In this document: in pieces, positions 1 through 64,000 of the stretch
Layout: each line of letters opens with the position of its first letter
Numbering within the stretch: the first letter of the stretch is position 1
Origin: Chloroflexota bacterium
GTDB lineage: Bacteria > Chloroflexota > Anaerolineae > Anaerolineales > Anaerolineaceae
DNA: 64,000 nucleotides
NCBI GenBank assembly: GCA_023434145.1
Contig: JAEYTI010000365.1
Coordinates: forward strand, 1,001 to 65,000
Direction of reading: 5' to 3'
Made by a program: the position numbers and the translations under genes
The notes under the pieces: generated by a model
What the model saw: the letters and a program-made list of their open reading frames with translations, nothing else
Databases searched by the model: none
Told to the model about the DNA's origin: nothing

Positions 1-227
1 CAGTCAAAACTGTCGAAGCAATTGACGAGATGCAGAAGTATAAGATTACCCGCTCGCTGCAAACGACTGCTTTTGATGAAACGATCACCTTTGTTTTCCC
101 CAAGACAAAAGATGCTGCTCAGATGACCATTTCATCGCTTGTGGCTGAACTGTGCAAGTCCGGTGTTTTAACCGAAGACGAACTGCGCCAGGCCATCAAC
201 CAGGCTCTTAATGACAACCAACAATAA
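1..227 (+). CDS. 3' end of a CDS running off the left edge. Its position directly 5' of pglX fits brxC/pglY of a type 1 BREX operon, but identity cannot be verified from ~75 codons.
   Basis: The frame of the 30..227 ORF stays open back to nt 3 (..VKTVEAIDEMQKYK..). The stop is at 225-227, 23 nt before the pglX ATG. Confidence 0.4.
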   Translation, partial: VKTVEAIDEMQKYKITRSLQTTAFDETITFVFPKTKDAAQMTISSLVAELCKSGVLTEDELRQAINQALNDNQQ

Positions 228-250
228 CTGTTGATGAGGAATTAACGATA

Positions 251-3200
251 ATGCCTGCTTCTTACTACCGTAATGAGACCCTCTTTTCCGAAATCTACCT
301 TGAAGAAATCACCCGCCAACCAGAACAGGAAGATGTCTTAGCATCGCTGAGTGTTATGCGCGAGTACCGAGAATACGCGGACACCAGTAGCCTAGACACC
401 TGGAAAGAAAAATATATTCATGAAGTGATTTCGGCTTTGGGATTCAATGCGCAGGCAGCAGGCAAGCATATCACCCGTCTCTATCCGCTTGGAAGCACCG
501 AACCGCTTGTCTCACTGTGTTTTGTGGTGGATGCGAAAGAGAGCCTGGATAACACCTTGATGGGCAGGAACTGGATGGAGAAAACCATCCGGGCGCTGCG
601 CGAGCACGGCCTTTCCTGGGGACTGTTGACCAACGGCAAGCAGTGGCGCATTCTGCACCAGGAAGAACCTACACCATTTGAGACGTATCTGGAGATCGAT
701 CTAGAGGAAATTCTACACAACAAAGCGAAAGAATCTTATCAGATCTTCCATAAGTTTCTAAAGGCTCAAAATTTTCTGGCACAAGGTGATGGGAAATGTC
801 AGTTTGACCGTTTTAAGAAAGAGTCAAAGGACAAGATCGACTATATTGAAAAAGAGCTGGCAAACGCGCTCAAACAGCGTGAAGAGGGCGGCAAAGGTGT
901 ACTCTCCGATCTTTGCATGGGGTATGTTGAGGAATTGCGAAGAAGAAACGAAGTCAATTGGGAGGATGAAAAACTTCGTAGAAAAATTTATCATGGCGCA
1001 ATGCTTTATATGTTTCGACTGCTCTTCCTCTTTTACGCCGATGCGCGTCATCTGCTCAGCAATGACAACCACACTTTGCTTGCAAAGGTGATTAAGAGCA
1101 GCCAAGACGTTCGGCAGTCAGGGCTAGGATCACCAAATGCAATGGGCTTGTGGGAAACCCTGGAAACGATCTTTGTAGATATTGACCAGACCTACAACGG
1201 CGGACTTTTTAGTCCGCAGGAAAGCGAATTTACTCGCTTCCTTTCGGACACTCGCATTAGCAATTCCTATCTGTCCAACGTGCTATATACCTTAACAACG
1301 TACCGAGAGAAGAATGGACAGGAAAAGCCAATCAGCTACCGCGACATGAGCGTACGCCACCTGGGCACACTCTACGAAGGACTCCTGGAACATAAGTTGT
1401 TTATTGCCAGTGAGGATACAGAGGTTAAGGTTACAAAAGGGAAAATCCAGTTCACTCCATCCTCAAAAGGCGGCAAGTTAGTAAAGGGACATTACATAAG
1501 GGCTGGAGAGGTTTATTTTTCTGGAGATCCCAGCGAGCGGAAATCTACCGGCTCGTATTACACTCCCGAATATATCGTAGATTATATTGTGCTCAATACA
1601 GTGGGCGAGAAGCTCAAGGAACTCAAAGCAGCTTTTTTGAAAGAGCAGCGTCCAACTTTAGAATCCTACCAGCATGCATTGGACAAAGACGAGCGTGCTG
1701 CTTTGGGTTTGCTGTTGGAAGAGAACGTGCTAACATACATTCGCCAGAGGGTACTTACACTCTCGGTGCTTGACCCAGCGATGGGCAGCGGGCATTTTTT
1801 AGTGAACGCTACCAACATCATTGCAAACTTTATCACCCAGATTCTCAATGAATTGGAGATCGAAACCAGCCTTGAAAGCAGCACAGCGCAATGGCGGCGA
1901 TGGGTGGTGGAAAATTGCATTTATGGAGTGGATCTCAATCCACTTGCGGTGGAGCTCGCAAAGCTCTCACTGTGGATTCTTTCAATGGCGAAGAACCAGC
2001 CGCTTTCTTTCTTAAATCACAACCTGAAATGTGGAAACAGCCTGGTGGGTGCACGACTAGAAGAAATCGGTAATTTTCCCTTCTCTACCGCAAAAAAAGA
2101 ACCTCGCCAGCTTAACTTCTTCGAACGCGACCCAGACTTCAAAACTGCGGTGGAAGAGGTGATCGCCACAAGCCGGCTGATCACGGGGAAAGCATCAGCC
2201 AGCCTGGAAGATGTGCATACCAAGAAAGCATGGCTTGAGGAGATCGATCAACGCCTTGCAGGGTATAAAGCCATCTGCGACGTGCATAGCAGCCTGTACT
2301 TTGACAATCTAGTGGATGAAGTTACTTACCAGCGGATGGTCAAAGAAAAGAATTTTGGGCTAGCGCATTCGCTGGTAATTCCCAATTCTTATTTTCATTG
2401 GGAATTGGAATTTCCTGAAATCTGCCTCTCGCGAGGCGGTTTCACCTGCATTACCTGCAATCCGCCATATGATACCTTTAGAGAAAACATTTATTTTCGA
2501 AAAGAGCCTGCCGCCGGTTGTGGGAATTTGTTTGGGCACTTCATAACGAAGGCGGTAGATTTAAACCAATCATTCGGATCAATCGGTTTCATTGTCCCAT
2601 TATCCTTTGCCTGTGGTTCCAGTTACGAAACTGTCCGTCAAGAGGTTTACAAGAACTTCCACTCCCTATACGCAAGCCATTATTCTATTAGGCCTAATTC
2701 ATTGTTCGAGGATGTTGCACAACGAATAACGATATTTGTTGCGCATGAAAAAGAATCCACATCCACATGTCAGTTATTTTCCTCTAAGTTATGGCGCTGG
2801 AAAAAGGAGGACCAGGAAAAAGTGGTTTATTTTCCAGGGCTAGCTTATGTAGACCGCATTTATAAGGGCGTTATTCCAAAGGTGGGGTCTGAAACTGGGG
2901 CTGAAATTTATAGAAAAATTAAAAAGGCACCTTTAAATTTAGACCGTCTAATTTCCAACGATTCGAACAGCAATAATTCAGCTTATTTTCATAATATTGC
3001 TCGTTACTGGATCAAAGCCTACACTTTTTTGCCCTACTTCAAGCGCGAAAAGGATCCAACTCCATCGTCATCAACAGGAGTGAGAGAATTCGTTTTCAAA
3101 GATCAATTCGATAAGAATTTATTTGTCTTGTTCATTAACTCATCTATCTTTTATTACTGGTGGATTTCACACAGTGATGAATTTCATGTACTGGTTTCAG

Positions 3201-3493
3201 AAATCAGTGGTTTCGGAATTAATGGGTATGAGACTTTCCGTCAAAATCAGGAAATGGTGGTTTTATTAGTAAAGGAGTTGATGGACGACTATCAAAAGAA
3301 CTCGGCCATCAAAAGTACTGCGTTGGGCGGTTCAATCGCCCATTATCAGGAATTTTATCCGCGCAAAAGCAGGGATATCATCAATCGTATTGATGACTTC
3401 ATAGCTCCAATATATGGTCTTTCAGAAGAGCAAAACCACTTCCTAAAAGAATACGATCTAGTTTGGCGTACCGATGAGGAAAAAGGGGAATGA
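251..3493 (+). CDS. pglX: BREX type 1 N6-adenine DNA methyltransferase PglX (BrxX)
   Basis: 1080 aa. Motif I LDPAMGSGHFLV precedes motif IV CNPPYD (gamma-class N6A MTase order). Long N- and C-terminal extensions. Gene order is pglX-pglZ-brxL. Confidence 0.9.
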   Translation: MPASYYRNETLFSEIYLEEITRQPEQEDVLASLSVMREYREYADTSSLDTWKEKYIHEVISALGFNAQAAGKHITRLYPLGSTEPLVSLCFVVDAKESLDNTLMGRNWMEKTIRALREHGLSWGLLTNGKQWRILHQEEPTPFETYLEIDLEEILHNKAKESYQIFHKFLKAQNFLAQGDGKCQFDRFKKESKDKIDYIEKELANALKQREEGGKGVLSDLCMGYVEELRRRNEVNWEDEKLRRKIYHGAMLYMFRLLFLFYADARHLLSNDNHTLLAKVIKSSQDVRQSGLGSPNAMGLWETLETIFVDIDQTYNGGLFSPQESEFTRFLSDTRISNSYLSNVLYTLTTYREKNGQEKPISYRDMSVRHLGTLYEGLLEHKLFIASEDTEVKVTKGKIQFTPSSKGGKLVKGHYIRAGEVYFSGDPSERKSTGSYYTPEYIVDYIVLNTVGEKLKELKAAFLKEQRPTLESYQHALDKDERAALGLLLEENVLTYIRQRVLTLSVLDPAMGSGHFLVNATNIIANFITQILNELEIETSLESSTAQWRRWVVENCIYGVDLNPLAVELAKLSLWILSMAKNQPLSFLNHNLKCGNSLVGARLEEIGNFPFSTAKKEPRQLNFFERDPDFKTAVEEVIATSRLITGKASASLEDVHTKKAWLEEIDQRLAGYKAICDVHSSLYFDNLVDEVTYQRMVKEKNFGLAHSLVIPNSYFHWELEFPEICLSRGGFTCITCNPPYDTFRENIYFRKEPAAGCGNLFGHFITKAVDLNQSFGSIGFIVPLSFACGSSYETVRQEVYKNFHSLYASHYSIRPNSLFEDVAQRITIFVAHEKESTSTCQLFSSKLWRWKKEDQEKVVYFPGLAYVDRIYKGVIPKVGSETGAEIYRKIKKAPLNLDRLISNDSNSNNSAYFHNIARYWIKAYTFLPYFKREKDPTPSSSTGVREFVFKDQFDKNLFVLFINSSIFYYWWISHSDEFHVLVSEISGFGINGYETFRQNQEMVVLLVKELMDDYQKNSAIKSTALGGSIAHYQEFYPRKSRDIINRIDDFIAPIYGLSEEQNHFLKEYDLVWRTDEEKGE

Positions 3494-5835
3494 TTAAGAT
3501 TATTTATGACCCTCAGAATTTGATCTCTGTTAAGGAGAGCAAGGTTCAGGAAATCGGTGAATACCCGCAGGTCGTCAAGACCTGTTTGGACAGCGTGCGA
3601 GATGGCACAAGTAAGACAATCGTTTTGGTAGAGCCTGTATTGCTGCAATGGTTCAGGAACATGTCCGCTCGCTACTCTCAAGGATTATTTGTCTTTGAAA
3701 CGCTTGACGCGCGCGCTGCGCTAGCACAGCGCTGGAACGTATTAATCCCTGAGAGTGTGACGAATGAGGATATCCTTACCAATGAATTGCTTTCATTAGA
3801 TATCCACTCTCAACCGGGTTTTAATTTTGATGACACCGTCCTAAGTTATTACTATTCTGAAATCTTCACAAGTAAATCCTTTCCCTTCCCTCATATTTCA
3901 ATACTGCTTACCACCGTGTCAGAAGAAGATTGGCGCCGAAACCGAACCAATCATCTTCTTTCTCGTTCGTTTAATAATCGAGTTGAGGAATGGAAGAAGA
4001 AAGCAAACACATTTGAGCAGCGGCAGTTGATAGACCTGTTTTCATCTGACCCGGTTGTACTGAAACATTTGCTTATGGAGTATCGTGTTTTACGAAGTTA
4101 TCCAGCGCTGGGAGAGGCACTACTTGGAAGCAGTTTCTCCCTATTTAAAACATTGAAACTATCACTGGATGATTTATCGATAGAAGAATCCAAAATACCA
4201 GATGCGCGGTTGCAGGTGAGTTATCATCTAAATAATATTCAGCCACAGGCCGATAAGGATATTGAAACACTTATCAGCGATGTAAGCGGTTTACTCACTG
4301 GTGAATTTGATACGCTAGAAAAGCATCTTCTCACACATCCAGAATGGATATCGACAGGACTTCTGGATCAACTAGAAAGCAAGTTTGCTTCCCATTCGCG
4401 CCGTTACGGGAGACGAATTAAGGCACTACGTTCCCAAATCCGCCCAGTAAAACCTGAACTTCCTGACATGGCTTGGAAAGCTGAAACGATGTTGGAATGG
4501 GCGACACAGCAATATTTGCCATACCAGGCATGGTGCAGCGCGAAGGAGTATTTTGTTCCAGATCTCTATTCGACTGGCGACCGCTTTTCAGAGTGGCTCA
4601 TCTCGCACTGGTCAGACCTGCACGCAAATTCCACCCGCTTCGTCTTCAACATCCTTGCCAATAAGGCCGCAGATCTCAAGCAAGCCGGTCGGGTAAACCT
4701 GGTTCTGGTGATCGATAATTTGGGCTGGTCGTATTCTGAAATTGTCCGCGGATTGTTCGAGGAGCGGGGATATTTCCTCACCGGCGCTGAACCCTACCTG
4801 GCTATGCTGCCAAGTGAGACGGAAATTTCCAAGAAATGCCTGCTGTCTGGGGCGGTGGGTTACAACGCGATCGATGATAAAACCTATAAAAGCATCATCG
4901 AGAAAGGCTGGGTCCCCTATTTCAATAACAGCGCATTTCGCTATGTCAGCGATATTGGCAGTTTAGGGAAAATTGAAACAATCGATGCTGCTACCTACGT
5001 TGTAAACTATCTAGCGGTCGATAAGGCCTTGCATAAATCGGCTGATGAGATTGGCATGCCACACACCGAACATGTCGCCCATCTGCTCTCGCATCTGGTT
5101 GATAATGTCATTGCCTTTATCGACAAGCATGCTCTTCAAGATAAGATCCGCATTCACGTGGTTTCGGATCACGGTTCCACCCGGATACCCGCGACCATTC
5201 AAAACGATCTGGACCCCAATTTCTTCAAGGCGAGTGGTTTCGAAGCTCGCTCACACCGGTTTGTAGAGGTCAGCGACGACAAATTTGTCAGCCTGGCGGA
5301 TAATTTGAAACTCGACTGCTTTTTCTTGCCAGCGCATGAGTTTATGAACCCCAAGAACGTCTTATGCGCCCGGCGAGCAAATCGCTTCCTTCCGACTGAC
5401 CAGAGCAATTATGTGCATGGCGGTCTGCTTCCAGAAGAAGTAATCGTTCCCTATATGGCCTTTGAACCCGTCACCGTTCCCATTCAGGATGTTACAGTCC
5501 TGTTCAAGAAGAACCTGTTCCGGTATCGCATGGAAACAGTCGAGTTGGAAGTCGGTAATCCAAACGACTCCGCAGTGGAACAGGTTCAGGTGATTTTGCT
5601 CAACGGCAATGTGGAAAGCGAACCATTTACGATTCCGCTGCTCAACAGCAAATCGAAGGTGCCTGTTCAGATTCCAGCCAGGTTTAAACTAACATCGCTG
5701 CCTGAGGAACAAAACACCCTGCGCCTGCGCGTTCGCTTCCGCGCTCGTGGAGAGATACATACCACCGATGCACAAGCAAATATCGTTATGCGGAAGCTGG
5801 TAGAAGAGAAAAGCTCGGGCCTGTTTGAGGATTAG
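3490..5835 (+). CDS. pglZ: BREX PglZ-domain (alkaline-phosphatase superfamily) protein
   Basis: 781 aa. The blocks LVLVIDNLGWSY, HVVSDHGSTRI and YVHGGLLPEEVIVP are typical of PglZ. 4-nt overlap with the pglX stop. Confidence 0.85.
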   Translation: MIKIIYDPQNLISVKESKVQEIGEYPQVVKTCLDSVRDGTSKTIVLVEPVLLQWFRNMSARYSQGLFVFETLDARAALAQRWNVLIPESVTNEDILTNELLSLDIHSQPGFNFDDTVLSYYYSEIFTSKSFPFPHISILLTTVSEEDWRRNRTNHLLSRSFNNRVEEWKKKANTFEQRQLIDLFSSDPVVLKHLLMEYRVLRSYPALGEALLGSSFSLFKTLKLSLDDLSIEESKIPDARLQVSYHLNNIQPQADKDIETLISDVSGLLTGEFDTLEKHLLTHPEWISTGLLDQLESKFASHSRRYGRRIKALRSQIRPVKPELPDMAWKAETMLEWATQQYLPYQAWCSAKEYFVPDLYSTGDRFSEWLISHWSDLHANSTRFVFNILANKAADLKQAGRVNLVLVIDNLGWSYSEIVRGLFEERGYFLTGAEPYLAMLPSETEISKKCLLSGAVGYNAIDDKTYKSIIEKGWVPYFNNSAFRYVSDIGSLGKIETIDAATYVVNYLAVDKALHKSADEIGMPHTEHVAHLLSHLVDNVIAFIDKHALQDKIRIHVVSDHGSTRIPATIQNDLDPNFFKASGFEARSHRFVEVSDDKFVSLADNLKLDCFFLPAHEFMNPKNVLCARRANRFLPTDQSNYVHGGLLPEEVIVPYMAFEPVTVPIQDVTVLFKKNLFRYRMETVELEVGNPNDSAVEQVQVILLNGNVESEPFTIPLLNSKSKVPVQIPARFKLTSLPEEQNTLRLRVRFRARGEIHTTDAQANIVMRKLVEEKSSGLFED

Positions 5836-5844
5836 GAGCCAATT

Positions 5845-7926
5845 ATGGAAACGTTCGAACAAAAAGCGCTGGATATCTTTAGCGAGATTGTTATCAATAA
5901 ATCCTTTGTGCACAAAGCAGGCTTTGGCAGCAGGGCGATTCCCACCTATGTGAGGGAATGGATTATTTCTCACTACCTGGATGAAGCCACGGAATTGTCT
6001 GATACATCGCGGGATAAGATCGCCCGTTTTGTCCAGAAGTACGTTCCGGACAAAAGCCAGAAGGAAGCCATCAAGAACCAACTGTTCGAACAGATGGAAG
6101 TAAATCTGCTGGATAACTTCTCGGTATACGTCAACCTGGCTAAAGGCGACCGCTATCTGAACATTCCGTTCCTGGATGAGGATGCCGCTTTCGCTACCCC
6201 TCAGATCATTCAGGAAAATGAAATGCTGCTGAGCAGCGGGTTATGGGGCGTTGGCACGCTTTATTACGTCCCAAAGAGCGAAGACAATCCTCGAGGTCAG
6301 GTGTGGATGCGCGAGTTCCGTCCATTCCAACTGGCCAACATGGATCTGGATTACTTCCGCGAGTGCAGGAAGAGCTTTTCGACCCAGGAATGGATCGATT
6401 TTCTTGTCGCTTCAATGGGTTTCAACCATCATCTCTACACCGAGCGCCAGAAAATACTGTTGATCAGCCGGTTGATTCCGATGGTTGAGCCGCGATATAA
6501 CCTGGTTGAGTTAGCCCCAAAAGGAACCGGGAAAAGCTTTGTGTTCGAGAATATGTCACGTTATGTGGCAGTTCGCTCAGGGAATGTCTCGCCCGCTGTG
6601 CTGTTTTTTAACGACTCACGAAAAACACCTGGACTAATAACCCGGTATGACAGCGTTGTAATCGATGAAGCCCAAAAAGTAAAAGCTGACTCATCTGGTG
6701 AACTCACTGCCCTATTAAAGTCTTACCTCGAGGCCGGTCGGTTTGCACGCGGCAGCGCCAGCTCGATCCAGGCAGAAGCGGGACTGGTTATCCTGGCAAA
6801 TATCGAATTGGATCACAACCGGCGGCCAATTCACGACCAAATTGGCCTCTTCAGGATCTTCCCGAATTTCCTGCGTGAAACGGCCTTCATCGATCGCTTC
6901 TCCGGCCTGCTTCCCGGCTGGGATCTGCCCAGGGTTAGCAAGGAAACACCCTCGAAGTCGATCGGCTTGAAAGGCGACATCTTTGGCGAGATCCTGCACT
7001 CACTGCGCAGCGATATTAGCTACCGCGACTATGTTAAAACAAGCCTTGAACTGTCTAACGCAGATGACATGCGTGATAACAAGGCCATCGAAGCAGGCGC
7101 CACGGGGCTGCTTAAGATCCTATTCCCGGATAAAGATCCCTCTGAAGAGGAGTTCTACCGCTACTGCGTCAACCCCGCACTCGAGCTGCGCCAGCGGGTG
7201 CGTGACGAATTGTGCAAGTTGGATCGGGAATACGCTCCAGCTACCTTCCTTTCAAAGTTCCCAGATGAATTCCAACGAACACATCGGATCCCAATTTATG
7301 CAGATCCGGACAAGTTTGATCTGTCGACTCCAGATGAAGTAGAAGCGCCAGTTATTCAACCAAAAGACGAAGAAGAGGAAGAAGTCTTACGGTACTTTGG
7401 CGCAACTGGAGAAACGAAATCGCCCCAAGAAGCCCAGATGGAGCTTACCCCCAAAACAATCCAGATACATGAGGGGGACACAGGCTGCAGTTACCAGGTG
7501 CTATTTGGCCCCTATTTGAAGGGCGCTACCATCGTTCAGGTGGTTGATCCTTACGTCCGCCTGGAATATCAGATCAAGAACTTTATTTCATTTATCGGTG
7601 TACTGGATACTTCGGCTGGTCCAGTCCAGTTGCAGCTAAAAACCTCTGCCGAGGATGCCTATCAGGAGAAGATCCTGGAGCAGAAATTCTCAGAGATTGC
7701 GGCTGGTCTAGCCCAGCACAATATTACGTTTACCTTTGAATTCGATCCAAACATCCACGACCGTAGCATTCGCCTCAATAATGGATGGTGTATCTACCCT
7801 GGCCGTGGTCTAGATATTTACCAAAAAGCCGAGTCAAAGTACGAGCTGAGCGAGATTGATCAAACAAAGCGCAAGTGTCGCGAGACCGAAATAATCTTCA
7901 TAAAGAGCAGCGAGAGCGGCCAGTAA
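5845..7926 (+). CDS. brxL: BREX Lon-like/AAA+ protein BrxL
   Basis: 693 aa. N-terminal ..RAIPTYVREWIISHYL.., Walker A LAPKGTGKSF, Walker B VVIDEAQKV. Terminal position after pglZ. Confidence 0.85.
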   Translation: METFEQKALDIFSEIVINKSFVHKAGFGSRAIPTYVREWIISHYLDEATELSDTSRDKIARFVQKYVPDKSQKEAIKNQLFEQMEVNLLDNFSVYVNLAKGDRYLNIPFLDEDAAFATPQIIQENEMLLSSGLWGVGTLYYVPKSEDNPRGQVWMREFRPFQLANMDLDYFRECRKSFSTQEWIDFLVASMGFNHHLYTERQKILLISRLIPMVEPRYNLVELAPKGTGKSFVFENMSRYVAVRSGNVSPAVLFFNDSRKTPGLITRYDSVVIDEAQKVKADSSGELTALLKSYLEAGRFARGSASSIQAEAGLVILANIELDHNRRPIHDQIGLFRIFPNFLRETAFIDRFSGLLPGWDLPRVSKETPSKSIGLKGDIFGEILHSLRSDISYRDYVKTSLELSNADDMRDNKAIEAGATGLLKILFPDKDPSEEEFYRYCVNPALELRQRVRDELCKLDREYAPATFLSKFPDEFQRTHRIPIYADPDKFDLSTPDEVEAPVIQPKDEEEEEVLRYFGATGETKSPQEAQMELTPKTIQIHEGDTGCSYQVLFGPYLKGATIVQVVDPYVRLEYQIKNFISFIGVLDTSAGPVQLQLKTSAEDAYQEKILEQKFSEIAAGLAQHNITFTFEFDPNIHDRSIRLNNGWCIYPGRGLDIYQKAESKYELSEIDQTKRKCRETEIIFIKSSESGQ

Positions 7927-7937
7927 CGGAGGTCCAA

Positions 7938-8972
7938 ATGGGGAATCAGGAACTAATCCAGGACACAGGTCTGTTCGTTGGGCAGAAACTGTTCGAGTTT
8001 TCTTTGAGCGAGTCGTTTGATTCCATTGTCAATCTACTCCAAACGATTAAAGAGTATCGGGATTTCGCTTCTCCGGATGAGGCTGCATGGTATGACTATG
8101 TCCATCAAGTATTCCAGTTATTTGGATTTAACACGAAGAAAGTTGCTCAACGACTGATCGCATTGCAAGAAATGGGATCAAGTGGGGATCCTAAAGCGCT
8201 GGTTTGTATTATTGGCCCAAATGAAAACTTCCACCAGATCGCTTTTGGACTGGATTGGGAGTCCTACTTGTTTTATGCCGCCAGGTACCATCAGGTTGAA
8301 TGGGTAATCCTGACGAATGGGTTGCAGTTCAAGGTACTCAACTTTGCAGAGGATGAGGATAAGCAAAAGTACTTCAAGTGTGAACTCGATGAGATTATCA
8401 AGCATGGAAAAACGGATAATTTCTTTACCCTTTATAAAGTTTTCTCTGTAATCAACAATCACAAGGAAAATAGTGAGGCGAGCCCTAAGGCCGATGGCAA
8501 AGAACCTGATAATAAAGGTAAAAGAGTACTAAGTGAACGCCATTATCAGCGGAAAGAATTCTGGAACCAGTTGATTTCGCGTTCACAAAAGAAAACCACA
8601 TTGTTTTCTAAAACTCCGCCGGGAGTAGAGAATTACCTAAGTACAGGTGCAGGAAAAACTGGCATCTTTTATAACTACGTTATCAATTACGATGGAGCTC
8701 GCATTCAGTTATATATCGATAACGGAAACGGAGAATGGAACAAAAACATCTTTGATTCCCTTCTCCAAAGTAAAGACGAAATTGAGAAAGCCTATGGAGA
8801 AGCCCTTGTTTGGGAAAGATTAGAAGATAACCGTGCGAGCATTGTCAGATTCTATATCAACCACTATGGCCTTCAACAAAAAGATAACTGGTCCAATTTA
8901 CAGGATCTGATGATTGATACGATGATCAAGTTTGATCAGGCTTTTCGACCTTTCATTCAAGCGATCAAGTAG
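7938..8972 (+). CDS. PglX-N-terminal-domain paralogue 1 with a DUF4268-like C-terminal domain (344 aa)
   Basis: Start moved to MGNQ.. (GGAGG 5 nt upstream); the track start at 7875 would overlap brxL. The N-domain aligns without gaps to PglX residues ~1-175 (TIKEYRDF, LFGFNTKK, WVILTNG, DNFFTLYKVF). The C-terminus (RKEFWNQL..STGAGKTGIFYNY..LYIDNG..WERLED) looks like DUF4268. Confidence 0.8.
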   Translation: MGNQELIQDTGLFVGQKLFEFSLSESFDSIVNLLQTIKEYRDFASPDEAAWYDYVHQVFQLFGFNTKKVAQRLIALQEMGSSGDPKALVCIIGPNENFHQIAFGLDWESYLFYAARYHQVEWVILTNGLQFKVLNFAEDEDKQKYFKCELDEIIKHGKTDNFFTLYKVFSVINNHKENSEASPKADGKEPDNKGKRVLSERHYQRKEFWNQLISRSQKKTTLFSKTPPGVENYLSTGAGKTGIFYNYVINYDGARIQLYIDNGNGEWNKNIFDSLLQSKDEIEKAYGEALVWERLEDNRASIVRFYINHYGLQQKDNWSNLQDLMIDTMIKFDQAFRPFIQAIK

Positions 8973-9004
8973 TGTGATTGGGTAACCAACGAAGAGGTTT
9001 ATAA

Positions 9005-9934
9005 ATGGTTGAGCAACAATTTATTGTTGACCGAGGTTTGTTTTCTGGAAAAACATTAAGTTTTCCAATGAAAGAATCGTATGACATGGTGCAAAACATA
9101 CTCCGAACGATAAAGGAGTACCGTGATTATGCTTATCCCGGTTCGCCTTCATGGGAGGAATATATTCTAGAACTCTTCCACCTTATGGGGTTTGATACTA
9201 AAAAACTAAACCAGCGCACCATCCTTTTAGGAAGTCTAGGAACGAGGGATGCAGATAAAGCAATTGCCGGGATTGCGATGCCTGGTGAGAGTCTTGATGC
9301 CATAACTCCCTGGCTGGACTGGGCAACCTTCCTTTCCTATCCTGCAAAAATCCATAACGTGGAGTGGGGAATCCTAACGGATGGCAAGAACATCAAAATT
9401 ATTCAATTTTCTCGAAAAGATTACGGTGAGAATTACTTCCATGTAAACCTGGAGGCAATAATTCAAGGAGAACGACTGGATAGTTTCTTTATTTTGTTCA
9501 AAGTCTTTTTGCATATAAAGGGTCAACCATTTTTAGCAGCGACGACAAAAGTACATCAGCCAGAACCTATTCGATCAACACCTCCAAAAACCTCGCCGCC
9601 TCTTCCTTCAACTGCTAATGCAGTAAACAAGATTCAACCACCACCGAAAACAATTGAAAAAACCAAACTTCCGGGAGCGTTAGAAAATATTTTTGAAGTT
9701 ATAAAAGAGATGCTTTCGACCAGACATGTATTTGATCAAGTGTGTGAGGATGTAGCAAGAAGGAGAGGCGTTACAGTAACGACCATTAGGATATCCTGCA
9801 CTAGGCAAATTTTTCTAAAACCGGAAGCATTCACCAAATTGCTTGAGGATAAAACAAAACTGGTAACGTATCTTCACCAAAGGTTCCCGGGTTTTAAACC
9901 GGAAGTAACGAAAGTAATCGAGCAATATTATTAA
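9005..9934 (+). CDS. PglX-N-terminal-domain paralogue 2 with a Pro-rich linker and a small helical (HTH-like?) C-terminal domain (309 aa)
   Basis: GAAGAGG RBS. N-domain blocks TIKEYRDY, LMGFDTKK, WGILTDG, DSFFILFKVF. Linker PEPIRSTPPKTSPPLPST. The C-terminal ~90 aa are unassigned. Confidence 0.75.
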   Translation: MVEQQFIVDRGLFSGKTLSFPMKESYDMVQNILRTIKEYRDYAYPGSPSWEEYILELFHLMGFDTKKLNQRTILLGSLGTRDADKAIAGIAMPGESLDAITPWLDWATFLSYPAKIHNVEWGILTDGKNIKIIQFSRKDYGENYFHVNLEAIIQGERLDSFFILFKVFLHIKGQPFLAATTKVHQPEPIRSTPPKTSPPLPSTANAVNKIQPPPKTIEKTKLPGALENIFEVIKEMLSTRHVFDQVCEDVARRRGVTVTTIRISCTRQIFLKPEAFTKLLEDKTKLVTYLHQRFPGFKPEVTKVIEQYY

Positions 9935-9998
9935 CCACCAGAGAAAGATTTCTTCGTTTTTTGGATAGAGATCTTCTGAATCGATTAAGGAGAAGAGC

Positions 9999-11372
9999 AT
10001 GGCAACCTGGGTTGAGGATATAGAACAAGCATTAAAAAACCTAGGGGGGCAGGCAACACTAAGCCAAATATATGAGGAGGTCAAACGTATCAGGAAAGAT
10101 CCTTTGCCTGCCACATGGAAAGCGAGTATACGAGAAAGGATAGAGGCACATTCATCAGATTCTCAGAACTTTAAGGGGAAAGATATTTTTAGGAAAGTAG
10201 ATAAAGGAATCTGGGCGCTAAAAGATCGAAATTCAGGCCATGTTGGTTCTGAAGAAAAAGTCAATACACTTTCGAGTACCTCTATTGCTGAAGTTGTTCT
10301 TCCACAAACACAAGAAGATACTAATAAAAAAGTTCCATTAGTAACTCCTAAACTATGGGGAGAAGTCAAGGACAGTAAGAGACAAGAGTTTGTAATTGAT
10401 AATGGCCTTTTTCCCTCCGAAAGTCTTAATTTCCCCTTTTCGGAATCATTCGATACTGTAGCAAACCTATCTAGAACGATTAAAGAATATCGTGACTATG
10501 TTCACCCTGATGCCAATTCATGGGAAGAATATATTCTAGAATTCTTCCATATCCTCGGTTTCAATACGACAAAAGTAGCACCTCGCCTTATCACAGTTGA
10601 TATTCTTGGTGAAAATAGCAGCCCTAAAGCTTTGGTAGGAATCGTTCATCAGGATGAAAGCCTCGACGAAATTATTCCCGGAATAGATTGGGCTTCTTTC
10701 CTATTTTTTGCTTCTAAGCATTTTCAGACCGAATATGGGATTCTAACGAATGGATGCGAACTTAGAATCTACAACTTGTCTCATAACCAGTTTAAAGAAA
10801 ACTCATTTTGGTGTAATCTGGATGGATTAATCAAGCACGAGAGAACAGATAGCTTTTTCACTGTTCATAAGGTTTTTGAGTATATAAAAGGTCGAAGATT
10901 TAAAACCGTTGAGACTGAGGAGACATTGTCTGATAGTAATGCGCTCCGTCGTGTGTTTTGGACCCAATTGTTAGAAAAAGCAAAAAGTCGAACTTCACTT
11001 CATCAGAACCGAACACCGGGAACAGATAATTGGATCAGCACCGGGGCAGGAAAAGCAGGCATCGTTTATAGTTATGTTGTTCGCATGGAAGATGCTCAGG
11101 TGGATCTTTATATTGATAGAGCGGACTATAAATGGAATAAGGGTGTATTTGGGTACTTCCTACAGAACAAAGAAGAGATTGAAGAAATCTTCGGTGAGAG
11201 ATTAGAATGGCAAATGCTTGAAGACAAAAGGGCTGCCAGAGTTCGGTTTGTGATTAATGGATTAGGCCTGAAGAATCAATTGTTGTGGCCTGAACTCCAA
11301 GAGAGATTAATAAATGCAATGGTTGATTTGGAAAAAGCATTCAACCCATTTATTCGAAAACTGAAAATATAA
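9999..11372 (+). CDS. PglX-N-terminal-domain paralogue 3 with an extra N-terminal winged-helix (Mrr_N/HARE-like) and a DUF4268-like C-terminus (457 aa)
   Basis: AAGGAG RBS. N-terminus ATWVEDIEQALKNLGGQATLSQIYEEV..GIWALKD. Central blocks TIKEYRDY, ILGFNTTK, YGILTNG, DSFFTVHKVF. The C-terminus is clearly paralogous to that of paralogue 1 (FWTQL..STGAGKAGIVYSY..LYIDRA..WQMLED). Confidence 0.8.
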   Translation: MATWVEDIEQALKNLGGQATLSQIYEEVKRIRKDPLPATWKASIRERIEAHSSDSQNFKGKDIFRKVDKGIWALKDRNSGHVGSEEKVNTLSSTSIAEVVLPQTQEDTNKKVPLVTPKLWGEVKDSKRQEFVIDNGLFPSESLNFPFSESFDTVANLSRTIKEYRDYVHPDANSWEEYILEFFHILGFNTTKVAPRLITVDILGENSSPKALVGIVHQDESLDEIIPGIDWASFLFFASKHFQTEYGILTNGCELRIYNLSHNQFKENSFWCNLDGLIKHERTDSFFTVHKVFEYIKGRRFKTVETEETLSDSNALRRVFWTQLLEKAKSRTSLHQNRTPGTDNWISTGAGKAGIVYSYVVRMEDAQVDLYIDRADYKWNKGVFGYFLQNKEEIEEIFGERLEWQMLEDKRAARVRFVINGLGLKNQLLWPELQERLINAMVDLEKAFNPFIRKLKI

Positions 11373-11462
11373 AATCACAACACAAATAGACAAACTTTAT
11401 CCAAGTAACAATTGAATAAGATCCTAACCAGATGATTATGCTTTCTCTAATAGGAGCAATAT

Positions 11463-12377
11463 ATGAGCAACCAAGAGTTTATCATCGATAATGGGCTTTT
11501 TCCATCGAAAGCGCTCAATTTTACTCTTTCCGAATCATATGAAACAATTGCTAATACCCTAAAAACGCTGAAAGAGTATCGGGGTTTCTCACAACCAGGT
11601 GAATCCTCATGGGATGAGTACATTGAAGAGATATTTCACGTGCTTGGTTTTGGTACTAAGAAACTTGATTCAAGGTTATTGGCTCTAAATGTAATCGGAG
11701 AGCTTGATTCAAAAAAAGCACTAATGGGCATAGTACACCCAGGTGAAAATATGACATTAATTATTCCAGACCTTGAGTGGGATACTTTACTTTTTTATGC
11801 CGCAAATTATTGGAAAGTGTATTGGGGAATCTTGACAAATGGCTTGGAAATAAAAATTGGAGATTTTGCTACGCAGGAAAGGCATAGAAAGTATTATTGG
11901 TGTAACTTGGAAGCGATCATTGAAGAAGAACGAGTAGACAGCTTTTTCAACCTATATAAAGTATTCGCTGTAATAAAAGGCCAAAAAGAAGAACCAAAAA
12001 TAATCACGAAACCACTTTCAAGGGGCACTTCCACAATCAAACCTCAAAGAACAAATGGAAATAGTATTTTGTTAGTAATTACCCAGGGTGCACTTACGCA
12101 TAGTTACATGAATGTGGCATCCAATTTAAGTTTCTTTCCAACTGATTCTATTGGTGCTTCAAGTGCAAAATATGGATTAGGTAAAATGTTAAAGCTTCAT
12201 GTGGATGGGCTTTCTTTACCAATTGAAACAGACATCGCAGGAGATAAAAAATTCTTCCGTGAAAGAGGATGGTGCGCAGACTTTTATCGCGTACATGCTT
12301 TGCAGCCAGGAGATGAGGTTTTGATAGAACGACTATCCGAGTACGAATATCGAGTTTCTCCAGGGAAGAAAGCATGA
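11463..12377 (+). CDS. PglX-N-terminal-domain paralogue 4 with a beta-rich C-terminal domain resembling a B3/EcoRII-N-type DNA-binding pseudobarrel (304 aa)
   Basis: AGGAG RBS. N-domain blocks TLKEYRGF, VLGFGTKK, WGILTNG, DSFFNLYKVF. The C-terminus ..RERGWCADFYRVHALQPGDEVLIERLSEYEYRV is assigned by pattern only. Confidence 0.7.
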   Translation: MSNQEFIIDNGLFPSKALNFTLSESYETIANTLKTLKEYRGFSQPGESSWDEYIEEIFHVLGFGTKKLDSRLLALNVIGELDSKKALMGIVHPGENMTLIIPDLEWDTLLFYAANYWKVYWGILTNGLEIKIGDFATQERHRKYYWCNLEAIIEEERVDSFFNLYKVFAVIKGQKEEPKIITKPLSRGTSTIKPQRTNGNSILLVITQGALTHSYMNVASNLSFFPTDSIGASSAKYGLGKMLKLHVDGLSLPIETDIAGDKKFFRERGWCADFYRVHALQPGDEVLIERLSEYEYRVSPGKKA

Positions 12378-12400
12378 GCTGCTCACCCTTATAAAAGATT

Positions 12401-12430
12401 ATAGGCCTTGGACAAACCAAGGCCTATTTT
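12401..12430. terminator. Bidirectional intrinsic terminator between convergent genes
   Basis: Perfect 11-bp stem ATAGGCCTTGG / CCAAGGCCTAT with a 5-nt loop. TTTT follows on the + strand and CTTTT on the - strand. It lies between the stops at 12377 (+) and 12433 (-). Confidence 0.75.
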
Positions 12431-12432
12431 AA

Positions 12433-15400
12433 TTAGATTCCTAACCCCATCTGTCCTTCTGGTAGCACCTCCTTTCTCATTGTTTTCCGTACAACTACTG
12501 TCTTTTTTGTCACCCAGTCATTCCAAGTCAGTGCTTTCGGATCAGGCATGATTGTCGCGCTCGGCATCGTCAGACTGCCCATGGGATTGTGACTCATGTG
12601 TAGATCATCGGCAAACATGGCTTGTAAATCCGGCAATTCCGCTTCTTTCAGCACTTCGCGTGCCAATTCGGTCAACAAATCCCCATCTTCTTCGGGTACG
12701 ATTGCGCCGCCAACTTCATCGCCGTACAATGTCTGCGCCGCTCGCATCTTCCGACCCATCAAGGCCAGCGCTCGGGCTTCCATCGTGCCTTCATAAACGG
12801 AGAATAGCGCCTTGACCGGCTTGGTCTGCCCTAGCCGCCATACCCTTCGGACAGCCTGCCATAAACAGTAGAGCGAGTACTCCGTCTCGAAGAAGATCAC
12901 CGTGGAGAATTGGACGAGATCGAGCCCGGTTTCGACGAGCTTGGGGTTGCAGACCAGCACGTCGGTGTGCGCTACGCGATTGGCGATCCATTCCTCACGC
13001 CGGCGAGGATCAACTCCGCTGCTGAGCACAGCCGTCCGAAGCCCTGCTTCTTTGAGCGGCTCGACCACCCGGTCTTGTATATCTCTTGTCCCAGTCTGGC
13101 GCACGTAGACCAAAACCTTGCGCCCCTGCCACTTTTCATTACGGCAGAAGTCGGCCAGCCAGCCTTCTTTGGGCAGCCATTTCGGGTTGCTGTTGACCAC
13201 CGGCGGAAGCACCATCAGCGGCACTTTGCGCACGACCTTGCCTTTCTCGTCTTTGGCCTCGTCGATCATGACCGTTTCCTCGCGGAAGGCGGAGTTGGGG
13301 CGGGCCAGCGACCATTGCAGCCAAGTGGACAGGTAGCGGTTGGATTGCAGCGCCATGGATTTGAGCGTGCTTTCCATCTGTTGGTATTGGCTGGACTGTT
13401 CCTCCAGCATCTCGAGCGTTGTCACCTCCTCATTGTAGGCCGGCAGCGCCAGTCCCAGGTCTTTGAGACTCAAGAATATGGTCGTATCCAGCAGCCGGTT
13501 GATGATTGCTGGGCTAATGCCGGGCTGCTCTTTGGCATTGTTGCGATAGCGCCGGTTGCCGGTGAACACGCCATCTTCGTCTGCGTCATCCCGCCGGCGC
13601 TTGCGTTTCGTTTCCAGCACGCCGTATAACCTGGCCCAGCGCAGTTCTTCGTTGAAGGCGAAGTCCCGGCGCACTCCGGCATTCAGCCGGTGCAGCAACC
13701 AGAAAATCGAAGTAGACTTTCCGCCGAAGAACGTGCCGGTGAGTGTCAGTGTGCTTTTGCAGGCGGTTACGAGCTGGTGGAAGGCGATACCTCGGTCCGA
13801 GGACTTCCCTTTAAACTGGTGGAGCTCATCGGATACGAGAATGTGAAATCGCCCCGACGCTTTCTTGGCGATGTACTCTGCAATCGCCTCCCGCCGGACG
13901 GTGGTGAAGTCAAATAGCGGTGTCTTGCAAAGCCTGGTCCCCCAGATCGGGTTGCCGTCACCGTCCAGCTTGCGCGTGCCATCCGGGTTGAGCTGCCAGC
14001 CGGGAACCATCGCGCGACAGAAGTGTCGCTTTTTCGCCAGCTGCTCCAGATCGGTCACCGGCACGATCACACCATTTTCCTCCGTCTCGATCAACGTTCC
14101 GCATGTCGGGCAGGCGTACGCCCAGATGCGGTGGCCGGTCAGCGGATCAACCGTGCGTTTTTGCATCGCGGCTGGCTTCCAGCCCGCGCCGAACTTGGCG
14201 GCGGTATTCGCCACCACCGCGACCGCTTTCTTGCCGCTTCGCCCGGCGTCGTAGTCCTCCAGGAAGGCGCGGACATCGTTGATATCCCCTGGATCTTCGG
14301 CATTCCGGCCAATCCGCCGGATTTCACGCGCATGCACGCCTGGGATCACCTCTTCCACCTCGCGGATCCACTTGGGAACCAGGTGCGGCGGGCAGATGAT
14401 CAGGGCGGGATAGGCGTTGAGCAGGTCGATCACGGCAGACGCCACCGTGGTTTTCCCGGACCCCATTTCCGCTTGGCAGTTGGCCACGCCGTGCTTGCGA
14501 ATACAGCGCGCCAGCGCCGCGGCGGCATGGCGTTGGGTGGGGAGCAGTCCGGGGCGATCTTGTCCGGGGAGGGGCTTGCGTTCTTGTCCCAGGCGGTCAA
14601 GCACCTGGACCTCTTGTGGGGTGGGGTCAAAGTTGTAGAGCGGGCGGTACGTTTTCATCACATGGGCGGCGATCTTCTCACCGTAGGCTTTCATGAACGG
14701 CACCAGCCCCTGGATATCCTGGATCACCTCGATCTTGTCCTGCTTCAGCACCGCCACGGTTGTCACAAAGCGGTCGCGGTAGGTCTCAGTGACCTCCTCG
14801 CCCTTACCCTCTTCACCAACCTTCTCCACCTTTTTGACCACCCGGCCTTTGATCAGCATCGGCCGGCCCTCTTCGTCGGTCAGCCGGACGGTTCCCATCA
14901 TGCCAGAAGCCATGAGCATCGCCACGTGGCCTTTCTTCAGCGGCATGACCGGTTGGGTCAGCTCCGCTCGGTTGTGATCGGGCTGGATCAGGTCCAGCCA
15001 TTCCTTGGTGCGCTGGAAGCCATGTTCGAGGGTTGCTTCGACCACGTCTTCAGCTTCCCAGTCGGTGCGCTTGAAGATCACCGGCCGGCCATCGAGGCCG
15101 CGCTCGGGTGCGGGTAGCAGATGATAAACAGGTTCGCTCAGCGGTGCGATTGGATCCAGCTCCATCTTGGCCCAGGCTTGCACTGCTTCGATCTCAGCCT
15201 CGGTTGGAATGGTGTAGCTCTTGCGCCGGTAGCCCAGCACCACCACCTGCTTGAACTTCTCAAACAGGCCATCCGGGAAGCGCCCCACGGTCAGGCATTC
15301 GTACTGCCCAGCCAAGATGCGCGCCACCTGCACAAGACCTAGGATGTGCTGTGGGACGATATAAATTAACAGCCCCCCGCGAACCAGTTTAGATGTGGTT

Positions 15401-15750
15401 GAGCTGAGAAACTCTAGCTCGACGCGCTTGTGGTCATCTGAGGACTCATAGGGTGGATTAAGGAACAGAAGTGAGATGGATTCGTTGGAAAGAAAGCAGG
15501 CTTGCCAGGGAGCCTGAAAGACGCGGTCCATCTTCTGGCCGGCTGTGGCTGCACGAGCGGGAGATAGTTCCACGCCCCAGGTTGCGCAGTTCATCGCGCG
15601 GCCCAGTTTGGCTGCGGCAATGCCTTCCCCGGCGCAGGGATCGAACAGGCGGGCTTTCTCAGAGGCGGGTGCGATATAGGTGGTGAGGATGTCGATAACG
15701 GGTTCGTCGGTTGGGTAGTAACCCAGTTTTTCTACGGCTGGCGGTCTCAT
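12433..15750 (-). CDS. Fusion of an N6-adenine DNA methyltransferase and an SNF2/DExH helicase (DarB-like, 1105 aa)
   Basis: Start moved to MRPPAVEK (AAGGAGAG RBS). MTase motifs are LFDPCAGEGI and LLFLNPPYES. Helicase motifs are AEMGSGKTTVA, VSDELHQFKG and QAVRRVWRLGQTKPV. A Cys4 cluster (CPTCG..C) lies between the lobes. Confidence 0.85.
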   Translation of the reverse strand: MRPPAVEKLGYYPTDEPVIDILTTYIAPASEKARLFDPCAGEGIAAAKLGRAMNCATWGVELSPARAATAGQKMDRVFQAPWQACFLSNESISLLFLNPPYESSDDHKRVELEFLSSTTSKLVRGGLLIYIVPQHILGLVQVARILAGQYECLTVGRFPDGLFEKFKQVVVLGYRRKSYTIPTEAEIEAVQAWAKMELDPIAPLSEPVYHLLPAPERGLDGRPVIFKRTDWEAEDVVEATLEHGFQRTKEWLDLIQPDHNRAELTQPVMPLKKGHVAMLMASGMMGTVRLTDEEGRPMLIKGRVVKKVEKVGEEGKGEEVTETYRDRFVTTVAVLKQDKIEVIQDIQGLVPFMKAYGEKIAAHVMKTYRPLYNFDPTPQEVQVLDRLGQERKPLPGQDRPGLLPTQRHAAAALARCIRKHGVANCQAEMGSGKTTVASAVIDLLNAYPALIICPPHLVPKWIREVEEVIPGVHAREIRRIGRNAEDPGDINDVRAFLEDYDAGRSGKKAVAVVANTAAKFGAGWKPAAMQKRTVDPLTGHRIWAYACPTCGTLIETEENGVIVPVTDLEQLAKKRHFCRAMVPGWQLNPDGTRKLDGDGNPIWGTRLCKTPLFDFTTVRREAIAEYIAKKASGRFHILVSDELHQFKGKSSDRGIAFHQLVTACKSTLTLTGTFFGGKSTSIFWLLHRLNAGVRRDFAFNEELRWARLYGVLETKRKRRRDDADEDGVFTGNRRYRNNAKEQPGISPAIINRLLDTTIFLSLKDLGLALPAYNEEVTTLEMLEEQSSQYQQMESTLKSMALQSNRYLSTWLQWSLARPNSAFREETVMIDEAKDEKGKVVRKVPLMVLPPVVNSNPKWLPKEGWLADFCRNEKWQGRKVLVYVRQTGTRDIQDRVVEPLKEAGLRTAVLSSGVDPRRREEWIANRVAHTDVLVCNPKLVETGLDLVQFSTVIFFETEYSLYCLWQAVRRVWRLGQTKPVKALFSVYEGTMEARALALMGRKMRAAQTLYGDEVGGAIVPEEDGDLLTELAREVLKEAELPDLQAMFADDLHMSHNPMGSLTMPSATIMPDPKALTWNDWVTKKTVVVRKTMRKEVLPEGQMGLGI

Positions 15751-15865
15751 AGGTCTCTCCTTGTGAAAAGGTGATGCCCGATGAGACGCGCAGCACCCCA
15801 ACGGGGACGCGCCCCATCGGGGGAATAGTGAGTTGTGTCATTGGTGAATTACAGGGGGGGTGTGT

Positions 15866-16942
15866 TTAGAGCACGATCTCGTGTTCGGTCAGCAACTGCT
15901 CGATCAAGCCTTTCCAGTCGGCCGGCCCGCTGAGCGCGATCCGGCAGCCCAAGATGCAATCGCCGCCAACAGTGAGCTTCTCCAGGTACTTGTGTTTCAC
16001 GGCTGCTTGCCATAACACGGCCGCCCATTCATCCAGAATGGGGATTTCCACGGCTTCCTTCAGCCGCTTGATCACCGCCTTTTTTGCAGCCGCCTGTGGA
16101 TCCAGCTCGCCACGAAAGACCAGCACATAGGCGTATAGATCCTCCGGTTCCCATTTGCCAGGAATGGCCTGGCGGGCGACAAAGGCAGCGTGATGGCTGG
16201 TGTATTCCGGCATCGGGTGCAGCAGGTGTTTGTACCGGTCGAGCGGCAGCAGCATCTGATAGGTGTGCTGGTCGGGGAACTGCATATTGAGCGGCTTATG
16301 GGTGATCAGGGTGGCGCGCAGCGATTCCAGGCTAGTCTTGTAGCCGGTGACCCCAGCGTAGACCAGGTAGTTGTCGCGGTCAAAGGCGTAGCCGGACAGG
16401 TGACCGAGGGTATGCGCGTTGGCCAGGGTCGGAACCGCGCCCGGATATAGGCGGTCCACCGGCGCTTTGCTATCCTGATAGGTGATCTTCCAAACAATTA
16501 CGCCGGTGTTCTTGCGGCTCAGTTCCTCGTTTAGTTCGGTCAGGATCTGGTTGCCGGCATTCCACACCGATACGCCGGTGAAGGTGATCAGCGTATCGCC
16601 CACCTGGACCTCTGCGGTGCGGGTGGCCAGGTTGAGGACAACTTCACCAAGCGCAAGCGGCTTTTGGTTGCGCAGCACCGCCGGCAGCGCCTGGTTTCCT
16701 TTCGGAAAGAAACTGTACATCCCCAGATCGCTTTCGTAATCCAGGAATCCGCTGTTGCCAACGATGTACGAGTGGGGGTGAAGGTTAGCCGCGTAGCGCA
16801 GGTCGGACAGGTCTTCGCGGGTGGGCAGACCGGTCCCGTCTTTGTAGGCAGCCACCAGGATTTTGCCTTTCTTCTGGGCCTGAATGACTTTGCTGACGCG
16901 CTCGCGCAGGTACTGGTCTGTGTAGGGTTGTTTGGTGCTCAA
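15866..16942 (-). CDS. Hypothetical protein (358 aa)
   Basis: Long ORF co-directional with the island. TTG start with AAGGAGG 5 nt upstream. I recognise no motif. Confidence 0.6.
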   Translation of the reverse strand: MSTKQPYTDQYLRERVSKVIQAQKKGKILVAAYKDGTGLPTREDLSDLRYAANLHPHSYIVGNSGFLDYESDLGMYSFFPKGNQALPAVLRNQKPLALGEVVLNLATRTAEVQVGDTLITFTGVSVWNAGNQILTELNEELSRKNTGVIVWKITYQDSKAPVDRLYPGAVPTLANAHTLGHLSGYAFDRDNYLVYAGVTGYKTSLESLRATLITHKPLNMQFPDQHTYQMLLPLDRYKHLLHPMPEYTSHHAAFVARQAIPGKWEPEDLYAYVLVFRGELDPQAAAKKAVIKRLKEAVEIPILDEWAAVLWQAAVKHKYLEKLTVGGDCILGCRIALSGPADWKGLIEQLLTEHEIVL

Positions 16943-16963
16943 GTGATCCTCCTTGTAGTTTCT

Positions 16964-16990
16964 TACAAACGATTGGGTTTCGATGACGAT
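16964..16990 (-). promoter_or_regulatory. Conserved island motif, copy 1 (ATCGTCATCGAAACCCAATCGTTTGTA on the - strand)
   Basis: Lies 21 nt upstream of the start codon at 16942. It is 26/27 identical to copy 2. An AACGTT-containing extension upstream is also conserved. Confidence 0.55.
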
Positions 16991-17197
16991 AGCGAACGTT
17001 CGTGAGCCTACCGCTCAGGGCAGGGCAGCACACGCAAAGGTCTCTTCGGTGGTCTTTGCGTCTGCCGTCCTACCTTGGAAGGAATTTCGGATGACCGGGC
17101 TGGTATATAATTGGAGACGATCCGGGTAAGGAAAAGACCAATAATCATCAACCAGATATTGATCTCTAGCCGCGTTACCGACATCGGAGGTGGGTGA

Positions 17198-17812
17198 TTG
17201 AACCGTGAACTGATCCTGTTCGACTTTGAATACACTGCCTGGGAAGGCTCCAAAGCGAGAAAATGGTCGGAACCCTGGGAGCATCGTGAGATTATCCAGG
17301 TTGCAGCAGTGCGCATTGCCGTAAACGGATCTGCGACAGAACGGGAAAGTTTCGAATGTCTGGTCAAGCCGAAAAAGAACCCAGATCTTTCATCCTATAT
17401 CATTCAACTCACGGGGATTCAGCAGGGAGAGATGGATTTGCGCGGTCTATACTTTCCCCAGGCTTTTGCTTCGTTCTTCGCGTTTTGTCATCAGGGAAAG
17501 ATTCCGCTATTTTGCTTTGGGGATGATCCATCTGTCTTGCTGGAAAATTTTGCATTGAATGCGATGGAATGCCCTGCATTTCCTGCCGGCGTGCATGATA
17601 TCCGTTTGGTTTTTGAGCAGGCCGGTATTGATACCCGCCCATATACGAGCGGAACAATTCATCGGGTACTTGGCATCGACTTTCCGCATGCAGCCCATAA
17701 TGCGTTGAACGATGTACGCAGTCTGGCAGTGACAATCCAGCACTTGTTGCAACTGGGAAAGATAGACTTATCTGGCGAGGCCGCGCACAAGGCAAGATTT
17801 CTAACCCTATAG
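17198..17812 (+). CDS. DEDDh (DnaQ-like) 3'-5' exonuclease
   Basis: 204 aa. ExoI LILFDFEYTAW and ExoIII HNALNDVRSLA. TTG start preceded by GGAGGTGGG. This is the only + strand gene in the 12.4-24.7 kb block. Confidence 0.7.
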   Translation: MNRELILFDFEYTAWEGSKARKWSEPWEHREIIQVAAVRIAVNGSATERESFECLVKPKKNPDLSSYIIQLTGIQQGEMDLRGLYFPQAFASFFAFCHQGKIPLFCFGDDPSVLLENFALNAMECPAFPAGVHDIRLVFEQAGIDTRPYTSGTIHRVLGIDFPHAAHNALNDVRSLAVTIQHLLQLGKIDLSGEAAHKARFLTL

Positions 17813-17857
17813 GCCGTTCCGTATTTCTTCTTCAGGATTTCTGTCAACACCGCAGTG

Positions 17858-17892
17858 CTGGGCTGGAAAGAGGTGATCTCTCTCCAGCCCAG
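17858..17892. terminator. Stem-loop between convergent genes (exonuclease and dnaN); probable terminator without a clear U-tract
   Basis: 10-bp perfect stem CTGGGCTGGA / TCCAGCCCAG with a 15-nt loop. Confidence 0.35.
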
Positions 17893-17905
17893 TCCTTCTA
17901 CCAGG

Positions 17906-19021
17906 CTATCCCACATGCACCGGCATGAGGATATATTGGTAACTACTGTTACCCGACGGGCTCATGGTCATCGGGGTCTTGTGGCCGTTGCCTTGCAGGA
18001 CGATTTCCGGTGACTTCACCACGCTGAGGAACTCGCGCAGGAAGCGGACGTTGAAGGCAATTTCCAGTGCATCGCCCTCGATCCACGCCGGTAAGTGGGA
18101 TTCGCTCAATCCGGTCTCCTCCGCGGAGGCCGACACGCGCAGCTCCTCGCCTTCGGCTTTCAGCTTCACCACGTTTTGCCCGTCGCGAGCGATGATCTCG
18201 GCCTGCTTGCAGGCTTTGAGCAGCCCGTCGGTGCTGACCGTGACCCTCGTCTTGTGCGACTTGGGCAGGATCATCTTGTAGTCGGGGAAGTTGCCGTCCA
18301 CCAGCTGCGAGATGACCTGCAGCCGGCCGTGCTGGAAGATAATCTGGCTGCCACTCTTGGGCAGCACCAGATCGACCGGTTCGTTTTCCATTCCGATCAG
18401 CCGCACCAGTTCCTTCAGGGCGCTGGCCGGAATGACCAGCTTGCGCGGCTTGTCGACGAGCGACTGCGAGAACTCGTGCTGGCGCAGCGCCAGGCGGAAG
18501 CCGTCCGTGGCCGCCAGGGTCAGGCGCTTGCCGTCCATTTCGACCAGCACGCCATTCAAGACCGGCCGTGAGGTGTCATTGGAAGCGGCGAAGGTCACTT
18601 GGTGCAGCATTTCGCGGAAGGCGGCGGCATCCAGCGCCGAGCCATCTTGGTTAATACGGCTCGGCATTACGGGGTAGTCAGACGCGTCCATCCCTTTGAG
18701 CTTCGCCTTGACCGGGCCACAGCGGAGATCCGCGTCTGGCGTGCCGTTCAGGTGCAGCGAGACTTCCGCGTCACTCAAGGTGTTGACCAGATCGGAGAGG
18801 ATTCGGGCGGGTAAGGTGGTTGCGGCAACCGCATCCGTCTTTGCGTCGATCTGCAGGGTGATGCCGACTTCCAGGTTGGTGGAAGCCAGCTCCAGCTGGC
18901 CGCCCTCGGCTTTGATCAGGATGTTGCTCAAGATCGGCAGGGTGGCGCGGGTGGTGACGGTGCGGGTGACGATCCCCAGCGCCTGGGCCAGGGAAGCTTT
19001 CTCTATAGTAATAGTAGCCAT
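17906..19021 (-). CDS. dnaN: DNA polymerase III beta sliding clamp (element-encoded copy)
   Basis: 371 aa. The N-terminus ..LAQALGIVTRTVTTRATLPILSNILIKAEGGQLELASTNLEVGI.. and the overall three-domain length are typical of DnaN. Confidence 0.85.
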   Translation of the reverse strand: MATITIEKASLAQALGIVTRTVTTRATLPILSNILIKAEGGQLELASTNLEVGITLQIDAKTDAVAATTLPARILSDLVNTLSDAEVSLHLNGTPDADLRCGPVKAKLKGMDASDYPVMPSRINQDGSALDAAAFREMLHQVTFAASNDTSRPVLNGVLVEMDGKRLTLAATDGFRLALRQHEFSQSLVDKPRKLVIPASALKELVRLIGMENEPVDLVLPKSGSQIIFQHGRLQVISQLVDGNFPDYKMILPKSHKTRVTVSTDGLLKACKQAEIIARDGQNVVKLKAEGEELRVSASAEETGLSESHLPAWIEGDALEIAFNVRFLREFLSVVKSPEIVLQGNGHKTPMTMSPSGNSSYQYILMPVHVG

Positions 19022-19024
19022 TGG

Positions 19025-19552
19025 TTATCCTCGAAGTGGTTGGGCTTGTTCATTGAGCCAGGCGGTCAGCGCCGCCACAGCCTTCTGCGTGGTTTCCATC
19101 CAGAGCATCACGTCCTGGACGGTGACGGTATCCATCTGCTGGAAGCGGCCGATCACCAAATCCAGCATTTGATCTAGACTGTCGACATGGAAGATCTGTT
19201 CGCTCTGCGGCCATTGGGCAGATAGGAAGGCACGAGCGTCCTGGGGTTTGGCGATCCAGGCTTTGCGCTCCTGCCGGTCGATCACCAGCCAGGCTTTCGC
19301 TTCGGTCTCGGAGGAACCAAGATCGACGCGGTACAGCGCCGGGTAGATGATCGGGTGCTGGATATAGGCCAGGAAGCCCTGCCACTCGCCGGTGGCGGTG
19401 GTGCGGCCGTCGGAAACCATTGCCTCATCGCCGCAAGGTTCCCACCAGGCAGCGAAGAAACGAGCTTGGCCGTTATAGCCCAGGGCCTGCTCGAGCAGCG
19501 GATCCGGTGGAACCGGGATAGACAGGGTCGCAAAGGTATCGTTGGGAAGCAT
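19025..19552 (-). CDS. Hypothetical protein (175 aa)
   Basis: Start moved to MLPNDTF (GGAGG 7 nt upstream, 19 nt after the upstream stop). Only 3 nt separate its stop from the dnaN start. Confidence 0.55.
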   Translation of the reverse strand: MLPNDTFATLSIPVPPDPLLEQALGYNGQARFFAAWWEPCGDEAMVSDGRTTATGEWQGFLAYIQHPIIYPALYRVDLGSSETEAKAWLVIDRQERKAWIAKPQDARAFLSAQWPQSEQIFHVDSLDQMLDLVIGRFQQMDTVTVQDVMLWMETTQKAVAALTAWLNEQAQPLRG

Positions 19553-19571
19553 ATGTGTTCCTCCAGGTGAA

Positions 19572-19994
19572 TTAGAAGTCATCATCGTAGTCACCGCAAC
19601 CGGGGTAGTAGCCTTCGTCATCGCCTAGGCGAGTCGAATTCTCGTACTGCTCGGTGAATGGCCCTTCGTCCGGTTCGATGTCCGGTTCCGCCCATTGGCG
19701 GTACTGCTCCGGCACACCTTCTTCAAAGATCACGTATAGGACGTACGGCCACTGCAGGGCATCCGAGTTGTGGAGCGCCCGTTCCGCCCGTTCGATCAAA
19801 TCGGTCACAAAGGCGTCGGTGACCACCTCGTCCGGTACCTGGAAGCGCTCCAGCACTTCGGCCAGATACTGCGCCAGGTTGGCGTAGGTGATTTCAAAGG
19901 CGGTCTTGTGCGGTTCGTAGCCGAGTTCGACCAGCCGGTGGAGGATTTCGTCTTTCCTGGAGGGTTCGGGGTTGACTTGCGGGTCTTGTGTCAT
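19572..19994 (-). CDS. Highly acidic 140-aa protein (candidate DNA mimic or anti-restriction protein)
   Basis: By my count ~33 Asp+Glu versus ~9 Lys+Arg. C-terminus ..GDDEGYYPGCGDYDDDF. Co-directional with radC and dnaN. Confidence 0.55.
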   Translation of the reverse strand: MTQDPQVNPEPSRKDEILHRLVELGYEPHKTAFEITYANLAQYLAEVLERFQVPDEVVTDAFVTDLIERAERALHNSDALQWPYVLYVIFEEGVPEQYRQWAEPDIEPDEGPFTEQYENSTRLGDDEGYYPGCGDYDDDF

Positions 19995-20040
19995 GGTTGT
20001 GTCGTCCTTTCGGGTGAGCTAGGGTGGTAGGAAACCTGGA

Positions 20041-20760
20041 TTATGAAAAGCCCAGGCCGCGTTCTTTGAGGCTGACCCAGTTGGGGTTGCCGATGATCAG
20101 GTGATCGAGCACCGAGATATCCAACAGCTTGCCGGATTGGACCATGGCGCGGGTGATGGCCACGTCTTCCGGGCTGGGATCCGGATCGCCGGAGGGATGG
20201 TTGTGCGCGATCACGATGGCCGCCCCATTTTGCTGGATGGCGGGTTTGAACACTTCCGCGATGCGCACGGCGGCCGAGTTGAGGCTGCCGTGATACACCT
20301 CGGTAATCTCCAGCACCCGGTGGCGGGTGTCGCAGGTGATCACCAGCAAATATTCTTGCTGGCGATACGCCATGCGCGGCACGAAAATCTCCGCCGCTGA
20401 AGAAGGGCTGTTGACCAGCGGGCGTTCATCCTCCGGTTCGAGCAGCTTGCGCCCGATCGCTAAGGAGGCTTTCAGGCGCAGCGCGGTTTGTGAGCCGACG
20501 CCTTTGACCGAAGCGATCTCGTTGACGTGCGCGCCGGCTAACTTGTGGAGCGTACCGAAACGGAAGAGCAGGCGCTCGGCGGTTTCAATTTGCTCGCTGC
20601 CGCCGATGATCACGGCCAAGAGCTCGGCTAAGTTGCAAGCATCAGCGCCAGTTGCCACCCGGTAAGCTGGTTTTTCGCGGATGGGGAGGGCTTTGACTTT
20701 CGGGGTGGAATAAGGGGTGAGTGGAGTGGTGAAGAGCGTAGGTGGGAGTGGATCGGTCAT
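20041..20760 (-). CDS. radC: RadC-like JAB/MPN domain protein
   Basis: 239 aa. HhH-like N-terminal half (..EIASVKGVGSQTALRLKA..) and the JAMM motif HNHPSGDPDPSPED. Confidence 0.85.
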   Translation of the reverse strand: MTDPLPPTLFTTPLTPYSTPKVKALPIREKPAYRVATGADACNLAELLAVIIGGSEQIETAERLLFRFGTLHKLAGAHVNEIASVKGVGSQTALRLKASLAIGRKLLEPEDERPLVNSPSSAAEIFVPRMAYRQQEYLLVITCDTRHRVLEITEVYHGSLNSAAVRIAEVFKPAIQQNGAAIVIAHNHPSGDPDPSPEDVAITRAMVQSGKLLDISVLDHLIIGNPNWVSLKERGLGFS

Positions 20761-20845
20761 GGGGTCTGTCTCCGGGGAAAAGTAGCGGGAACAGACTCCA
20801 GCCTTTTTTTTGAAGGGGAGGTCTGTCCCCTTCGGTTGGGGTGGG

Positions 20846-21352
20846 TTATGCCGTTGGATCGAAGCCTTCCGCGGCGGCTTTGGCGTAAATGTCTTTCAGA
20901 TCGTCTGCAGTCAAGATTTCATCCCGCCGGACGCCAGGATAGCCGTCTACAGGGGGAACGATCCAGGGGTTTTCTTGCCAGTTGCGGTAGATGCGCTCGA
21001 GCTTGGCCTGCAGGAAATGGTTGATCCCGCCGCTTTCGCAGCGCCAGCCTGGCTCGCGGGTGTATTTGCCATCCCAATCCGGCGCGCGGGTGGTCTTCCC
21101 GCCGCAAATGGGACAATCTGGCTGAGGGTCAGGCGCGCGCTGGCCGCCTTCGCGCAGGTACTCGCGCACCTGGTCGATGGCAGCGCAATGCGCTTCGCCG
21201 CAGCTGCATTGTTTTTGCTTGTTGACGCGATGAAGGCGGGGCCGAACTGCGAGGCCAAAATCGACCAGGTATTCGCAGCCCCAAATCACGACGCCAGTTT
21301 TATGGCTAGTTGGTGCGGTTGAAGTCGATAAATCAGGGTGGGTGGTGGTCAT
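20846..21352 (-). CDS. Cys-rich (zinc-ribbon-like) hypothetical protein (168 aa)
   Basis: Start moved to MTTTHPD (GGAGAT 6 nt upstream). Cys clusters are CSCGEAHC and CPICGG..WRCESG. Confidence 0.5.
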   Translation of the reverse strand: MTTTHPDLSTSTAPTSHKTGVVIWGCEYLVDFGLAVRPRLHRVNKQKQCSCGEAHCAAIDQVREYLREGGQRAPDPQPDCPICGGKTTRAPDWDGKYTREPGWRCESGGINHFLQAKLERIYRNWQENPWIVPPVDGYPGVRRDEILTADDLKDIYAKAAAEGFDPTA

Positions 21353-21373
21353 GTGGGATCTCCAGGTGTGGGG

Positions 21374-21400
21374 TACAAACGATTGCGTTTCGATGACGAT
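21374..21400 (-). promoter_or_regulatory. Conserved island motif, copy 2 (ATCGTCATCGAAACGCAATCGTTTGTA on the - strand)
   Basis: Lies 21 nt upstream of the start codon at 21352, the same spacing as copy 1. Confidence 0.55.
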
Positions 21401-21600
21401 CTTTGCAAACGTTGATGAACCGTCCAGGCAGTGTTTTGCCAGACAGTACACGCTGGAAGAGAAACTTCATTTCGCCACCATTCTGGCTGGCGGAGTAAGG
21501 TTTGGAGCTTGCCAGCCGGTTCTCTTACGGCGTGTCTCAACCTGTTCCCCACAAAAGCCAGGCAGTCAGGCTGCCGGGCTTTGGTCGAGAAAGGTTGGTA

Positions 21601-21831
21601 TCAGGTCGGATCTTGTAATACCTGGATGGGTTTTTCGCGGATTCGCTCAACCGCCACGTAGATACTGTCCGTTTGCGCCGGGCCTCCGTGCGTAAAAACG
21701 GTAAAGGGCTCGCCGGAAAGGGCGCGAACGCTGGCAAGTTTTCGCCCACGAACATCGATTACACTCATAATCTCAACCGGAATATCTGCTTTTCCTGTGA
21801 GCGTGTCGATCGTAACGGTGCCAATAATCAT
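21601..21831 (-). CDS. Hypothetical small protein (76 aa)
   Basis: ORF co-directional with the island. Weak GGAG upstream. No recognisable motif. Confidence 0.4.
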   Translation of the reverse strand: MIIGTVTIDTLTGKADIPVEIMSVIDVRGRKLASVRALSGEPFTVFTHGGPAQTDSIYVAVERIREKPIQVLQDPT

Positions 21832-21849
21832 GGTTCTGCTCCGGGTGGG

Positions 21850-21881
21850 CCGGTTCCTGGCAAAGAATTGCCAGGAACCGG
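21850..21881. other. Perfect 14-bp stem-loop (CCGGTTCCTGGCAA agaa TTGCCAGGAACCGG) between two small genes; function unknown
   Basis: Read directly from the sequence. No U-tract on either side, so it is not a canonical terminator. Confidence 0.5.
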
Positions 21882-21893
21882 TAAGGAAAAAGT

Positions 21894-22100
21894 CTAGTCG
21901 TTCCAGCCGCTAACACGGTCTTCGTACGCCATTTCGAGGTGGGCGTCCGGGGCCGGGTGGGGTGGAAGGGGAGAGACGGCTTCCTGTAAGAAGCTGGTCA
22001 GTGTGTCAACCAGGGCGTCATCAGTGATCGGGTCAAAACCAGTACCGAGCACTTTTTCGACCAGGGCAACGATGGTCTTTGCGATCTGATGGTTGCTCAT
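21894..22100 (-). CDS. Hypothetical acidic small protein (68 aa)
   Basis: ORF lying 10 nt downstream of ssb on the same strand. No motif recognised. Confidence 0.45.
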   Translation of the reverse strand: MSNHQIAKTIVALVEKVLGTGFDPITDDALVDTLTSFLQEAVSPLPPHPAPDAHLEMAYEDRVSGWND

Positions 22101-22110
22101 CGCTCATCCC

Positions 22111-22518
22111 TTAGAAGGGGATATCGGCATCAGGGGTGGAGCCAGGCTCGCTATCTGAGGCTCCGTTCTCACCCTTCGAGGACAGGAAACGGACAGTCGC
22201 GGCGGTAACTTCATACGACGCGCCGGCCGAGCCATCCTGGCGGTTCCAGACGCGCGGACCCCCGGTATCCGGATCGGGGGTCAGCCGGCCTTCGACGAGG
22301 ACTTTGCTACCCGACTGTAAGTGCTGGCTGCAGGTTTCGGCTAGCTTGCCCCAGGCAGTGATGCGGAACCAGGTCGTTTCTTTGACCGGCTGGCCGCTTG
22401 GGTCGTTATAGCTGCGGTTCGAGGCGACCGAGAAGTTGGTGACCGGTTGACCGGAGGGCGTGTATTTCATCTCCGGATCCTTGCCTAAATTGCCAACGAG
22501 AATGATGGTGTGAAACAT
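22111..22518 (-). CDS. ssb: Single-stranded DNA-binding protein
   Basis: 135 aa. OB-fold N-terminus MFHTIILVGNLGKDPEMKYTPSGQPVTNFSVA..WFRITAWGKLAE and the canonical acidic tail ..DADIPF. Confidence 0.9.
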   Translation of the reverse strand: MFHTIILVGNLGKDPEMKYTPSGQPVTNFSVASNRSYNDPSGQPVKETTWFRITAWGKLAETCSQHLQSGSKVLVEGRLTPDPDTGGPRVWNRQDGSAGASYEVTAATVRFLSSKGENGASDSEPGSTPDADIPF

Positions 22519-22536
22519 GGGGTATCTCCTTGTACG

Positions 22537-22572
22537 AAAAATAAAGCCCCAATCCGGAAGGGGAGAGGGGCT
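22537..22572 (-). terminator. Intrinsic terminator after the SWIM-Rad52 gene
   Basis: On the - strand: AGCCCC, a 16-nt loop, GGGGCT, then TTATTTTT. Confidence 0.45.
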
Positions 22573-22599
22573 GGTGATCCGATGGGCGGAATGCCTGGT

Positions 22600-23706
22600 T
22601 TAGGCGGCTGTGGTTTGGGTGCGCATCCAATCTCGCAGAACATCCCGGCTTTGGGGAGCCTGCCCTTTGGACTTGAGGAAAGTATCGAAGGCGGTGCGTT
22701 CGCTTTCATTGCCATTTACCTTCGTTCCATCTTGATAAATCCGTTCAGCAGGTGGATTGGCTTTGGCAGCCGAAGGCACATTTGCTTTGCCGTTGGCCTT
22801 GTTTTTTGATTCTGAACCAGTGGCGCTTGCGCTGCGAGAAGAGGCATTGGCGGAACTGCCAGCCCCGTTACCATTGGAGCCGGTCCCAGCCGTTGCAGCG
22901 ATCTCTTTATCGTAAAGGCTCAAGCCGAACTGCTCACCCAACTGGCGGAAGCAGCGCTTCAAACAGTCGGTGACGCAGCCGGCAAGGGCCATGTCCAGCG
23001 CCTCTGGCGTATCGCCGGTAAACATGCAGCGGCCAAGATCCGAGTGGGTGTAGTTCTGTCCATCCAGGGTAATCTGGACAGAGCCAGTGATGTACACCAT
23101 CCCGACCTCCTCCAATTGCGGCTGTCCCTGCAGGTCAAGTGCAGGCACTTTCTTGCGCTGTTGAGCATCCCAGATCAGGATGCGGCGGTTCCAGCGCACA
23201 ATCTGCGGCTCGCTCAGCAGGTTATAGGACCAGCAGTAAGAGAAGATGCGGTTGGCAGTCTCGATGACATCGTAGCCTTCGAGATATGGAACTGTGCCTG
23301 AACCGGGTGCCTGGCGGCGTTTCACCCGCGTCATATCCAGTGGTTGGCGCAGATTGCTCAGAATGTGTTCGAAGTCGGGAGAATTCAGAGATGGGTTCAT
23401 AGTAAATTGCTCCGGTGGTTGCGTTGAATTGGTCTGGTCAATTTCCGCAATGCGCACGGCTTCCACATGTTTACATCGCAGCTCGTGGCCGTGCTTTTGA
23501 AAATCTGGGCAGGTGCAGGACCAGGTGGTATCCAGCAGTTGGACGGCATAGGGCGGTTTTTCCCCGTTTTGAACCGACCACTGAGTGGGTCCAATGCGCT
23601 GGACGGCGAACTGATGTCCGTTCAGGCCTTGCCAGGCTCGTATAGTGCGCTGATTCTGTGCGTCTGCGGGGTCGAGGGTATCAATGTAGGCGGCCAGGGA
23701 TACCAT
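22600..23706 (-). CDS. SWIM zinc finger fused to a Rad52/22-family single-strand annealing protein
   Basis: 368 aa. SWIM motif WSCTCPDFQKHGHELRCKH (CxC..CxH). Rad52-like block ..VPYLEGYDVIETANRIFSYCWSY... Low-complexity Ser/Ala/Gly tail. Confidence 0.7.
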   Translation of the reverse strand: MVSLAAYIDTLDPADAQNQRTIRAWQGLNGHQFAVQRIGPTQWSVQNGEKPPYAVQLLDTTWSCTCPDFQKHGHELRCKHVEAVRIAEIDQTNSTQPPEQFTMNPSLNSPDFEHILSNLRQPLDMTRVKRRQAPGSGTVPYLEGYDVIETANRIFSYCWSYNLLSEPQIVRWNRRILIWDAQQRKKVPALDLQGQPQLEEVGMVYITGSVQITLDGQNYTHSDLGRCMFTGDTPEALDMALAGCVTDCLKRCFRQLGEQFGLSLYDKEIAATAGTGSNGNGAGSSANASSRSASATGSESKNKANGKANVPSAAKANPPAERIYQDGTKVNGNESERTAFDTFLKSKGQAPQSRDVLRDWMRTQTTAA

Positions 23707-23715
23707 GCTGGTCCC

Positions 23716-23841
23716 TTACAGGTAACGTTTGAGCCGTTGCTCGTACTTGTATTGAGGCGTTTGGGAGTAAATCAAGGCGGCCAGATTGCGCAGCATCAGA
23801 GCGGCGGTGATCAGGCCAATCAGGATTGCGAGAGCTGTCAT
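23716..23841 (-). CDS. Small single-TM protein (41 aa)
   Basis: Start moved to MTALAILIGLITAALML.. (GGAGGA upstream). Motif copy 3 lies just 5' of it. Confidence 0.4.
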   Translation of the reverse strand: MTALAILIGLITAALMLRNLAALIYSQTPQYKYEQRLKRYL

Positions 23842-23864
23842 AGGTGTGATCCTCCGGGTGGTCA

Positions 23865-23893
23865 GAAAGACGATTTGAGTTTCGGAAACGATG
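23865..23893 (-). promoter_or_regulatory. Conserved island motif, degenerate copy 3 (CATCGTTTCCGAAACTCAAATCGTCTTTC on the - strand)
   Basis: Shares the blocks ATCGT, TC(C)GAAAC and CAA(A)TCGT with copies 1 and 2. Lies 23 nt upstream of the start at 23841. Confidence 0.4.
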
Positions 23894-24235
23894 GACGACG
23901 TAGTACAACTACCCTCGCTCACTTCGTGGCAGGGCAGCATACGCGGAATGCGAATGCTTTTTCGCGTTCCGAATATGCCGCTCTACTGGAGCGGCAATGA
24001 GTGATTATCTTGTGTGGGATATGAACCAAGGCGTTTCCACACCCGGGTTGTTTATTAAGGTGCTGGAATCAAAAAAGGAGGATCACCCGGTTCCATTAGA
24101 ACGCGAAGTTCTAAAAGCGCCGGCCAGCCGGCCGATATGGCAAGCTGTTTCGGGTGATCCTCCTGGTGAATGCCCACGATGTCAGGGGGAGATCGCGAGC
24201 GGTGGTATGATGTGATATAGGAGCTGAATAGTCGA

Positions 24236-24700
24236 TTAACCAGCCGTGGTAAGAACCTCCTCTTCGCTTTCTTTTCGCCGGGTGGTGGAACCTGGCGCTC
24301 TGCGTGGCGTCTCGATCATCAAGATGCGCTGGACCAGGATCTCGATGACGTTGCGGCCAATGCATACGTCTTTTCCCGCGCCGCCCTTGACTTCAACGGT
24401 GATATCGCCATTGATCCGGCTTTGCCGGCGCGATTTATCGAGGAATTCGTCCAGCGATTCTTCAAATTCTCGGCTTTGCAACAAACCATGTACCCGCAGG
24501 TGCTGGCCTTTCTGGATAACCAGCGGGCTGCGGGCGCCTTTGGTAATCCTGGCATTGATGTAATCAGCCGCATCTCGTTCTTCATTGAGCAATTTTCCGG
24601 GTAGGTCAGGATCCCGGTATGACGCCAGGCGGAAAAACAGGTCATCGGAAAAGGTCCAGGTGTTGATTACCACACCTTCTAAAATCACTTCATTGATCAC
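24236..24700 (-). CDS. Possible OB-fold (SSB-like) protein (154 aa)
   Basis: Start moved to a GTG (AAGGAG 6 nt upstream), giving MINEVILEGVVINTWTF..FFRLASYRD. The upstream part of the track ORF is AT-rich promoter DNA. Confidence 0.5.
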   Translation of the reverse strand: MINEVILEGVVINTWTFSDDLFFRLASYRDPDLPGKLLNEERDAADYINARITKGARSPLVIQKGQHLRVHGLLQSREFEESLDEFLDKSRRQSRINGDITVEVKGGAGKDVCIGRNVIEILVQRILMIETPRRAPGSTTRRKESEEEVLTTAG

Positions 24701-24811
24701 AGACTGCTCCTTGTAGGTTAAAACAGAAAAGCCAGGAACGGCCTCTTGGAGGCGCGCTGCTGGCTCACGATTGGTTGGAAAACGGTAATATTCTATTTGA
24801 TTGTTGTTATG

Positions 24812-24840
24812 AATATAGCACAGTCCGAATCGAGTGTCAA
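24812..24840 (-). promoter_or_regulatory. Sigma70-type promoter for the OB-fold gene and the island operon
   Basis: On the - strand: TTGACA, a 17-nt spacer, then TATATT. It lies ~105 nt upstream of the GTG at 24700. Confidence 0.55.
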
Positions 24841-24845
24841 TAAGC

Positions 24846-26121
24846 AATTAACTGATGTTCGGACAAGAGTTCGGACAAAAAGGGGGGAAGACAAGAACCT
24901 CCTAACTCGATAAACTCAAGTCACCACAACCGAGATCGAGGAAGGAGGCTCTCATGCATAATTGTATCCAACTTTCAGACATGTTAGCGTATGTATTGGA
25001 TCGGGACGACTGGATTGCCAAAGCCGAGCGGATCGTGCGTGGGCTGTTGGAAGCGCGCAGTGCGCGGCTGTCAGCGATTGCGGAGAAGATGGCAGGACTG
25101 CCGGAGACGAATTACAAAATGCTGCAACGCTTTTTGGGGAAGGTGGATCTAAAAGCGAGCTTGGGACGCTTGTTTCAAGCAGATGCCGAGTTTGTGATTG
25201 GAGATCCGACTGAAATGCCGCGACCTCAGGCGAAAAAGACTGCCTACGTGGGGCACCTGTCGGATGGGGAGACACTCGGCTACTGGCTCTTGGTGCTGGC
25301 AACGCCGTTTCGAGGCCGTGCGATCCCTTTTCACTTCATCAGTTATTCGTCCAAAACCATCGCCGATCAAGCCACCTCCCGCAACCAGGAACATATGCGG
25401 GCCTTTGCTGGCATCAAAGCCTGGTTGGGCGAACGACCGTTAGTGTTGGATCGGGAGTTTAGCTACCTGGAACTGCTGCATGCCTTGGTGGCCGAACAGG
25501 TGCACTTCGTTATTCGCCTGAAAGTCGGTCTTCCCCAAGTGACCCTGACGGACGAAAACGGCCAGCCGATTAAACTGACCATCCAACCTGGGCAGAAGGT
25601 GATCGTTCGGCAGGTGCGCTATAAAGGCGTCGTACCCGTCCAGCTGATTGGCTTCTGGCGCGTCGGCTTGTCCGCCCCCATGTGGATTATGACCGACCTG
25701 GAACCCGAGCGCGGCCTTTCCATTTATCTCAAACGCATGAAAATCGAGCAGTCTTTCCGCGACTGCAAGGACTTGCTGGGGTTGGATCGCAGCATGAACA
25801 AACAACAGGCGCACATGGAGCAGATGGTCGCCCTGGTGCTGCTCGCTTATGTCCTGGCCCTCTTCTGGGGTGAAGCCTTGCGCGATATCACCTATGGGGA
25901 GGTTGCCCCGGAGGCGATTACACCCCAGTCCTTCTTTGCCTATCCCCGTTCGGTCCCTGACCGCTCCAAATGGAAACACTATTCGGGTTTGTTTGTCCTG
26001 CTCAAGCAGCGTTTGCGCATCCCCCTGGATCTACTCCAGCGCCTCCACCAACCCGTTGTCCAAGCCTTTGCCCTCCTCGTATATGGCAATGTCCGATCTT
26101 TTGTCTGAACACCAGGCAATT
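24846..26121 (+). mobile_element. IS4-family insertion sequence (~1.28 kb)
   Basis: Imperfect 21-bp terminal inverted repeats, AATTAACTGATGTTCGGACAA (24846-24866) versus the reverse complement of 26101-26121, AATTGCCTGGTGTTCAGACAA (17/21 match). The element holds a single DDE transposase ORF. Confidence 0.65.
24954..26108 (+). CDS. IS4-family DDE transposase
   Basis: 384 aa. The Y(2)R(3)E(6)K signature is YLKRMKIEQSFRDCK. GGAGG RBS. Confidence 0.8.
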   Translation: MHNCIQLSDMLAYVLDRDDWIAKAERIVRGLLEARSARLSAIAEKMAGLPETNYKMLQRFLGKVDLKASLGRLFQADAEFVIGDPTEMPRPQAKKTAYVGHLSDGETLGYWLLVLATPFRGRAIPFHFISYSSKTIADQATSRNQEHMRAFAGIKAWLGERPLVLDREFSYLELLHALVAEQVHFVIRLKVGLPQVTLTDENGQPIKLTIQPGQKVIVRQVRYKGVVPVQLIGFWRVGLSAPMWIMTDLEPERGLSIYLKRMKIEQSFRDCKDLLGLDRSMNKQQAHMEQMVALVLLAYVLALFWGEALRDITYGEVAPEAITPQSFFAYPRSVPDRSKWKHYSGLFVLLKQRLRIPLDLLQRLHQPVVQAFALLVYGNVRSFV

Positions 26122-26663
26122 AATAAATGATATAAATTTTTTGTGGGTTCGAAAATTTGCTGGCAATAAAGAACCTATAAAAGCGATTTAGTTCCTTTGA
26201 CCCCTTTAGAGCGCCTCTTCATGGATAATGTACTCCTTTTCGTCACTTTTACCTCCCGCTACATCAATTTCAGAAGTTGCGCATCCGTTTAAATTATTTG
26301 TTAATTACAAAGATTGATTAAAGTAATTGTAACCAAAGCCGAGGATAGAGATAATCGATACATATACCTCTCAAATACGATAATGAAATTAATCAATATC
26401 TATAAAGACACACTGAACCTATTAATTGGAAGGCCCTCCCCGGGCTACTTTTCTAGTACATATGGGGTTGCAAGGCTTGTTTTGTCCCATATTTATGGGC
26501 TTTCTCGTGCAATAATTACACGATTTTCATTATGTGCACGCATATCGCACGACAATTGCACGACGTAAATTGGGTGCGAGGCGGGTTTCCAGCGGCTGCA
26601 CTGCATCTGACGTAAGGGATCGGTCCTTAAAGCTGTAAGAATTTAAGTCTAGCATTTTTCATA

Positions 26664-27560
26664 TTACCAATCTTCCTCTACAGTCCAACTTTCCGCATTG
26701 CCTGATGTATTAGTCAAACGGCGAACGGTGCCATCAGTTGCGAGATGATAGATCTCACGCTTTCCGTCACGTGTTGAGGTAAAGAACAAATTGCCGTTTG
26801 GGCCAGCAGCTGGCCCCCAATTTTCGCCGTACTCAGGCTGCGTCAGACGATTTACCTCGCCTGATGAGAGATCCTTCATGTAAATCTGACGGGAACCATT
26901 ACGATCACAAGTCATATATAGAATACCAGTTGTGCTAAATACAGGCGACCAACAAGGCCCATTTTGAGGATCAGTCAACCGCTTGGTGATATTTTCACTG
27001 CGCGAGAGATAATAGATAGCGGGTTTACCATCGCGGCTTGAAGTGAAATATAAATCACCGTTCGGGCCAACCGCGGGATTCCAACTTTCTCCCTTCATCG
27101 AGTCTGTGATTTGTTTCACCTCACCAGTTTTAGTATCCTGGAAATAGATGCTGCGTACCCCTTTTCGATCACAGGTAAAGAAAAGGAAACCATCAGGACT
27201 CATTACCGGGTCCCAACACCTCCCCTGATCAACTTGTGTAAGAAGAGACAAACTTCCATCAGAAAAGTCTTTGTAATATACCTCCCATTTACCATCTCGA
27301 TTGCAGGAAAGGAAAATCGTTATACTGGTAGTGGAACGGGGAGCAATACATTCACCACGCATGGGGTCGGTCAAGAGAGAAACGCTTCCAGTATCGAGTT
27401 TCTGCATATATACCTGACGGTTGCCGTCACGATTCGAGTTAATCAAGAAGAAGTTGATTGAAGGCTGTTGTGTGCTTATCCCGATATCAAGTGTGCTAGA
27501 GATATCGGGCTGTGTAGATGTTCTTTGCGAACTGATCCACAGGAAGATTGCCACTACCAC
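26664..27560 (-). CDS. TolB-like beta-propeller (PD40 repeat) protein; N-terminus uncertain
   Basis: Six repeats of the type NRDG(N/K)..(V/I)Y. (NRDGNRQVYM, NRDGKWEVYY, DRKGVRSIYF, SRDGKPAIYY, DRNGSRQIYM, TRDGKREIYH). The hydrophobic segment continues upstream of the first usable start codon. Confidence 0.7.
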   Translation of the reverse strand: MVVAIFLWISSQRTSTQPDISSTLDIGISTQQPSINFFLINSNRDGNRQVYMQKLDTGSVSLLTDPMRGECIAPRSTTSITIFLSCNRDGKWEVYYKDFSDGSLSLLTQVDQGRCWDPVMSPDGFLFFTCDRKGVRSIYFQDTKTGEVKQITDSMKGESWNPAVGPNGDLYFTSSRDGKPAIYYLSRSENITKRLTDPQNGPCWSPVFSTTGILYMTCDRNGSRQIYMKDLSSGEVNRLTQPEYGENWGPAAGPNGNLFFTSTRDGKREIYHLATDGTVRRLTNTSGNAESWTVEEDW

Positions 27561-27625
27561 AAAAGTGCAAAAGAACCCCCATTGGTAAGCCGAGTTCGAG
27601 AACAGCAGTCGCTCAATGCCTGACT

Positions 27626-28645
27626 CTATGGGGGCGCTGATCCTTTTTTTTTACCATTGATATACCAACGTTCTAGAGGAACGCCGGTAATCACCCCAAT
27701 AATAAATCCAGAGGTTAGTGCTCTTTCGATGGGATCATAAATTGAAAATAGGGAAAGTATCATGGCCGAGAAGAAGTGCGCCATAATACTGATCAGAGCC
27801 CATTTCCAATATGGCTGAGGACTAGTCCATCTGAGCACTAGAGCTTGGGCACAACCGATCAAGCTCCCTACACATAACGCCCACACGATGGAATCTGCGG
27901 AGAGAAGAACAGCTAAAAGGGTGCCCATTGCCCAAGCTAATACAGTGGCGGCAATCCACCAGCCGGAACGGTAAATCTTGTTTTTGAGAAGGACCCATTG
28001 CCCAATCCCTATAATTAGGCTATTTATGAAAATCATAAGTTCCAGCGATAATGAATTGATATTCATTAGGATGCTAGTACTGATTATGCTGGAAACTGCA
28101 GTAACAATTATCCAAAGCGCCCAAAAACCAGAAGTCTTGGGTTGTAGTCTATATGTTCCACCAACTGTTTCACCTCCGGCATTACTGTTGACTTGAATCC
28201 AGTTGGTAAAGGTATAGGGTTGATCGTCCGCTGGCTCGGGGGCCTTCTCTGTCAGCCGTACTTCAACATCAATCGACTCATTTTCCTTCAAGGCAAACCC
28301 GGTTGGCCCTGAGAAGGCAAGATAGGCTGGGGCCGATGTCTTTACTTCGCCGCGCAACACACCTGTTCCCACATTGGTAATCCTGATCACGGATGGCGAC
28401 CAGTCTCTGAACCGCTCTAATGTGCGGAACACCAAGTGATTTGTCGAAACCTTTAGAACAGGATGCTCTCTGGATGCAGAGCAGACTTCGCAAACAGAAA
28501 CATAATCATAATTTCGAGTACCGCAGTCTCTACATTCCCACATTGATCCAGCCCTCTTAACGGGCATTACTCTGCTTGTGCTACAAACTTCACAAACTGA
28601 AATATGATCTTGATTTCTTGTACCGCAGTCTTTACATTCCCACAC
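27626..28645 (-). CDS. Membrane protein with two N-terminal RanBP2-type zinc fingers
   Basis: 339 aa. WECKDCGTRNQDHISVCEVC and WECRDCGTRNYDYVSVCEVC both fit W-x-C-x2-C-x3-N-x6-C-x2-C. A beta-rich middle domain is followed by multiple C-terminal TM helices. Confidence 0.7.
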   Translation of the reverse strand: MWECKDCGTRNQDHISVCEVCSTSRVMPVKRAGSMWECRDCGTRNYDYVSVCEVCSASREHPVLKVSTNHLVFRTLERFRDWSPSVIRITNVGTGVLRGEVKTSAPAYLAFSGPTGFALKENESIDVEVRLTEKAPEPADDQPYTFTNWIQVNSNAGGETVGGTYRLQPKTSGFWALWIIVTAVSSIISTSILMNINSLSLELMIFINSLIIGIGQWVLLKNKIYRSGWWIAATVLAWAMGTLLAVLLSADSIVWALCVGSLIGCAQALVLRWTSPQPYWKWALISIMAHFFSAMILSLFSIYDPIERALTSGFIIGVITGVPLERWYINGKKKGSAPP

Positions 28646-28666
28646 GATTCACCTCAAATAGGCTGA

Positions 28667-29797
28667 TTAACTTTTGCGAAGGCTGGTCCCTTTCAAGCTG
28701 GTTGAAACTTCCAGGACATGGTCCTTTTCTTCAGCGTCTCCTCCACTGCTTGGGGGGGCAGTTTTCTTCATGGTTAGAGTACCCCTTAACGTACTCCCAG
28801 TTGTAGGTGGAGGAGGATCACGGGGTGGGGGACCACTGTGATCAGATAGTGGAGGTTCCAATGGGCCGGTCTCTAAATGGATTACTTCTTTGCGGTTCTT
28901 TAGACTATCGAAGATCTTCACGATGTCCGGCCGGTGTTTGGGCTGCTGGCGAAGCATGAGGTTTACTAAGTTTTGCAGCCAGCGAGGCAGCGAATCAGAT
29001 GTAATCCGCAGCGTTTCACCATTGAGCACTGCTATATATGGATTTATATATTCAGGGTTGAAAACCGGCATCTTCCCTGTCAGATACTGGCAGAAGATAA
29101 TCCCCAGCGCGAAGATATCAGATTTACAAGTTAGATCTTTGGGCTGGATCTCTTCATCCTCGTTGTAATACAGACCAAGTTCAGGAGAATAGTAGTTCAT
29201 GTCCCCCACCAGTTCATCTCGGTTGAGGGTTGGGCAGCCGGAAAAATAGCTGTCATCAAAGTCAATCAGAGCCGCGACATAAAATTTCGGTGTCTGTTTT
29301 ATGATGACGTTATCTGGTTTTAGGTCACCATGCACCAGGTTAACCTTGTGCAAGATCGAGAGGCTGTGAGTCAGTGTTGTTAGGAGCATGAGCCGCTGAT
29401 CAAATGGCAAGTTGCATATCTGTTCCAGGTTTTGAGCGGCCACATTTACGCGGTGGGCCACCTTATAATATTTTGTGCCTTCGCGAAAAAAGTCTGTGGC
29501 TACTATGAGGTTCCCACCACCAGAATAATCGATCAGCAAATTTTGCACTTGCTTATTCTGGTTTTCAAAAGATAAACAATCCCTATGATTTTTCTCCAGC
29601 TCTAAGGGAGGAATCGTAACCACTTTCCCTCCACAAGTAGATGAAGACTCCAGGTACACAGGCTTAAGGAATCGTTTAATAAAATATTCAGTGCCATTTT
29701 TCCGTGCGAAGGCCCACTCGCAGCGACCGCCGCCCTTATTGGAAAAATTAGTGGTTAGCTCGTATCCGTGAATGACGCTGCCTTTGGAATATCCCAT
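28667..29797 (-). CDS. Ser/Thr protein kinase of a TerY-P triad
   Basis: 376 aa. Catalytic loop VHGDLKPDNVI (HGD rather than HRD), DFD in place of DFG (LIDFDDS), SPE motif. Pro-rich C-terminus. Confidence 0.8.
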   Translation of the reverse strand: MGYSKGSVIHGYELTTNFSNKGGGRCEWAFARKNGTEYFIKRFLKPVYLESSSTCGGKVVTIPPLELEKNHRDCLSFENQNKQVQNLLIDYSGGGNLIVATDFFREGTKYYKVAHRVNVAAQNLEQICNLPFDQRLMLLTTLTHSLSILHKVNLVHGDLKPDNVIIKQTPKFYVAALIDFDDSYFSGCPTLNRDELVGDMNYYSPELGLYYNEDEEIQPKDLTCKSDIFALGIIFCQYLTGKMPVFNPEYINPYIAVLNGETLRITSDSLPRWLQNLVNLMLRQQPKHRPDIVKIFDSLKNRKEVIHLETGPLEPPLSDHSGPPPRDPPPPTTGSTLRGTLTMKKTAPPSSGGDAEEKDHVLEVSTSLKGTSLRKS

Positions 29798-29799
29798 AC

Positions 29800-31185
29800 T
29801 TATTGCCTTCTAAATGTTTTCTCACCCTTGGGCGCACATTTTTCATAGCTTCGTTTATATTCTGCCCATAGAGAAAGCTGTAAATTATGGCTTCTCCGTT
29901 CGGCTGCTTCTAATTCTGCCCGGCTGCGAGTAGCTTTTTCTCTAGCTTCATCCAGAGGGTTTATATACTGCCCCTCCATGGTTTCAAGTCGCTCCTGAAA
30001 AGCTTCGCGGAGGGCGGTGAATTGGGACCAGCCCAAGCCGATGAGCGCCATAGAAGCATCATCGCCCGTGATTTCGGAAATCTTTTGTGACAAGTTTTCC
30101 CGCCATTGACCTTCATCGCTAGCTTCCAACAGTGATTTGAGCACCAGATACTCAAAGTGCATTGGTGTGGGAACGTAATGGAAGCAACCATCTGTAGCAG
30201 TTATCAGTAACAAGGGACCCGCAGTGATTCGGCTGGAGCGGTTTAATGAAACTGGCTGGTCGGCATTAACACAGTTTGAAAGGGGAAAATCAGCCGTAAG
30301 GTTCGCAAATGCATCTACAGACTCCATCAAGTCATCATTGGAAAGCTGCTGGAGCCCTGCATCGGGCGTTAGCATATAACAGCGCGAGTCGCCGGCCCAG
30401 GTGGAAAGAACGTAATAGTAATCACCTGTAGCTGTAGCATTTTCTTGACTGTTGTAAATAATCGCTGCCAGGGTAGTTGGCAGCCGGCGCACAAGGCTGC
30501 TTTTTAACTGCGACTTGGGTGCCTGGTACCTATTAACTGTCGCTTGAATGCTGTTGGTCAAATCATCTTTAAGGCGGTCGACAAAGGAGATTGCCTCTTC
30601 TTGGGAAAAAGAATTGCGCGCCCAGAAATTTTTCACTACCTCGCAAGCAAGCCGGGAGCCCAAGTAGGCACCTGTTCTGGGTTGACCTTCGGTGTCTAAA
30701 TAGGTGGCAGCGCCAGACCCCCCCATTCCGTCAAACACAGCCAAAAGGCCCGCACCGCCCCGTACTTCCAAGATCGGGTAGGCGTCTTCTCCATGTCCGG
30801 TAGTTTTCTCCGACCAAACCGTTAGGTAAATCGGGACCCGCATGGCTGGTTGCCTGTGCGATGGTGATGGCGGAAGTTCTCCGGGCACAAACCAGTCTGT
30901 TGGATTTTCTACCCGAGCAAGAGGAGTTTGTTCAACCATTATCTGGGAAGCGGGAACCTCAATTCCCGCAGAGTGTGGAACGCTCTGCGGGATAGGCTGC
31001 GGAACACGTTCCAGGCGCCGCGCACTTTTTTTGCGGCTGGTTTCTCCCGGTTTTTGCACACTACAGTAACCCATGGGGCTTTTTTTTGCCGATGGTTCAA
31101 GGGGTGGAGGAGTATCTGGAAGATCCTCTTCTACATTCGAGGTCCGGTAAAACCAGAATTTTTTAAGCTTCTCCCAGATTTTCAT
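29800..31185 (-). CDS. PP2C-family protein phosphatase of a TerY-P triad
   Basis: 461 aa. ..GHGEDAY.., LLAVFDGMGGSGAATY and TATDGCFHY blocks. Its stop lies 2 nt before the kinase start. Confidence 0.75.
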   Translation of the reverse strand: MKIWEKLKKFWFYRTSNVEEDLPDTPPPLEPSAKKSPMGYCSVQKPGETSRKKSARRLERVPQPIPQSVPHSAGIEVPASQIMVEQTPLARVENPTDWFVPGELPPSPSHRQPAMRVPIYLTVWSEKTTGHGEDAYPILEVRGGAGLLAVFDGMGGSGAATYLDTEGQPRTGAYLGSRLACEVVKNFWARNSFSQEEAISFVDRLKDDLTNSIQATVNRYQAPKSQLKSSLVRRLPTTLAAIIYNSQENATATGDYYYVLSTWAGDSRCYMLTPDAGLQQLSNDDLMESVDAFANLTADFPLSNCVNADQPVSLNRSSRITAGPLLLITATDGCFHYVPTPMHFEYLVLKSLLEASDEGQWRENLSQKISEITGDDASMALIGLGWSQFTALREAFQERLETMEGQYINPLDEAREKATRSRAELEAAERRSHNLQLSLWAEYKRSYEKCAPKGEKTFRRQ

Positions 31186-31231
31186 GTGCGTTTCACCAGC
31201 TTTTGGACATCAATCATAGTCTTGCAGTGGT

Positions 31232-31915
31232 TTAGATTGAGTTTTGGATAACGTCAAGGATTACTTCATAATCCGTATCGGAAAGGCCCATTCCTGCCTG
31301 TGCCGGGTGGTGAATAGTGTTGTCCCAGTGAGCGCTGATCCATGTCCAGGGTTCACAGTCGGGCGCGAAAAGAATTAGCCGCTTATATGAAGAGTGTACC
31401 AATGGGCTCTGGCCCTGCCACTGGCTGAACAGCTCCCCTATTGAACTCGGGAGGCCTGAAGGATAATTTCCTTTCTTCCCCGTATATTCCAAGGGATGAG
31501 CGGAGGTATCTGTGAACATCACTACCACTTGCCGGCGTTTCGTACCCTCTTTTGCCCAATCGGACTGCAGTGCGTACGAAAGCGCTTCCAATGCACATTC
31601 CGGTTCGTCACCCCCTCCTTCAGCGGTTAATGGACTGACAAATACTTTTAGCTGTTCTTCTTCGCCAGGTAGATCAAAAAAAGGCGATATTTTCATCGGT
31701 TCAACATCTTCGGCGTGGTAATCCCGAAATGCAATTACCTTGACACGAAGATTGGAGATTTTCTTACCCTTCTCCGTGCAGGAACGGATCACATCATTAT
31801 GAAAATTGAGTGCGTTTTTCTTCACTCGATCTATATGTGCGCCCATGCTGCCGGTCACATCTATGCACATGACGATATCTACAGTGTATGTAATGCCCTG
31901 GAACTGTTGTGCCAT
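31232..31915 (-). CDS. TerY-like von Willebrand factor A (vWA) protein of a TerY-P triad
   Basis: Start moved to MAQQFQG (AGGAGA 7 nt upstream; 227 aa). MIDAS-like motif VMCIDVTGSMG. Confidence 0.75.
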   Translation of the reverse strand: MAQQFQGITYTVDIVMCIDVTGSMGAHIDRVKKNALNFHNDVIRSCTEKGKKISNLRVKVIAFRDYHAEDVEPMKISPFFDLPGEEEQLKVFVSPLTAEGGGDEPECALEALSYALQSDWAKEGTKRRQVVVMFTDTSAHPLEYTGKKGNYPSGLPSSIGELFSQWQGQSPLVHSSYKRLILFAPDCEPWTWISAHWDNTIHHPAQAGMGLSDTDYEVILDVIQNSI

Positions 31916-32205
31916 TTTCGTTTCTCCTGAGATGGAATCCGAATAAGTTTCGACGGTCCTTTTTGGACAAGTGAGTGCTGAAGAGAAAACCATGACTGTT
32001 TGGAACGTTACTGGGGTAGGCTCAATAAAACTGTGTCTTTCCGACGGAGAAGACCCTTTTCCCCCTAAACTAATATGTAACAAATGAGATGAAATTCAAG
32101 AATAAGAATACAACTAAATACGATAAGTGACAAGTATTCTTTTGGTCATGTTTTTTGTTTGTAAGGTCTTTTACGAATTTTTAATGCAATAATATTATTC
32201 GTAAC

Positions 32206-32234
32206 TTGTAAAACATCCTACGACTTGTTACAAT
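32206..32234 (+). promoter_or_regulatory. Candidate sigma70-type promoter in the AT-rich divergent intergenic region
   Basis: TTGTAA, a 17-nt spacer, then TACAAT. Other near-consensus hexamers overlap, so the call is tentative. Confidence 0.3.
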
Positions 32235-32365
32235 CCACGTATTCCCATATAAAACTTTTTAACGGGTGAAATTCCAGGGGGGACACACCAGGCATCTATA
32301 TACGCTTACCACATCAAGAATTTTTGTTATGTGTATCTAGTCTTATTAAAAACCGCAGGAGGGAT

Positions 32366-33325
32366 ATGTATATTCGCAGGTTTTTTCTGTTAGCTGTTCT
32401 TGTTTTTTGCCTATCCATTACAGGATGCATTGCCGTTCAATCATTTGATACCGTCATTGAATTGAAACCGGGAGAAGATTGGACGGTGACAATGACGATT
32501 GCCTTTGATCAAACTAGTCTGCAAATGTACGGCGCTGATGTCACTCAGAGCATGAATGAAATGGTCAGCCAGATTGAGCAGGAGCAGGAAGGTGTAGAGG
32601 CATCGTGGGAGCAAGGCAAGATTACCGATGATGGAACGATCCCATATATTATCAGGATAGATGGGAGGGGTATTACCGACCTGGACAATCTTCTCTTCTC
32701 AGGAGAGGGCGGCATTATCCAGCATCAGGTAGATGGCAAGAACCGTATCGATATTTCGATCCCTGCTGGTGTATTTAATGTGGAAGCAAACCAGGTGACG
32801 GTAACACTGAAAGGTGGAAAGATCCTCTCCACTAATGGTGAAAAAGTCAATAACACCACAGTGAAATGGGTGAACCCCGGTGGAAGTCTCAACGTGACAA
32901 TGGAGGAACCCAAGTCCAGCTTACACTGGCTCGTATTTTTACTGATCGCGGCTGTGGTTGGAATAGGGCTCACGGTGGTGGCTGGAGGAGGCATGATGTT
33001 GTTCCTTCGCAGAGGAAAGGCAAAATCCTCTGCGTCGCCGTCTTATCCAGGATACGTACCGTACTCGGCGCCTGCTGGCTCGGCTCCTGAGGCTACTGCT
33101 GCAGCTGCTCCCATTTCTGCTGCCCCTGTGAAAAATCCCACCAGCAGCGGCTTGCGAACGACGATTCCTTCGGCTCATCGAACTGCCCCTTCTGGTACAC
33201 TCCGGTCCGCAGCCCCATTGGCGACGACAAGCGCCCCGGCGACGGAGCAAAAATACTGCCCAAGCTGCGGTACGGCATGGAAGCCTGGTGCGCGGTTCTG
33301 CACCAACTGCGGTTATAAAGGATAA
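32366..33325 (+). CDS. Lipoprotein/TM protein with a C-terminal cytoplasmic zinc ribbon
   Basis: Start moved to MYIRRFFLLAVLVFCLSITGC (AGGAGG RBS; lipobox ITGC). One TM (WLVFLLIAAVVGIGLTVVAGG), a Pro/Ala/Ser-rich tail, then CPSCG..CTNCG. Confidence 0.65.
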   Translation: MYIRRFFLLAVLVFCLSITGCIAVQSFDTVIELKPGEDWTVTMTIAFDQTSLQMYGADVTQSMNEMVSQIEQEQEGVEASWEQGKITDDGTIPYIIRIDGRGITDLDNLLFSGEGGIIQHQVDGKNRIDISIPAGVFNVEANQVTVTLKGGKILSTNGEKVNNTTVKWVNPGGSLNVTMEEPKSSLHWLVFLLIAAVVGIGLTVVAGGGMMLFLRRGKAKSSASPSYPGYVPYSAPAGSAPEATAAAAPISAAPVKNPTSSGLRTTIPSAHRTAPSGTLRSAAPLATTSAPATEQKYCPSCGTAWKPGARFCTNCGYKG

Positions 33326-33385
33326 AAAATCCCATAATGAGGCACATTTAATCAGGATCGAACCCCAACATTCAGGAGAAGCATT

Positions 33386-34525
33386 ATGATCTGCTCAAAG
33401 TGTGGTGTAGAAAATACCGGCGATTCGCGATTTTGTATGAGCTGTGGTTCACCACTCGCGGCTGCGCCAGCAGGGTCAACAGGCCACTCCACTGGAGCCA
33501 CCCCGGCATCCAGCGGTTCTTCAGGGTTACGTGGGACGATGGGAGGAGCTCGGCCCGTTGCTAGCGGCGGACCATCTGCCAGTATGCCTCCCTATACCAC
33601 CACCAGTACCCCGCCGTTTTCTACTGGCGGGGCAGGGAGTGCGCCAACCCCGCCGCCCCCTAGCATGTCGGTGCCCCGGACGCCAGCGCCCGCAGCCGGC
33701 GGAGTATCGATACGAAGCCACTCAGCGCCGACCCCTGCCCCTGCGGCCGCTTCCGCCCCTCACTCAGGGATATACGTACCTGGTTCCTCGTTTTCCACCG
33801 AATCTGGCGTGCAGACGTTTAATATTTGGGGTCCCTTCGCTGGATTTGGCACCCGCCGGCGCCACCAGGGCTGGTTGATGGATAACAGAGGCGAATACAC
33901 CCAGACACTCATAGAAAAGGTCAACACTAAGTTTGCTGAACGCTCTGTGCCCGATGCACAGATCCGCTACGAATACCTGACTGCAAAAGGGCTGGTAGTG
34001 GAACGACGGCCATATTTTATCCTCAGTCGCAACTTAGTAAGTATGGGCCTATATATCAGCCATTTTGGCAAAGATCTGTTCGTATCCATCGCTTCCTATT
34101 TAAAGCCGCCCATTAGCAACCTGCGCGTGGTGCTGCTGGGGGTGATGCTGCTCTTCGCCCTGTATACCAATATGATCCTCCCCTCGGTGGTCAGCAGTCA
34201 GCTCAACGGGCTGGCCGGAGGAATGTTTGGCGGTCCCGCCCCAGATTTGAACGGCGTGATGACCCTGCTGTGCATCTTTGGCCCACTGGGAGTGCTGAAT
34301 AACCTGGCGCTGGTCATTCTGTTCTGGTACAGCGTCTACAAATTGCTGACGGAGAAAGACTTCTTGGCGGCCCTCCGTACCCAGCCAAACGAATTCAATG
34401 AGGATGACTTGATGGCGATGGAAAAGGCGGTTGAGCAGACCGTGCGCATTTCCATCGACGAGATTGGCTTAGACCCCTCCGACCTGAAGCCGATTGGCTC
34501 GGGAATGGAACGGCGCTTGATTTAA
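33386..34525 (+). CDS. N-terminal zinc ribbon, disordered Pro/Ala/Ser linker and C-terminal membrane domain
   Basis: 379 aa. MICSKCGVENTGDSRFCMSCG, a ~110-aa low-complexity linker, and two to three TM helices near the C-terminus. Confidence 0.65.
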   Translation: MICSKCGVENTGDSRFCMSCGSPLAAAPAGSTGHSTGATPASSGSSGLRGTMGGARPVASGGPSASMPPYTTTSTPPFSTGGAGSAPTPPPPSMSVPRTPAPAAGGVSIRSHSAPTPAPAAASAPHSGIYVPGSSFSTESGVQTFNIWGPFAGFGTRRRHQGWLMDNRGEYTQTLIEKVNTKFAERSVPDAQIRYEYLTAKGLVVERRPYFILSRNLVSMGLYISHFGKDLFVSIASYLKPPISNLRVVLLGVMLLFALYTNMILPSVVSSQLNGLAGGMFGGPAPDLNGVMTLLCIFGPLGVLNNLALVILFWYSVYKLLTEKDFLAALRTQPNEFNEDDLMAMEKAVEQTVRISIDEIGLDPSDLKPIGSGMERRLI

Positions 34526-34538
34526 ATGAAATTCCAAT

Positions 34539-34570
34539 CGAGGCTGGACATACCGCTCTGTCCAGCCTCG
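34539..34570. other. Perfect 12-bp stem-loop (CGAGGCTGGACA, 8-nt loop, TGTCCAGCCTCG) upstream of the ATPase gene; possible terminator or processing site without a U-tract
   Basis: Read directly from the sequence. Confidence 0.4.
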
Positions 34571-34595
34571 AACTGAAACAGGGAAAAAATCAACT

Positions 34596-37358
34596 ATGTC
34601 GCCACTTACTGGTTCTATGTCAGGAAGCGGGAGTGAGGCCGCACCGTGGGTTGAAAAGAAAGCCGTTCCTGCCCCGGTGATCCGCTTCTTAATCGTCTCG
34701 GACCATCCGCAGGAAACCTTGTTTGCATTTCGCATCCCTGCGCTGCCTGATTTTCTAGCAGACCACATGCTGTTGGGCAGCACCCCCGCCGAGAAGCTGG
34801 ATGAGGTGCTGGAGCGCTTCCAGCGACTGGCCATTGCTCTGCGCAAGTACCGCGGTTCAGCTTTTGCGCTCCGCTTCTGGTCACAGCCGGCCCTGGGAAA
34901 GATCGACCTGTTCCTGGTCTGCAGGTTACGCGCCATTCCCGACGGGCCGATTGTTACCCCTTCTCACGCTGCTGCAGATATCAGCGCGCTTCTGGTTAGC
35001 TATGGTATCCCCTACGAGCCGGTAACGACTGGCGATGCACTCTCTTTGGAAACCATCCTCCAGCCATTTGGACACAAAACGGCCATGGTTGAGGCGCGCC
35101 AGCACGAGCAGGTGGTGAATTTGATGACGGTGAACTGGGACGCTTACGTCATCCACCCCTATTGGAAACCCCAAGGGCTGTTTCTTGAGCCATTTGAGAC
35201 GATGCTGCGCTTGACACACCCCTGTGTGATCAGTGTATACCTGGAACCGACTGAGTTGAGTGAAGATGAGTTTTACAGCCTAGGCGAGGCCGGCTATCTG
35301 GCTCAAACGGTCGCTGATTACCAGGTACCAACTCTTGCCACTACGAGTGTTTCTCGGCGGCGGGACCCGGGGGCGGAGTTGATCGGGCGGATCTATACTC
35401 AGTATCTAAACGCTCTTTCTGAGCCATTTATTATGGTTATTCAGGCCGCCAGCCCAGACGCAAACACCGCCTGGACGGCGCTGCGAGCGTATACCAATTG
35501 CATGATCAAGCAGCGACCATCGGTGCGAGACGCCGGTCCCGACAGCAATTTGCCTTCAGCGGCCGACATTGAAGCTCCCAGCAACAATGATGAGTATAAC
35601 CGTGCAATTCAAATTTTTTCGCGACTCAACTGGTTTCCTTGGGGACGTAGCAGCGCTAGCCAGTTCAAGGAGCGCATTCGCTATCTTGTGGGGGCAGGTG
35701 GGGCCAGCGCAGCATTCCGCTTCCCGGTGAGCAACCGGGGTGGTGTGCCGGGGGTTGCGGTTCACCAGCCTGTGCCCGATTTTGAGCCGGGTCCACGCCC
35801 ATCACATCCCGGGGTAGACGAGATCCACCTTGGTAATTTCCGCAGGGGCGGCTGCGCGGTAGCCGTCCGGCGCGACCTCACTCGGCACGTCTTGGTAACA
35901 GGGTTTACCGGCAGCGGAAAAACCAACACTGTGCTCTACTTGCTGGACCAGTTATGGCGCAAGCTGCATACGCCCTTCCTTGTCGTGGAAGCAGCAAAGA
36001 AAGAGTACCGGGCGTTGGCCCGCGTTCCTGGGTTCGAAGATTTACTCGTCTTTACACTCGGTGACGAAACGACTTCGCCCTTCCGACTCAACCCGTTTGA
36101 ACTGCTGCCAGGAGTGCGTTTGGAGGCGCATCTCAGCCGGTTGCAGGCTTGCTTCGATGCAGCCATGCCGCAGTTTGGCATCCTGCCGTCCATTATCCAG
36201 CAGGCGATGATTGAGATCTACGCTGAAAAAGGCTGGAACTTGAAAGATTACGCGGTGGAGAATGAGAAGCGAATGTTCCCCACCATGCGCGACCTGTTCC
36301 GTATGGCTATACAAGTGGTAAACAATCGCGGGTACGAAGGTGAAATCCGCAGTAACATCTTGGCCGCGGTTTCGGGCCGCATTGGCAGCCTATTGATGGG
36401 CAGCAAAGGCGCTATGTACGGTTGCCAGCATTCTTTCCCTGCTGATGTGCTGCTGAGGCGACCAGTGATCTTGGAATTAGATGATCTGAACGGCGATGAG
36501 AAAGCGCTTTCGATGATGTTCCTGCTCACCTGGTTACGCGAGTACCGCACCTTACATCCCAGTGATCAGCTTCAGCACGTGACCGTGGTGGAGGAGGCTC
36601 ATAACGTTCTGAGCAATGTGCACTCAGTGGGTAATACAGAAATTGCCGCTGACACAAAGGTCAAAGCGGTGGATGCGTTTAGCAATATGCTAAGCGAAGT
36701 ACGTTCGATGGGTGAGGGGCTAGTTATCTCAGATCAATCGCCGGAAAAGCTGGCCCCCGATGCCATGCGCAACACCAATTTACAAATTGCTCACCAATTG
36801 CGCGACCAGCGCGACCGTGAAGCCATCGCGCGGGCGATGATAATGGACGAAAAGCAGCGGGACTATATCGGCAAGCTTCAGGTTGGTGAGGCAGCGGTAT
36901 TTATGACCGGGTTGGAACAAGCAACGTTTATACGGGTTCCCGAGTTCAAAGATACCGCCGGATTTGGCTCTTTACCATCGGCCGAATTCATCCGTAGCCG
37001 CATGGACGCCTTTGGCGAGAAACATCTCAAAGCCAGCCTGCCCTACGATGGTTGCCAGTTCTGTAAACAGGTATGTCATTTTCGGGAAGGGATCGAGCCC
37101 CAAACATTGGTAGTCGAGCTGACGGATACCTTCCAGAAATCACTGAAACTGTTTGACCGCAATCCCCAACCCGAACATTGGTCTGAGAACTGGAGGAAGG
37201 TGGCCGAGGTGTGTTTGACCGCCGCAGAACGCGCCGGTTATCAGAGGCAGCTAAACGCCGGGTACTGCTACCTGGTTCACGAAATCGATTTTAAGTTTAA
37301 CGAGCATATGCGCCGGTCGTTTGAATGCGCGGTTCGGGAAATTGTCAAGGGAGGTTGA
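34596..37358 (+). CDS. FtsK/HerA-superfamily P-loop ATPase with a ~430-aa unassigned N-terminal region (920 aa)
   Basis: Walker A HVLVTGFTGSGKTNT, Walker B VTVVEEAHNV, distal NLQIAHQLRDQRDREAI block. No TM segment is evident. Confidence 0.75.
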   Translation: MSPLTGSMSGSGSEAAPWVEKKAVPAPVIRFLIVSDHPQETLFAFRIPALPDFLADHMLLGSTPAEKLDEVLERFQRLAIALRKYRGSAFALRFWSQPALGKIDLFLVCRLRAIPDGPIVTPSHAAADISALLVSYGIPYEPVTTGDALSLETILQPFGHKTAMVEARQHEQVVNLMTVNWDAYVIHPYWKPQGLFLEPFETMLRLTHPCVISVYLEPTELSEDEFYSLGEAGYLAQTVADYQVPTLATTSVSRRRDPGAELIGRIYTQYLNALSEPFIMVIQAASPDANTAWTALRAYTNCMIKQRPSVRDAGPDSNLPSAADIEAPSNNDEYNRAIQIFSRLNWFPWGRSSASQFKERIRYLVGAGGASAAFRFPVSNRGGVPGVAVHQPVPDFEPGPRPSHPGVDEIHLGNFRRGGCAVAVRRDLTRHVLVTGFTGSGKTNTVLYLLDQLWRKLHTPFLVVEAAKKEYRALARVPGFEDLLVFTLGDETTSPFRLNPFELLPGVRLEAHLSRLQACFDAAMPQFGILPSIIQQAMIEIYAEKGWNLKDYAVENEKRMFPTMRDLFRMAIQVVNNRGYEGEIRSNILAAVSGRIGSLLMGSKGAMYGCQHSFPADVLLRRPVILELDDLNGDEKALSMMFLLTWLREYRTLHPSDQLQHVTVVEEAHNVLSNVHSVGNTEIAADTKVKAVDAFSNMLSEVRSMGEGLVISDQSPEKLAPDAMRNTNLQIAHQLRDQRDREAIARAMIMDEKQRDYIGKLQVGEAAVFMTGLEQATFIRVPEFKDTAGFGSLPSAEFIRSRMDAFGEKHLKASLPYDGCQFCKQVCHFREGIEPQTLVVELTDTFQKSLKLFDRNPQPEHWSENWRKVAEVCLTAAERAGYQRQLNAGYCYLVHEIDFKFNEHMRRSFECAVREIVKGG

Positions 37359-37359
37359 T

Positions 37360-37536
37360 ATGTCGGCGGAGAGCATTGCGATAAAAGCAGTGACCGAGAC
37401 GGTCAAAGCCACTGAGAATGTGGTGAAGAAGATCTGGACCTTGCTGGATGCAGCCAGCGAGAAGGAACAGCCATCAAAATTTCTCAGCCAGCAGGCCGTT
37501 GAAGCCATTCAGGGCAGAACGAATCCCAAGGCATAG
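37360..37536 (+). CDS. Small helical protein (58 aa)
   Basis: Start moved to MSAESIAIK (AAGGGAGG RBS; the ATG follows the ATPase stop by 1 nt). Confidence 0.5.
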   Translation: MSAESIAIKAVTETVKATENVVKKIWTLLDAASEKEQPSKFLSQQAVEAIQGRTNPKA

Positions 37537-37597
37537 CGAAAGCCTGGCATTTCAAGCAATGCGAAGACCACCATAGAAAGGGGAAGGACAGGCAGAC

Positions 37598-38950
37598 ATG
37601 ACAGAATTTGGTGAACGGTATGACAGGAGTCCAGATGTCTCTTCCGAAAGTGGAATGGAGAAATTATCTCCGTCAGGGATTTCCGCAATGCGGGGTGAGG
37701 TAGGTCCGGCAATTCAGGTCGATACCTCTCAAGTTCAGGTTCCAGAAACCCCCTCAACCCCTGCTTCGGCTACGGATTCGGTGGATGAAGCACCCATCGG
37801 GGGACTGGAGCAGCCGCAGCCGACTGTCGAGGCCTCTATGGAAACGCCATCCTACGTGGAGATGTCCGACTCCCCTAGAAGTGCCCTGCGCGGTGACCTA
37901 CCGGGGAGAATGAACGGCGAAGACTCGCAAATGCCTAGCTATGGACAGGTGGATCAACCAATCGTTAGCACAGATGGACCTGATCGGTCTAGAAGTGCCC
38001 TGCGCGGTGACCTACCGGGGAGAATGAACGGCGAATCCACGGAGTTGCTAGGATCGCCAGAGAGTCCGGCCTGGGGAGCATCGCCTGAGGTTGCAGTTGA
38101 GCCACCTCCCACAGCGGAGATGCCTGATCGGCGGGGCAGTCCGCTTCGCGATGACCTTTCCGTCAGCACGCCTGAGACACCCAGGGGGCTTTACTCTGGG
38201 CAGCTGGAACCAGTACCGGCAGACAATATGCCCCCGTCACTTGAAAGGCCAGAAATAACTGATTCCCCCGAGCGGAAGGCGGAAATACCGATCCCCTACA
38301 TCACATCGGATGTACAGGATCGACCCCGCGTACCCGCAACACTACCCGATGGCAGCCCAACGAATATCACGGGAGACCTAAACGGATTTAAAGACTTGAA
38401 CCACGTGCAAGGGGAAGTAGATGGGTTCGACGGCACCTGTGGGATTTGTGCGACTCAGTGCGTGGCTAATGAGCACGGTCTGCCAGTTACTGAAGCGGAC
38501 GTGCTGAAGCAGGCTGTGGAACACGAGCCGCCACTTTGCAATATCGAGAACTACGATCCGGCTTTTCGAGGAGGCACTACGCCTGAGGACCGCGCCCAAC
38601 TGCTCACGGAAATGGACATCCCAAGCCACGTTGAGTTGGGTAAGAATTTCCAGGATCTGTCAGACTATATCGATAACGGGAAGTCGGTGATATTATCAAC
38701 CAACGCCGGGTTTCTCTGGCAAGATCCCAACTACGTGGGCGCAGACCCGACAAAACCCAACCACGCGGTTACGCTGATCGACGTTGCTCATGACCCGCAG
38801 ACAGATGAGATCCAGGGATTTTTTATCAATGACTCGGGTGAACCTGATAAAGATGTGGGATCAGGGAAGTTTGTTGACATGAACACCATGCGCAATGCTT
38901 GGTTAAACACCGGCGGAAAAGTAGTCGTTTCAGACATAACGCATCGTTAG
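37598..38950 (+). CDS. Protein with a ~260-aa disordered repeat-bearing N-terminal region and a C-terminal papain-like (C39-like) cysteine peptidase-fold domain
   Basis: 450 aa, no signal peptide. Candidate catalytic set is Q..GTCGICATQC (Cys), NHAVTLIDV (His) and FINDSG (Asp/Asn). Confidence 0.6.
   Translation: MTEFGERYDRSPDVSSESGMEKLSPSGISAMRGEVGPAIQVDTSQVQVPETPSTPASATDSVDEAPIGGLEQPQPTVEASMETPSYVEMSDSPRSALRGDLPGRMNGEDSQMPSYGQVDQPIVSTDGPDRSRSALRGDLPGRMNGESTELLGSPESPAWGASPEVAVEPPPTAEMPDRRGSPLRDDLSVSTPETPRGLYSGQLEPVPADNMPPSLERPEITDSPERKAEIPIPYITSDVQDRPRVPATLPDGSPTNITGDLNGFKDLNHVQGEVDGFDGTCGICATQCVANEHGLPVTEADVLKQAVEHEPPLCNIENYDPAFRGGTTPEDRAQLLTEMDIPSHVELGKNFQDLSDYIDNGKSVILSTNAGFLWQDPNYVGADPTKPNHAVTLIDVAHDPQTDEIQGFFINDSGEPDKDVGSGKFVDMNTMRNAWLNTGGKVVVSDITHR
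37875..38035 (+). repeat. Two perfect 47-nt direct repeats (37875-37921 and 37989-38035) inside the CDS
   Basis: CTAGAAGTGCCCTGCGCGGTGACCTACCGGGGAGAATGAACGGCGAA occurs twice, 114 nt apart, and encodes ..RSALRGDLPGRMNGE.. (it contains RGD). Confidence 0.9.
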
Positions 38951-38973
38951 TTAGAGGAGGGAGGATACCGCGT

Positions 38974-39492
38974 ATGAGCGCCCAGAGCTTTATCTCCTAT
39001 CAAGATCTCCGTACGCAAAAAACACTCGCTCAGCTCTTGCTGAGCGAGATCCCGGAAACGAACGCTGTCTCATTCGCGATACCGTCCAAACGTCTTGGCG
39101 AGCCAGCATTTGTTCAGTTTTCCGCACCTGCTTATCGCGTTCCACGAAAACCAGTCCTTCAAGGAGCGCCTGACCGCTGGTGGGGTGTCCATGCCGTAAC
39201 AGGAAAACTGCTTTTTTATGCATTATGGAAGGTGCAGCCGTTCCACATAGGCCGTCCATATGATAATCAGGAATTACCCCGGGTAGAGTTTAGTATTGAT
39301 CAGTATCATGAGAAGCTGTTACTGCTTGAGAGCCAGGTAAATTCGCTTGTCCCTGCTTTTTTCCTAAACCAATCTATTCCTTTGGAACAAAAGTCCGCTC
39401 TATGGGAGACTTACCGACTACTTATTCCTGGGCAACTTATAGATCAGTATCAAATGTTAGCTCCCGATTTTTTTGCCTGGTTGATTACTTGA
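38974..39492 (+). CDS. Hypothetical protein (172 aa); its position fits a cognate partner or immunity protein of the upstream peptidase-like protein
   Basis: Start moved to MSAQSF (GAGGAGGGAGG RBS), 23 nt after the upstream stop. Confidence 0.5.
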   Translation: MSAQSFISYQDLRTQKTLAQLLLSEIPETNAVSFAIPSKRLGEPAFVQFSAPAYRVPRKPVLQGAPDRWWGVHAVTGKLLFYALWKVQPFHIGRPYDNQELPRVEFSIDQYHEKLLLLESQVNSLVPAFFLNQSIPLEQKSALWETYRLLIPGQLIDQYQMLAPDFFAWLIT

Positions 39493-39596
39493 AGTGATTA
39501 GTCTATGAGATAATTATCCCATTTTATCCTACCCATAATTTCCTCAATTGATCTCATAGAGGTATCTTCTTTGAGAGTGGCGGATATGGGTTTACA

Positions 39597-39866
39597 TTAA
39601 TTCGTTACTCCAATCCCGGTACTCGGGCTAGTTCTTAAGATATGCCGTTCGAGAACAGGGCACAGAGCGGGGTGCCAACGGGAGTAGGTTATATAAGTGG
39701 TGCTTGTCTCACAACATTCTGCGTGCTTTCTCGAATCGAAGTTCCCGGCAAAGTGAAGCGCGGCAATGATCGCAGTTGTCATCTGGCATTGTGGGTCTTC
39801 GTGATGATACAAGGCTTTCACTATATCGTCACACTGGCAAAATACTGTTACAAGTTGGCTGCCCAT
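39597..39866 (-). pseudogene. Degenerate N-terminal fragment of an IS4/IS5-type transposase (IS remnant)
   Basis: ..VFCQCDDIVKAL..MTTAIIAALHFAGNFDSRK.. resembles the DDxxK..T.AL..FGGN N-terminal pattern of such transposases. It is truncated and not followed by a DDE domain. Confidence 0.3.
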
Positions 39867-40010
39867 GCGCTCCTCCGGCTCAAGTTTGGTTTGGTCACCT
39901 TCAACTTTACCGGGTTTCGCATAGACCTTTTTAATCTACTCACCCAAGGTAGCAACTGTCCTGAAAATAGCACGGATTTTCGTGCTTGCTGGTGAGCCAG
40001 GGCTCATGTT

Positions 40011-41241
40011 AGGGTAAACGCATCTAAATCAGGGAAGAGTTGAAAGGAGAGGCAAAAGCCGTTATCCTCAAGAAGAAGTAGGAGGAACGGCATGGAAAAC
40101 CAGGGTAGTGGACAGTTCAACGAGCATTTTGGCGACTTACCCGACCCGCGCATCGAGCGGACGAAGCGGCATAAGCTGATTGACATTGTGGTCATTGCGA
40201 TCTGTGCGGTGATCTGTGGGGCGGATGATTGGGTGGAAGTGGAATTGTTTGGCGAGTCGAAGGAAAGCTGGTTTCGCACCTTTTTAGAATTACCCCATGG
40301 GATCCCGTCGCATGATACCTTCACGCGCGTCTTTGCCCGGCTGGATCCGGACGCCTTTCGGCTGCGGTTTGTCGAATGGGTGCAGGTGGTCAGCCAGATC
40401 ACCGGGGGACAGGTGATCGCCATCGATGGCAAGAAGATGCGCGGGTCTGCGGAACCGATCTTGGGGCACGGAGCGATTGACATGGTGAGTGCCTGGGCGA
40501 CGGAGAACCATCTGGTATTGGGACAGGTGAAAGTAGCGGACAAATCCAATGAAATCACCGCTATTCCCCAACTGCTGCAAGTCTTGGAACTAGCTGGATG
40601 TCTGGTAACCATCGATGCCATTGGCTGCCAGAAGGAGATAGCCCAGACGATTGTGGACCAGAAGGCCGACTACCTGTTGGAGGTGAAAGAAAACCAGGGA
40701 ATCTGTACGAGGATATCGCGGAAGCCTTTGCGGGAGCGAAGGAAGTGGCCTTTCGGGCGGTGCCGCACAGCTACCACAAAACTGTGGATGGCAATCATGG
40801 CCGGATCGAAACGCGGGAATGCTGGGCAATTTCCGACCCCGAATATTTGCACTACTTGCGCGGCTATGCCGACTGGCCGAAACTGCACACCATCCTGATG
40901 ATCTGCAACCAACGCAAGCTGAACGGAAAAGTGGAACAAACCACCCACTACTACATCGCCAGCCCCACCTGGAGCGCCAACCGGTTTCTGACCAGCAAAC
41001 GCAGCCATTGGGGCATCGAAAACGGTTTGCATTGGGTGCTGGATATTGCCTTGCAAGAAGATCATCACCGCTTACGCAAAGATCATGGCCCGGAGAACTT
41101 CGCCGTCCTGCGCCATATCGCCGTCAATTTGCTCAAACAGGAAAAATCGGTCAAAGCCGGGATCAGAGCCAAACGACTCAAGGCTGGTTGGGACAATGAC
41201 TACCTCCTCAAGGTCCTCTCCCAATAAGATGCGTTTACCCT
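40011..41241 (+). mobile_element. ISAs1-family insertion sequence
   Basis: Perfect 15-bp terminal inverted repeats AGGGTAAACGCATCT (40011-40025 and the reverse complement of 41227-41241). Flanked by the direct repeat GGGCTCATGTT (40000-40010 and 41243-41253). Confidence 0.85.
40092..41227 (+). pseudogene. ISAs1-family (H-repeat-associated) transposase, frameshifted
   Basis: The N-terminal part ..DLPDPRIERTKRHKLIDIVVIAICAVICGADDW.. runs to ..LLEVKENQG. It continues in the -1 frame as NLYEDIAEAF..HWGIENGLHWVLD... One nt is missing around 40697-40700. Confidence 0.8.
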
Positions 41242-41387
41242 GGGGCTCATGTTGACTTGGATTAACTTATTTACAAAACGAGAAGAGCGACAAGCAAACA
41301 TACCATATCAATTCCAGTCTTCTGATGTAGGTAATACCCGCTCTTTCAGCGCGCGAAAACCAATCGTTTATAATCCATTAGGATTCC

Positions 41388-41720
41388 TCAAAGGCCGAAA
41401 AGGGCGATCATCCAACCATGCCACAATGGCGCAAACCAGATATATAGGGGTATACCCACACCTAGAATGGCTGTCGGGTACACAATAAATCCGATACACC
41501 CCATCACACAATCAGGAATTTTTTGTGGTTTCCCTCCAGCCCTCCCGTCTGTGCGAAATTCGTGAGCATAATCTTTAATAATTAAAGAGAGTATCCAATC
41601 TAAAAATCGAAATCCCAATGTCGCAAGGGATACTCCTACATAAAAACCCACTACCCCCGAAAGCACTACTGGCGGTCCATACACAATTAATAGCAAAATT
41701 AGACCAATCCGTCCTTTCAT
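41388..41720 (-). CDS. Small multi-TM membrane protein (110 aa)
   Basis: Three to four hydrophobic helices. No motif recognised. Confidence 0.45.
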   Translation of the reverse strand: MKGRIGLILLLIVYGPPVVLSGVVGFYVGVSLATLGFRFLDWILSLIIKDYAHEFRTDGRAGGKPQKIPDCVMGCIGFIVYPTAILGVGIPLYIWFAPLWHGWMIALFGL

Positions 41721-41838
41721 TTTTCCACCCCTTTCGCCATTCCCAACTTATCTACTTCAATATCTCTCTCACCGTATCTCCGTTTGGATGCAGTTCAAAC
41801 GGTGTGGTTTCAACTTTCCTTCAGGTAGGTGCGTCTGG

Positions 41839-42870
41839 TTACCATCTGCTAACTTCCACACCTTCCTGATTGTATAAGACAGCCGGATCTGGGTCCGAGT
41901 TATTCCATATATTTTTTGAGTAACCACATGAATAGCCAGGCCCTTCAGCGGCCATTGCCCATATACGTAAAGTTTCACCAGCCTTAAATATCCCAGACAG
42001 AGGACAGCTTTGATTTCCCTTTTCTGAAACCAAATTCCAGCCGGACAGGTTTACATCAATACTTCCCTGGTTTTGAATATCAACATATTCGGCGCTTTTA
42101 TTTACTCCAATAATCAAAACAACTGGGACCGATGGAGCTGGGGTTTGTGTGGCTTGCCACATTCCCTTTTGTGAAGAGCGAGCCTCATTCATTGTTGTTG
42201 CGAGTGTCAAAGTGCAAGCCGAATCCGGCGGATAATCTTCCGCAACAGCTAAGCCCATTTTTACCATTTCTGAATTTACAAACACATCACCCACAAAAAC
42301 ATATCTAAGTAATCGGTCAAATGTGTCTGTCTCTGATACATCTTTAACGAGGATCACTTCCTTGTTGAGCACCAGGTCGGAATTCGCTTTTACAGCCTCT
42401 TCGTAAAGCGGCCTTTGCCTTTCGGGAGTGTCAATACCGATGTATCGTAATCTAAACTGCTTACCATCGATTACCACATCAACCGTATCTCCATCAATAA
42501 TTTTTACTACGGTAGCCATCTCGAATTCCGAATTTATTGGAATGCAAGCAGCAAAAGGGATTCTTGTTTCTGTTGGAATGGGTGTTGAAGTATCGGTGGG
42601 AATTGCTGTGGGAGTATCCGTTGGAGTTTCTGTGGGTTTTACTGTAGGAGTAAAAGTGGAACTAGGTTTTATAGTGCTTGTAACTGTCGGTGTCCTTGTG
42701 GGGGAATCTGTTGGAGAAGGAAAAAATGTAAGGGTTAATGTCGGCACTTCTACTGTAATTTCGGCTTGTGAATCACTAGTCTCTTTTAAGGCCGTTTGAA
42801 TTTGTTGTTCTTTTGGTCCGCATGAAACTAAAATGCAAGCGATGACAAGCAACAAGGATAGTTTCTTCAT
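41839..42870 (-). CDS. Lipoprotein with a staphylococcal-nuclease (SNase) domain and a C-terminal lamin-tail domain
   Basis: Lipobox LVSC. Thr/Pro-rich linker. SNase block VVKIIDGDTVDVVIDGKQFRLRYIGIDTPE. LTD-like block EYVDIQNQGSIDVNLSGWNLVSEKG. Confidence 0.75.
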   Translation of the reverse strand: MKKLSLLLVIACILVSCGPKEQQIQTALKETSDSQAEITVEVPTLTLTFFPSPTDSPTRTPTVTSTIKPSSTFTPTVKPTETPTDTPTAIPTDTSTPIPTETRIPFAACIPINSEFEMATVVKIIDGDTVDVVIDGKQFRLRYIGIDTPERQRPLYEEAVKANSDLVLNKEVILVKDVSETDTFDRLLRYVFVGDVFVNSEMVKMGLAVAEDYPPDSACTLTLATTMNEARSSQKGMWQATQTPAPSVPVVLIIGVNKSAEYVDIQNQGSIDVNLSGWNLVSEKGNQSCPLSGIFKAGETLRIWAMAAEGPGYSCGYSKNIWNNSDPDPAVLYNQEGVEVSRW

Positions 42871-43316
42871 TAGATCCCTTATTTCTATGTAGTTTTAGGC
42901 GATATAACCATTATAGATATGACACTATAAAACTAAGGCTTTCCAGTGTTAGCAATTTTGTAATGATAATGTTTCGTTCATGCTTTATGGCTTCAGCGGC
43001 AAAGATTTCACCACATTCATAGGGAAAGGGTTATTTCACCTATTCAAATTATGACCTGCCCTCATTGCTTGGTCCAGTTTTTATGTGGTAGTCAAGACAA
43101 CAGTGCCGGTCAGCGGAGGCGCCAATGTAGGCATTAAGACCGCTAATAGCATAGGAGAACGAGACCCTAAATTATAGAAATTTTCGGACGATGCTGTTCA
43201 AAGCCGCTCTTATCTTGCGGATTGACTTGATCCGTCTGCTTGACATTTTCGCTCGGTTGAAGCCTGCATTCATTATTATTCGGAATTGATTGGCCATCTC
43301 ACGGACATCCGATGGA

Positions 43317-43901
43317 TCAGGAAATGCTCTCCGCTTTCAAGCCAATCAGTTCTGGAAGAAACTGCAAGACAATTTGCGGGTCAAGGCGTATTCCTGCCTG
43401 CGATTTCAGATAAGAGATTGTTTTTTCATCATCCCATGCAAACCGGTAGGGCCTATCTGATCGTAAAGCATCCCATAGATCAACCAACGTGAAAACCCGC
43501 GCTGCGAAAGGGATTTCCTCGCCTGCTAGTCCTCGTGGATATCCTTTTCCGTCCCAGCGTTCATGATGGCAGTAAGGAATATCGGCAAAAGGTCGCAGAT
43601 GTGGGATCTCGAAGAGCATCTGATACCCAATCTCTGGATGCCGGCGTACATTTTCCCATTCTAACTCTGATAAGGGTCCTTGCTTTTTCACTATATCGGG
43701 TGGTAAGCGCGTCTTGCCCAAGTCATGAAGAAGCGCGCCGAAAAAGATCGCTTGGCCTTCCGTTTCTCCCATACCTACCTTGTACACCAGTGCCTTCGCA
43801 ATCGATGCGGTGCGATAAGAATGCATACCCGTGTCGAAATCTGTCAAAAACAGGTTGCGGAGCAGCAGATCAAGAATAGGATCGTTTGTGCTTTCTTCCA
43901 T
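43317..43901 (-). CDS. HD-GYP domain protein (probable c-di-GMP phosphodiesterase)
   Basis: 194 aa with LLHDLGK and HHERWDGKGYP. Confidence 0.8.
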   Translation of the reverse strand: MEESTNDPILDLLLRNLFLTDFDTGMHSYRTASIAKALVYKVGMGETEGQAIFFGALLHDLGKTRLPPDIVKKQGPLSELEWENVRRHPEIGYQMLFEIPHLRPFADIPYCHHERWDGKGYPRGLAGEEIPFAARVFTLVDLWDALRSDRPYRFAWDDEKTISYLKSQAGIRLDPQIVLQFLPELIGLKAESIS

Positions 43902-43960
43902 GATGTATTCGCTTCACCTCTAAAAATGTTTAAACTGGTTCCTACCGCTACAAGATGGGT

Positions 43961-43998
43961 CGGTTCCGCAGCGACCAAACTAGGTGGCTGCGGAACCG
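43961..43998. terminator. 12-bp perfect stem-loop after the 192-aa gene (weak U-tract)
   Basis: CGGTTCCGCAGC, a 14-nt loop, then GCTGCGGAACCG. Confidence 0.4.
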
Positions 43999-44009
43999 AT
44001 GTTCAGGCT

Positions 44010-44588
44010 TTACTTCTTATAGTCTTCCACAACATACATCCATAGCCGGCTGCCAGGCAGCACCTGGCCGGCCAACTCCCGCCACACGAGTTGCGCTTCC
44101 AGATCGAAGAACATCCCAGCGTTGACGATCGAAAGCTCATAAAAGGGCGCCTTCTTCGGCTGGCTGCCTAACGGGCCTGGGTCAGCTTTGGAGATCTTTG
44201 AATCCGGGCATTGCAGTGCTTGTAGGAACTGGTTGCGCTGGAGTGGGGTAAAGACTAGCCGGGTGCCGTCCTGGCACATGGCGATCAGCGCGGTATTTCC
44301 GCCTTTGTTCCAGTTTTCAACCGATAGAACCGGCAACTGCTTTCCCAGAGCTTTGGCCGCGTTCTCCTGCAGCCACTGCTTGGTATCTGGCACCGTAATT
44401 TCTCGGGCCAGTTTTTCCCGTTTCAAGCGGATATCTTGCTCCGTCCAATCCTGAAGCCGCTCGCGAACAGTCTGAATGGCCTGGCGCTGGCGTTCATTGC
44501 CAAGTGAAATGGTGACGCCCAAAGCAACCAGGGCGATCAGAACGGATAGGGTGAGAATAATCTCCATACGGTATTGCTCCTTGTTCAA
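44010..44588 (-). CDS. Membrane-anchored hypothetical protein (192 aa)
   Basis: N-terminal TM MEIILTLSVLIALVALGVTISL. No motif recognised. Confidence 0.55.
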   Translation of the reverse strand: MNKEQYRMEIILTLSVLIALVALGVTISLGNERQRQAIQTVRERLQDWTEQDIRLKREKLAREITVPDTKQWLQENAAKALGKQLPVLSVENWNKGGNTALIAMCQDGTRLVFTPLQRNQFLQALQCPDSKISKADPGPLGSQPKKAPFYELSIVNAGMFFDLEAQLVWRELAGQVLPGSRLWMYVVEDYKK

Positions 44589-44744
44589 TAGGGTTATTCG
44601 GGAAATAGATGATCCAATACCTGGCGGACACCCGGGATGCTAAGGATGCCGACCAGAACCATACAAGCCAGGAAAATGATGACATCAACCATGCGCACCA
44701 TCTCCAGCTCCAAACACAGAAGATAAGTTGGGCCCTCGCATTTC

Positions 44745-47700
44745 TTACTGCTCCTGCCGGTGGGGCAGCTGGCTAATGACCTCACTCAATTTCTTCAGCT
44801 CCCTTGGTCGCGGATCGCGCGACGCGCTCCAGGCGAAAGCCACCAACGTACCAAGGCCGGCCAGGAAGACCAGCCACAACAGGATGGCCCAGGGTGAGGT
44901 CGCCGGTGGGGGAACGGTCGGCGTTGCAGGTATCATCGTTGGAATTGCGGTTGCCGTACCCGTTGGTAATATGGTGCGTGTAGCAGTCGCGCGCATCGTT
45001 GCTGTAGTAGATGGCAATCGGATGGCGGTCGCGGACAAGGTCTGCGTGACCATTTGCGTAGCGACCGGAGGGATAACAATCACCCCATGCGCTTCAACCT
45101 GCTGGGCCATGGAATCGATGACTTTCACGGTCACGTTGTATTCCCCGATGGGCGCCAGGATCTGGCCAAATTTGCGGTTCCAGACGACCTCTTTGGGCAT
45201 ATGGTTGGGCGAATAATTCAGATGCACATCCGGCCAGCGGCCCCCAGGGTCTGAAATATCGATGGTGATATCCATCAGTGTCAGATCGCCAGGGCGGATC
45301 TCCAGCAGCCCCTTTTCCCAGATGTACCAGCGCTCGGTCAGATCAATCTCTGGTAAAGCGTTTGCCACGATGTAATAGGATTTGGCGGTGGAGGTATTCC
45401 CCGCCTGGTCGGTGAAGGTGGCCTGAATGGCGTGCATGCCGCCCGAAAAGGGAAGGGTATCCCAGGGGGCTGACCAGCTGCCGTCCGAGCGGATCGCCAC
45501 CGCCTGCCAGGTCTTGCCATCATCCAGCGACAGGCTCATCTTGCTCGTGCCGGACATCGCGTCATGAACGGTTCCATCCAATTGAACCGTTCCCTGCACT
45601 TTCGTCCCGCCCATGGGTGAAACGAACTGGCCGATGGGGTCGTGCTGGTCGATCTTGATTTCCTTGGCCAGCTCGGTCTGGTTGCCGGCCTTATCGACCG
45701 CCCGGAAATCCAGCTGGTGGAAGCCATCCTCGGCGATCTTGACCGCGCTCACCGGCTGCCAATCGCCATCATCTATACGGATACTCATCTGTGCCATGCC
45801 GGAGGTCTCATCGACCGCCTTCGCCGACACATTGGCCGCAGAACGGAACCAGGCCAGTAGCCCTTCAATTGCGTCAATCGTGACATCGACCTGTGGTGGT
45901 GCGGCGTCTATCTGTACGGTTTGCGCATGCTGGGTGACGTTGCCGGCATTGTCGGTGGCGCGGAACTCGACCTGGTGCTTGCCGTCACCGCTAACCGTGA
46001 TTTTGTTCAGGCTCTGCCACGCGCTGCCATCCACGCGGGCTTCTACTTTGCTCAACCCGGAGACGGCGTCGCTGGATGTCGAAGTGACTTCTACCGCAGC
46101 GCTGGTGAACCAGCCGTTCTGTCCAGATGTACCGCTGGCTTCCAGCAGCAGCGTTGGCCCTTGCAGATCGACTTTGAGCGCGGCGGTCTGGATGGTGGTA
46201 TTGCCGGCGATATCCGTGGTCTGGAAGGTAACCGTATGGCTGCCATCTTTCTTCAGTGTCACCTGATCATCGATCCACGCTCCGCTGTCGATTTTCACCT
46301 GTGCGGACGCCAGGCCAGAGAGCGCATCACTGCCGGAAACTTTCAAAACCGGTGCGCTGGTATACCAGCCATTTTGTCCGTCCGGCTGTGGAATGGTGGC
46401 GGTCAAACTGGGCGGGGTGAGGTCGATCCGTACCGTTTGGGATTGGTTGGCCTGGTTACCGGCCTTGTCGCTGGCGCGAGCTTCCAGGGTATGCACCCCT
46501 TCCGTAAGGGATAGCGGGAAGGTGTTTCGCCACGCTCCGCCATCCAACCGGGCATCCACAGCCGCCAGACCAGAGGTCGCATCACTTGCGGCCGGACTGG
46601 CGCTGACCATTGAGCGGTACCAGCCGTTTTGCCCGGCGGTCCCGGTCAGGTTGACGGTCAACTGCGGGTCGGTCTGATCTACCAGGTAGGTTCCGGAAGA
46701 AGTCTTGAGATTGCCGGCGTTGTCCCGTGCGCGGAAGTTGACCGTGTGGCTGCCGTCCGTACGAAGCGTCGTACCGCCGGCCTGCCAGCTGCCGCTGCCC
46801 ACCTGTAGCTCAGCCGCGGCCAGTCCGGAGGTGGCATCACTGCCGGAAACGGAGATGGTCGGCGCGGTCACATACCAGCCGTTTTGACCATCCGCTGCCG
46901 GAGCGCTGACGGCCAGATCCGGGGCGACGCTGTCCAGCTTGAAGGAGGCGGCACTGCTGGTCGCGCTGTTGCCGGCCCGGTCGGTGGCCAGGGCCTGGGC
47001 GGTATGCGCGCCCTGCGTGGTGACGGTCAGCGGCCCAACCTGCCAGGCACCGCTGTCGATTTTGACTTGCGTTGCGGCAATGCCGGAAACCGCGTCACTG
47101 GCCGAGGCGGAGATGGTGACGGGGGATATAAACCAGCCGTTTTGGCCGTTGGGGGCCGGCACCGACAGGCTGATGCCCGGGTTTCCGGTATCCACGAAGA
47201 TTGTCTGGCTGCCCTGCAGGCTGGTGTCGCCAAAGGTCGAGTGCGCCCAGTAGGCCAGGTTGGTCTGCCCTTGCGGCGGCGTCCAGTTGCAGTTAATGCT
47301 CGCTGCATCCGCCGGGTCGCACAGCACGCCGGTGGTGCCTTCGATGGATTGGATCTTATACCCGGATACCGGCTCGCTGGCCGAAAGCGCCAGGTTGGGC
47401 CCGCCCCGGCACCAGCCGTTGGAACCTGGCGTCCCGCAGGTCAGATTGCCAGAAACGGTAGCATTGGGCAGTGTGGTGGTGTTGGTTACCTCTTTTTCCT
47501 GCTCTTCGCAGGAAACGCAGCGGCTATTGGGACAGGGGCTCGAGGTCACATCGCATTCACCGCCGTCCGAAATGCAGGTGCATTCGATCTTCCCGCTGCT
47601 GTTGTAGCACACACGCAGGTGCTGGGTGCTGGTCGTGGTGGTGGTCCGGTTACGCGGGCCGATGTAGTCGGCCGCGGCTCCCGGCGTGCCGGACAGGGAC

Positions 47701-47750
47701 AGCACCAGCGCCAGGGTCAATACTAGGAGAAGTGATTTCTTGCGCTTCAT
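44745..47750 (-). CDS. Large surface protein with 7-8 tandem Ig-like repeats (GQNGW(Y/F)..SD(A)xSG(L/I)A..D.G.W type), a Cys-rich N-terminus and a C-terminal TM anchor
   Basis: Start moved to MKRKKSLLLVLTLALVLSLSG (signal peptide). Repeats of ~95 aa. Thr/Pro-rich stalk, TM WAILLWLVFLAGLGTLVAFAW, then a charged tail. Confidence 0.75.
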   Translation of the reverse strand: MKRKKSLLLVLTLALVLSLSGTPGAAADYIGPRNRTTTTTSTQHLRVCYNSSGKIECTCISDGGECDVTSSPCPNSRCVSCEEQEKEVTNTTTLPNATVSGNLTCGTPGSNGWCRGGPNLALSASEPVSGYKIQSIEGTTGVLCDPADAASINCNWTPPQGQTNLAYWAHSTFGDTSLQGSQTIFVDTGNPGISLSVPAPNGQNGWFISPVTISASASDAVSGIAATQVKIDSGAWQVGPLTVTTQGAHTAQALATDRAGNSATSSAASFKLDSVAPDLAVSAPAADGQNGWYVTAPTISVSGSDATSGLAAAELQVGSGSWQAGGTTLRTDGSHTVNFRARDNAGNLKTSSGTYLVDQTDPQLTVNLTGTAGQNGWYRSMVSASPAASDATSGLAAVDARLDGGAWRNTFPLSLTEGVHTLEARASDKAGNQANQSQTVRIDLTPPSLTATIPQPDGQNGWYTSAPVLKVSGSDALSGLASAQVKIDSGAWIDDQVTLKKDGSHTVTFQTTDIAGNTTIQTAALKVDLQGPTLLLEASGTSGQNGWFTSAAVEVTSTSSDAVSGLSKVEARVDGSAWQSLNKITVSGDGKHQVEFRATDNAGNVTQHAQTVQIDAAPPQVDVTIDAIEGLLAWFRSAANVSAKAVDETSGMAQMSIRIDDGDWQPVSAVKIAEDGFHQLDFRAVDKAGNQTELAKEIKIDQHDPIGQFVSPMGGTKVQGTVQLDGTVHDAMSGTSKMSLSLDDGKTWQAVAIRSDGSWSAPWDTLPFSGGMHAIQATFTDQAGNTSTAKSYYIVANALPEIDLTERWYIWEKGLLEIRPGDLTLMDITIDISDPGGRWPDVHLNYSPNHMPKEVVWNRKFGQILAPIGEYNVTVKVIDSMAQQVEAHGVIVIPPVATQMVTQTLSATAIRLPSTTATMRATATRTILPTGTATAIPTMIPATPTVPPPATSPWAILLWLVFLAGLGTLVAFAWSASRDPRPRELKKLSEVISQLPHRQEQ

Positions 47751-47922
47751 CGATAAATTCCATGCTCCGATCGCGTTCAACTAATGATGGCTGTCGGTCA
47801 TCCAGCGCAGCAAGGCGGATAGAATCATGCCGCTGGCGACGCCGGTGGCGAGACCGATGAAGAACCACTGGGTGGCGACTGCCTGGCACACAGCCGGCGT
47901 CAGGTAAGAAACATTCATTGGG

Positions 47923-48534
47923 TCAACCTCCTTCTAGTCCTTGTTCGATGATCTGCCCGGGCAGGATGTCCCAGGTTAGAAAGCCGTACTGGTAATGGGG
48001 TGGGAAGAGACCCGTGTGGATGAAGACATTGCTCAGGTCCCCGGTCGGCTCTATCGCCGGATCCAAGAGGACCGGCGGCCGGCTGCCCTCGACGAGCGCC
48101 CTGATCCGGCAACGGGCGCTCTGGTTTCCAAAGCACAGCGAATGATCCACGGCTTTTTGCGTTCCCGGTATGCGCAGGGTCACATAGCGCGGCTGGGTGA
48201 AAGCCGCTGCCACCTCTTGCCGGCTGGTGGCCCCGCTGACCAGCGATTCGTACCCACCCGCGTCCTCGATTACGCCCACCAGCGCCCAAAGGCTGCCGCG
48301 ACCATAGCGCACCTCCACCAGATCCAGTTCTTGCTCAAACAGGCGATGTGTCTGGAAGCGGCGGTTGACGATCCCGGTCACTTCCCAGTGACCCTCGCGA
48401 AACACCGGCCCATTCCAGGCATTGGGAGGCACGTCGGGCGGGTCGGCCAGCACGCTCAGGCTGACGAGAACGAGCGCCCCAAACAGCAGGACCCAGCGCA
48501 AAACCTTCCAAAAAACGGGGAAAATGGCGCTCAT
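47923..48534 (-). CDS. Signal-anchored hypothetical protein (203 aa) at the distal end of the Tad cluster
   Basis: Start moved to MSAIFPVFWKVLRWVLLFGALVLV. The ATGA overlaps the upstream stop at 48531-48534. Confidence 0.55.
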   Translation of the reverse strand: MSAIFPVFWKVLRWVLLFGALVLVSLSVLADPPDVPPNAWNGPVFREGHWEVTGIVNRRFQTHRLFEQELDLVEVRYGRGSLWALVGVIEDAGGYESLVSGATSRQEVAAAFTQPRYVTLRIPGTQKAVDHSLCFGNQSARCRIRALVEGSRPPVLLDPAIEPTGDLSNVFIHTGLFPPHYQYGFLTWDILPGQIIEQGLEGG

Positions 48535-48962
48535 CGGGTAAAGGCTCCCACTTCCGCCAGGCCCATTTGGGTGACGATGACATCTGGCACTACGGCCGGA
48601 AACAGGCGCGCCAGGTTGCACGAAACGCTGACCTGGACGGTGTTCGTCTCGTCGTTGACGTTGATGCCGGTGACCCAGGCGTGGATGCCTTGTGCCGAGA
48701 GCATGCCGGTATTGGCGTTCACCATCGCCTGGGCTTGTGACCAGGTCGCATCGGTCGGTACGAGGTTGCCCGTAGCGCGGAATGTGCGCTGGTTGATCTC
48801 AATGGCCGCTCCCAGGGCGGCTGCATCCGCGGCGGCCGATACCTGCGCGCGGGCGTAGAAGTAGCGCCCCAGCTCGATGGTCATAGCCATGATTGGCATC
48901 ATCACAAAGCCAATAAAGATGGCCCAGAAGGTGAGGGAGTAAGCGCGGCGGTCGTGGATCAT
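48531..48962 (-). CDS. TadE/TadG-like pseudopilin
   Basis: 143 aa. The N-terminal hydrophobic segment plus ..ELGRYFYARAQVSAAADAAALGAA.. is typical of the TadE family. Confidence 0.65.
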   Translation of the reverse strand: MIHDRRAYSLTFWAIFIGFVMMPIMAMTIELGRYFYARAQVSAAADAAALGAAIEINQRTFRATGNLVPTDATWSQAQAMVNANTGMLSAQGIHAWVTGINVNDETNTVQVSVSCNLARLFPAVVPDVIVTQMGLAEVGAFTR

Positions 48963-48966
48963 CGTC

Positions 48967-49365
48967 CTACCAGCCTTCCTGGCGGAATGTCACGTCCGAG
49001 CTAACAGTAAATGGGTCGCTCCAGCCGATAAAACCGCCCAGATAGTTCGGGATGGTGCCCGAGACGCGCACCTTTAGGATCGAGCCGGCCACCCCACCGG
49101 GAGCCAGGATCTGCACGTTCGGGCTCTGGACCAATTTGGCCGAAGCAATCGCTTCTCGTGCGCCATTCAAGGCATAGCAGGCTGAACAGCTTTGCGCGAC
49201 CGACCCCATCCTTGCCCCATGCCGGGCGGCAGCCTGCACCGCCTGCTGGCCAAAGATGACCATGCCGAGGTTGATCGTCGCCAGCATGATCAGCACCGCA
49301 ATCGGGGTCGTAATCGCTGCTTCAATCGTCTCCAGCCCGGCGCGGGCTTTGATGTATCTTTTCAT
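48967..49365 (-). CDS. tadE: TadE-like pseudopilin
   Basis: Start moved to MKRYIK (GGAGG 5 nt upstream). ..GLETIEAAITTPIAVLIMLATINLGMVIFGQQAVQAAARHGAR.. matches the TadE N-terminal pattern. Confidence 0.7.
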   Translation of the reverse strand: MKRYIKARAGLETIEAAITTPIAVLIMLATINLGMVIFGQQAVQAAARHGARMGSVAQSCSACYALNGAREAIASAKLVQSPNVQILAPGGVAGSILKVRVSGTIPNYLGGFIGWSDPFTVSSDVTFRQEGW

Positions 49366-49389
49366 AAGCGCCTCCAATAAAGATTGGTT

Positions 49390-49432
49390 GAGGCGGGCGG
49401 CTGCGCCAGCAGCGCTATTTCACGCCCGCCTC
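49390..49432 (-). terminator. Stem-loop after the pilin gene (partial terminator or attenuator)
   Basis: 10-bp stem GAGGCGGGCG / CGCCCGCCTC with a 23-nt loop, followed on the - strand by AACCAATCTTTATT. Confidence 0.4.
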
Positions 49433-49448
49433 TTGGTTGACCCTGGCC

Positions 49449-49595
49449 TTAGATTTTCCCGGCCACATCCATGACAATCGTGTTGATGTTCTCGCCCAGC
49501 AGCTTATACGCGCCGTAGACCACCACCACGATGACTGCCATCAGCAGCGCCACTTCACTGGCTTCGATGGCTTGGGTATCGAGTAGGTAACGCAT
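49449..49595 (-). CDS. flp: Flp-family (type IVb-like) pilin, 48 aa, absent from the ORF track
   Basis: Hand translation gives MRYLLDTQAIEASEVALLMAVIVVVVYGAYKLLGENINTIVMDVAGKI. AAGGAGG lies 8 nt upstream. The gene sits between the prepilin peptidase gene and tadE. Confidence 0.75.
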   Translation of the reverse strand: MRYLLDTQAIEASEVALLMAVIVVVVYGAYKLLGENINTIVMDVAGKI

Positions 49596-49638
49596 GGTTT
49601 TCACCTCCTTTCCTGTAGAATAGGTCGTTCTTGTGTTG

Positions 49639-50160
49639 CTATCCGCTGCGCAGGAACTGCGCGGTCAGGTACCAGACCGTCCCAGCGGCAATCGCCAAGG
49701 TATAGGGCACGGTCTTCTCCTTCCGTAGCAGCCCGATCAAACCTTGCATCCCGCCGGCCAGAAACACGGCCACGAGCAGCAGGGGATCGCCGAGAAACAG
49801 CAGTAACGCCGTCAGCATCTTGGTGTCCGCCCCGCCCATCACGCCCATTTCCCACAAAACCCAGGCCGCAAAGAGGGCCATGGATAGGTTTCCCTGGGCA
49901 GCGCTGCCAAAGAGAATGCAGGCCATCCAGGCCGCACCGGCCAGCAGGATGCGCGCTGTGTGCGGCAGATCAGAGATGGCAATCAGTGCCAGCACCATCC
50001 CAACCACCAGCCAGTCCCCGGCAATCGTCCGCCAGGTCGCGGCCAGGAGCAGCGCGCTTAGGGTCAAGGTGTTGGGCACCTGGCGGGTCTTGAGGTCGCG
50101 CCAGACGCAGGCGGCTAGCCACAGCGCGAGGGGAACAACTGCCACTGCCGGCATCACCAC
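49639..50160 (-). CDS. tadV: Prepilin peptidase, A24 family (TadV/CpaA type, no methyltransferase domain)
   Basis: 173 aa, polytopic. The two Asp motifs are ..VWRDLKTRQVPN.. and ..MGGADTKML... Confidence 0.8.
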   Translation of the reverse strand: MVMPAVAVVPLALWLAACVWRDLKTRQVPNTLTLSALLLAATWRTIAGDWLVVGMVLALIAISDLPHTARILLAGAAWMACILFGSAAQGNLSMALFAAWVLWEMGVMGGADTKMLTALLLFLGDPLLLVAVFLAGGMQGLIGLLRKEKTVPYTLAIAAGTVWYLTAQFLRSG

Positions 50161-50726
50161 ACTCCGGGCAGCAGGCGGAAACGCACCTGCGCGGCATAAA
50201 GCGGATACCCGCTAATCATCTGCTCCTCGCGCAGGATGCGCAGCACCTGGATCAGCGCCAGGCATCCCGTGAGGATAAGCGCAAGCACCTGGTCTGGCGC
50301 TCCGGCGACCAGCGCCCCCCGCAGGAGCAGCTCGCCCAGATACATGGGGTGGCGCACCAGCCGGTAGGGGCCGCTCGTAACCAGTCCCCGGTCTGCCGGA
50401 GCGATGCCAAAACGCCCGCCGAGGGTCAGCAGCGACCAGAGAATCAAGAGATAACCGGCGAGCGCCGAGAGCGTGAGGAGAAGGCCTGGCGCTTCAGGGA
50501 GCGGCGAGGCAGTCGGCAGCACCGCGGCCATCAGTCCGAAAATGAGCCCCTTGCGATCGTAGCGCACGGTCGGGTAGCGGCGTAGGTACAGGATGGACAG
50601 AAGCCCATTGTGCAGCGCCACTAGATAGGCCAGCACGGTCGGGTGCTGCCAGGCGGCCAGGCCCGAGAGGCCGGCGGCGACCCCAAAGAATAGAAAACCG
50701 AGACGATTTCGCCAATTCCTGTTCAT
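50154..50726 (-). CDS. ICMT/PEMT-family membrane methyltransferase
   Basis: Start moved to MNRNWRN (190 aa); the longer track ORF overlaps tadC. Signature GPYRLVRHPMYLGELLL. It overlaps tadC (1 nt) and the peptidase gene (7 nt). Confidence 0.7.
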   Translation of the reverse strand: MNRNWRNRLGFLFFGVAAGLSGLAAWQHPTVLAYLVALHNGLLSILYLRRYPTVRYDRKGLIFGLMAAVLPTASPLPEAPGLLLTLSALAGYLLILWSLLTLGGRFGIAPADRGLVTSGPYRLVRHPMYLGELLLRGALVAGAPDQVLALILTGCLALIQVLRILREEQMISGYPLYAAQVRFRLLPGVW

Positions 50727-51586
50727 CAAAACATACCCGCCACAACCGGATAGCCCACCACGACCAGCAGGATGACCAGGTAGGGCAAGAAGTAGAAGAA
50801 GACCATCGGCAGCACCAGTTCCGAGCCAACCTTTTCCGCGCGCTGGTCGGCCTGGCCGATGTAATCGGCAGCGATCGCGCTGGCCAGTTGTGCCATCAGC
50901 TCCTGCTGGTTGGCTCCGCGGCGGATGAACTCGAGCTGCACCGCCATCGAGACCAGTTCTGGCAGGAGCGAACGGCGTGCTTCTTCCTGCATCACCGGAA
51001 CAAGCGTCCTGCCCTGGCTCATCTGGATGACCTGGATCATCCAGCGCCCGACCAGCGAAGTCTCTTTGGCCGAGCGCACCAACGCCTCTTCGAGCTTGAC
51101 GCCGGCAGCCATCTGGGCGGAAACCAGCTGGACGAACTCCGGCAGCTGGGATTGGAACGACCGCTGGGTCTTGCGCGCGGCAGCGCTTACATTCATGGCC
51201 GGGACTTGCCAGCCGAAAAAGGCGCAAAAAGCGCCCAGGAGCGGTGTGTCAAACACGATCAGGCCACCGACCCCGGCTGCGACCGCCGCGACCAGACGCA
51301 GGGCGATCAGCTGCGTGCCGGTCCAGCCACCCCACTTGTTACCCATCTGCGCCCAATACAGGTCCGCCTGCACCTTGCGCAAGAAACCGGCCGGGGTCCA
51401 TTTCGCAACCGGCTTTTCCAGCGGCTGGAGCGATCGCCGCAGCCCAGACAGCTCCGCATCCGCCGGCCGGTCCAACCGTTCCAGCACAGAGGTTGCCCGG
51501 TGTGGCGAAAGGGAAGGCACGAACTCGACCGTCAACACAATCACGAGCGCCCCAACCAGGATCCCGAGAATGGTAATGATCGTCAT
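50726..51586 (-). CDS. tadC: TadC-like (T2SS-F family) pilus platform protein
   Basis: 286 aa. N- and C-terminal TM helices flank a cytoplasmic helical domain. Position is after tadB. Confidence 0.7.
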   Translation of the reverse strand: MTIITILGILVGALVIVLTVEFVPSLSPHRATSVLERLDRPADAELSGLRRSLQPLEKPVAKWTPAGFLRKVQADLYWAQMGNKWGGWTGTQLIALRLVAAVAAGVGGLIVFDTPLLGAFCAFFGWQVPAMNVSAAARKTQRSFQSQLPEFVQLVSAQMAAGVKLEEALVRSAKETSLVGRWMIQVIQMSQGRTLVPVMQEEARRSLLPELVSMAVQLEFIRRGANQQELMAQLASAIAADYIGQADQRAEKVGSELVLPMVFFYFLPYLVILLVVVGYPVVAGMF

Positions 51587-52467
51587 ACGGCCTCCATGAT
51601 CATCGAGCGCATCACGCTGTAGCCCAGGGCCATGCTACCCATGCCCACCGCGATAGCGATCTGCACCGGGAAGGCGGAGAGCGAGCCCTGGATGGTGGGA
51701 TCCTGCCCGAGGTAGGCCAAAATCAGGGCCAGGACGCCTGGAATCACTTTGGCGGAAACCATTGCATCCCCGGCTTTGGCCTGTGAGCGGTTACGCGCCA
51801 CCAGGATTTGCTGCGTTTTTTGCGCAATGGAGGAAAGCACCCGGGCGTACGCCCCGCCACCGGCTTGCAGATAGCCCTCTAGCAGGTAAGCCAGGTTGGC
51901 CAGCGAGGTGGAAGGTGAGCGCGCAGCAAGGGAAACAAGCGCTTCCTCACGGTTTTTGTTGCGCATCTCAGCGGCGGTGAGGAGCAGCTCCGGGGTCAAA
52001 GGGTTGGCGCCTTCCACTGCGAGCGAATTCCCCACCTCTTCCAGCACATCCGGGACCGCGCCGCCGGCCAAGAGGCCTGCCGTGATGCGCCCGATGGCCA
52101 GTGGCAGCAGCTTGTCGATGGCCTGCCCGCGGCTTTTGACCTTATCGTCCAGCCAGGCGGAAGGCACATAGAACACCAGCGCCCCGGCCGCGATGGCCGG
52201 CAACCCGGGCAGGAGGGCCCAGGTGATCACCGCGGTTACCGCAGCCCCAGCCACACACAGCAGGCTGAAGGTGATGGGTTGCAGGCGAATTCCGGCTGCC
52301 AGGAGTTTGTATTCCAGCGAGTTTGCCGGCAGCTGGCTCAAACTTTGCGCTGCCTCAGGCGTATACAGGTCACCAATCCGCCGTTTCTCGCGTTCGAAGG
52401 GCAAGCGGTCGGGGGCAAATAGGAGAAAGATTAGTAGCGCGGCGAGGAAGCCGATGATAAAAACCAT
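51583..52467 (-). CDS. tadB: TadB-like (T2SS-F family) pilus platform protein
   Basis: 294 aa with the same topology. 4-nt overlap with tadC. Confidence 0.7.
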   Translation of the reverse strand: MVFIIGFLAALLIFLLFAPDRLPFEREKRRIGDLYTPEAAQSLSQLPANSLEYKLLAAGIRLQPITFSLLCVAGAAVTAVITWALLPGLPAIAAGALVFYVPSAWLDDKVKSRGQAIDKLLPLAIGRITAGLLAGGAVPDVLEEVGNSLAVEGANPLTPELLLTAAEMRNKNREEALVSLAARSPSTSLANLAYLLEGYLQAGGGAYARVLSSIAQKTQQILVARNRSQAKAGDAMVSAKVIPGVLALILAYLGQDPTIQGSLSAFPVQIAIAVGMGSMALGYSVMRSMIMEAV

Positions 52468-52479
52468 AGAAGCTCCTTG

Positions 52480-53763
52480 TTAATGGGTCTGGTACGGCTG
52501 GACGGCTTCCCAGCGCGGTTCGGCTGTGTCTTCGCGGAAGCGGTACAGCGGGCGGAAAGTGACCTGATCGCCTTCAGCCTCACCCACCTGGTTGATGGCC
52601 ACAATCCGGCGGGTTTCCCGGCGGATGCCGATCTGCACCAGGAGATCGATTGAGGCGGCGATCATCTGGCAGGCTTCTTCGCGGCCGATGTGCTGGTCGG
52701 TGCCTAGGATCGTAGCCATGCGCTGCACCGCCTCTCGCGGGCTGTCGGCATGGAAGGTGCACGCGCCCGAGTGGCCGGTCATCATGGCCCGGAAGAGGGC
52801 CATGGCCGCCTGCCCGTCGCGCACCTCGCCGACGATCAGATAGTCGGGCGACATGCGCAGCGCATCATCCACACCGTTGGCCAGCGTGTACGGCTGGACT
52901 TCCGTCCCGCGTGCCTGCGGCCGCGCTTCCACGGTCTGCACGGTCGTCCGGTCGATCCAGATTTCCTCTGGGTCTTCGATCTTGACAATGCGCCAGGGGA
53001 GGGGCAGGAAGTTGCACAGCGCCGAGAGCAGGGTGGTCTTGCCCGTGCGCGTACCGCCGCAGATCAGGATGCGCGCCCCTGACTGAACCGCCGCTTGCAG
53101 GGTCTCCAGCATCGCCTGATCAAGCACGCCGCGTTCCAGAATCCACTCCGGGCGCACCGGCTTTTGCTCATACAAGCGAATATTGATGACCGGATTGCGC
53201 CCGGGTGGGGCGATCACCGGATGGAGCGCCTTGATCCGCCCGCCGCCGGGGTTGGCCGGGGTGGCGGGCAGGCGCGCGTTGACGGAGGGGTTGACCTCAT
53301 TCAGGTTCTTGTTCTGCGGTCCCAGCAAGCGGTCCAGCACGCGCCAGATCTCATCCGGCTCTGGGCGCAAGGGGATCGTTTCCCAGCGCACGCTGCCTTT
53401 TTTCATCACCTGCAGCAGACCCGAGGAATACAGCGCCAGCTCGGAGAGGTCCGTGCGCGCCGGAGGCAGGAGCAAATCGAGAAAGCCCAAGCCCGTCAGT
53501 CGCCGTACCAGTTCGTTTGCCAGCTCGTTTTCTTCCGCCTGGCTGGCCGGCAAACTGCGCCGGCGCAGGCCCGTTGAGACCAGGGCGGCGATGCGTTCGC
53601 GGATCTGCGCTCGTTGCGCCTCGGATGGTCCCTGCAGCACCGCCGCAGGGAACTCGCGGTTGATCTGGTCGATAACTTCGTTGATCACGCCTTCGCGTTC
53701 TTTGGAGTCGAGGGCGCGCTGTTCGCTGGCGCTGGTATCGTAAAAGCTAAGAATATTGGACAT
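52480..53763 (-). CDS. cpaF: CpaF/TadA secretion ATPase
   Basis: 427 aa. Walker A CGGTRTGKTTLL, Walker B-like IVKIEDPEE, GEVRD and TGHSG boxes. Confidence 0.9.
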   Translation of the reverse strand: MSNILSFYDTSASEQRALDSKEREGVINEVIDQINREFPAAVLQGPSEAQRAQIRERIAALVSTGLRRRSLPASQAEENELANELVRRLTGLGFLDLLLPPARTDLSELALYSSGLLQVMKKGSVRWETIPLRPEPDEIWRVLDRLLGPQNKNLNEVNPSVNARLPATPANPGGGRIKALHPVIAPPGRNPVINIRLYEQKPVRPEWILERGVLDQAMLETLQAAVQSGARILICGGTRTGKTTLLSALCNFLPLPWRIVKIEDPEEIWIDRTTVQTVEARPQARGTEVQPYTLANGVDDALRMSPDYLIVGEVRDGQAAMALFRAMMTGHSGACTFHADSPREAVQRMATILGTDQHIGREEACQMIAASIDLLVQIGIRRETRRIVAINQVGEAEGDQVTFRPLYRFREDTAEPRWEAVQPYQTH

Positions 53764-53772
53764 AGGACGCTC

Positions 53773-55050
53773 CTAACGAAACAGGCGAAAGACGCCTTTC
53801 TTTTCCCGGTTGCTCACCTCAGGCTCCATGCCCGGATAGAGGTGCTTGTAAATGCTGCGGATGCCTTGAGCGAAATCGTCCAAAGCGGCGGACGGCGGGT
53901 TGCCCTGGTCTTGCTTGAGGGGCAGCTCGTCTACGCGCGGGATTATGGCTGCCACTGGCGGGGTCCAGCCGTCAAACTCTTTGCCCAGCGCGTCGAGAAA
54001 GGCGCGCGGGGTCATCGGCGCATGGTCGTGCACCTGGTTCAGCACCAGGAAGATGGCTTCACGCGGGATGCGGTGTTCGGCGCTCATCTGTTCGAGGAGC
54101 AGCTGCAGGGTATGACGCGTGCCGGCGACGTCTGCAAGAGTTGGCCGGGTCACCACAACCGCCGTATTGGCCGCGGTGATGCCCTCCAGCGTCCATGGCT
54201 GCTCACCGGGCGGCAGGTCCAGCAGCACTGCCGCGTAGTTACGCGTCCAGGTGGCCGAAAGCAGCCCGTGCAGACCGGATGGTTTGTCCCCGGTACTTTG
54301 CACTGCCAGTGCGTATTCGACGGAATTGGCCGGCGCGGTGATCACATCCAGCTTTTCATACTTCTGGATGGCGGCGTTGAAGCCATCCACCGGGCGGCGG
54401 ATAAACTCCATGGCGCTCGGGACATAGCGCAGATCCAGGTGCAGCGTGGCAGCCGGCGGCAGGTCGCAGCTGAGGAGCAGCGTCTGCAGGTTATTGCGCA
54501 CGGCCAGCTCATACCCCAGGGCTTCCGCAATCGTGGAGCGGCCGGTCCCGCCTTTCGCGGACAGGAAGGCGATCACCCGCGTGCCGGTTGCGACGGACCG
54601 CGCCCGGGATGGCTCGCTATAGGCCTGGCGTAGCGGGGTTGCGGCAACCCGCCGGGCGCGCTCGTTGTTGACCGCCAGCCACCCGGCCTCGACCACTTCT
54701 TGCCAGCGCACCTGCGGCAGCGTGTAAACATGCCGCACGGTGGAAACCTTACTGAGCAGGCCATAGGCGTGGTTGTACTCCGGGGGTAAGATGGCCAGCG
54801 CTACCCCGTGCCACTTTTGCAGCGCGGACAAGAGGTCCACCAGTGCTTCGCCGGATGGAGCAATCGCGGCATTCACCACCAGCAGGTCCGGCTGCAGCAT
54901 TTCCAGGTTTTTGGTCAGATCCTCCCAACTGTACACATTCGTGCTCAAGCGGAAGCGGCCGTCCCCGAAAAAAGGGCCCAGCATGACATCGTGTAGGAAT
55001 GCTGAATTTTGGGCTGCCAGCATCACAGATACTTTGAGTTCCTCGGCCAT
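53773..55050 (-). CDS. tadZ: TadZ/CpaE-like protein (receiver-like N-domain plus ParA/MinD-type ATPase with an atypical P-loop)
   Basis: 425 aa. The P-loop reads FLSAKGGTGRSTIAEALG, with Arg where the canonical GK[ST] Lys would sit. Confidence 0.75.
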   Translation of the reverse strand: MAEELKVSVMLAAQNSAFLHDVMLGPFFGDGRFRLSTNVYSWEDLTKNLEMLQPDLLVVNAAIAPSGEALVDLLSALQKWHGVALAILPPEYNHAYGLLSKVSTVRHVYTLPQVRWQEVVEAGWLAVNNERARRVAATPLRQAYSEPSRARSVATGTRVIAFLSAKGGTGRSTIAEALGYELAVRNNLQTLLLSCDLPPAATLHLDLRYVPSAMEFIRRPVDGFNAAIQKYEKLDVITAPANSVEYALAVQSTGDKPSGLHGLLSATWTRNYAAVLLDLPPGEQPWTLEGITAANTAVVVTRPTLADVAGTRHTLQLLLEQMSAEHRIPREAIFLVLNQVHDHAPMTPRAFLDALGKEFDGWTPPVAAIIPRVDELPLKQDQGNPPSAALDDFAQGIRSIYKHLYPGMEPEVSNREKKGVFRLFR

Positions 55051-55059
55051 CCCCGGCTC

Positions 55060-55983
55060 CTAAGGCTGCGGTGTAGCAGCGGGTTGCGCAGCAGCGCCGT
55101 CTTCCTGCAGCGACTGGTAGAAAGCGCCCAGGTTGAGGGTATGGACATCCGCCGGTAGCGTCAGGCCTGCTGCCGGTTCCATTGCCAGGGTCAGTGCGCC
55201 GTATTTGTCCAGCGCCGCGATCAAGGTGGCTGCGTTGAGGGATACTCCGGGCAGCACCTCGACGGTCTGGGTGGGTACGTCCAGGACAATGACGCTGCCT
55301 GACTGGCTGGCCGAGGTCGTCCGGGCGGAAGAAAACATTTGCTCCTCGCTCGCGCCGGCCGGCACTTCTTGGTAGCGAAAGCCCTGCGGGACCATCAGTA
55401 CCTTGATCCCGGTCAAGGCCAGGCGCGCCAGCGGCGCTTGCGGCGGGCGAACGGTGGGGGTTGGGCTGGGTTCGGGAGTAGGCGCGGTTGGATCCATGGG
55501 GCCTGCAGGTTCTGGGATTTCGATCGAGACCGGCTCGAGCATGTTGACGTCACGCAGAATATCCGGCGAGAGCATGCCGATTACCGTCACGGTCTGCCCG
55601 GGGCGCAAGAGCCCCGCCACGCCGCTCGAAAGATCCACTTTCACTGCCAGGGCCACGTGCCCTTCAGCGAGTTCGGCCGGAATGCCGGCCTGGGCCGTGT
55701 CGCCCAGGATGGAAGCGGTGACGATATCGCCTGGCGCGCGGCCGACCGCGACCATCTTGCCGGCCACCTGTTCCGCCTGGGCGAAGGCGTCTTTCGGCCG
55801 GGCCTGGGCTGGCACGGTTTTTACTTCGACCAGGTCAGCGGTGAGCACGGTACCAGGGGCAATGACCACCTTTGCCACCACGACCGGCACCGGGCGGATG
55901 ATGCCGTTGAGTAAAACGATGGTCAGCAGGCCAATCAGCACGGCCAGGACGATAGGGACAACGGGCGAGCGTTTCTTGAACAT
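55060..55983 (-). CDS. cpaB: CpaB/RcpC-like Flp pilus assembly protein (SAF domain)
   Basis: 307 aa. N-terminal TM, then ..VVVAKVVIAPGTVLTADLVEVKTVPAQ... Pro-rich middle region. Confidence 0.75.
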   Translation of the reverse strand: MFKKRSPVVPIVLAVLIGLLTIVLLNGIIRPVPVVVAKVVIAPGTVLTADLVEVKTVPAQARPKDAFAQAEQVAGKMVAVGRAPGDIVTASILGDTAQAGIPAELAEGHVALAVKVDLSSGVAGLLRPGQTVTVIGMLSPDILRDVNMLEPVSIEIPEPAGPMDPTAPTPEPSPTPTVRPPQAPLARLALTGIKVLMVPQGFRYQEVPAGASEEQMFSSARTTSASQSGSVIVLDVPTQTVEVLPGVSLNAATLIAALDKYGALTLAMEPAAGLTLPADVHTLNLGAFYQSLQEDGAAAQPAATPQP

Positions 55984-55990
55984 AGTTGCG

Positions 55991-58900
55991 TTAACCTCCA
56001 GTGGAAGATAGAGACAGCCGCGCCAATATTTCGCCGTCAGACGGCTCGCGGCTGCGGATGATGAGGGGATGAACCAGCATGGGCTCCATGTCAGCCACCT
56101 CGGTCGAGTAGCCGAGCTTCACCACAGCGTACTCGCGCGGGATGCGGGCCAGGTAGCGCTTGTATTCGGTGTTGACGATGCCCTTTTCGCTACGCCCGAT
56201 GTGCGCCAGCACCAGGTCGCGGTCCTTGGGGTTTTTGGTCTGGTAGATGAACAGGTTGCCGCACGAGGAGAGGAGGCCGTCGGGGGTTTCCGAGACCGTC
56301 TGCACCAGGATGTGTGAGAGCACGCGGTACTTGCGCCCGTCGCGGAACTGGTTGAGGATCGTCTCCGACACCTGGCTTTTGCCAGCCGTCGAACCACCCT
56401 GGTCTGAGGCTGCGCCACCCGAAACGCCCGAGATGATCTTATTCGCCTCTTCAAAGAAGATCTGCATGGGTGGAAAGCTGCGACCATCCAATGATTCGCG
56501 CCGGCGCTTGACCGCATCGAGATACAGGATCGAGTCGAGCAGCGAGAACAGGGCCGCTTTGGCGTACTCGTCCATCTCCGCGCCGCCCTCGATGACCGTG
56601 ATGCCCCAACGCTCTTCATCCTCCGGCCCGTTGAGCCCCAGATCCTCAATGGCGATGGTGTCCTCACCCGGCCCATACATGGCCTGCATCTCGCCCTCTG
56701 CCAGCGGGTCGATGCGCAGCAGCACCCCTTGCAGCGACGTGCGGCTGGAGAGGTCTTTTTCATGCTTCTTGAGCAGCTGGCGCAGTTGCTTTACCCAAGC
56801 CACGAGCGAACAGGAGCGGCTGCGGAAGATGTAGAGGGCCTGCTTTTCTAGCTCGGTGAGCAGCGAGAGTGAGCTGCCCAGAACACTCCGCTGGTTCAGT
56901 CCCTGTTCCATGCGCGCCCGGTTGATGGCCTCTTCCTCTTTTACACTGCGCACGAAGCGGTAGGCGCTGCGCAGTGTGCAGAGATCACGGATATAGCGCT
57001 GCCGGCGGGTTTCGCGTTCGTCATCCGCATCATCCTTCTTGCCACGCGGGAAATCGGGGATCTCACTCTCCTCGAACAGCTCTTCGCCTTCCGGGATGAC
57101 CAGCACACCGGCATTTTTGTAAATCGTGGTCAGCGCCTCGCGCATAAAACCCAGCTGCCGCGCGCCCATCCTCCCGGCGTTGGCAAACATCTCGACCACC
57201 AGGTTGCGGTAGGCCACCGGCCGGATGCGCCGGGGCACCTGCAGCGGGTTCCAGCGGATGGGCCGCACCGCGCCGGGGTAGAGCTGGCGGATATCCACCC
57301 GGCCCGCCAGCCCTGGCCAGTTCAAGGCTTTGCGCCAGCCCTGGCCAAAGTCCAGCACGATCGTGCGGTAGTGCCAGCGCAACGTGGTTTCGTAGGCCAG
57401 CCGCTCGGCTGAAACGGTCTTGCCAAAGCCGGTGTCACCGACAAAGGCCGTGTGGAAGTGCCGCTCGGGCGTTAGTTTCAACTGCGCGCCGGTCAGCTCG
57501 CCGGTCTCCACGCTCCACAGGTGGCCGAGCACCACATCCCCCGGCATTTCCGGTACGTAGGCAAACTCGGGCGTGGATTCCTGTACCGTGAGGGCCGTGC
57601 CCTGCTCGAACATGCCTGGCGCGGTATAGGCCGCGGTTTGCAGCATGGTCAGCAGGGTCGAGTCGGCATAGCCGGAAAGCACCTCCGGGACGCTTTCCAC
57701 GCGGGTGGAGGGCGTAAAGGTGCGCGCGTGCAGATGAATATAGGCCTCCTCTGCCTGGGTCAGGTCGCGTGTCTGCACGCCGGTGATGACATCTTCGGTG
57801 CCGTGAAAGGCCTCCGGGATCAGGCCCATCAGCGCCCGCTTACCGTCCGCGCTGCGCGAGAGGGCGTAAACGTCCGTGTAATACGCGCCTTCTTTCGACG
57901 CAGTCAGGAGCAGCTGTTGCTGCATGCGCAGGAGGTGCGTGACCAGCAGGACCGGATCGTTCTGCCACTGGTAGGAATTAGAGATCGAAAAGGACGGCGC
58001 AACACCGACCGATAACCCGGCCGAAACCCCATGCCCCAGCATCTGGCTGGCCGTCTGGTTCTGCATGCGGCTGTCAGCCTGGGACGTGGTAGCTGACTGC
58101 GAGTTGGTGACGGATTGGCTGGTGGTGTCAGCGGTCGAGTTGGTAATCGACCCAGACGTACCCCAGGATTCGCTTCGGGAATGCGTGACCGATGCGCTGC
58201 TGGTGGCTGCAGTTGAGTTGGTCTGGGCGTGCGAGGTGGTATCCGCCTGCCCGTTGGTTTCGGCGTGGCTGGTAGTATCGGAGGACATCGAGGAACTGGC
58301 ATAGCCGTCCGCCGAACCCCAGCCGACACTGGCACCAATCGACCCGTCTGCAATCACCACGCCGCCCTTAAGCCCGCCGTTCAAGCCCCAATTAAAGCTG
58401 TCCACGTGGGATGAAGAGGAAGAGGATCCTTCTGTATGGGAAGAGCCATCCGTGACGGAGTGGCTTTCCGTGTGCGAGCTGCCCTCGGTCGTGGCTTGCC
58501 CAACTGTGTTCGCGGTTCCCGTGCTGACCGCTTCGCCTTCGCTGACGGTATGGGACCACCCATATGAGGAAGCGTGACCGGTGGTATGGGCAGAGCCTGT
58601 GCTGTTGGCCAGCCCGGTGGAATGCGCAGAGCCATCGGTATGCGAGCTGCCTTCACCCGTGCTGTAGCCCAGCCCTGTGTTTTGCGCGAGCGCCCCGGAG
58701 AGGATGGCCGGCAGGCTGATGCCAAAGCTGGCTGCGCGTGAGCCAGTCTGCCAGGCCGACCAGGCGGCGGTATGCTCGGCCAGGCCGGCCAGCATCTCGG
58801 TAATGGCCTCGATCCCCACCGGGCTGGTCAATACCAGGTACAGGAATTCTTCCTTGAGATCCGCCATACCCCGAAAGAGGATTTCATTCTGCTGCATGCT

Positions 58901-59548
58901 CAAAGGGGCACCCGCATGCCCTTCACCGGTCAGTGGATTGCGCAGGGCCGCGGAAGGATTGGACCGCGCCGCTTCCCGAGGGTCGGGATGGCCAACCGTC
59001 ACCAGGGTATGCTTCATTTCGCTAAAGGCGCTGAAGATCCACTGGCACAGGCGGGTATCGAGCGGGGAGACGCGGATCTGCCGGTATGCGCCGGCCAGCG
59101 CTGCCCGCAGCGCGGCCAGATGCTGGCGCGACTCCTCGACCGCCTGGTCGAGATTGGGCGAAAAGGTGGCGACGCCGTAGCACTGCAGGATGCCCACCGG
59201 CGGGTTGAAGATCCCGGCCACCAGGTAGATCAGATCCACTTGCGAGCCGTATAGCCCACGCAGTACTGTGCGCATCTTCTGCAGTAGTCCCGCATCCGCC
59301 CGCGCTTCGAGGGGCAGAAAGCGTAGCTGCAGCAGGCGCACCACCCGGTAGCCAGAGAAGCCGTATTCGCCCTCGCGCACCTCCAGCCGGTACCAGAAAT
59401 AGTCCAGCGCATCGCGATCCGGGCAAAAGGCAATCCCGCTGTCCAGGACGGATAAATCCTGGGGAATGCTGGTTCCCCCGCTCGGCCCCAGCCAGCGTGG
59501 GGCCAGCTCGTGGACAGTATGGATGGCGCGTTCAATCAAATCGGTCAT
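55991..59548 (-). CDS. FtsK/HerA-superfamily P-loop ATPase (1185 aa) with a large N-terminal region interrupted by a ~235-aa Ser/Thr/Gly/His-rich insert
   Basis: Walker A FVGDTGFGKTVSAERL, Walker B MQIFFEEANKI, distal NLFIYQTKNPKDRDLVL block. The layout matches the 920-aa ATPase at 34596-37358. Confidence 0.75.
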   Translation of the reverse strand: MTDLIERAIHTVHELAPRWLGPSGGTSIPQDLSVLDSGIAFCPDRDALDYFWYRLEVREGEYGFSGYRVVRLLQLRFLPLEARADAGLLQKMRTVLRGLYGSQVDLIYLVAGIFNPPVGILQCYGVATFSPNLDQAVEESRQHLAALRAALAGAYRQIRVSPLDTRLCQWIFSAFSEMKHTLVTVGHPDPREAARSNPSAALRNPLTGEGHAGAPLSMQQNEILFRGMADLKEEFLYLVLTSPVGIEAITEMLAGLAEHTAAWSAWQTGSRAASFGISLPAILSGALAQNTGLGYSTGEGSSHTDGSAHSTGLANSTGSAHTTGHASSYGWSHTVSEGEAVSTGTANTVGQATTEGSSHTESHSVTDGSSHTEGSSSSSSHVDSFNWGLNGGLKGGVVIADGSIGASVGWGSADGYASSSMSSDTTSHAETNGQADTTSHAQTNSTAATSSASVTHSRSESWGTSGSITNSTADTTSQSVTNSQSATTSQADSRMQNQTASQMLGHGVSAGLSVGVAPSFSISNSYQWQNDPVLLVTHLLRMQQQLLLTASKEGAYYTDVYALSRSADGKRALMGLIPEAFHGTEDVITGVQTRDLTQAEEAYIHLHARTFTPSTRVESVPEVLSGYADSTLLTMLQTAAYTAPGMFEQGTALTVQESTPEFAYVPEMPGDVVLGHLWSVETGELTGAQLKLTPERHFHTAFVGDTGFGKTVSAERLAYETTLRWHYRTIVLDFGQGWRKALNWPGLAGRVDIRQLYPGAVRPIRWNPLQVPRRIRPVAYRNLVVEMFANAGRMGARQLGFMREALTTIYKNAGVLVIPEGEELFEESEIPDFPRGKKDDADDERETRRQRYIRDLCTLRSAYRFVRSVKEEEAINRARMEQGLNQRSVLGSSLSLLTELEKQALYIFRSRSCSLVAWVKQLRQLLKKHEKDLSSRTSLQGVLLRIDPLAEGEMQAMYGPGEDTIAIEDLGLNGPEDEERWGITVIEGGAEMDEYAKAALFSLLDSILYLDAVKRRRESLDGRSFPPMQIFFEEANKIISGVSGGAASDQGGSTAGKSQVSETILNQFRDGRKYRVLSHILVQTVSETPDGLLSSCGNLFIYQTKNPKDRDLVLAHIGRSEKGIVNTEYKRYLARIPREYAVVKLGYSTEVADMEPMLVHPLIIRSREPSDGEILARLSLSSTGG

Positions 59549-59695
59549 ACGGTTTTTACCCTCCGGTCAAGTGCTTGCCGCTTGGTCCATGCCGGCAAAG
59601 TGGTTTCTGGAAAAAGCGTCCGGTAAAACAGGAGCCACCTTTCCGGCATGGAACGAGAGACAAGGGCTGGGCGCGCCGTGACGCGCCCAATTACT

Positions 59696-59977
59696 CTAAA
59701 GCTGGGGATCAGGGGAAATCCCCAAGGCATCCTGCCCAGTATCCTGCCCGTCACGGCGAGCAGTCCGGTAGTTGCGCTTATTGCGCCCGTAGTGGTAGTG
59801 CATGCGGGCTTCGATCAGGTGGTTGGCCCGAACGACCCGAGGAATGCGGTTATGCTTAAGCGTGTAGCGCAGGGCATACGCCGCGAAAGCGACCGCCGAG
59901 ACGACGATCAGGCAGGCCAGGGCAATCAGGCCGATGACAACCGGTAAAGCGAAGGTTCCAATCTGGTGCATATTCAT
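59696..59977 (-). CDS. Small single-TM protein with a basic tail (93 aa)
   Basis: TM LPVVIGLIALACLIVVSAVAFAAYAL followed by an Arg/Lys/His-rich segment. Confidence 0.5.
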   Translation of the reverse strand: MNMHQIGTFALPVVIGLIALACLIVVSAVAFAAYALRYTLKHNRIPRVVRANHLIEARMHYHYGRNKRNYRTARRDGQDTGQDALGISPDPQL

Positions 59978-60109
59978 GTCGTGGCTCCTGGTAGGTTCAG
60001 ACGCTTGGGTTTCAGATACGATCGAAGTACGATGGTTTCGTAGACTGCACTTCAGGGCAGGTCCGCGTATGGATCAGGGGATCCGCAGAGGATCACCGGA
60101 CGCATCCGC

Positions 60110-60805
60110 CTACCTGCGGCTCTGGGTGTGGCGAAGAAAAGCACGGACGTCGCCGCGTGGGCTAAGCGCGCTGCGCGGGTTGACCAGGAGTTGCTGGAGC
60201 AGGAGCGAGCCAAAGCCCAGCGGAATGACCAGCCAGAGCGCCCACAAGACCACCGTGGTTACGCTGGAACGGGTGTTGGCGATCACCGCTGCGGCCGAGT
60301 CGGTCGAGCCGATCAAGCCGGCCCACTGTTCGGGCGTCAGCTGAGCGGTGTAGCTGAGGTAGATGCGGCTGGCGATCACCGCCAGGCTGTAGAGGATCAG
60401 CCCAGTTTTGACGAACCACAGCGTGTTTTCGCGTTGGTGGTCGGGGGCGAGGAAGATCCCCGCCAGCCCGACCAGCCACATGCCTGCGCCAATCCAGGGC
60501 ACTGGCTCGCGGATCAGAAATTGCGCCAGTAGCCACAACCCAAGGGCGATCCCGGTCAGGAGCGCGGACATCGGCAGGATAGGGAGGGAAGCACTGGAGA
60601 GGTTGTCCATCGCGCCGCGCCGGGGAACAAAGCCGGCTTTCGCCTGGGCGGGTAAGTCAAACCAGTGGAAGCAGCCATACGCGCTCCCCAGGCTGACCAG
60701 TGAGGGAAAATTGGCAGCGAGCTGGTAGACAATCACCAGCAACCCGTTTGCAAAGTACACTGGCAGGTCCGCCAGCAGCATTCCCAGCCCATCCAGGGTC
60801 GACAT
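60110..60805 (-). CDS. Polytopic membrane protein (231 aa)
   Basis: About six hydrophobic helices. Its start overlaps the stop of the upstream gene by 1 nt. Confidence 0.6.
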   Translation of the reverse strand: MSTLDGLGMLLADLPVYFANGLLVIVYQLAANFPSLVSLGSAYGCFHWFDLPAQAKAGFVPRRGAMDNLSSASLPILPMSALLTGIALGLWLLAQFLIREPVPWIGAGMWLVGLAGIFLAPDHQRENTLWFVKTGLILYSLAVIASRIYLSYTAQLTPEQWAGLIGSTDSAAAVIANTRSSVTTVVLWALWLVIPLGFGSLLLQQLLVNPRSALSPRGDVRAFLRHTQSRR

Positions 60806-62142
60806 TACTCACCGCCTCCAGGCAAAGAGCGCACCAGGGTCAGGAAAACCTGCAATCGGCCGCTGCCGTTCAAGGTCCGCGCGCGGGTATAAGGTGTACC
60901 GGCGGTTTGCACGGTCAGGGTCAGGTCGAAGGTGCCTGGGTCGGCGAACGGAACTTTCAGCAGGCTTGCAGTCGCCGTGCAGGTATTGCCGCTGCAGCCG
61001 GTCTCATACTTGCCACGACCTGGCACGAGATTGATGTTGGGGTTCTTCAGGCCGGCCTCGTACCATTTCCCGGCCAGGTCGGTGGTGATCCAGACCCGGC
61101 TGGCCGCGTCAAGCGACGCCTGGGCGGTCAGGTTCGTGATACGCTCCGGGTACTGGTCGATGTGCTGGCGGCACTCGTAGCCGACCACTTCTTCATCCTG
61201 CACGCCCCGGCTGCCGCTGGCAGTGGTGCAGTTGGTCGTTTCGCCGGCATTGGGCGCGCGGCAGACATCTTCCTTTTTCTCCACGCGCTCATACCAGGTC
61301 CGGACGACCGGCGGGATGCTGACCGAAACATGGACATCCGCGCCCCGTTTTTCGGGATCCTGACCGATGACCAGCGGTTTTGCCGGTTCCGTTTTGATAA
61401 TCGAGAGCGATGGGCTGCCCTGGGAGATGGTCGCTGCCGGGCAGTTGATCGGTGTTGGCGGTGTTTTCGTTGGGTCATTTGGCTTCTTTGGTTGGACGCC
61501 TTTGCACCCACCCGGCACCTGGGTGCAGTTGATCGCCCCATTTTTATAGAGTAGCAGCCCCAGGCGTGGATCCATATCTGCGAAGGAGAGCGTCGCCAGG
61601 TCGGCGAGGAAGTCGAATCCGGAGAACCAGGTCCAGACGTTCTCATTGCCGTTGATCACCGACTGCCAGAAGTCGCTGGGGTTGACATATTCTGGGTGCT
61701 GGCTAGAAACCCTGTCCCAGTCGATGTTGTTGCCAAGGAGCGCACCCAATGCTTCCGCGGCGGCCATGCCACCGATGCCCACCTGGGAGGTCGCGTCGGC
61801 AAATCCGCTTTCGACCGGATTAGCGGCCATCATCACCAGGGTGAGGGGGGAGGGAAGAACGACGATATTGCCATCCGGGGTTTGGTAGCGATGGTAGTTG
61901 GCATCCAGATCGATTTCTGCGCCCAGGGGCAGCTGGATATCCATCCACTCAGCCGGTTCCGTAGACTCGCCGAGGTCGGTGAGGTTATCGAAGCGGATAT
62001 TGCCGTTTTCATCGACCACCTCACCCCAACCAGATTCTTCCTCCTGCGCTTGGGCCTTGAGGATCGGCTGCGTCAGGTTGAAGACTAGCAGAAGGGCAAC
62101 CGCCATGAAAAAGAAAGAACGACGAATAGAGGTATGGATCAT
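60805..62142 (-). CDS. Secreted hypothetical protein (445 aa)
   Basis: Signal peptide FFFMAVALLLVFNLTQPILKAQA. Several Cys pairs and a Pro/Thr/Lys linker. Confidence 0.6.
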   Translation of the reverse strand: MIHTSIRRSFFFMAVALLLVFNLTQPILKAQAQEEESGWGEVVDENGNIRFDNLTDLGESTEPAEWMDIQLPLGAEIDLDANYHRYQTPDGNIVVLPSPLTLVMMAANPVESGFADATSQVGIGGMAAAEALGALLGNNIDWDRVSSQHPEYVNPSDFWQSVINGNENVWTWFSGFDFLADLATLSFADMDPRLGLLLYKNGAINCTQVPGGCKGVQPKKPNDPTKTPPTPINCPAATISQGSPSLSIIKTEPAKPLVIGQDPEKRGADVHVSVSIPPVVRTWYERVEKKEDVCRAPNAGETTNCTTASGSRGVQDEEVVGYECRQHIDQYPERITNLTAQASLDAASRVWITTDLAGKWYEAGLKNPNINLVPGRGKYETGCSGNTCTATASLLKVPFADPGTFDLTLTVQTAGTPYTRARTLNGSGRLQVFLTLVRSLPGGGE

Positions 62143-62145
62143 GCC

Positions 62146-62703
62146 TTACTCCTTGGTGAAGCGTTCCGCTTCCTCGGGTGTCAGGAAGCGCTCGAACTTC
62201 CAAACGCCTTGGTCGACAACAACCAGAACAAACGCCGTATCACTGGTCTTCTCGCTGCCGGGCATGGGTTGATTGAGCTCTACCTGCACTTTCCAGACTT
62301 GTGTGGCTGCGTTTTTGCGAGCCGAGGCGGTTCCCTCGCTGACTTTCTGGATGGCTCTGGCTTGCGCTGTGATCTCAAATGGCTGGTCGTCAAATGATTG
62401 CCACAGTTTTTCCGCGCCCAGCTTGTATAAGCTGCAGCCGGCCTGGGTTGCGGTTTCGCACAGCTTCGCCAGCCAGGCGTCTTTCCCAGACTGGCTGGCG
62501 AAGCTGAAAAATGCCTGAGTGCCATCCACAGCAGCCTCCGCACCCAGGCGGTCATCGGGAGGGAGCCGGTCGAATTCGCTGCCAGCTTGGTTTGGATCGA
62601 TGAGCGGCAGCCAGGAGCTGCGGGTCGAATAGGCGGCCCACGCTCCGGCCAGTAACAGGAGGAGAACCAAAACCTTGGGGAGAAAGTTGCTGAGTCGATG
62701 CAT
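62146..62703 (-). CDS. Signal-anchored or secreted hypothetical protein (185 aa); first gene of the supercluster
   Basis: N-terminus FLPKVLVLLLLLAGAWAAYS. GAGG lies 8 nt upstream. Confidence 0.6.
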   Translation of the reverse strand: MHRLSNFLPKVLVLLLLLAGAWAAYSTRSSWLPLIDPNQAGSEFDRLPPDDRLGAEAAVDGTQAFFSFASQSGKDAWLAKLCETATQAGCSLYKLGAEKLWQSFDDQPFEITAQARAIQKVSEGTASARKNAATQVWKVQVELNQPMPGSEKTSDTAFVLVVVDQGVWKFERFLTPEEAERFTKE

Positions 62704-62725
62704 GCGCTATACCTCGAAAATGGAA

Positions 62726-62776
62726 TCAAAAACGGCCCACGGGTGCTCGTGCTTCGGACGAGACACTACGTGGGCC
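62726..62776 (-). terminator. Intrinsic terminator located inside the leader, ~24 nt upstream of the first start codon of the supercluster
   Basis: On the - strand: GGCCCACG..CUCGU, loop ccgaagc, ACGAG..CGUGGGCC (about 16 paired positions), followed by GUUUUUGAUU. Confidence 0.55.
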
Positions 62777-62865
62777 GCTTCTGTAAGTGACGGGGAGACT
62801 ACAATGCCTGGTTGGGCAAACGGTAAAAACGATATGCGGCTATGGAATTGGTGCTATCAGGTCAT

Positions 62866-62894
62866 ATCATAACGGGGCGGAGAATCCATGTCAA
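62866..62894 (-). promoter_or_regulatory. Sigma70-type promoter upstream of the leader
   Basis: On the - strand: TTGACA (62889-62894), a 17-nt spacer, then TATGAT (62866-62871). Confidence 0.5.
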
Positions 62895-63292
62895 CCGCAT
62901 TGTTTGTAATCTAAGTTGATTACGTACATTTGTCAGGGTTTATTTGCATGAAATCATATATTGACTAGGAAGAGATTTTTATTGCGTGTCTAACTTCGCC
63001 TAACTTTCTTAAAGGATTCAACCTACTGATTCGAAGCGGAACGAGAGGAGGTCTATACGTACATATCGTGTTAATGTGTCTGGTGAAAAAGCAAATGTGC
63101 AGTTAGATTGTCCATATTGTACACTTTATTTGCACCCACTTGCACCACATTTTCATAAATCTTAACAAAAGGGAAGCATCACACTGGCCTCTTATTAGGG
63201 AGATCAGGTGTTCATATAACGCTACTTCTCACTTTTTATATCTTTAATTCTTATCGAAAATCGCACAGTTTTTAATCTATCAAAAGCGAATA

Positions 63293-64000
63293 TCACTTTC
63301 TATGCTTATGGCGCTTTCGTATCTTTTGGGGGGCCGCTTTATTTTTTCCTAGTTTAGAAAATAAATGCTGAAAGGCTGCTGTAATACCATTTGTATGGGC
63401 ATCAGTTAGCAACTCCAGTCGGATACGGAATTTCTCCTCATTACCCTGATCGCCTGCATGGTTGGCTTTTGTTACCAACTGTTGAAGAAGTTTGATTGTA
63501 GAAATTTGTAGTAATACGCTTTTCTGACGTTCCATAACTTGGCGAGTTTCGGTCCAGTTATTCGTGTTCAAAAAATCTGTCAACGCTTCAAACTCATTGG
63601 GCGACATAGCAACTATCCTGTTTGGTTCATCATTTATATTGGAAAATTTTTTTAAATAAGGAGACATTTGCATAAAAAGTTGCTGATCATTAGTATTGTT
63701 CTCTTCTTGGCCACCTCTCATTTTATTTAGTACTTTAAGATAATCTTCCACGGTAAGGCCTCTTTCATCAGTTTCTAGATTATGGGTTTCAAATAATGTA
63801 ATTGCTTTATTAAGAAGAAAAACGGCTTCCGTAACATTTTTAGTGCTAAAAAATTTCATAGTCGCCAGTTCAAAGAGGGTATGGATTTCAGATGCGATCA
63901 TACCTATCTGTTCATAAATTTGCAGCACCCGCTCCATAGTATCAATTGCAACTTCCATTTGACTTTCTCTATAATAGATTTCACTTAAGTTATGAAGAGT
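63293..64000 (-). CDS. Helical-repeat (TPR-like) protein; 5' part lies beyond the right edge
   Basis: The frame stays open from the track start (63958) to nt 64000 (..TLHNLSEIYYRESQMEVAID..). AT-rich DNA and a Lys/Arg-rich C-terminus. Confidence 0.5.
   Translation of the reverse strand, partial: TLHNLSEIYYRESQMEVAIDTMERVLQIYEQIGMIASEIHTLFELATMKFFSTKNVTEAVFLLNKAITLFETHNLETDERGLTVEDYLKVLNKMRGGQEENNTNDQQLFMQMSPYLKKFSNINDEPNRIVAMSPNEFEALTDFLNTNNWTETRQVMERQKSVLLQISTIKLLQQLVTKANHAGDQGNEEKFRIRLELLTDAHTNGITAAFQHLFSKLGKNKAAPQKIRKRHKHRK

What the first reader, a model, noticed from the sequence alone, without database searches (positions are those of the whole stretch)
34596..39492. Candidate uncharacterised module: FtsK/HerA-like ATPase, 58-aa helical protein, disordered protein with a papain-like domain, and a small partner ORF
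Four co-directional, tightly spaced genes make up this module.
- Gene 1 is a 920-aa soluble P-loop ATPase of the FtsK/HerA type (GFTGSGKTNT, VVEEAHNV). Its ~430-aa N-terminal region matches nothing I recognise.
- Gene 2 is a 58-aa helical protein that starts 1 nt after the ATPase stop.
- Gene 3 is a 450-aa protein without a signal peptide. Its first ~260 aa are Pro/Ser/Glu-rich and repeat-bearing. Its last ~190 aa carry a Q..C / H / D(N) arrangement (GTCGICATQC, NHAVTL, INDSG) typical of C39/papain-fold peptidases or toxins.
- Gene 4 is a 172-aa ORF with a strong RBS, in the position of an immunity or partner gene.

The layout recalls substrate/toxin-immunity cassettes of FtsK-ATPase-driven (type VII-like) export in monoderms. 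It equally recalls NTPase-plus-protease conflict systems. It matches no described system that I know. It also lies in a defence island next to TerY-P.
Basis: partly seen in the sequence, partly recalled or inferred. Interest (0 to 1): 0.7.

Follow-up and report, generated by a model that had tools for sequence, protein, structure and literature searches.

The report
ATPase-linked motif-tagged toxin cassette system
The four genes are real and form the tail of a six-gene unit: a membrane-anchored VirB4/HerA-like ATPase that in many bacteria sits beside swappable toxin-like proteins sharing one short address-tag motif, which looks like an undescribed toxin-delivery (or defence) machine.

Summary
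In detail: genes of 920, 58, 450 and 172 aa lie at the stated coordinates.

The unit is larger than the finding says. Two zinc-ribbon membrane proteins upstream belong to it, giving 32366-39492.

- **Conserved core.** A hairpin membrane protein (Zn2) plus a single-P-loop FtsK/HerA-superfamily ATPase whose model best matches full-length VirB4. The ATPase is 54-63% identical across more than 100 Anaerolineae clusters and 36-45% identical in at least seven other phyla.
- **Shared motif.** The 58-aa protein is conserved in 19 related loci. It ends in the motif LSxxA(I/V)xAIQG. The same motif sits about 25-40 residues from the N-terminus of many unrelated proteins encoded next to the ATPase. These include the C39-like protein here, a second C39 family, ParB-like proteins, metallopeptidases and a GH-E nuclease toxin followed by Imm-SuFu.
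- **Distant homologues.** Acidobacterial homologues are followed by a WHH nuclease and a SUKH immunity protein.
- **Genes 3 and 4.** Gene 3 has a confident papain/C39 fold with invariant Cys, His and Asp. Gene 4 always accompanies it.

Best reading (about 0.5): a new ATPase-driven export route for polymorphic toxins that follows type VII-like logic without being type VII. Main rival: an intracellular HerA-type defence scaffold. No description was found in the literature searches made.

The parts
32366..33325 (+). Zn1: lipoprotein-like membrane protein. N-terminal hydrophobic signal with an ITGC lipobox, a weak LppM-like outer domain, a second transmembrane segment, an Ala/Ser/Pro-rich linker and a C-terminal zinc ribbon.
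   Evidence: Pfam Zn_ribbon_3 at 9e-7 and a weak LppM hit. Transmembrane segments at aa 1-31 and 182-215. Homologues lie upstream of the ATPase in 11-13 Chloroflexota loci. The public gene call is 319 aa.
33386..34525 (+). Zn2: N-terminal zinc ribbon, a Pro/Ser/Gly-rich linker, then a conserved 240-aa region made of a soluble domain, a two-helix membrane hairpin and a cytoplasmic tail. It is the most constant partner of the ATPase.
   Evidence: Pfam Zn_Ribbon_1 at 2.8e-7. Transmembrane segments at about aa 241-271 and 291-315. It lies immediately upstream of the ATPase in 19 of 21 informative Chloroflexota loci. hhalign gives 76% probability (E 2.4e-5 over 142 columns) to the upstream two-transmembrane partner 'c9' of the ATPase in Nitrospira, Planctomycetota and Verrucomicrobiota.
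34596..37358 (+). Soluble 920-aa ATPase of the FtsK/HerA superfamily. It has an alpha/beta N-terminal region of about 400 aa, one P-loop domain and a helical C-terminal domain with a Cys cluster.
   Evidence: Pfam DUF87 at 2.3e-7, PADLOC mad8 at 9e-15 and HerA at about 1e-11, NCBIfam CedD at 2e-20; all the NCBIfam equivalog scores are far below cut-off. More than 120 clusters share 54-63% identity over the full length. Foldseek's best hits are full-length VirB4/TrwK at E 1e-12 over about 900 columns with TM 0.3, and the VirB4 C-terminal domain at TMt 0.63.
35901..35924 (+). Walker A motif (GFTGSGKT, aa 436-443).
   Evidence: Invariant in alignment A1.
36585..36605 (+). Walker B region (VVEEAHN, aa 664-670).
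   Evidence: E666, E667, A668, H669 and N670 are invariant in A1.
37053..37076 (+). CxxCxxxC cluster (C820, C823, C827) in the C-terminal helical domain. This is a probable metal site.
   Evidence: The three Cys residues plus C891 are invariant, and C873 is nearly invariant, in A1. Metal binding is inferred.
37360..37536 (+). Gene 2: a 58-aa helical protein of a conserved family (KKaWSilDAASEKKpPSeYLSxxAIxxIQG followed by a variable tail).
   Evidence: jackhmmer found 23 members, all in ATPase loci. tblastn hits in 19 loci. No Pfam, NCBIfam or PADLOC family.
37483..37515 (+). Motif copy at the C-terminus of gene 2 (LSQQAVEAIQG).
   Evidence: Regex scan. The family is conserved up to the Gly and variable after it.
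37598..38950 (+). Gene 3: a motif-bearing disordered N-terminal region (aa 1-238) plus a C39-like papain-fold cysteine peptidase domain (aa about 240-450).
   Evidence: AlphaFold pLDDT is below 50 for aa 1-238 and about 90 for the C-terminal domain. Foldseek hits: 3erv C39-like (E 5.7e-6, TMt 0.62), double-glycine peptidase 6mpz (TMt 0.72), CdiA-CT toxin 8ssm (TMt 0.69) and staphopain. Pfam Peptidase_C39_2 at 1.7e-4 scores 22.6 bits against a cut-off of 24.
37664..37696 (+). N-terminal motif copy in gene 3 (LSPSGISAMRG, aa 23-33). Three further degenerate copies (S-A/P-L-R-G/D-D/E) start at aa 95, 133 and 181.
   Evidence: The model predicts a short helix at aa 25-31.
37875..38048 (+). Two 60-nt direct repeats (90% identical, 114-nt spacing). 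They duplicate the RSALRGDLPGRMNGE motif unit inside the disordered region.
   Evidence: the repeat finder family D1.
38438..38833 (+). Catalytic residues of the peptidase domain: Cys281 (38438-38440), His389 (38762-38764), and Asn411/Asp412 (38828-38833). The candidate oxyanion Gln271 lies upstream of this span.
   Evidence: Invariant in alignments A2 and A3 of the family.
38974..39492 (+). Gene 4: a 172-aa cytoplasmic partner of gene 3 with invariant PDRWW and PDFFxWL motifs. Its fold is unknown.
   Evidence: It lies directly downstream of the gene-3 homologue in L009, L010, L064, L066, L067 and about 20 metagenome loci. The family has 313 representative clusters, nearly all standalone proteins of about 165-190 aa. 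No library family matches.
28667..32083 (-). Context only: a VWA (TerY-like), PP2C phosphatase and Ser/Thr kinase triad, divergent from the operon. It is a possible regulator.
   Evidence: Pfam. The same triad, with the VWA protein 41% identical, lies directly downstream of the ATPase homologue in Thermoguttaceae locus L043. It was found in no other of about 60 loci.

Best explanation
The four genes are the downstream part of a six-gene unit, Zn1-Zn2-ATPase-gene2-gene3-gene4.

**Shown**
- The core is a soluble VirB4/HerA-like ATPase paired with a hairpin membrane protein (Zn2).
- A short motif, (L)S..(G/A)(I/V).(S/A)(I/M)(Q/R)G, is shared by the C-terminus of the 58-aa protein and by the N-terminal 25-40 residues of a changing set of unrelated enzymes encoded next to the ATPase.
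- That set includes genuine polymorphic-toxin domains followed by genuine immunity proteins.
- Gene 3 is one such client: motif copies, a disordered linker and a C39-like cysteine peptidase. Gene 4 is its fixed partner.

**Inferred mechanism**
- The ATPase is held at the membrane by Zn2 and Zn1.
- It recognises the motif and drives motif-tagged, signal-peptide-less effectors across the membrane for use against neighbouring cells.
- The 58-aa protein is a co-substrate or adaptor that carries the same signal, comparable in role to WXG100/EsxB in type VII secretion.
- Gene 4 neutralises or chaperones the peptidase in the producer, as an immunity protein or a staphostatin-like inhibitor would.

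The system works like a type VII or type IV effector-export system but is not a member of either.
For: 1. **Core conservation.** Zn2 lies immediately upstream of the ATPase in 19 of 21 informative Chloroflexota loci. A distant homologue with the same hairpin layout lies upstream in other phyla.
2. **ATPase model.** It best matches full-length VirB4 and then HerA and TrwB, all of them translocation motors.
3. **Motif enrichment.** The strict regex gives 31 hits against 1.6 in shuffles. The loose motif occurs in 22 of 70 ORFs within 3 kb downstream of the ATPase and in 14 of 268 ORFs elsewhere in the loci (odds ratio 8.3, p = 2e-8). The position is constant at aa 25-41.
4. **Motif carriers have unrelated C-terminal domains.** These are the gene-3 C39 family, Peptidase_C39_2 (2.8e-13), DUF6782 metallopeptidase (5e-8), a weak ParB_N hit, and a GH-E nuclease (3e-25) followed by SUFU/Imm-SuFu (1.4e-27).
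5. **Distant homologues.** In two acidobacterial species the ATPase is followed by a WHH nuclease (5e-17) and SUKH-1 (1e-21). In Microcystis it is followed by DUF4258.
6. **Precedent.** Tox-PL-C39, Tox-ParB, Tox-GHE, Tox-WHH, Imm-SUKH and Imm-SuFu are catalogued polymorphic toxin and immunity domains (PMC3482391).
7. **Structural neighbours of gene 3.** They include a CDI toxin solved with its immunity protein, and staphopain, which has a co-encoded inhibitor.
8. **Patchy cassettes.** Cassette content differs between ATPases of similar divergence. L068 and L020 are 76% identical yet carry different cassettes.
9. **Not viral.** No relative of the ATPase was found in viral contigs.
Against: - No secretion has been observed and no polytopic channel protein was identified. 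Only hairpin or bitopic partners are present.
- The family also occurs in diderm phyla without any recognisable outer-membrane component.
- Gene 4 matches no known immunity family.
- In a second, larger set of operons (sigma-like, C39, gene-4 homologue, unknown protein, two dynamin-like GTPases, unknown protein, DUF87 ATPase) the C39 + gene-4 pair is a fixed, motif-less core component rather than swappable cargo.
- The closest sequence profiles for the ATPase domain are defence-system HerA and mad8 models.
- One motif carrier (L020 c28) has a hydrophobic segment after the motif, which may mean ordinary membrane insertion.
- The VirB4 match has low TM-scores of about 0.3.
Confidence: 0.5

Rival explanations
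1. Intracellular conflict or anti-phage system. The ATPase ring acts as a sensor or activating scaffold, as HerA does in Sir2-HerA or HerA-DUF4297 systems. It would dock motif-tagged effectors (peptidases, nucleases) at the membrane and release them on infection. Gene 4 and the SUKH/SuFu proteins would keep the effectors silent until then.
For: - The best sequence-profile hits of the ATPase domain are PADLOC mad8 (9e-15) and HerA models.
- PDB profile hits are HerA proteins only.
- The gene-3 + gene-4 pair is a fixed component of operons with LeoA/LeoBC-like dynamin GTPases and a DUF87 ATPase, one of which carries a TIR fusion.
- TIR, CHAT and FGE-sulfatase genes neighbour some loci.
- A VWA-PP2C-kinase triad is adjacent here and in L043.
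Against: - The family looks vertically stable. It is 54-63% identical across a whole class, with syntenic membrane partners, unlike typical patchy defence islands.
- Dedicated SUKH and SuFu immunity genes next to WHH and GH-E toxins are the hallmark of toxins delivered between cells (PMC3482391).
- No NurA, Sir2 or DUF4297 partner is present.
- The conserved membrane hairpin partner has no role in known HerA defences.
Confidence: 0.25
2. Proteolytic processing or signalling module. The motif is a cleavage site rather than, or as well as, a docking site. By the author's recollection of the consensus LSxxELxxIxGG, it resembles a double-glycine leader. The C39-like peptidase would cut after the conserved Gly in gene 2, in its own repeat-bearing linker and in other motif proteins. 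Gene 4 would be its substrate or regulator, for example an anti-sigma-like factor in the operons that begin with a sigma-70-like gene.
For: - The structural neighbours of gene 3 include double-glycine leader peptidases solved with the leader bound (6mpz TMt 0.72, PCAT1 TMt 0.73).
- In the gene-2 family, conservation stops exactly at the Gly and is followed by variable short tails.
- Gene 3 carries four motif copies.
- C39-type domains are the commonest cassette type, present in 8 of about 24 Chloroflexota-type loci.
- A sigma70_r2 protein precedes C39 + gene 4 in the dynamin-type operons (Pfam 3.4e-11).
Against: - Most loci with gene 2 and motif proteins have no C39-like gene within reach.
- The residue after the Gly is not Gly/Ala/Ser as in true leaders.
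- The C39 proteins of the sigma/dynamin operons lack the motif.
- The resemblance to the leader consensus rests on recalled knowledge and was not tested.
Confidence: 0.12
3. Remnant or variant of a type IV (conjugation or DNA-uptake) apparatus. A VirB4-like ATPase with a VirB3-like hairpin partner would move DNA, and the neighbouring genes would be incidental.
For: - Foldseek's top hits are full-length VirB4/TrwK, and the VirB4 C-terminal domain scores TMt 0.63.
- There is a weak NCBIfam match to the archaeal DNA-import ATPase CedD.
- The partner encoded upstream is a hairpin membrane protein.
Against: - The Pfam VirB4 family (CagE_TrbE_VirB) is not hit.
- No Pfam or NCBIfam hit to VirB6, VirB8, VirD4, a relaxase or a pilin appeared among the neighbours that were scanned within +/-10 kb of the homologous loci.
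- CedD scores 73 bits against a cut-off of 600.
Confidence: 0.04
4. Chance adjacency. Genes 3 and 4 are an independent toxin-antitoxin-like pair that merely landed beside an unrelated ATPase operon, near an insertion sequence.
For: - An IS element with 28-nt inverted ends lies about 520 nt downstream, at 40011-41241.
- The pair is present in only a minority of Anaerolineae ATPase loci.
Against: - The same order, ATPase - gene 2 - C39 - gene 4, recurs in five other loci whose ATPases are only 50-63% identical.
- Gene 3 carries the gene-2 motif. The motif variant co-varies within a locus: it is QD in both genes in L010 and in L070.
- The pair associates with DUF87 ATPases in at least three further architectures.
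Confidence: 0.04

Closest known systems
Type VII secretion (EssC/EccC with WXG100 proteins and LXG toxins)
   Same: - An FtsK/HerA-superfamily ATPase is encoded with a small helical protein that carries a terminal recognition signal.
- Signal-peptide-less toxins with swappable C-terminal domains and adjacent immunity genes lie next to it.
- The system is stable in a lineage while its cargo varies.
   Different: - The ATPase has one P-loop domain rather than three.
- It has no transmembrane segment and no FHA domain, and the membrane anchor is supplied in trans by Zn2.
- There is no WXG100 protein, no LXG domain and no EsaA/EssA/EssB.
- The signal is a short linear motif of about 11 residues, not a helical bundle with YxxxD/E.
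VirB4 ATPase of type IV secretion systems (TrwK of R388; PDB 8rtd, 7o42, 4ag5)
   Same: - It is the best structural match over both halves of the protein.
- It shares the two-domain layout of about 900 aa.
- Its partner is a small hairpin membrane protein encoded just upstream, as VirB3 is.
   Different: - Sequence identity is only about 12%, and the Pfam VirB4 model is not matched.
- The extra Cys-cluster C-terminal domain is absent from VirB4.
- No other type IV component was recognised nearby.
Defence-system HerA ATPases (Sir2-HerA, HerA-DUF4297, MADS mad8)
   Same: - These are the best sequence-profile matches for the P-loop domain.
- They are ATPase rings that work with enzymatic effectors.
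   Different: - There is no Sir2, DUF4297 or NurA partner.
- The N-terminal region is a large domain of about 400 aa rather than a HAS barrel alone.
- A conserved membrane partner is present.
- Effectors come with immunity-type genes.
Polymorphic toxin systems (Zhang et al. 2012, PMC3482391), including Tox-PL-C39
   Same: - A common N-terminal element is followed by a variable C-terminal toxin domain (C39-like, ParB-like, GH-E, WHH).
- A small cognate gene (SUKH, SuFu, gene 4) lies downstream.
   Different: - The N-terminal element is a short motif in a disordered region, not one of the catalogued trafficking domains.
- The linked motor and membrane protein are not those of any listed export route.
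- Gene 4 is not a catalogued immunity family.
C39 / double-glycine leader peptidases (PCAT1, LahT; Pfam Peptidase_C39 and C39_2; B. anthracis 3erv)
   Same: - They share the papain-like fold with Gln, Cys, His and Asp in the same order.
- They are the closest solved structures.
- By recalled knowledge, the system's motif resembles a double-glycine leader.
   Different: - Gene 3 is not fused to an ABC transporter.
- It carries a 240-aa disordered N-terminal region.
- It has a dedicated 172-aa partner.
- Its own Pfam score is just under the cut-off.
Staphopain-staphostatin
   Same: A papain-fold protease has its specific cytoplasmic partner encoded immediately downstream in the same operon. Staphopain is among the structural neighbours of gene 3.
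   Different: Staphopain has a Sec signal and a propeptide. Gene 4 has no detected similarity to staphostatins, and inhibition by gene 4 is untested.

Membership tests
Type VII secretion system | Membrane-embedded EssC/EccC ATPase with tandem FtsK/SpoIIIE P-loop domains (plus FHA in the b type) | tested here: not met
   One Walker A and one Walker B. No transmembrane segment. Neither Pfam FtsK_SpoIIIE nor FHA is hit.
Type VII secretion system | WXG100 (EsxA/B) small substrates, or LXG-domain toxins | tested here: not met
   Gene 2 and gene 3 give no WXG100 or LXG hit in Pfam or NCBIfam. Gene 2 has no WxG.
Type IV secretion system | VirB4-family ATPase | tested here: inconclusive
   Foldseek's top hits are full-length VirB4 (E 1e-12, but TM about 0.3). 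The Pfam VirB4 model is not matched, and only weak TrwB and TraC P-loop hits appear.
Type IV secretion system | Other core parts: VirB6 and VirB8-like proteins, coupling protein, relaxase or pilin | tested here: not met
   None was recognised among the annotated or Pfam-scanned neighbours in the window or the homologous loci.
HerA-NurA repair or HerA-effector defence (Sir2-HerA, HerA-DUF4297) | HerA equivalog-level similarity | tested here: not met
   NCBIfam HerA models score 23-37 bits against cut-offs of 800-970.
HerA-NurA repair or HerA-effector defence (Sir2-HerA, HerA-DUF4297) | Adjacent NurA, Sir2 or DUF4297 partner | tested here: not met
   PADLOC and Pfam give no such hit for any neighbour.
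Polymorphic toxin system | Shared N-terminal element joined to variable C-terminal toxin domains | tested here: met
   The motif lies at aa 25-41 of at least nine unrelated protein families beside the ATPase. One of them is a GH-E toxin.
Polymorphic toxin system | Cognate immunity gene directly downstream of the toxin | tested here: inconclusive
   Met in related loci: SuFu after GH-E, SUKH after WHH, and a weak SUKH hit in L004. For the window, gene 4 is a constant downstream partner, but it belongs to no known immunity family and neutralisation is untested.
Polymorphic toxin system | Export of the toxin and action on neighbouring cells | not testable with these tools
   This needs secretome and competition experiments.
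Peptidase C39 / C39-like (papain fold) | Papain-like fold | tested here: met
   The model has pLDDT of about 90. Matches are 3erv (E 5.7e-6, TMt 0.62), 6mpz (TMt 0.72) and PCAT1 (TMt 0.73).
Peptidase C39 / C39-like (papain fold) | Catalytic Cys and His (plus Asp/Asn, and oxyanion Gln) conserved | tested here: met
   Q271, C281, H389, N411 and D412 are invariant in A3; the same Cys, His, Asn and Asp are invariant and the Gln nearly invariant in A2.
Peptidase C39 / C39-like (papain fold) | Pfam gathering score for Peptidase_C39_2 | tested here: inconclusive
   The window protein scores 22.6 bits against a cut-off of 24. Five of nine homologue clusters carry a precomputed PF13529 hit.
TerY-P triad-linked system | VWA + PP2C + Ser/Thr kinase genes functionally linked to the module | tested here: inconclusive
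   The triad is adjacent here and directly downstream of the ATPase in L043, but it is absent from the other roughly 60 loci.

The most novel reading that the evidence does not exclude
This is a previously unrecognised protein-export pathway, distinct from the numbered secretion systems. A VirB4/HerA-like ATPase, anchored by a hairpin membrane partner, recognises an 11-residue, double-glycine-leader-like motif and exports polymorphic toxins. The pathway would be inherited throughout the class Anaerolineae and present in at least seven other phyla. The 58-aa protein would act as a signal-bearing co-substrate.
Probability: 0.4. Interest if true: 0.9.

Novelty: new variant of a known kind. Interest (0 to 1): 0.78.

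Why it matters
- **A possible answer for Chloroflexota.** These bacteria are abundant in sludge, sediments and soils, yet how they deliver toxins or effectors is essentially unknown. Many catalogued polymorphic toxins also have no assigned export route.
- **A concrete, testable unit.** The analysis links one conserved ATPase, one membrane partner, one small protein and a simple sequence tag to a changing set of toxins and peptidases.
- **Value if export is confirmed.** It would add a new motor and signal type to bacterial secretion. It would also supply a sequence tag for finding cargo genome-wide.
- **Value if it is a defence system instead.** It would be a new membrane-anchored HerA-type architecture that recruits effectors through a short linear motif.
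- **Gene 4.** Either way, the family (313 representative clusters) acquires a first functional context.

Tried and rejected
- **Housekeeping HerA or FtsK.** Rejected. NCBIfam scores are far below cut-off and no NurA is present.
- **Type VII membership.** Rejected. The ATPase has a single P-loop and no transmembrane or FHA element, and there is no WXG100.
- **Type IV or conjugation.** Only the ATPase fold matches. No other parts were found.
- **Phage origin.** No relative of the ATPase was found in viral contigs.
- **Composite transposon.** The two DDE transposase genes (24954-26108 and 40092-41227) share no repeats. Only the second has its own 28-nt inverted ends.
- **Profile search of the gene-3 family against PDB sequences.** The top hits were designed WD40 repeats, produced by summing weak repeat matches, and were discarded. 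The only relevant hit was 3erv at E 0.34. The fold was therefore tested by modelling instead.
- **Simple HMM of the Zn2 C-terminal region.** It found no partner outside Chloroflexota. Only profile-profile comparison linked it to the c9 family, at moderate probability.
- **DO-GTPase systems of Kaur et al. 2020 (PMC7159879).** I read these as a possible home for the dynamin-type operons. The components described there (DO-GTPase, GAP1, GASH/FNIII) do not correspond.
- **General link to the TerY-P triad.** It was found in only one other locus.
- **Literature searches.** Four searches for HerA/DUF87/VirB4-like ATPases together with polymorphic toxins or TerY-P found no description of this system.

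Full report
**1. Observation**

The four ORFs are present exactly as described. The ATPase is at 34596-37358 (920 aa) and carries TGFTGSGKTNT and VVEEAHNV. A 58-aa ORF at 37360-37536 starts one nucleotide after the ATPase stop. A 450-aa ORF lies at 37598-38950 and a 172-aa ORF at 38974-39492, the last preceded by GGAGGGAGG.

Products of exactly these lengths are called genes in public assemblies of the same organism.

The first 240 residues of gene 3 are 14% Pro, 13% Ser and 10% Glu. They contain a 60-nt direct repeat with 114-nt spacing. None of genes 1-4 has a hydrophobic segment.

Two further co-directional genes lie directly upstream, and the gaps along the row are 60, 70, 1, 61 and 23 nt:
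- Zn1 (32366-33325) has a lipoprotein-like signal, a weak LppM-like domain, a second transmembrane segment and a C-terminal zinc ribbon.
- Zn2 (33386-34525) has an N-terminal zinc ribbon, a low-complexity linker, a conserved domain, a two-helix hairpin and a tail.

On the + strand, no terminator-like site lies inside 32366-39492. One lies about 120 nt after gene 4.

**2. The ATPase**

Pfam gives DUF87 (2.3e-7). PADLOC gives mad8 (9e-15) and several HerA models (about 1e-11). NCBIfam gives CedD (2e-20, 73 bits against a cut-off of 600) and HerA equivalogs at 23-37 bits against cut-offs of 800-970. It therefore belongs to the FtsK/HerA superfamily but to none of the named families.

A profile of the family hits only HerA proteins in the PDB sequence set, and only weakly (5e-5).

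The AlphaFold model (pLDDT 74.7) best matches full-length VirB4/TrwK of the R388 type IV system. The match has E 1e-12 over about 900 aligned columns, but TM-scores are only about 0.3. Next come HerA, the VirB4 C-terminal domain (TMt 0.63) and TrwB.

The family is large and well conserved. The 120 best-matching clusters are 54-63% identical over the full length, and those that carry a source name are labelled Anaerolineae. Full-length relatives at 36-45% identity occur in Cyanobacteria, Planctomycetota, Verrucomicrobiota, Nitrospira, Acidobacteriota, Armatimonadota and Melainabacteria (Obscuribacter), plus single contigs binned as Acetobacteraceae and Betaproteobacteria.

Walker A, Walker B and a C-terminal CxxCxxxC cluster are invariant. 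No relative was found in viral contigs.

**3. What travels with the ATPase**

I fetched 60 genomic loci and clustered their ORFs.
- A Zn2 homologue lies immediately upstream of the ATPase in 19 of 21 informative Chloroflexota loci.
- Zn1 homologues lie further upstream in 11-13 loci.
- The 58-aa protein is found in 19 loci, either directly after the ATPase or a few kb downstream.
- Genes 3 and 4 appear in only two of these loci (L009, L010), in both cases right after gene 2.

Outside Chloroflexota the gene upstream is often a 270-540-aa protein with two transmembrane segments ('c9'). Profile-profile comparison links its N-terminal domain and first transmembrane segment to the conserved region of Zn2, at 76% probability and E 2.4e-5 over 142 columns.

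The constant core is therefore a hairpin membrane protein plus the ATPase, not the four genes of the finding.

**4. Genes 3 and 4**

The C-terminal domain of gene 3 scores 22.6 bits on Pfam Peptidase_C39_2, whose cut-off is 24. The first search found nine homologous clusters, five of which carry that Pfam hit.

In the family alignments Cys281, His389, Asn411 and Asp412 are invariant, and Gln271 is invariant in A3 and nearly so in A2.

The model places residues 1-238 as disordered (pLDDT below 50) and the C-terminal domain at a pLDDT of about 90. Foldseek returns:
- the C39-like peptidase 3erv (E 5.7e-6, TMt 0.62);
- Ufm1 proteases;
- a papain-fold CdiA-CT toxin solved with its immunity protein (TMt 0.69);
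- the double-glycine leader peptidases 6mpz and PCAT1 (TMt 0.72-0.73);
- staphopain and cathepsins.

Gene 4 has no family in Pfam, NCBIfam or PADLOC. A sensitive search finds 313 representative clusters, nearly all standalone proteins of about 165-190 aa, with invariant PDRWW and PDFFxWL.

I then fetched 57 metagenomic loci and three looked-up contigs. In these, a gene-4 homologue follows the gene-3 homologue whenever the contig continues and the C39 protein is at least about 38% identical.

The pair recurs beside DUF87-type ATPases in several layouts:
- ATPase - gene 2 - C39 - gene 4 (window, L009, L010, L070, L103, L068).
- ATPase - C39 - gene 4 (L082); L124 has ATPase - C39 followed by an unclustered 159-aa ORF.
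- A longer operon made of a sigma70_r2-like gene, C39, gene 4, an unknown protein, two dynamin-like GTPases (weak LeoA/LeoBC hits), another unknown protein and a DUF87 ATPase. This form occurs in an Acrocarpospora genome and about ten metagenome contigs.

**5. The shared motif**

Aligning the gene-2 family shows conservation of KKaWSilDAASEKKpPSeYLSxxAIxxIQG, after which the sequences end in short, unrelated tails.

The N-terminal regions of the ATPase-linked C39 proteins carry the same element about 23 residues from the start:
- window: LSPSGISAMRGE;
- L009: VSPRGISAIQGG;
- L010: MSNEGLSAMQDE;
- L070: two copies.

The window protein has three further degenerate copies.

In L010 and L070 both gene 2 and gene 3 have QD instead of QG. 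Their ATPases are each other's nearest relatives in the sample, so this may reflect a single evolutionary event.

A strict regular expression finds 31 instances in 460,000 residues of locus ORFs, against 1.6 in shuffled sequences. A looser form is present in 22 of 70 ORFs within 3 kb downstream of the ATPase and in 14 of 268 other ORFs (odds ratio 8.3, p = 2e-8). Its position is strikingly constant, at residues 25-41.

The carriers are unrelated in their C-terminal parts:
- the gene-3 family;
- a second C39 family (Peptidase_C39_2, 2.8e-13);
- a DUF6782 metallopeptidase (5e-8);
- a SprT-like protein (weak);
- ParB_N-like proteins (weak);
- several small proteins with no family;
- in L128, a GH-E nuclease toxin (3e-25) carrying ITPNKGIVAIQGE at residues 24-36, followed by a SUFU/Imm-SuFu protein (1.4e-27).

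In L004 a motif protein is followed by a weak SUKH-1 match (1.4e-4).

In the 64-kb window, gene 2 and gene 3 are the only real ORFs that carry the motif.

**6. Distant homologues point the same way**

In two acidobacterial species the ATPase is followed by a 118-aa acidic protein, a 112-aa WHH/colicin-DNase nuclease (5e-17) and a SUKH-1 immunity protein (1e-21). In Microcystis an acidic-tailed DUF4258 protein follows (1.3e-10).

GH-E, WHH, ParB and C39-like peptidases, together with SUKH and SuFu, are all listed as toxin and immunity domains of polymorphic toxin systems (PMC3482391).

**7. Mechanism**

Shown:
- the gene order;
- the conserved ATPase-hairpin pair;
- the motif, its enrichment and its position;
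- the variable enzymatic cargo, including genuine toxin-immunity pairs;
- the papain fold of gene 3;
- the fixed pairing of gene 3 with gene 4.

Inferred, best reading (0.5): the ATPase is tethered to the membrane by Zn2 and Zn1, binds the motif, and drives signal-peptide-less clients out of the cell. Gene 2 would be a signal-bearing co-substrate or adaptor. Gene 4 would protect the producer from, or chaperone, the peptidase.

This follows the logic of type VII secretion and of type IV effector export, but membership of either fails on defining features. The ATPase has a single P-loop and no transmembrane or FHA element. There are no WXG100 or LXG proteins. No type IV parts other than a VirB4-like fold were found.

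Main rival (0.25): an intracellular HerA-type defence scaffold that docks effectors through the motif. It is supported by the defence-type profile hits and by the dynamin/TIR-containing operons that hold the C39 + gene-4 pair as a fixed, motif-less core. It is weakened by the class-wide, syntenic conservation and by the immunity-type genes.

Second rival, possibly an added layer (0.12): the motif is a cleavage site for the C39-like peptidases. From my own knowledge of the consensus LSxxELxxIxGG, the motif lines up with a double-glycine leader, with hydrophobic residues at -4, -7 and -12 and Gly at -2. The closest structures include leader peptidases. However, most loci have no C39 gene nearby.

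**8. Context and the 'defence island' remark**

A VWA-PP2C-kinase triad lies divergently upstream. The same triad, with the VWA protein 41% identical, lies directly downstream of the ATPase homologue in a Thermoguttaceae contig (L043), but nowhere else among about 60 loci. This is suggestive of a regulatory link, since kinase and PP2C control of type VI secretion is a known precedent (own knowledge). It remains weak.

BREX-type genes (a PglX-like methylase and BrxL) lie at 251-7926. An IS element with 28-nt inverted ends lies at 40011-41241.

**9. Novelty**

Four literature searches and a reading of the two most relevant comparative-genomics papers found no description of this ATPase family, of its membrane partner, of the gene-2 or gene-4 families, or of the motif.

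I rate it a new variant of a known kind: polymorphic-toxin or effector systems coupled to an FtsK/HerA-superfamily ATPase. If export is demonstrated, it would count as a new secretion pathway.

Noticed in passing
window 251-7926: BREX-type defence genes are present: an Eco57I/MmeI-type methylase (PglX-like, 1080 aa), an unassigned 781-aa ORF and a BrxL Lon-like protein fused to a PLD-like MIT_C domain (Pfam 3e-100). They are followed by two DUF4268 proteins in a low-GC stretch (38-40% GC at 8-12 kb).
   Followed up: partly
window 28667-32083 (- strand); L043 10365-13655: The VWA-PP2C-kinase triad is divergent from the operon here. In a Thermoguttaceae contig it lies directly downstream of the ATPase homologue, with the VWA protein 41% identical. 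This may be a phospho-regulatory link. It was not seen in other loci.
   Followed up: partly
L066 5564-16852; L067; L069; L071; L080; L084; L087; L104; L109: A recurrent eight-gene operon was found: a sigma70_r2-like gene, a C39-like peptidase, a gene-4 homologue, an unknown protein of 520-700 aa, a dynamin-like GTPase, a zinc-ribbon dynamin-like GTPase, another unknown protein and a DUF87 ATPase of 830-1300 aa. In L067 the operon is extended by a TIR-dynamin fusion. It appears uncharacterised, and PADLOC gives only weak LeoA/LeoBC and mad8/HerA hits.
   Followed up: partly
L023 14607-15569; L024 10565-12138; L025 3441-4304; L026 13309-14328; L028 2705-3547: In cyanobacterial loci the ATPase is followed by a conserved protein carrying one to three C-terminal copies of a different motif (F..W[LV]..NP....F[ST]..EQ..AYQ.YL). 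A neighbouring unrelated protein (L024 11542-12138) carries one copy. This may be a lineage-specific counterpart of the Chloroflexota motif.
   Followed up: partly
L018 3974-5013; L051 and L053 (upstream of a distant DUF87 ATPase): A SprT-like/DUF6782 metallopeptidase and a small partner (clusters c35 and c36) occur after the ATPase in an Anaerolinea thermophila MAG, with the motif. The same pair also occurs next to a distant DUF87 ATPase in Bacteroidota gut MAGs, without the motif. This is a second effector-partner pair shared between different ATPase contexts.
   Followed up: no
L001, L011, L016, L035, L127, L128 (about 3-9 kb downstream of the ATPase): A giant zinc-ribbon beta-helix protein (790-1400 aa) and an FHA-domain ABC transporter recur downstream of the ATPase in one Anaerolineae sub-lineage. 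They are absent from this window. Many genes in these clusters begin or end with a single zinc ribbon.
   Followed up: no
window 40011-41241: An IS4-like element with 28-nt imperfect terminal inverted repeats. Its DDE transposase is split into two overlapping ORFs (40092-40898 and 40598-41227) and is probably frameshifted. It lies about 520 nt downstream of gene 4.
   Followed up: partly
window 41839-42870 (-) and 43317-43901 (-): A staphylococcal-nuclease-fold protein fused to a lamin-tail domain, and an HD_5 phosphohydrolase, lie just beyond the IS element.
   Followed up: no
window 12436-15801 (-): An 1122-aa protein combines a DUF6094 methyltransferase domain with a helicase C-terminal domain. 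It may be another restriction or defence gene next to the BREX block.
   Followed up: no
window 28482-28644 (within the 27626-28645 - strand ORF): Two 61-nt direct repeats (84% identical, 102-nt spacing) lie inside a RanBP-type zinc-finger protein gene that follows the kinase gene. They suggest tandem zinc-finger units.
   Followed up: no
L129 13686-19902: In one Anaerolineae locus, four TIR-domain genes and several FGE-sulfatase genes surround the ATPase-gene 2 unit. This is a conflict-system-like neighbourhood.
   Followed up: no

Follow-up and report, generated by a model that had tools for sequence, protein, structure and literature searches.

A five-gene module at the front of a Chloroflexota Tad pilus operon is a candidate pilus-coupled DNA-transfer machine

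Background

What do five minus-strand ORFs of 185, 445, 231, 93 and 1185 aa contribute to the Tad pilus operon that they precede in an Anaerolineaceae bacterium (assembly GCA_023434145.1)? They lie upstream of cpaB in the window, the whole stretch of 64,000 nucleotides that was analysed (contig JAEYTI010000365.1, positions 1,001 to 65,000). A sequence-only reading had taken them for the front of a hybrid translocation apparatus and knew of no Tad locus with such a front module. In agreement with this, no paper describing the module, and no Tad locus fronted by a HerA-class ATPase that has membrane and secreted partners of its own, was found in the literature searched. We propose that the five genes are a candidate undescribed pilus-coupled DNA-transfer machine, because the modules of their relatives adjoin single-stranded DNA-binding protein (SSB) and nuclease-like genes.

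Front genes and their linkage to the pilus operon

All five ORFs were recovered with the sizes originally given (Table 1), and they are genuine genes rather than chance ORFs. GTDB genomes yielded 190 relatives of the ATPase, and among 52 loci the 231-aa protein was present upstream in all 52, the 445-aa protein in 50 and the 185-aa protein in 47. The 93-aa protein was conserved in position, not in sequence. In nearly all relatives a strongly hydrophobic small ORF filled its gap (clusters c11 and c25), and distant loci had genes of 56-71 aa in the equivalent region. Three nucleotides separate the 185-aa stop from the 445-aa start, and the stop of the 445-aa ORF shares the sequence TAATG with the overlapping start of the 231-aa ORF. 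The ATPase stop codon, TAA, is followed after 7 nt by the cpaB ATG, close 5′ of which lies a GGAGG Shine-Dalgarno sequence. The overlap and the 7-nt spacing are as first read, and all five front ORFs are translationally coupled to cpaB.

Table 1. Features of the front module and the downstream Tad genes (window positions)
Feature	Position	Strand	Basis or remarks
Sigma-70-like promoter candidate	62866..62894	-	TTGACA-17-TATGAT, 11/12; consensus match only, site count not above shuffles
185-aa protein	62146..62703	-	N-terminal anchor or signal; extracytoplasmic domain of ~130 aa
445-aa secreted protein	60805..62142	-	Sec-type signal ending AQA
231-aa polytopic membrane protein	60110..60805	-	~5 long helices (hydropathy)
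93-aa single-pass membrane protein	59696..59977	-	One very hydrophobic segment, basic C-terminal tail
1185-aa cytoplasmic HerA/VirB4-class P-loop ATPase	55991..59548	-	NF033849 member, 1220.9 bits
ATPase N-terminal alpha/beta domain	58745..59461	-	aa ~30-268; AF2 pLDDT mostly 75-94
ATPase hexapeptide-repeat segment	57971..58708	-	aa 281-526, Ser/Thr/Gly/His-rich; period-6 autocorrelation
Walker A GDTGFGKT	57416..57439	-	aa 704-711
Walker B-type motif FFEEANK	56438..56458	-	aa 1031-1037
CpaB/RcpC homologue	55060..55983	-	SAF and RcpC domains
TadZ/CpaE-like ParA/MinD-type ATPase	53773..55050	-	Domain match, conserved order
CpaF/TadA secretion ATPase	52480..53763	-	T2SSE
TadB-like platform protein	51583-52467	-	Polytopic, conserved order
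TadC-like platform protein	50726-51586	-	Weak T2SSF match, polytopic, conserved order
ICMT/PEMT-like membrane methyltransferase inside operon	50154..50725	-	Domain match; conserved in at least 26 relatives
Prepilin peptidase	49639..50160	-	Peptidase_A24
51-aa candidate Flp-type pilin	49449..49604	-	Size, hydrophobic core and position only
Two TadE/TadG-like minor pilins	48967-49377, 48531-48962	-	Domain matches
232-aa membrane protein	47923-48621	-	Near end of conserved block
1011-aa Ig-like (Big_13) surface protein	44745-47780	-	Signal peptide, C-terminal anchor

The promoter candidate lies about 165 nt 5′ of the first gene, at the edge of a conserved high-GC block. At 62.8 kb GC content drops from some 0.6 to some 0.4, and nucleotide homology to another locus (L003) begins at 62845. 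The other end of the block is near 44790, the 232-aa and Big_13 genes (44745..48621) forming its end; Big_13-type proteins recur among relatives, including the distant locus L084. The TadB-like protein and the 51-aa candidate pilin had no Pfam match, and the equivalents of TadB and TadC in distant loci carry T2SSF. The methyltransferase gene probably starts downstream of the start of a 357-aa ORF.

On the same strand and at most 1.5 kb downstream of the ATPase, cpaB was found in 53 of 60 related loci, and cpaB-tadZ-cpaF lay directly 3′ of the ATPase in 53/60. Distant members, scoring 268-356 bits with the NF033849 profile, still directly preceded RcpC-TadZ-CpaF-TadB-TadC. In Anaerolineae, and in other Chloroflexota as well, the five genes form a fixed front end of a Tad pilus operon. 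They are co-conserved and co-oriented with Tad genes well beyond close relatives, and thus the objection that the linkage might not hold in relatives falls away. Four loci (L043, L045, L058, L074) carried the front module with no adjacent Tad genes, so the module is a separable unit.

Protein families and predicted structures

The ATPase scored far above the 650-bit cut-off of NCBIfam NF033849, a family named "serine-rich protein" that has no assigned function. The sequence-only reading had called the family uncharacterised, which holds for its function but not for its cataloguing. The protein had no match in Pfam, matched none of the CedB, CedD, VirB4, TrbE and AAA_10 models of Pfam and NCBIfam, and did not reach the HerA equivalog model. 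Its profile matched HerA structures (E = 1e-6 to 7e-5), Foldseek matched its fold to HerA (9e-8) and to the C-terminal domain of VirB4 (TM 0.57 on target), and its BFVD matches included VirB4-like "conjugal transfer" proteins. The C-terminal half has a HerA/VirB4-type ATPase fold, and its nearest relatives are HerA and VirB4, not FtsK. Both nucleotide-binding motifs were located where the first reading had seen them, and residues G704, D705, G707, G709 and K710 of Walker A were invariant (n = 74 sequences). FFEEANK is followed by RDGRKY (aa 1069-1074) and a Q-T-K-x-x-x-D-R-D block, and the region from Walker B to D-R-D is alignable to HerA structures. The N-terminal domain is highly conserved, with many invariant residues, but had no assigned family and no PDB sequence match. 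The hexapeptide-repeat segment is nearly devoid of Lys and Arg, ranged between 194 and 277 aa (exactly 250 in most sampled members) and was modelled with an AF2 confidence of about 30-37. Hydropathy revealed no TM segments in the ATPase. The motor with small TM partners that had been proposed is thus upheld, in the HerA/VirB4 class, by profile, fold and the membrane proteins encoded beside it.

The topologies claimed for the four partners agreed with hydropathy: N-terminal hydrophobic segments in the first two, about five segments in the 231-aa protein and a single one in the 93-aa protein. Alignment of the 185-aa protein revealed two conserved cysteines (C82 and C90), and it had no match in Pfam, NCBIfam, PADLOC, PHROG or PDB sequences. 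The 445-aa protein has a Pro-rich linker between two domains and six invariant cysteines, and likewise had no family or PDB sequence match. Relatives of these two proteins were not detected beyond the Anaerolineae clade. Among partners of the ATPase, only the Tad genes are more deeply conserved than the 231-aa protein, which weakly matched, by profile, a 179-aa protein adjoining a distant ATPase (E = 3e-4). The AF2 model of the 231-aa protein was confident (pLDDT 82.5), yet Foldseek against the PDB returned nothing below E = 0.35, and the VirB6-like fold for which a check had been suggested was not seen.

A 920-aa ATPase elsewhere in the window had been read as a second member of the same family, with a common overall layout. 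This was not borne out. BLASTP of the two proteins gave E = 0.12, around Walker A only, and hhalign of the family profile gave E = 0.017 (probability 2.7%), from Walker B to the C-terminus only. The 920-aa protein scored 52.7 bits on NF033849. Judged from these comparisons, the two are related at the superfamily level only, through HerA/FtsK motifs, and do not share an N-terminal layout. The 920-aa protein is mad8/HerA-like and has a partial CedD match.

Neighbouring genes and alternative explanations

An SSB family gene was found upstream of the module in 10 of 43 Anaerolineae loci. Upstream in 18 of the 43, and in each case on the same strand, lay the gene for c12, which combines a coiled coil, a PadR-like wHTH and a PD-(D/E)xK-like domain; the nuclease-like assignment of c12 is based on weak matches (best E = 0.001). 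SSB also occurred in three independent distant contexts (L083, L084 and L086), DnaE adjoining it in L083 and L086. Homologues of c12 were detected in L084 and L086, and in L083 indirectly, via a 480-aa protein of L086. DnaA_N and RecD2-like proteins were encoded upstream in L031 and L016. These neighbours lend support to the resemblance to DNA-transfer systems noted at first, as does the separability of the module from Tad genes. We favour a module that translocates DNA in concert with the Tad pili, in a Ced/Ups-like or conjugation-like manner, at a probability of about 0.45.

Several findings weaken this reading. As had been noted, the window showed no relaxase, coupling protein or ComEC, and its copy of the module lacks SSB, c13, c12 and c8 genes. 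The failure of the ATPase to match CedB, CedD or VirB4 family models, the lack of any VirB6 or other PDB fold match for the 231-aa model, the confinement of the 185- and 445-aa proteins to Anaerolineae and the weak c12 assignment count against it as well. Moreover, HerA/FtsK-fold motors also move proteins, as in type VII secretion, and VirB4 has a role in pilus assembly. Published transcripts of an Anaerolineae Tad cluster were tied to adhesion and aggregation, not to DNA transfer (PMC4877987).

The ATPase and its membrane partners might instead export or assemble protein, such as the Big_13 surface adhesin, the 445-aa protein or a second filament, in the manner of the FtsK-like EssC/EccC of type VII secretion or of VirB4 in conjugative pilus assembly. 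The HerA/VirB4 fold, the strict operon linkage to a pilus machine, the two dedicated extracytoplasmic proteins and the adhesion-linked expression (PMC4877987) are all consistent with this, as are the large Ig-like surface protein conserved in the cluster (directly before the module in L084) and a window copy that works without a local SSB or c12. However, the 445-aa and Big_13 proteins bear ordinary Sec-type signal peptides and therefore need no special exporter, a protein substrate leaves the recurrent SSB, nuclease-like and polymerase neighbours unexplained, and the FHA domains, tandem P-loop domains and WXG-type substrates of type VII systems were absent. We regard this explanation as rather unlikely.

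We also think it unlikely that an integrative conjugative-type element, and not the host, is served by the Tad genes and the front module as its mating machine; what stands in the window would then be an element that has partly decayed or been split. Several MAGs had 2-4 copies per genome (e.g. CAYOHX01, with L002, L003, L021 and L032), but several tad loci per genome are common even for purely adhesive pili. The block has a GC content of about 0.62 against about 0.44 in its flanks, with sharp edges at 44.8 and 62.85 kb, and relatives have plasmid- or element-type neighbours (ParM-like ALP_N, SSB and, by inspection, AbiE toxin-antitoxin-like ORFs). A p203-Rad52-SSB-p201 block, located at 20.8-24.8 kb in the window together with RadC, DnaN and a DUF6094 methylase-helicase, directly follows the Tad genes in L059 and L065, and in the window a DDE transposase lies between it and the Tad block. 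In L089, however, the Rad52 block does not adjoin Tad genes. Near the module, neither an integrase nor a coupling protein nor a relaxase of a known class turned up, the window has no tRNA gene, flanking direct repeats were not found and the family is absent from IMG/VR.

An unrelated HerA-type function merely travelling with the Tad genes (an anti-phage or DNA-repair system, or an ATPase regulating or anchoring the pilus without translocation) is very improbable. In its favour, the ATPase found its best matches in sequence among HerA proteins of anti-phage systems, defence genes abound in the window (BREX-like genes and the mad8/HerA-like protein) and solitary modules lie among defence-type genes. 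Against it, the HerA matches in PADLOC score marginally (E ~3e-5) and span only the C-terminal 60-110 aa, the module has no Sir2, DUF4297 or NurA effector, its partners are membrane and exported proteins, and the Tad linkage, with translational coupling, is kept across deep divergence.

A proposed translocation complex

Under the DNA-transfer reading, the five genes would encode an envelope-spanning translocation complex of three layers, the front module of a Chloroflexota-type Tad operon. In the cytoplasm, the HerA/VirB4-class ATPase would presumably form a ring with a central pore. The 5-helix and single-pass proteins, encoded directly upstream, are its proposed docking site in the membrane, and the anchored 185-aa and secreted, disulfide-bonded 445-aa proteins may extend the complex outwards. 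The most likely cargo would be DNA, probably single-stranded, moved across the envelope by import, export or both, while the Tad pili encoded alongside, together with the Big_13 surface protein, would hold cells in contact. The system may be a bacterial counterpart of the archaeal Ced and Ups pair or a pilus-coupled conjugation-like system, and could serve the host chromosome or a mobile element.

Relation to known systems

Type VII secretion systems (EssC/EccC with EssA, EssB and EsaA) likewise combine a superfamily-related ATPase with membrane partners of single-pass, bitopic and polytopic type, and do so in a monoderm envelope. Unlike EssC/EccC, the window ATPase has only one P-loop domain and neither TM helices nor FHA domains, and is nearest to HerA and VirB4 rather than FtsK; WXG100-type genes were not seen.

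Canonical Tad/Flp loci (Aggregatibacter, Caulobacter, Bifidobacterium, Micrococcus) share with the window locus a Tad set downstream of the module that is here recognisably of monoderm type: CpaB/RcpC, TadZ, CpaF/TadA, TadB, TadC, prepilin peptidase, a Flp-like gene and TadE-like pseudopilins. In Micrococcus luteus, Tad pili serve DNA uptake. The window locus differs in lacking a secretin, in the ICMT-like methyltransferase inside the operon and in the HerA-class ATPase with dedicated partners at its front.

HerA helicases and translocases (HerA-NurA in repair, Sir2-HerA and DUF4297-HerA in anti-phage defence) gave the best sequence and fold matches of the ATPase core, which shares with them Walker A, an hhhhEEA Walker B, an R-x-G-R-K-Y arginine-finger region and the Q-T...D-R-D block. 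However, the window ATPase falls below the equivalog model, its N-terminal 690 aa are unrelated, and its gene lies inside a pilus operon with membrane partners rather than beside a nuclease or Sir2 gene.

Likeness to the inner-membrane complex of type IV secretion and conjugation (VirB4 with VirB3, VirB6 and VirB8) extends from the VirB4 C-terminal fold to alignment along R388 TrwK and phage "conjugal transfer" proteins, polytopic and bitopic partners, and a small membrane protein gene directly before the ATPase, as VirB3 precedes VirB4. In contrast, no VirB4, TrbE or AAA_10 model of Pfam or NCBIfam was matched, the 231-aa protein shows no VirB6 fold, a VirB2-type pilin, relaxase and VirD4 are missing, and the filament machine is Tad, not VirB.

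DNA exchange in Sulfolobales is the joint work of the HerA-clade CedB and CedD, the 5-6-TM CedA and CedE, and the Ups type IV pili (PMC11868833; PMC9905601). The window module differs from Ced in that the 1185-aa protein matches no Ced model (only the unrelated 920-aa protein partly matches CedD), its ATPase has no TM helices and carries a 250-aa hexapeptide-repeat insert, pilus and translocase genes form one operon in a bacterial host, and there are two extra extracytoplasmic proteins. The likeness lies in HerA-clade ATPases with an unassigned N-terminal domain (CedB and CedD), a membrane partner of 5-6 helices (CedA and CedE) with small membrane proteins, the absence of a relaxase and coupling protein from both, and a separate type IV filament required for cell contact (PMC11868833). 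Tad pili themselves go back to archaeal type IV pili (bioRxiv 10.1101/2025.08.19.671072).

Gene content of the front module and the adjoining Tad cluster

The five ORFs of the front module (185, 445, 231, 93 and 1185 aa) were found on the minus strand exactly where the sequence-only reading had placed them. The stop codon of the 185-aa gene is followed after 3 nt by the start of the 445-aa gene, with AAGGAG ahead of that start, and the 445-aa stop overlaps the 231-aa start as TAATG. Between the ATPase stop and the cpaB ATG there are 7 nt, and GGAGG lies within the last ATPase codons. These junctions indicate that the genes are coupled in translation. A near-consensus sigma-70-like match (TTGACA-17-TATGAT, 11 of 12, a consensus match only) is located about 165 nt ahead of the first gene. 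Terminator and promoter scans of the window gave counts not above those of shuffles. By hydropathy, the 185- and 445-aa proteins each possess a single N-terminal hydrophobic segment, the 231-aa protein about five, and the 93-aa protein a single, very hydrophobic helix with a basic tail behind it; no hydrophobic or transmembrane (TM) segment was detected in the ATPase.

Downstream of the ATPase, the genes encode CpaB/RcpC, TadZ, CpaF and TadB-like and TadC-like proteins. The cluster further holds an ICMT/PEMT-like methyltransferase, a prepilin peptidase, a 51-aa Flp-like ORF, two TadE-like proteins, a 232-aa membrane protein and a Big_13 surface protein of 1011 aa that bears a signal peptide and is anchored at its C-terminus. 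Matches in Pfam (RcpC and SAF, AAA_31/ParA, T2SSE, a weak T2SSF, Peptidase_A24, TadE and Tad) identify it as a Tad/Flp system, in which the Flp candidate and TadB were assigned by size, position and hydrophobicity only. The membrane methyltransferase, situated between tadC and the prepilin peptidase, is unusual for a Tad cluster and recurs in at least 26 related loci. Just beyond the limit of the conserved block with the Tad genes there are a secreted-type fusion of a staphylococcal nuclease with a lamin-tail domain and an HD_5 phosphohydrolase.

Coordinates of the features in the window and in the 1185-aa ATPase
Feature	Window position (strand)	ATPase residues	Remark
BREX-like set	251-7926		
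Methyltransferase-helicase, DnaN, RadC and Rad52 block	12433-24847 (-)		high GC
SSB-like ORF of that block	~22120-22401		
DDE_Tnp_1 transposase	24954-26108		
Zinc-ribbon, HerA-type ATPase and Peptidase_C39-like genes	32324-38950 (+)		
920-aa ATPase	34596-37358		
Nuclease/lamin-tail fusion; HD_5 phosphohydrolase	41839-42870, 43317-43901		
Conserved block	62845 to near 44790		
ICMT/PEMT-like methyltransferase	50154-50725		
Front module	62703-55991 (-)		five genes
ATPase	55991-59548 (-)	1-1185	
N-domain		~30-268	conserved alpha/beta; pLDDT mostly 75-94
Ser/Thr/Gly/His-rich segment	57971-58708	281-526	
Middle part		~530-610	conserved, alpha/beta
P-loop core		~670-1125	contains the Q-T-K..D-R-D block
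Walker A		704-711	GDTGFGKT
Walker B-type motif		1031-1037	FFEEANK
Arginine-finger region		1069-1074	RDGRKY
Sigma-70-like match	62894-62866		
221-aa ORF	63293-63958		

The ATPase and its family

The 1185-aa ATPase is a full-length member of the NCBIfam family NF033849 (ser_rich_anae_1, "serine-rich protein"), scoring 1220.9 bits against a cut-off of 650. Its homologues in Anaerolineae MAGs are named only "serine-rich protein" or "hypothetical protein". Pfam gave no family at E <= 0.01, and none of the HerA, VirB4 and Ced models in Pfam or NCBIfam was reached. The regions of the protein were defined from a 74-member alignment together with an AlphaFold2 model (mean pLDDT 64, with two well-predicted parts). 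Across the 74 sequences the core motifs (Walker A, the Walker B-type motif, RDGRKY and the Q-T-K..D-R-D block) were invariant or nearly so, and these motifs and a RecA-like fold place the protein in the HerA/FtsK P-loop ATPase superfamily.

Searched against the PDB, the family profile matched HerA structures (8yho, 1e-6; 8wiv, 1e-5; 8ziq, 7e-5) over the C-terminal core only. In the whole-chain Foldseek search of the PDB, which is dominated by the ATPase core, HerA hexamers led (8yhx, 9e-8; 4d2i) and the probability was 1.00 to both HerA and VirB4; the VirB4 C-terminal domain 4ag5 (TM 0.57 on the target) and the full-length R388 TrwK/VirB4 were also matched. The top matches among viral models were VirB4-like, one of them annotated "conjugal transfer protein". 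By these matches and motifs, the protein is a HerA/VirB4-class motor whose N-terminal 690 aa are novel.

The Ser/Thr/Gly/His-rich segment was 194-277 aa long in the 118 members where it could be delimited, and exactly 250 aa in most members sampled. It is nearly free of Lys and Arg. Its Gly and Ser/Thr residues recur with a period of 6 (autocorrelation 0.34 and 0.31 at lag 6, with echoes at 12 and 18), and a conserved Gly/hydrophobic motif occupies its centre. AlphaFold modelled it as long beta-hairpins at very low confidence. With these features, the segment is no random linker. It resembles a structured hexapeptide repeat, of unassigned fold, inside a cytoplasmic ATPase.

The 920-aa ATPase elsewhere in the window is HerA-type, with matches to DUF87, to several HerA models, to part of CedD and to PADLOC mad8 (9e-15); the NCBIfam CedD match, found only for this protein, scored 72.8 bits against a cut-off of 600. 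Both ATPases had initially been read as members of one family, which BLASTP did not bear out (E = 0.12). Their kinship was rejected on hhalign as well (E = 0.017, from Walker B to the C-terminus only), and the 920-aa protein falls outside NF033849 (52.7 bits against 650). The motifs that they have in common are superfamily motifs. Alongside the 920-aa gene are genes for zinc-ribbon proteins (333 and 379 aa) and a 450-aa Peptidase_C39-like protein, and this stretch may be a HerA system of the defence type with no relation to the Tad module. The BREX-like set, in AT-rich DNA (GC 0.38-0.40), comprises an Eco57I/PglX-type methylase (1080 aa), a BrxL Lon-like protease (693 aa) and a 781-aa protein with a weak PglZ match, and is followed by two DUF4268 proteins.

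Partner proteins

Searches of the four partners against Pfam, NCBIfam, PADLOC and PHROGs returned nothing usable, the only match being a sub-threshold HIG_1_N for the 93-aa protein. Profiles of the 445-, 231- and 185-aa families found nothing meaningful among PDB sequences. In the 445-aa family a cleavable signal precedes two domains separated by a Pro-rich linker, and six Cys are invariant. Members of the 185-aa family lead from a membrane anchor through a helix-rich segment with two conserved Cys into beta-strands. The 231-aa family is marked by invariant N-G, P-x-P-x-x-G-x-x-x-W and P-x-G motifs, and its AlphaFold2 model (pLDDT 82.5, pTM 0.73) contains long helices of up to 40 residues.

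A VirB6-like fold had been among the initial candidates for the five proteins, and for the 231-aa protein it is not supported: the model is confident and Foldseek found no PDB match below E = 0.35. The library searched included R388 VirB6 (8rtd and related entries). Since Foldseek performs weakly on helical membrane bundles, the exclusion is not a strong one. In topology and position, the 185- and 93-aa proteins are compatible with VirB8-like and VirB3-like partners.

Conservation and synteny

One genome of each GTDB species was scanned, which brought up 190 relatives of the ATPase. The best 80 of the 190 loci were nearly all from Anaerolineae or Chloroflexota MAGs, with Longilinea arvoryzae, Levilinea saccharolytica, Flexilinea flocculi and Leptolinea tardivitalis as cultured members. 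Several genomes had two to four copies of the ATPase family. The lone non-Chloroflexota locus (L062, VEPG01000013.1), a 5.4-kb contig binned as Desulfuromonas sp., is probably a binning error, since every other locus is from Chloroflexota.

Using the window proteins as tblastn queries, we recovered the recurring order 185-445-231-(small TM)-ATPase-CpaB-TadZ-CpaF-TadB-TadC-ICMT-like. The linkage to Tad genes seen in the window thereby extended to relatives: cpaB was found on the same strand within 1.5 kb in 53 of the 60 loci with at least 2 kb downstream. Co-conservation of the front genes upstream of the ATPase was equally borne out, as the 52 loci with at least 5 kb upstream contained the 231-aa gene in every case, the 445-aa gene in 50 and the 185-aa gene in 47. 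The sequence of the 93-aa protein was conserved in the three closest loci only, and its gap was nearly everywhere occupied by a small, strongly hydrophobic ORF.

Tad genes were absent downstream in seven loci. In four of these (L043, L045, L058 and L074) the front module clearly stood alone among unrelated genes, and it is therefore a separable unit. These four cluster in a clade with the short loci L040, L049, L051 and L072, in which about 2-4 kb of additional genes separate the ATPase from the 231-aa gene; L045 is a member without the insert. Some members of this clade lacked adjacent Tad genes. The neighbours in the clade are of the defence type (DUF234-like ATPases, Fic and an SbcCD-like pair).

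A profile search covering 1.84 billion cluster representatives returned 786 proteins at E <= 1e-3, of which 297 reached E <= 1e-30; the longest had 1761 aa. Gene orders were then compiled around deep relatives, members scoring only 268-475 bits. Among the proteins of these loci, a profile comparison linked the 179-aa protein of L083 weakly to the 231-aa family (E = 3e-4). No similarity was seen between the 445- and 185-aa proteins and the proteins at the same positions in L083, and their kinship was rejected. The 410-509-aa proteins of the distant loci are relatives of c12, an ORF cluster recurrent upstream of the module, and not of the 445-aa protein.

Gene order around distant relatives of the ATPase (bare numbers are protein lengths in aa)
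Loci	Order
L082	56 - 184 - ATPase - RcpC - TadZ - T2SSE - T2SSF - T2SSF - TadE
L083	DnaE - SSB - SSB - 292 - 509 - 63 - 179 - ATPase - RcpC - TadZ - T2SSE - T2SSF x2 - 61 - Peptidase_A24
L086/L087	DnaE - 155 - SSB - 273 - 480 - 57 - 175 - ATPase - RcpC - TadZ - T2SSE - T2SSF x2 - 72 - A24
L084/L085	SSB - Flp - Flp - TadE - Tad - 188 - Big_13/PKD protein (1671) - 410 - 71 - 186 - ATPase - ParM-like

DNA-handling neighbours

All ORFs of the best 80 loci were clustered, and the recurrent genes upstream of the 185-aa gene were extracted. Among the 43 loci with at least 4.5 kb upstream, c8 (158 aa, membrane-anchored) was present in 29, c12 in 18 (on the same strand in all of them), c13 (180 aa, membrane-anchored) in 14, and the SSB family c15 (PF00436, 29.9 bits, above cut-off) in 10, a count limited by flank length. 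The c12 protein, of about 424 aa, combines a coiled coil with a PadR-like winged helix (PDB profile matches down to 3e-4). Its C-terminal domain carries an invariant P-D...E-V-E...K-W signature and weakly matched VRR_NUC (five members, best E = 0.001) and an AHJR-like REase (three members); a Replic_Relax match occurred in a single c12 member (E = 0.004). The domain may thus fit, if weakly, a PD-(D/E)xK-type nuclease fold.

SSB, the 180-aa membrane protein and c12 formed an upstream set in L004, L005, L007, L009, L031, L052-L054, L057 and others, and homologues of c12 were found in the very distant L083, L084 and L086. DnaE adjoined SSB in L083 and L086. Upstream genes also encode a DnaA_N-domain protein (L031; directly ahead of SSB in Flexilinea flocculi) and a RecD2-type helicase (L016). 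The copy in the window lacked c8, c12, c13 and the upstream SSB.

Edges of the block and the surrounding window

The edges of the conserved block coincided with a change in GC, from about 0.62 inside to about 0.44 in the flanks. These edges, where nucleotide homology to the related loci L001-L003 stops, fall exactly on sharp GC steps (~0.6 to ~0.4). Upstream of the block, the source contig carries an unrelated 1262-aa CHAT-TPR gene, the 3' end of which is the 221-aa ORF. In the search for element boundaries no tRNA genes were detected, and no repeat of at least 11 nt was common to the candidate edges at 11.4-12.6 and 62.7-63.4 kb; among the further edge pairs examined, a single 12-nt match at chance level was all that appeared. 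IMG/VR viral contigs yielded no member of the ATPase family.

The high-GC block at 12433-24847 encodes a DUF6094 methyltransferase-SNF2/ResIII helicase fusion (1122 aa), DnaN, a RadC-JAB protein, the SSB-like ORF and a Rad52 plus SWIM protein. The DDE_Tnp_1 gene stands at the edge of a 19-kb lower-GC stretch between this Rad52/RadC/DnaN block and the Tad block, and may mark an insertion that split one element.

Functional interpretation

It is firmly established that a cytoplasmic HerA/VirB4-class motor occurs with dedicated polytopic and single-pass membrane partners and, in Anaerolineae, with two dedicated extracytoplasmic proteins, in one operon with a Tad pilus machine, and that this linkage persists over very deep divergence. 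Rings of the HerA/FtsK/VirB4 fold move polymers. Because SSB, wHTH-nuclease-like, DnaE, RecD2 and DnaA_N neighbours are recurrent, DNA is the polymer that we infer here. The front module and the Tad pilus would then constitute a pilus-coupled DNA translocation apparatus, the reading that we favour, at a probability of roughly 45%. By analogy, its closest functional precedent would be the archaeal DNA-exchange pair Ced/Ups.

Tentatively, the locus might represent a new class of Chloroflexota DNA-exchange machine that unites a Tad (archaeal-type) pilus and a HerA-clade translocase in one operon, as a counterpart of Ced/Ups. Such a machine would have its own membrane conduit, made of the 231-aa family and the single-pass protein, and its own DNA-handling set of SSB and wHTH-nuclease, with filamentous Anaerolineae carrying it in two to four copies per genome. 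The length-conserved 250-aa hexapeptide-repeat beta-structure of the ATPase could belong to the conduit.

The main rival to DNA translocation is that the motor serves protein export or pilus assembly, like EssC of the type VII system (T7SS) or VirB4 in pilus biogenesis. This would agree with the conserved Big_13 adhesin and with the adhesion-linked expression of the Anaerolineae Tad cluster, which is among the most highly transcribed loci (PMC4877987). However, it does not account for the DNA-handling neighbours, and Sec signals are already present on the exported proteins; we regard it as less likely. A further, less probable reading is an apparatus that benefits an integrated mobile element rather than the host: multiple copies per genome, the GC discontinuity at the block edges, ParM-like and toxin-antitoxin neighbours in relatives and a p203-Rad52-SSB-p201 block (20.8-24.8 kb in the window) directly after the Tad genes in L059 and L065 speak for it, but the search turned up no integrase, known relaxase or att repeats and no member of the family in IMG/VR, and the Rad52 block is not beside the Tad genes in L089. 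For the Rad52-SSB-RadC block, a connection with the Tad module is thus a lead.

Anaerolineae are dominant in anaerobic digesters, activated sludge and sediments, and to our knowledge their cell biology and routes of gene exchange are almost unknown. If the front module moves DNA, it would provide a new bacterial route of horizontal gene transfer, combining a type IV filament with a HerA-clade motor and dispensing with a canonical relaxase, coupling protein or ComEC, and the logic of Ced/Ups would reach from archaea into bacteria. If it is a protein exporter instead, it would be a new Tad pilus accessory in monoderm-like envelopes. A functional hypothesis is now available for a family that comprises, at 50% identity, at least about 300 clusters and has so far been named only "serine-rich protein", and the cultured Flexilinea, Levilinea, Longilinea and Leptolinea strains that carry the module make it testable.

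Comparison with known systems

Unlike HerA proper, the 1185-aa ATPase matched neither the DUF87/HerA central domain nor the NCBIfam HerA equivalog, and its PADLOC HerA matches were marginal, covering only the last ~60-110 core residues. It has no NurA, Sir2 or DUF4297 partner; its four partners are membrane or exported proteins without family matches. Compared with VirB4 and type IV secretion systems, the window ATPase matched no VirB4/TrbE/AAA_10 model, and a relaxase and a coupling protein were not found among the window ORFs scanned; the homologue P0107 has a precomputed PF12846 match. Type VII EssC/EccC proteins possess two or three tandem FtsK-like P-loops, TM segments and FHA domains, whereas the ATPase has one P-loop and neither TM nor FHA.

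Ced of the Sulfolobales type comprises the HerA-clade CedB and CedD, the 5-6-TM CedA and CedE and small membrane proteins, and imports or exports DNA between cells that type IV pili hold in aggregates; neither a relaxase nor a coupling protein takes part (PMC11868833; PMC9905601). The ATPase lacked a CedB/CedD-type family match in NCBIfam. A 5-helix partner and a co-encoded Tad pilus are present, as candidate counterparts of CedA and of the type IV pili. Tad clusters of Anaerolineae and Chloroflexota have been described with only pilA, cpaB/E/F and tadB/C (PMC4877987; bioRxiv 10.1101/2025.08.19.671072), and the literature searched on these clusters mentions no HerA-class ATPase or front module. 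The front module and its Tad genes are a Tad pilus plus a HerA/VirB4-class translocase, a combination that stands outside any described system.
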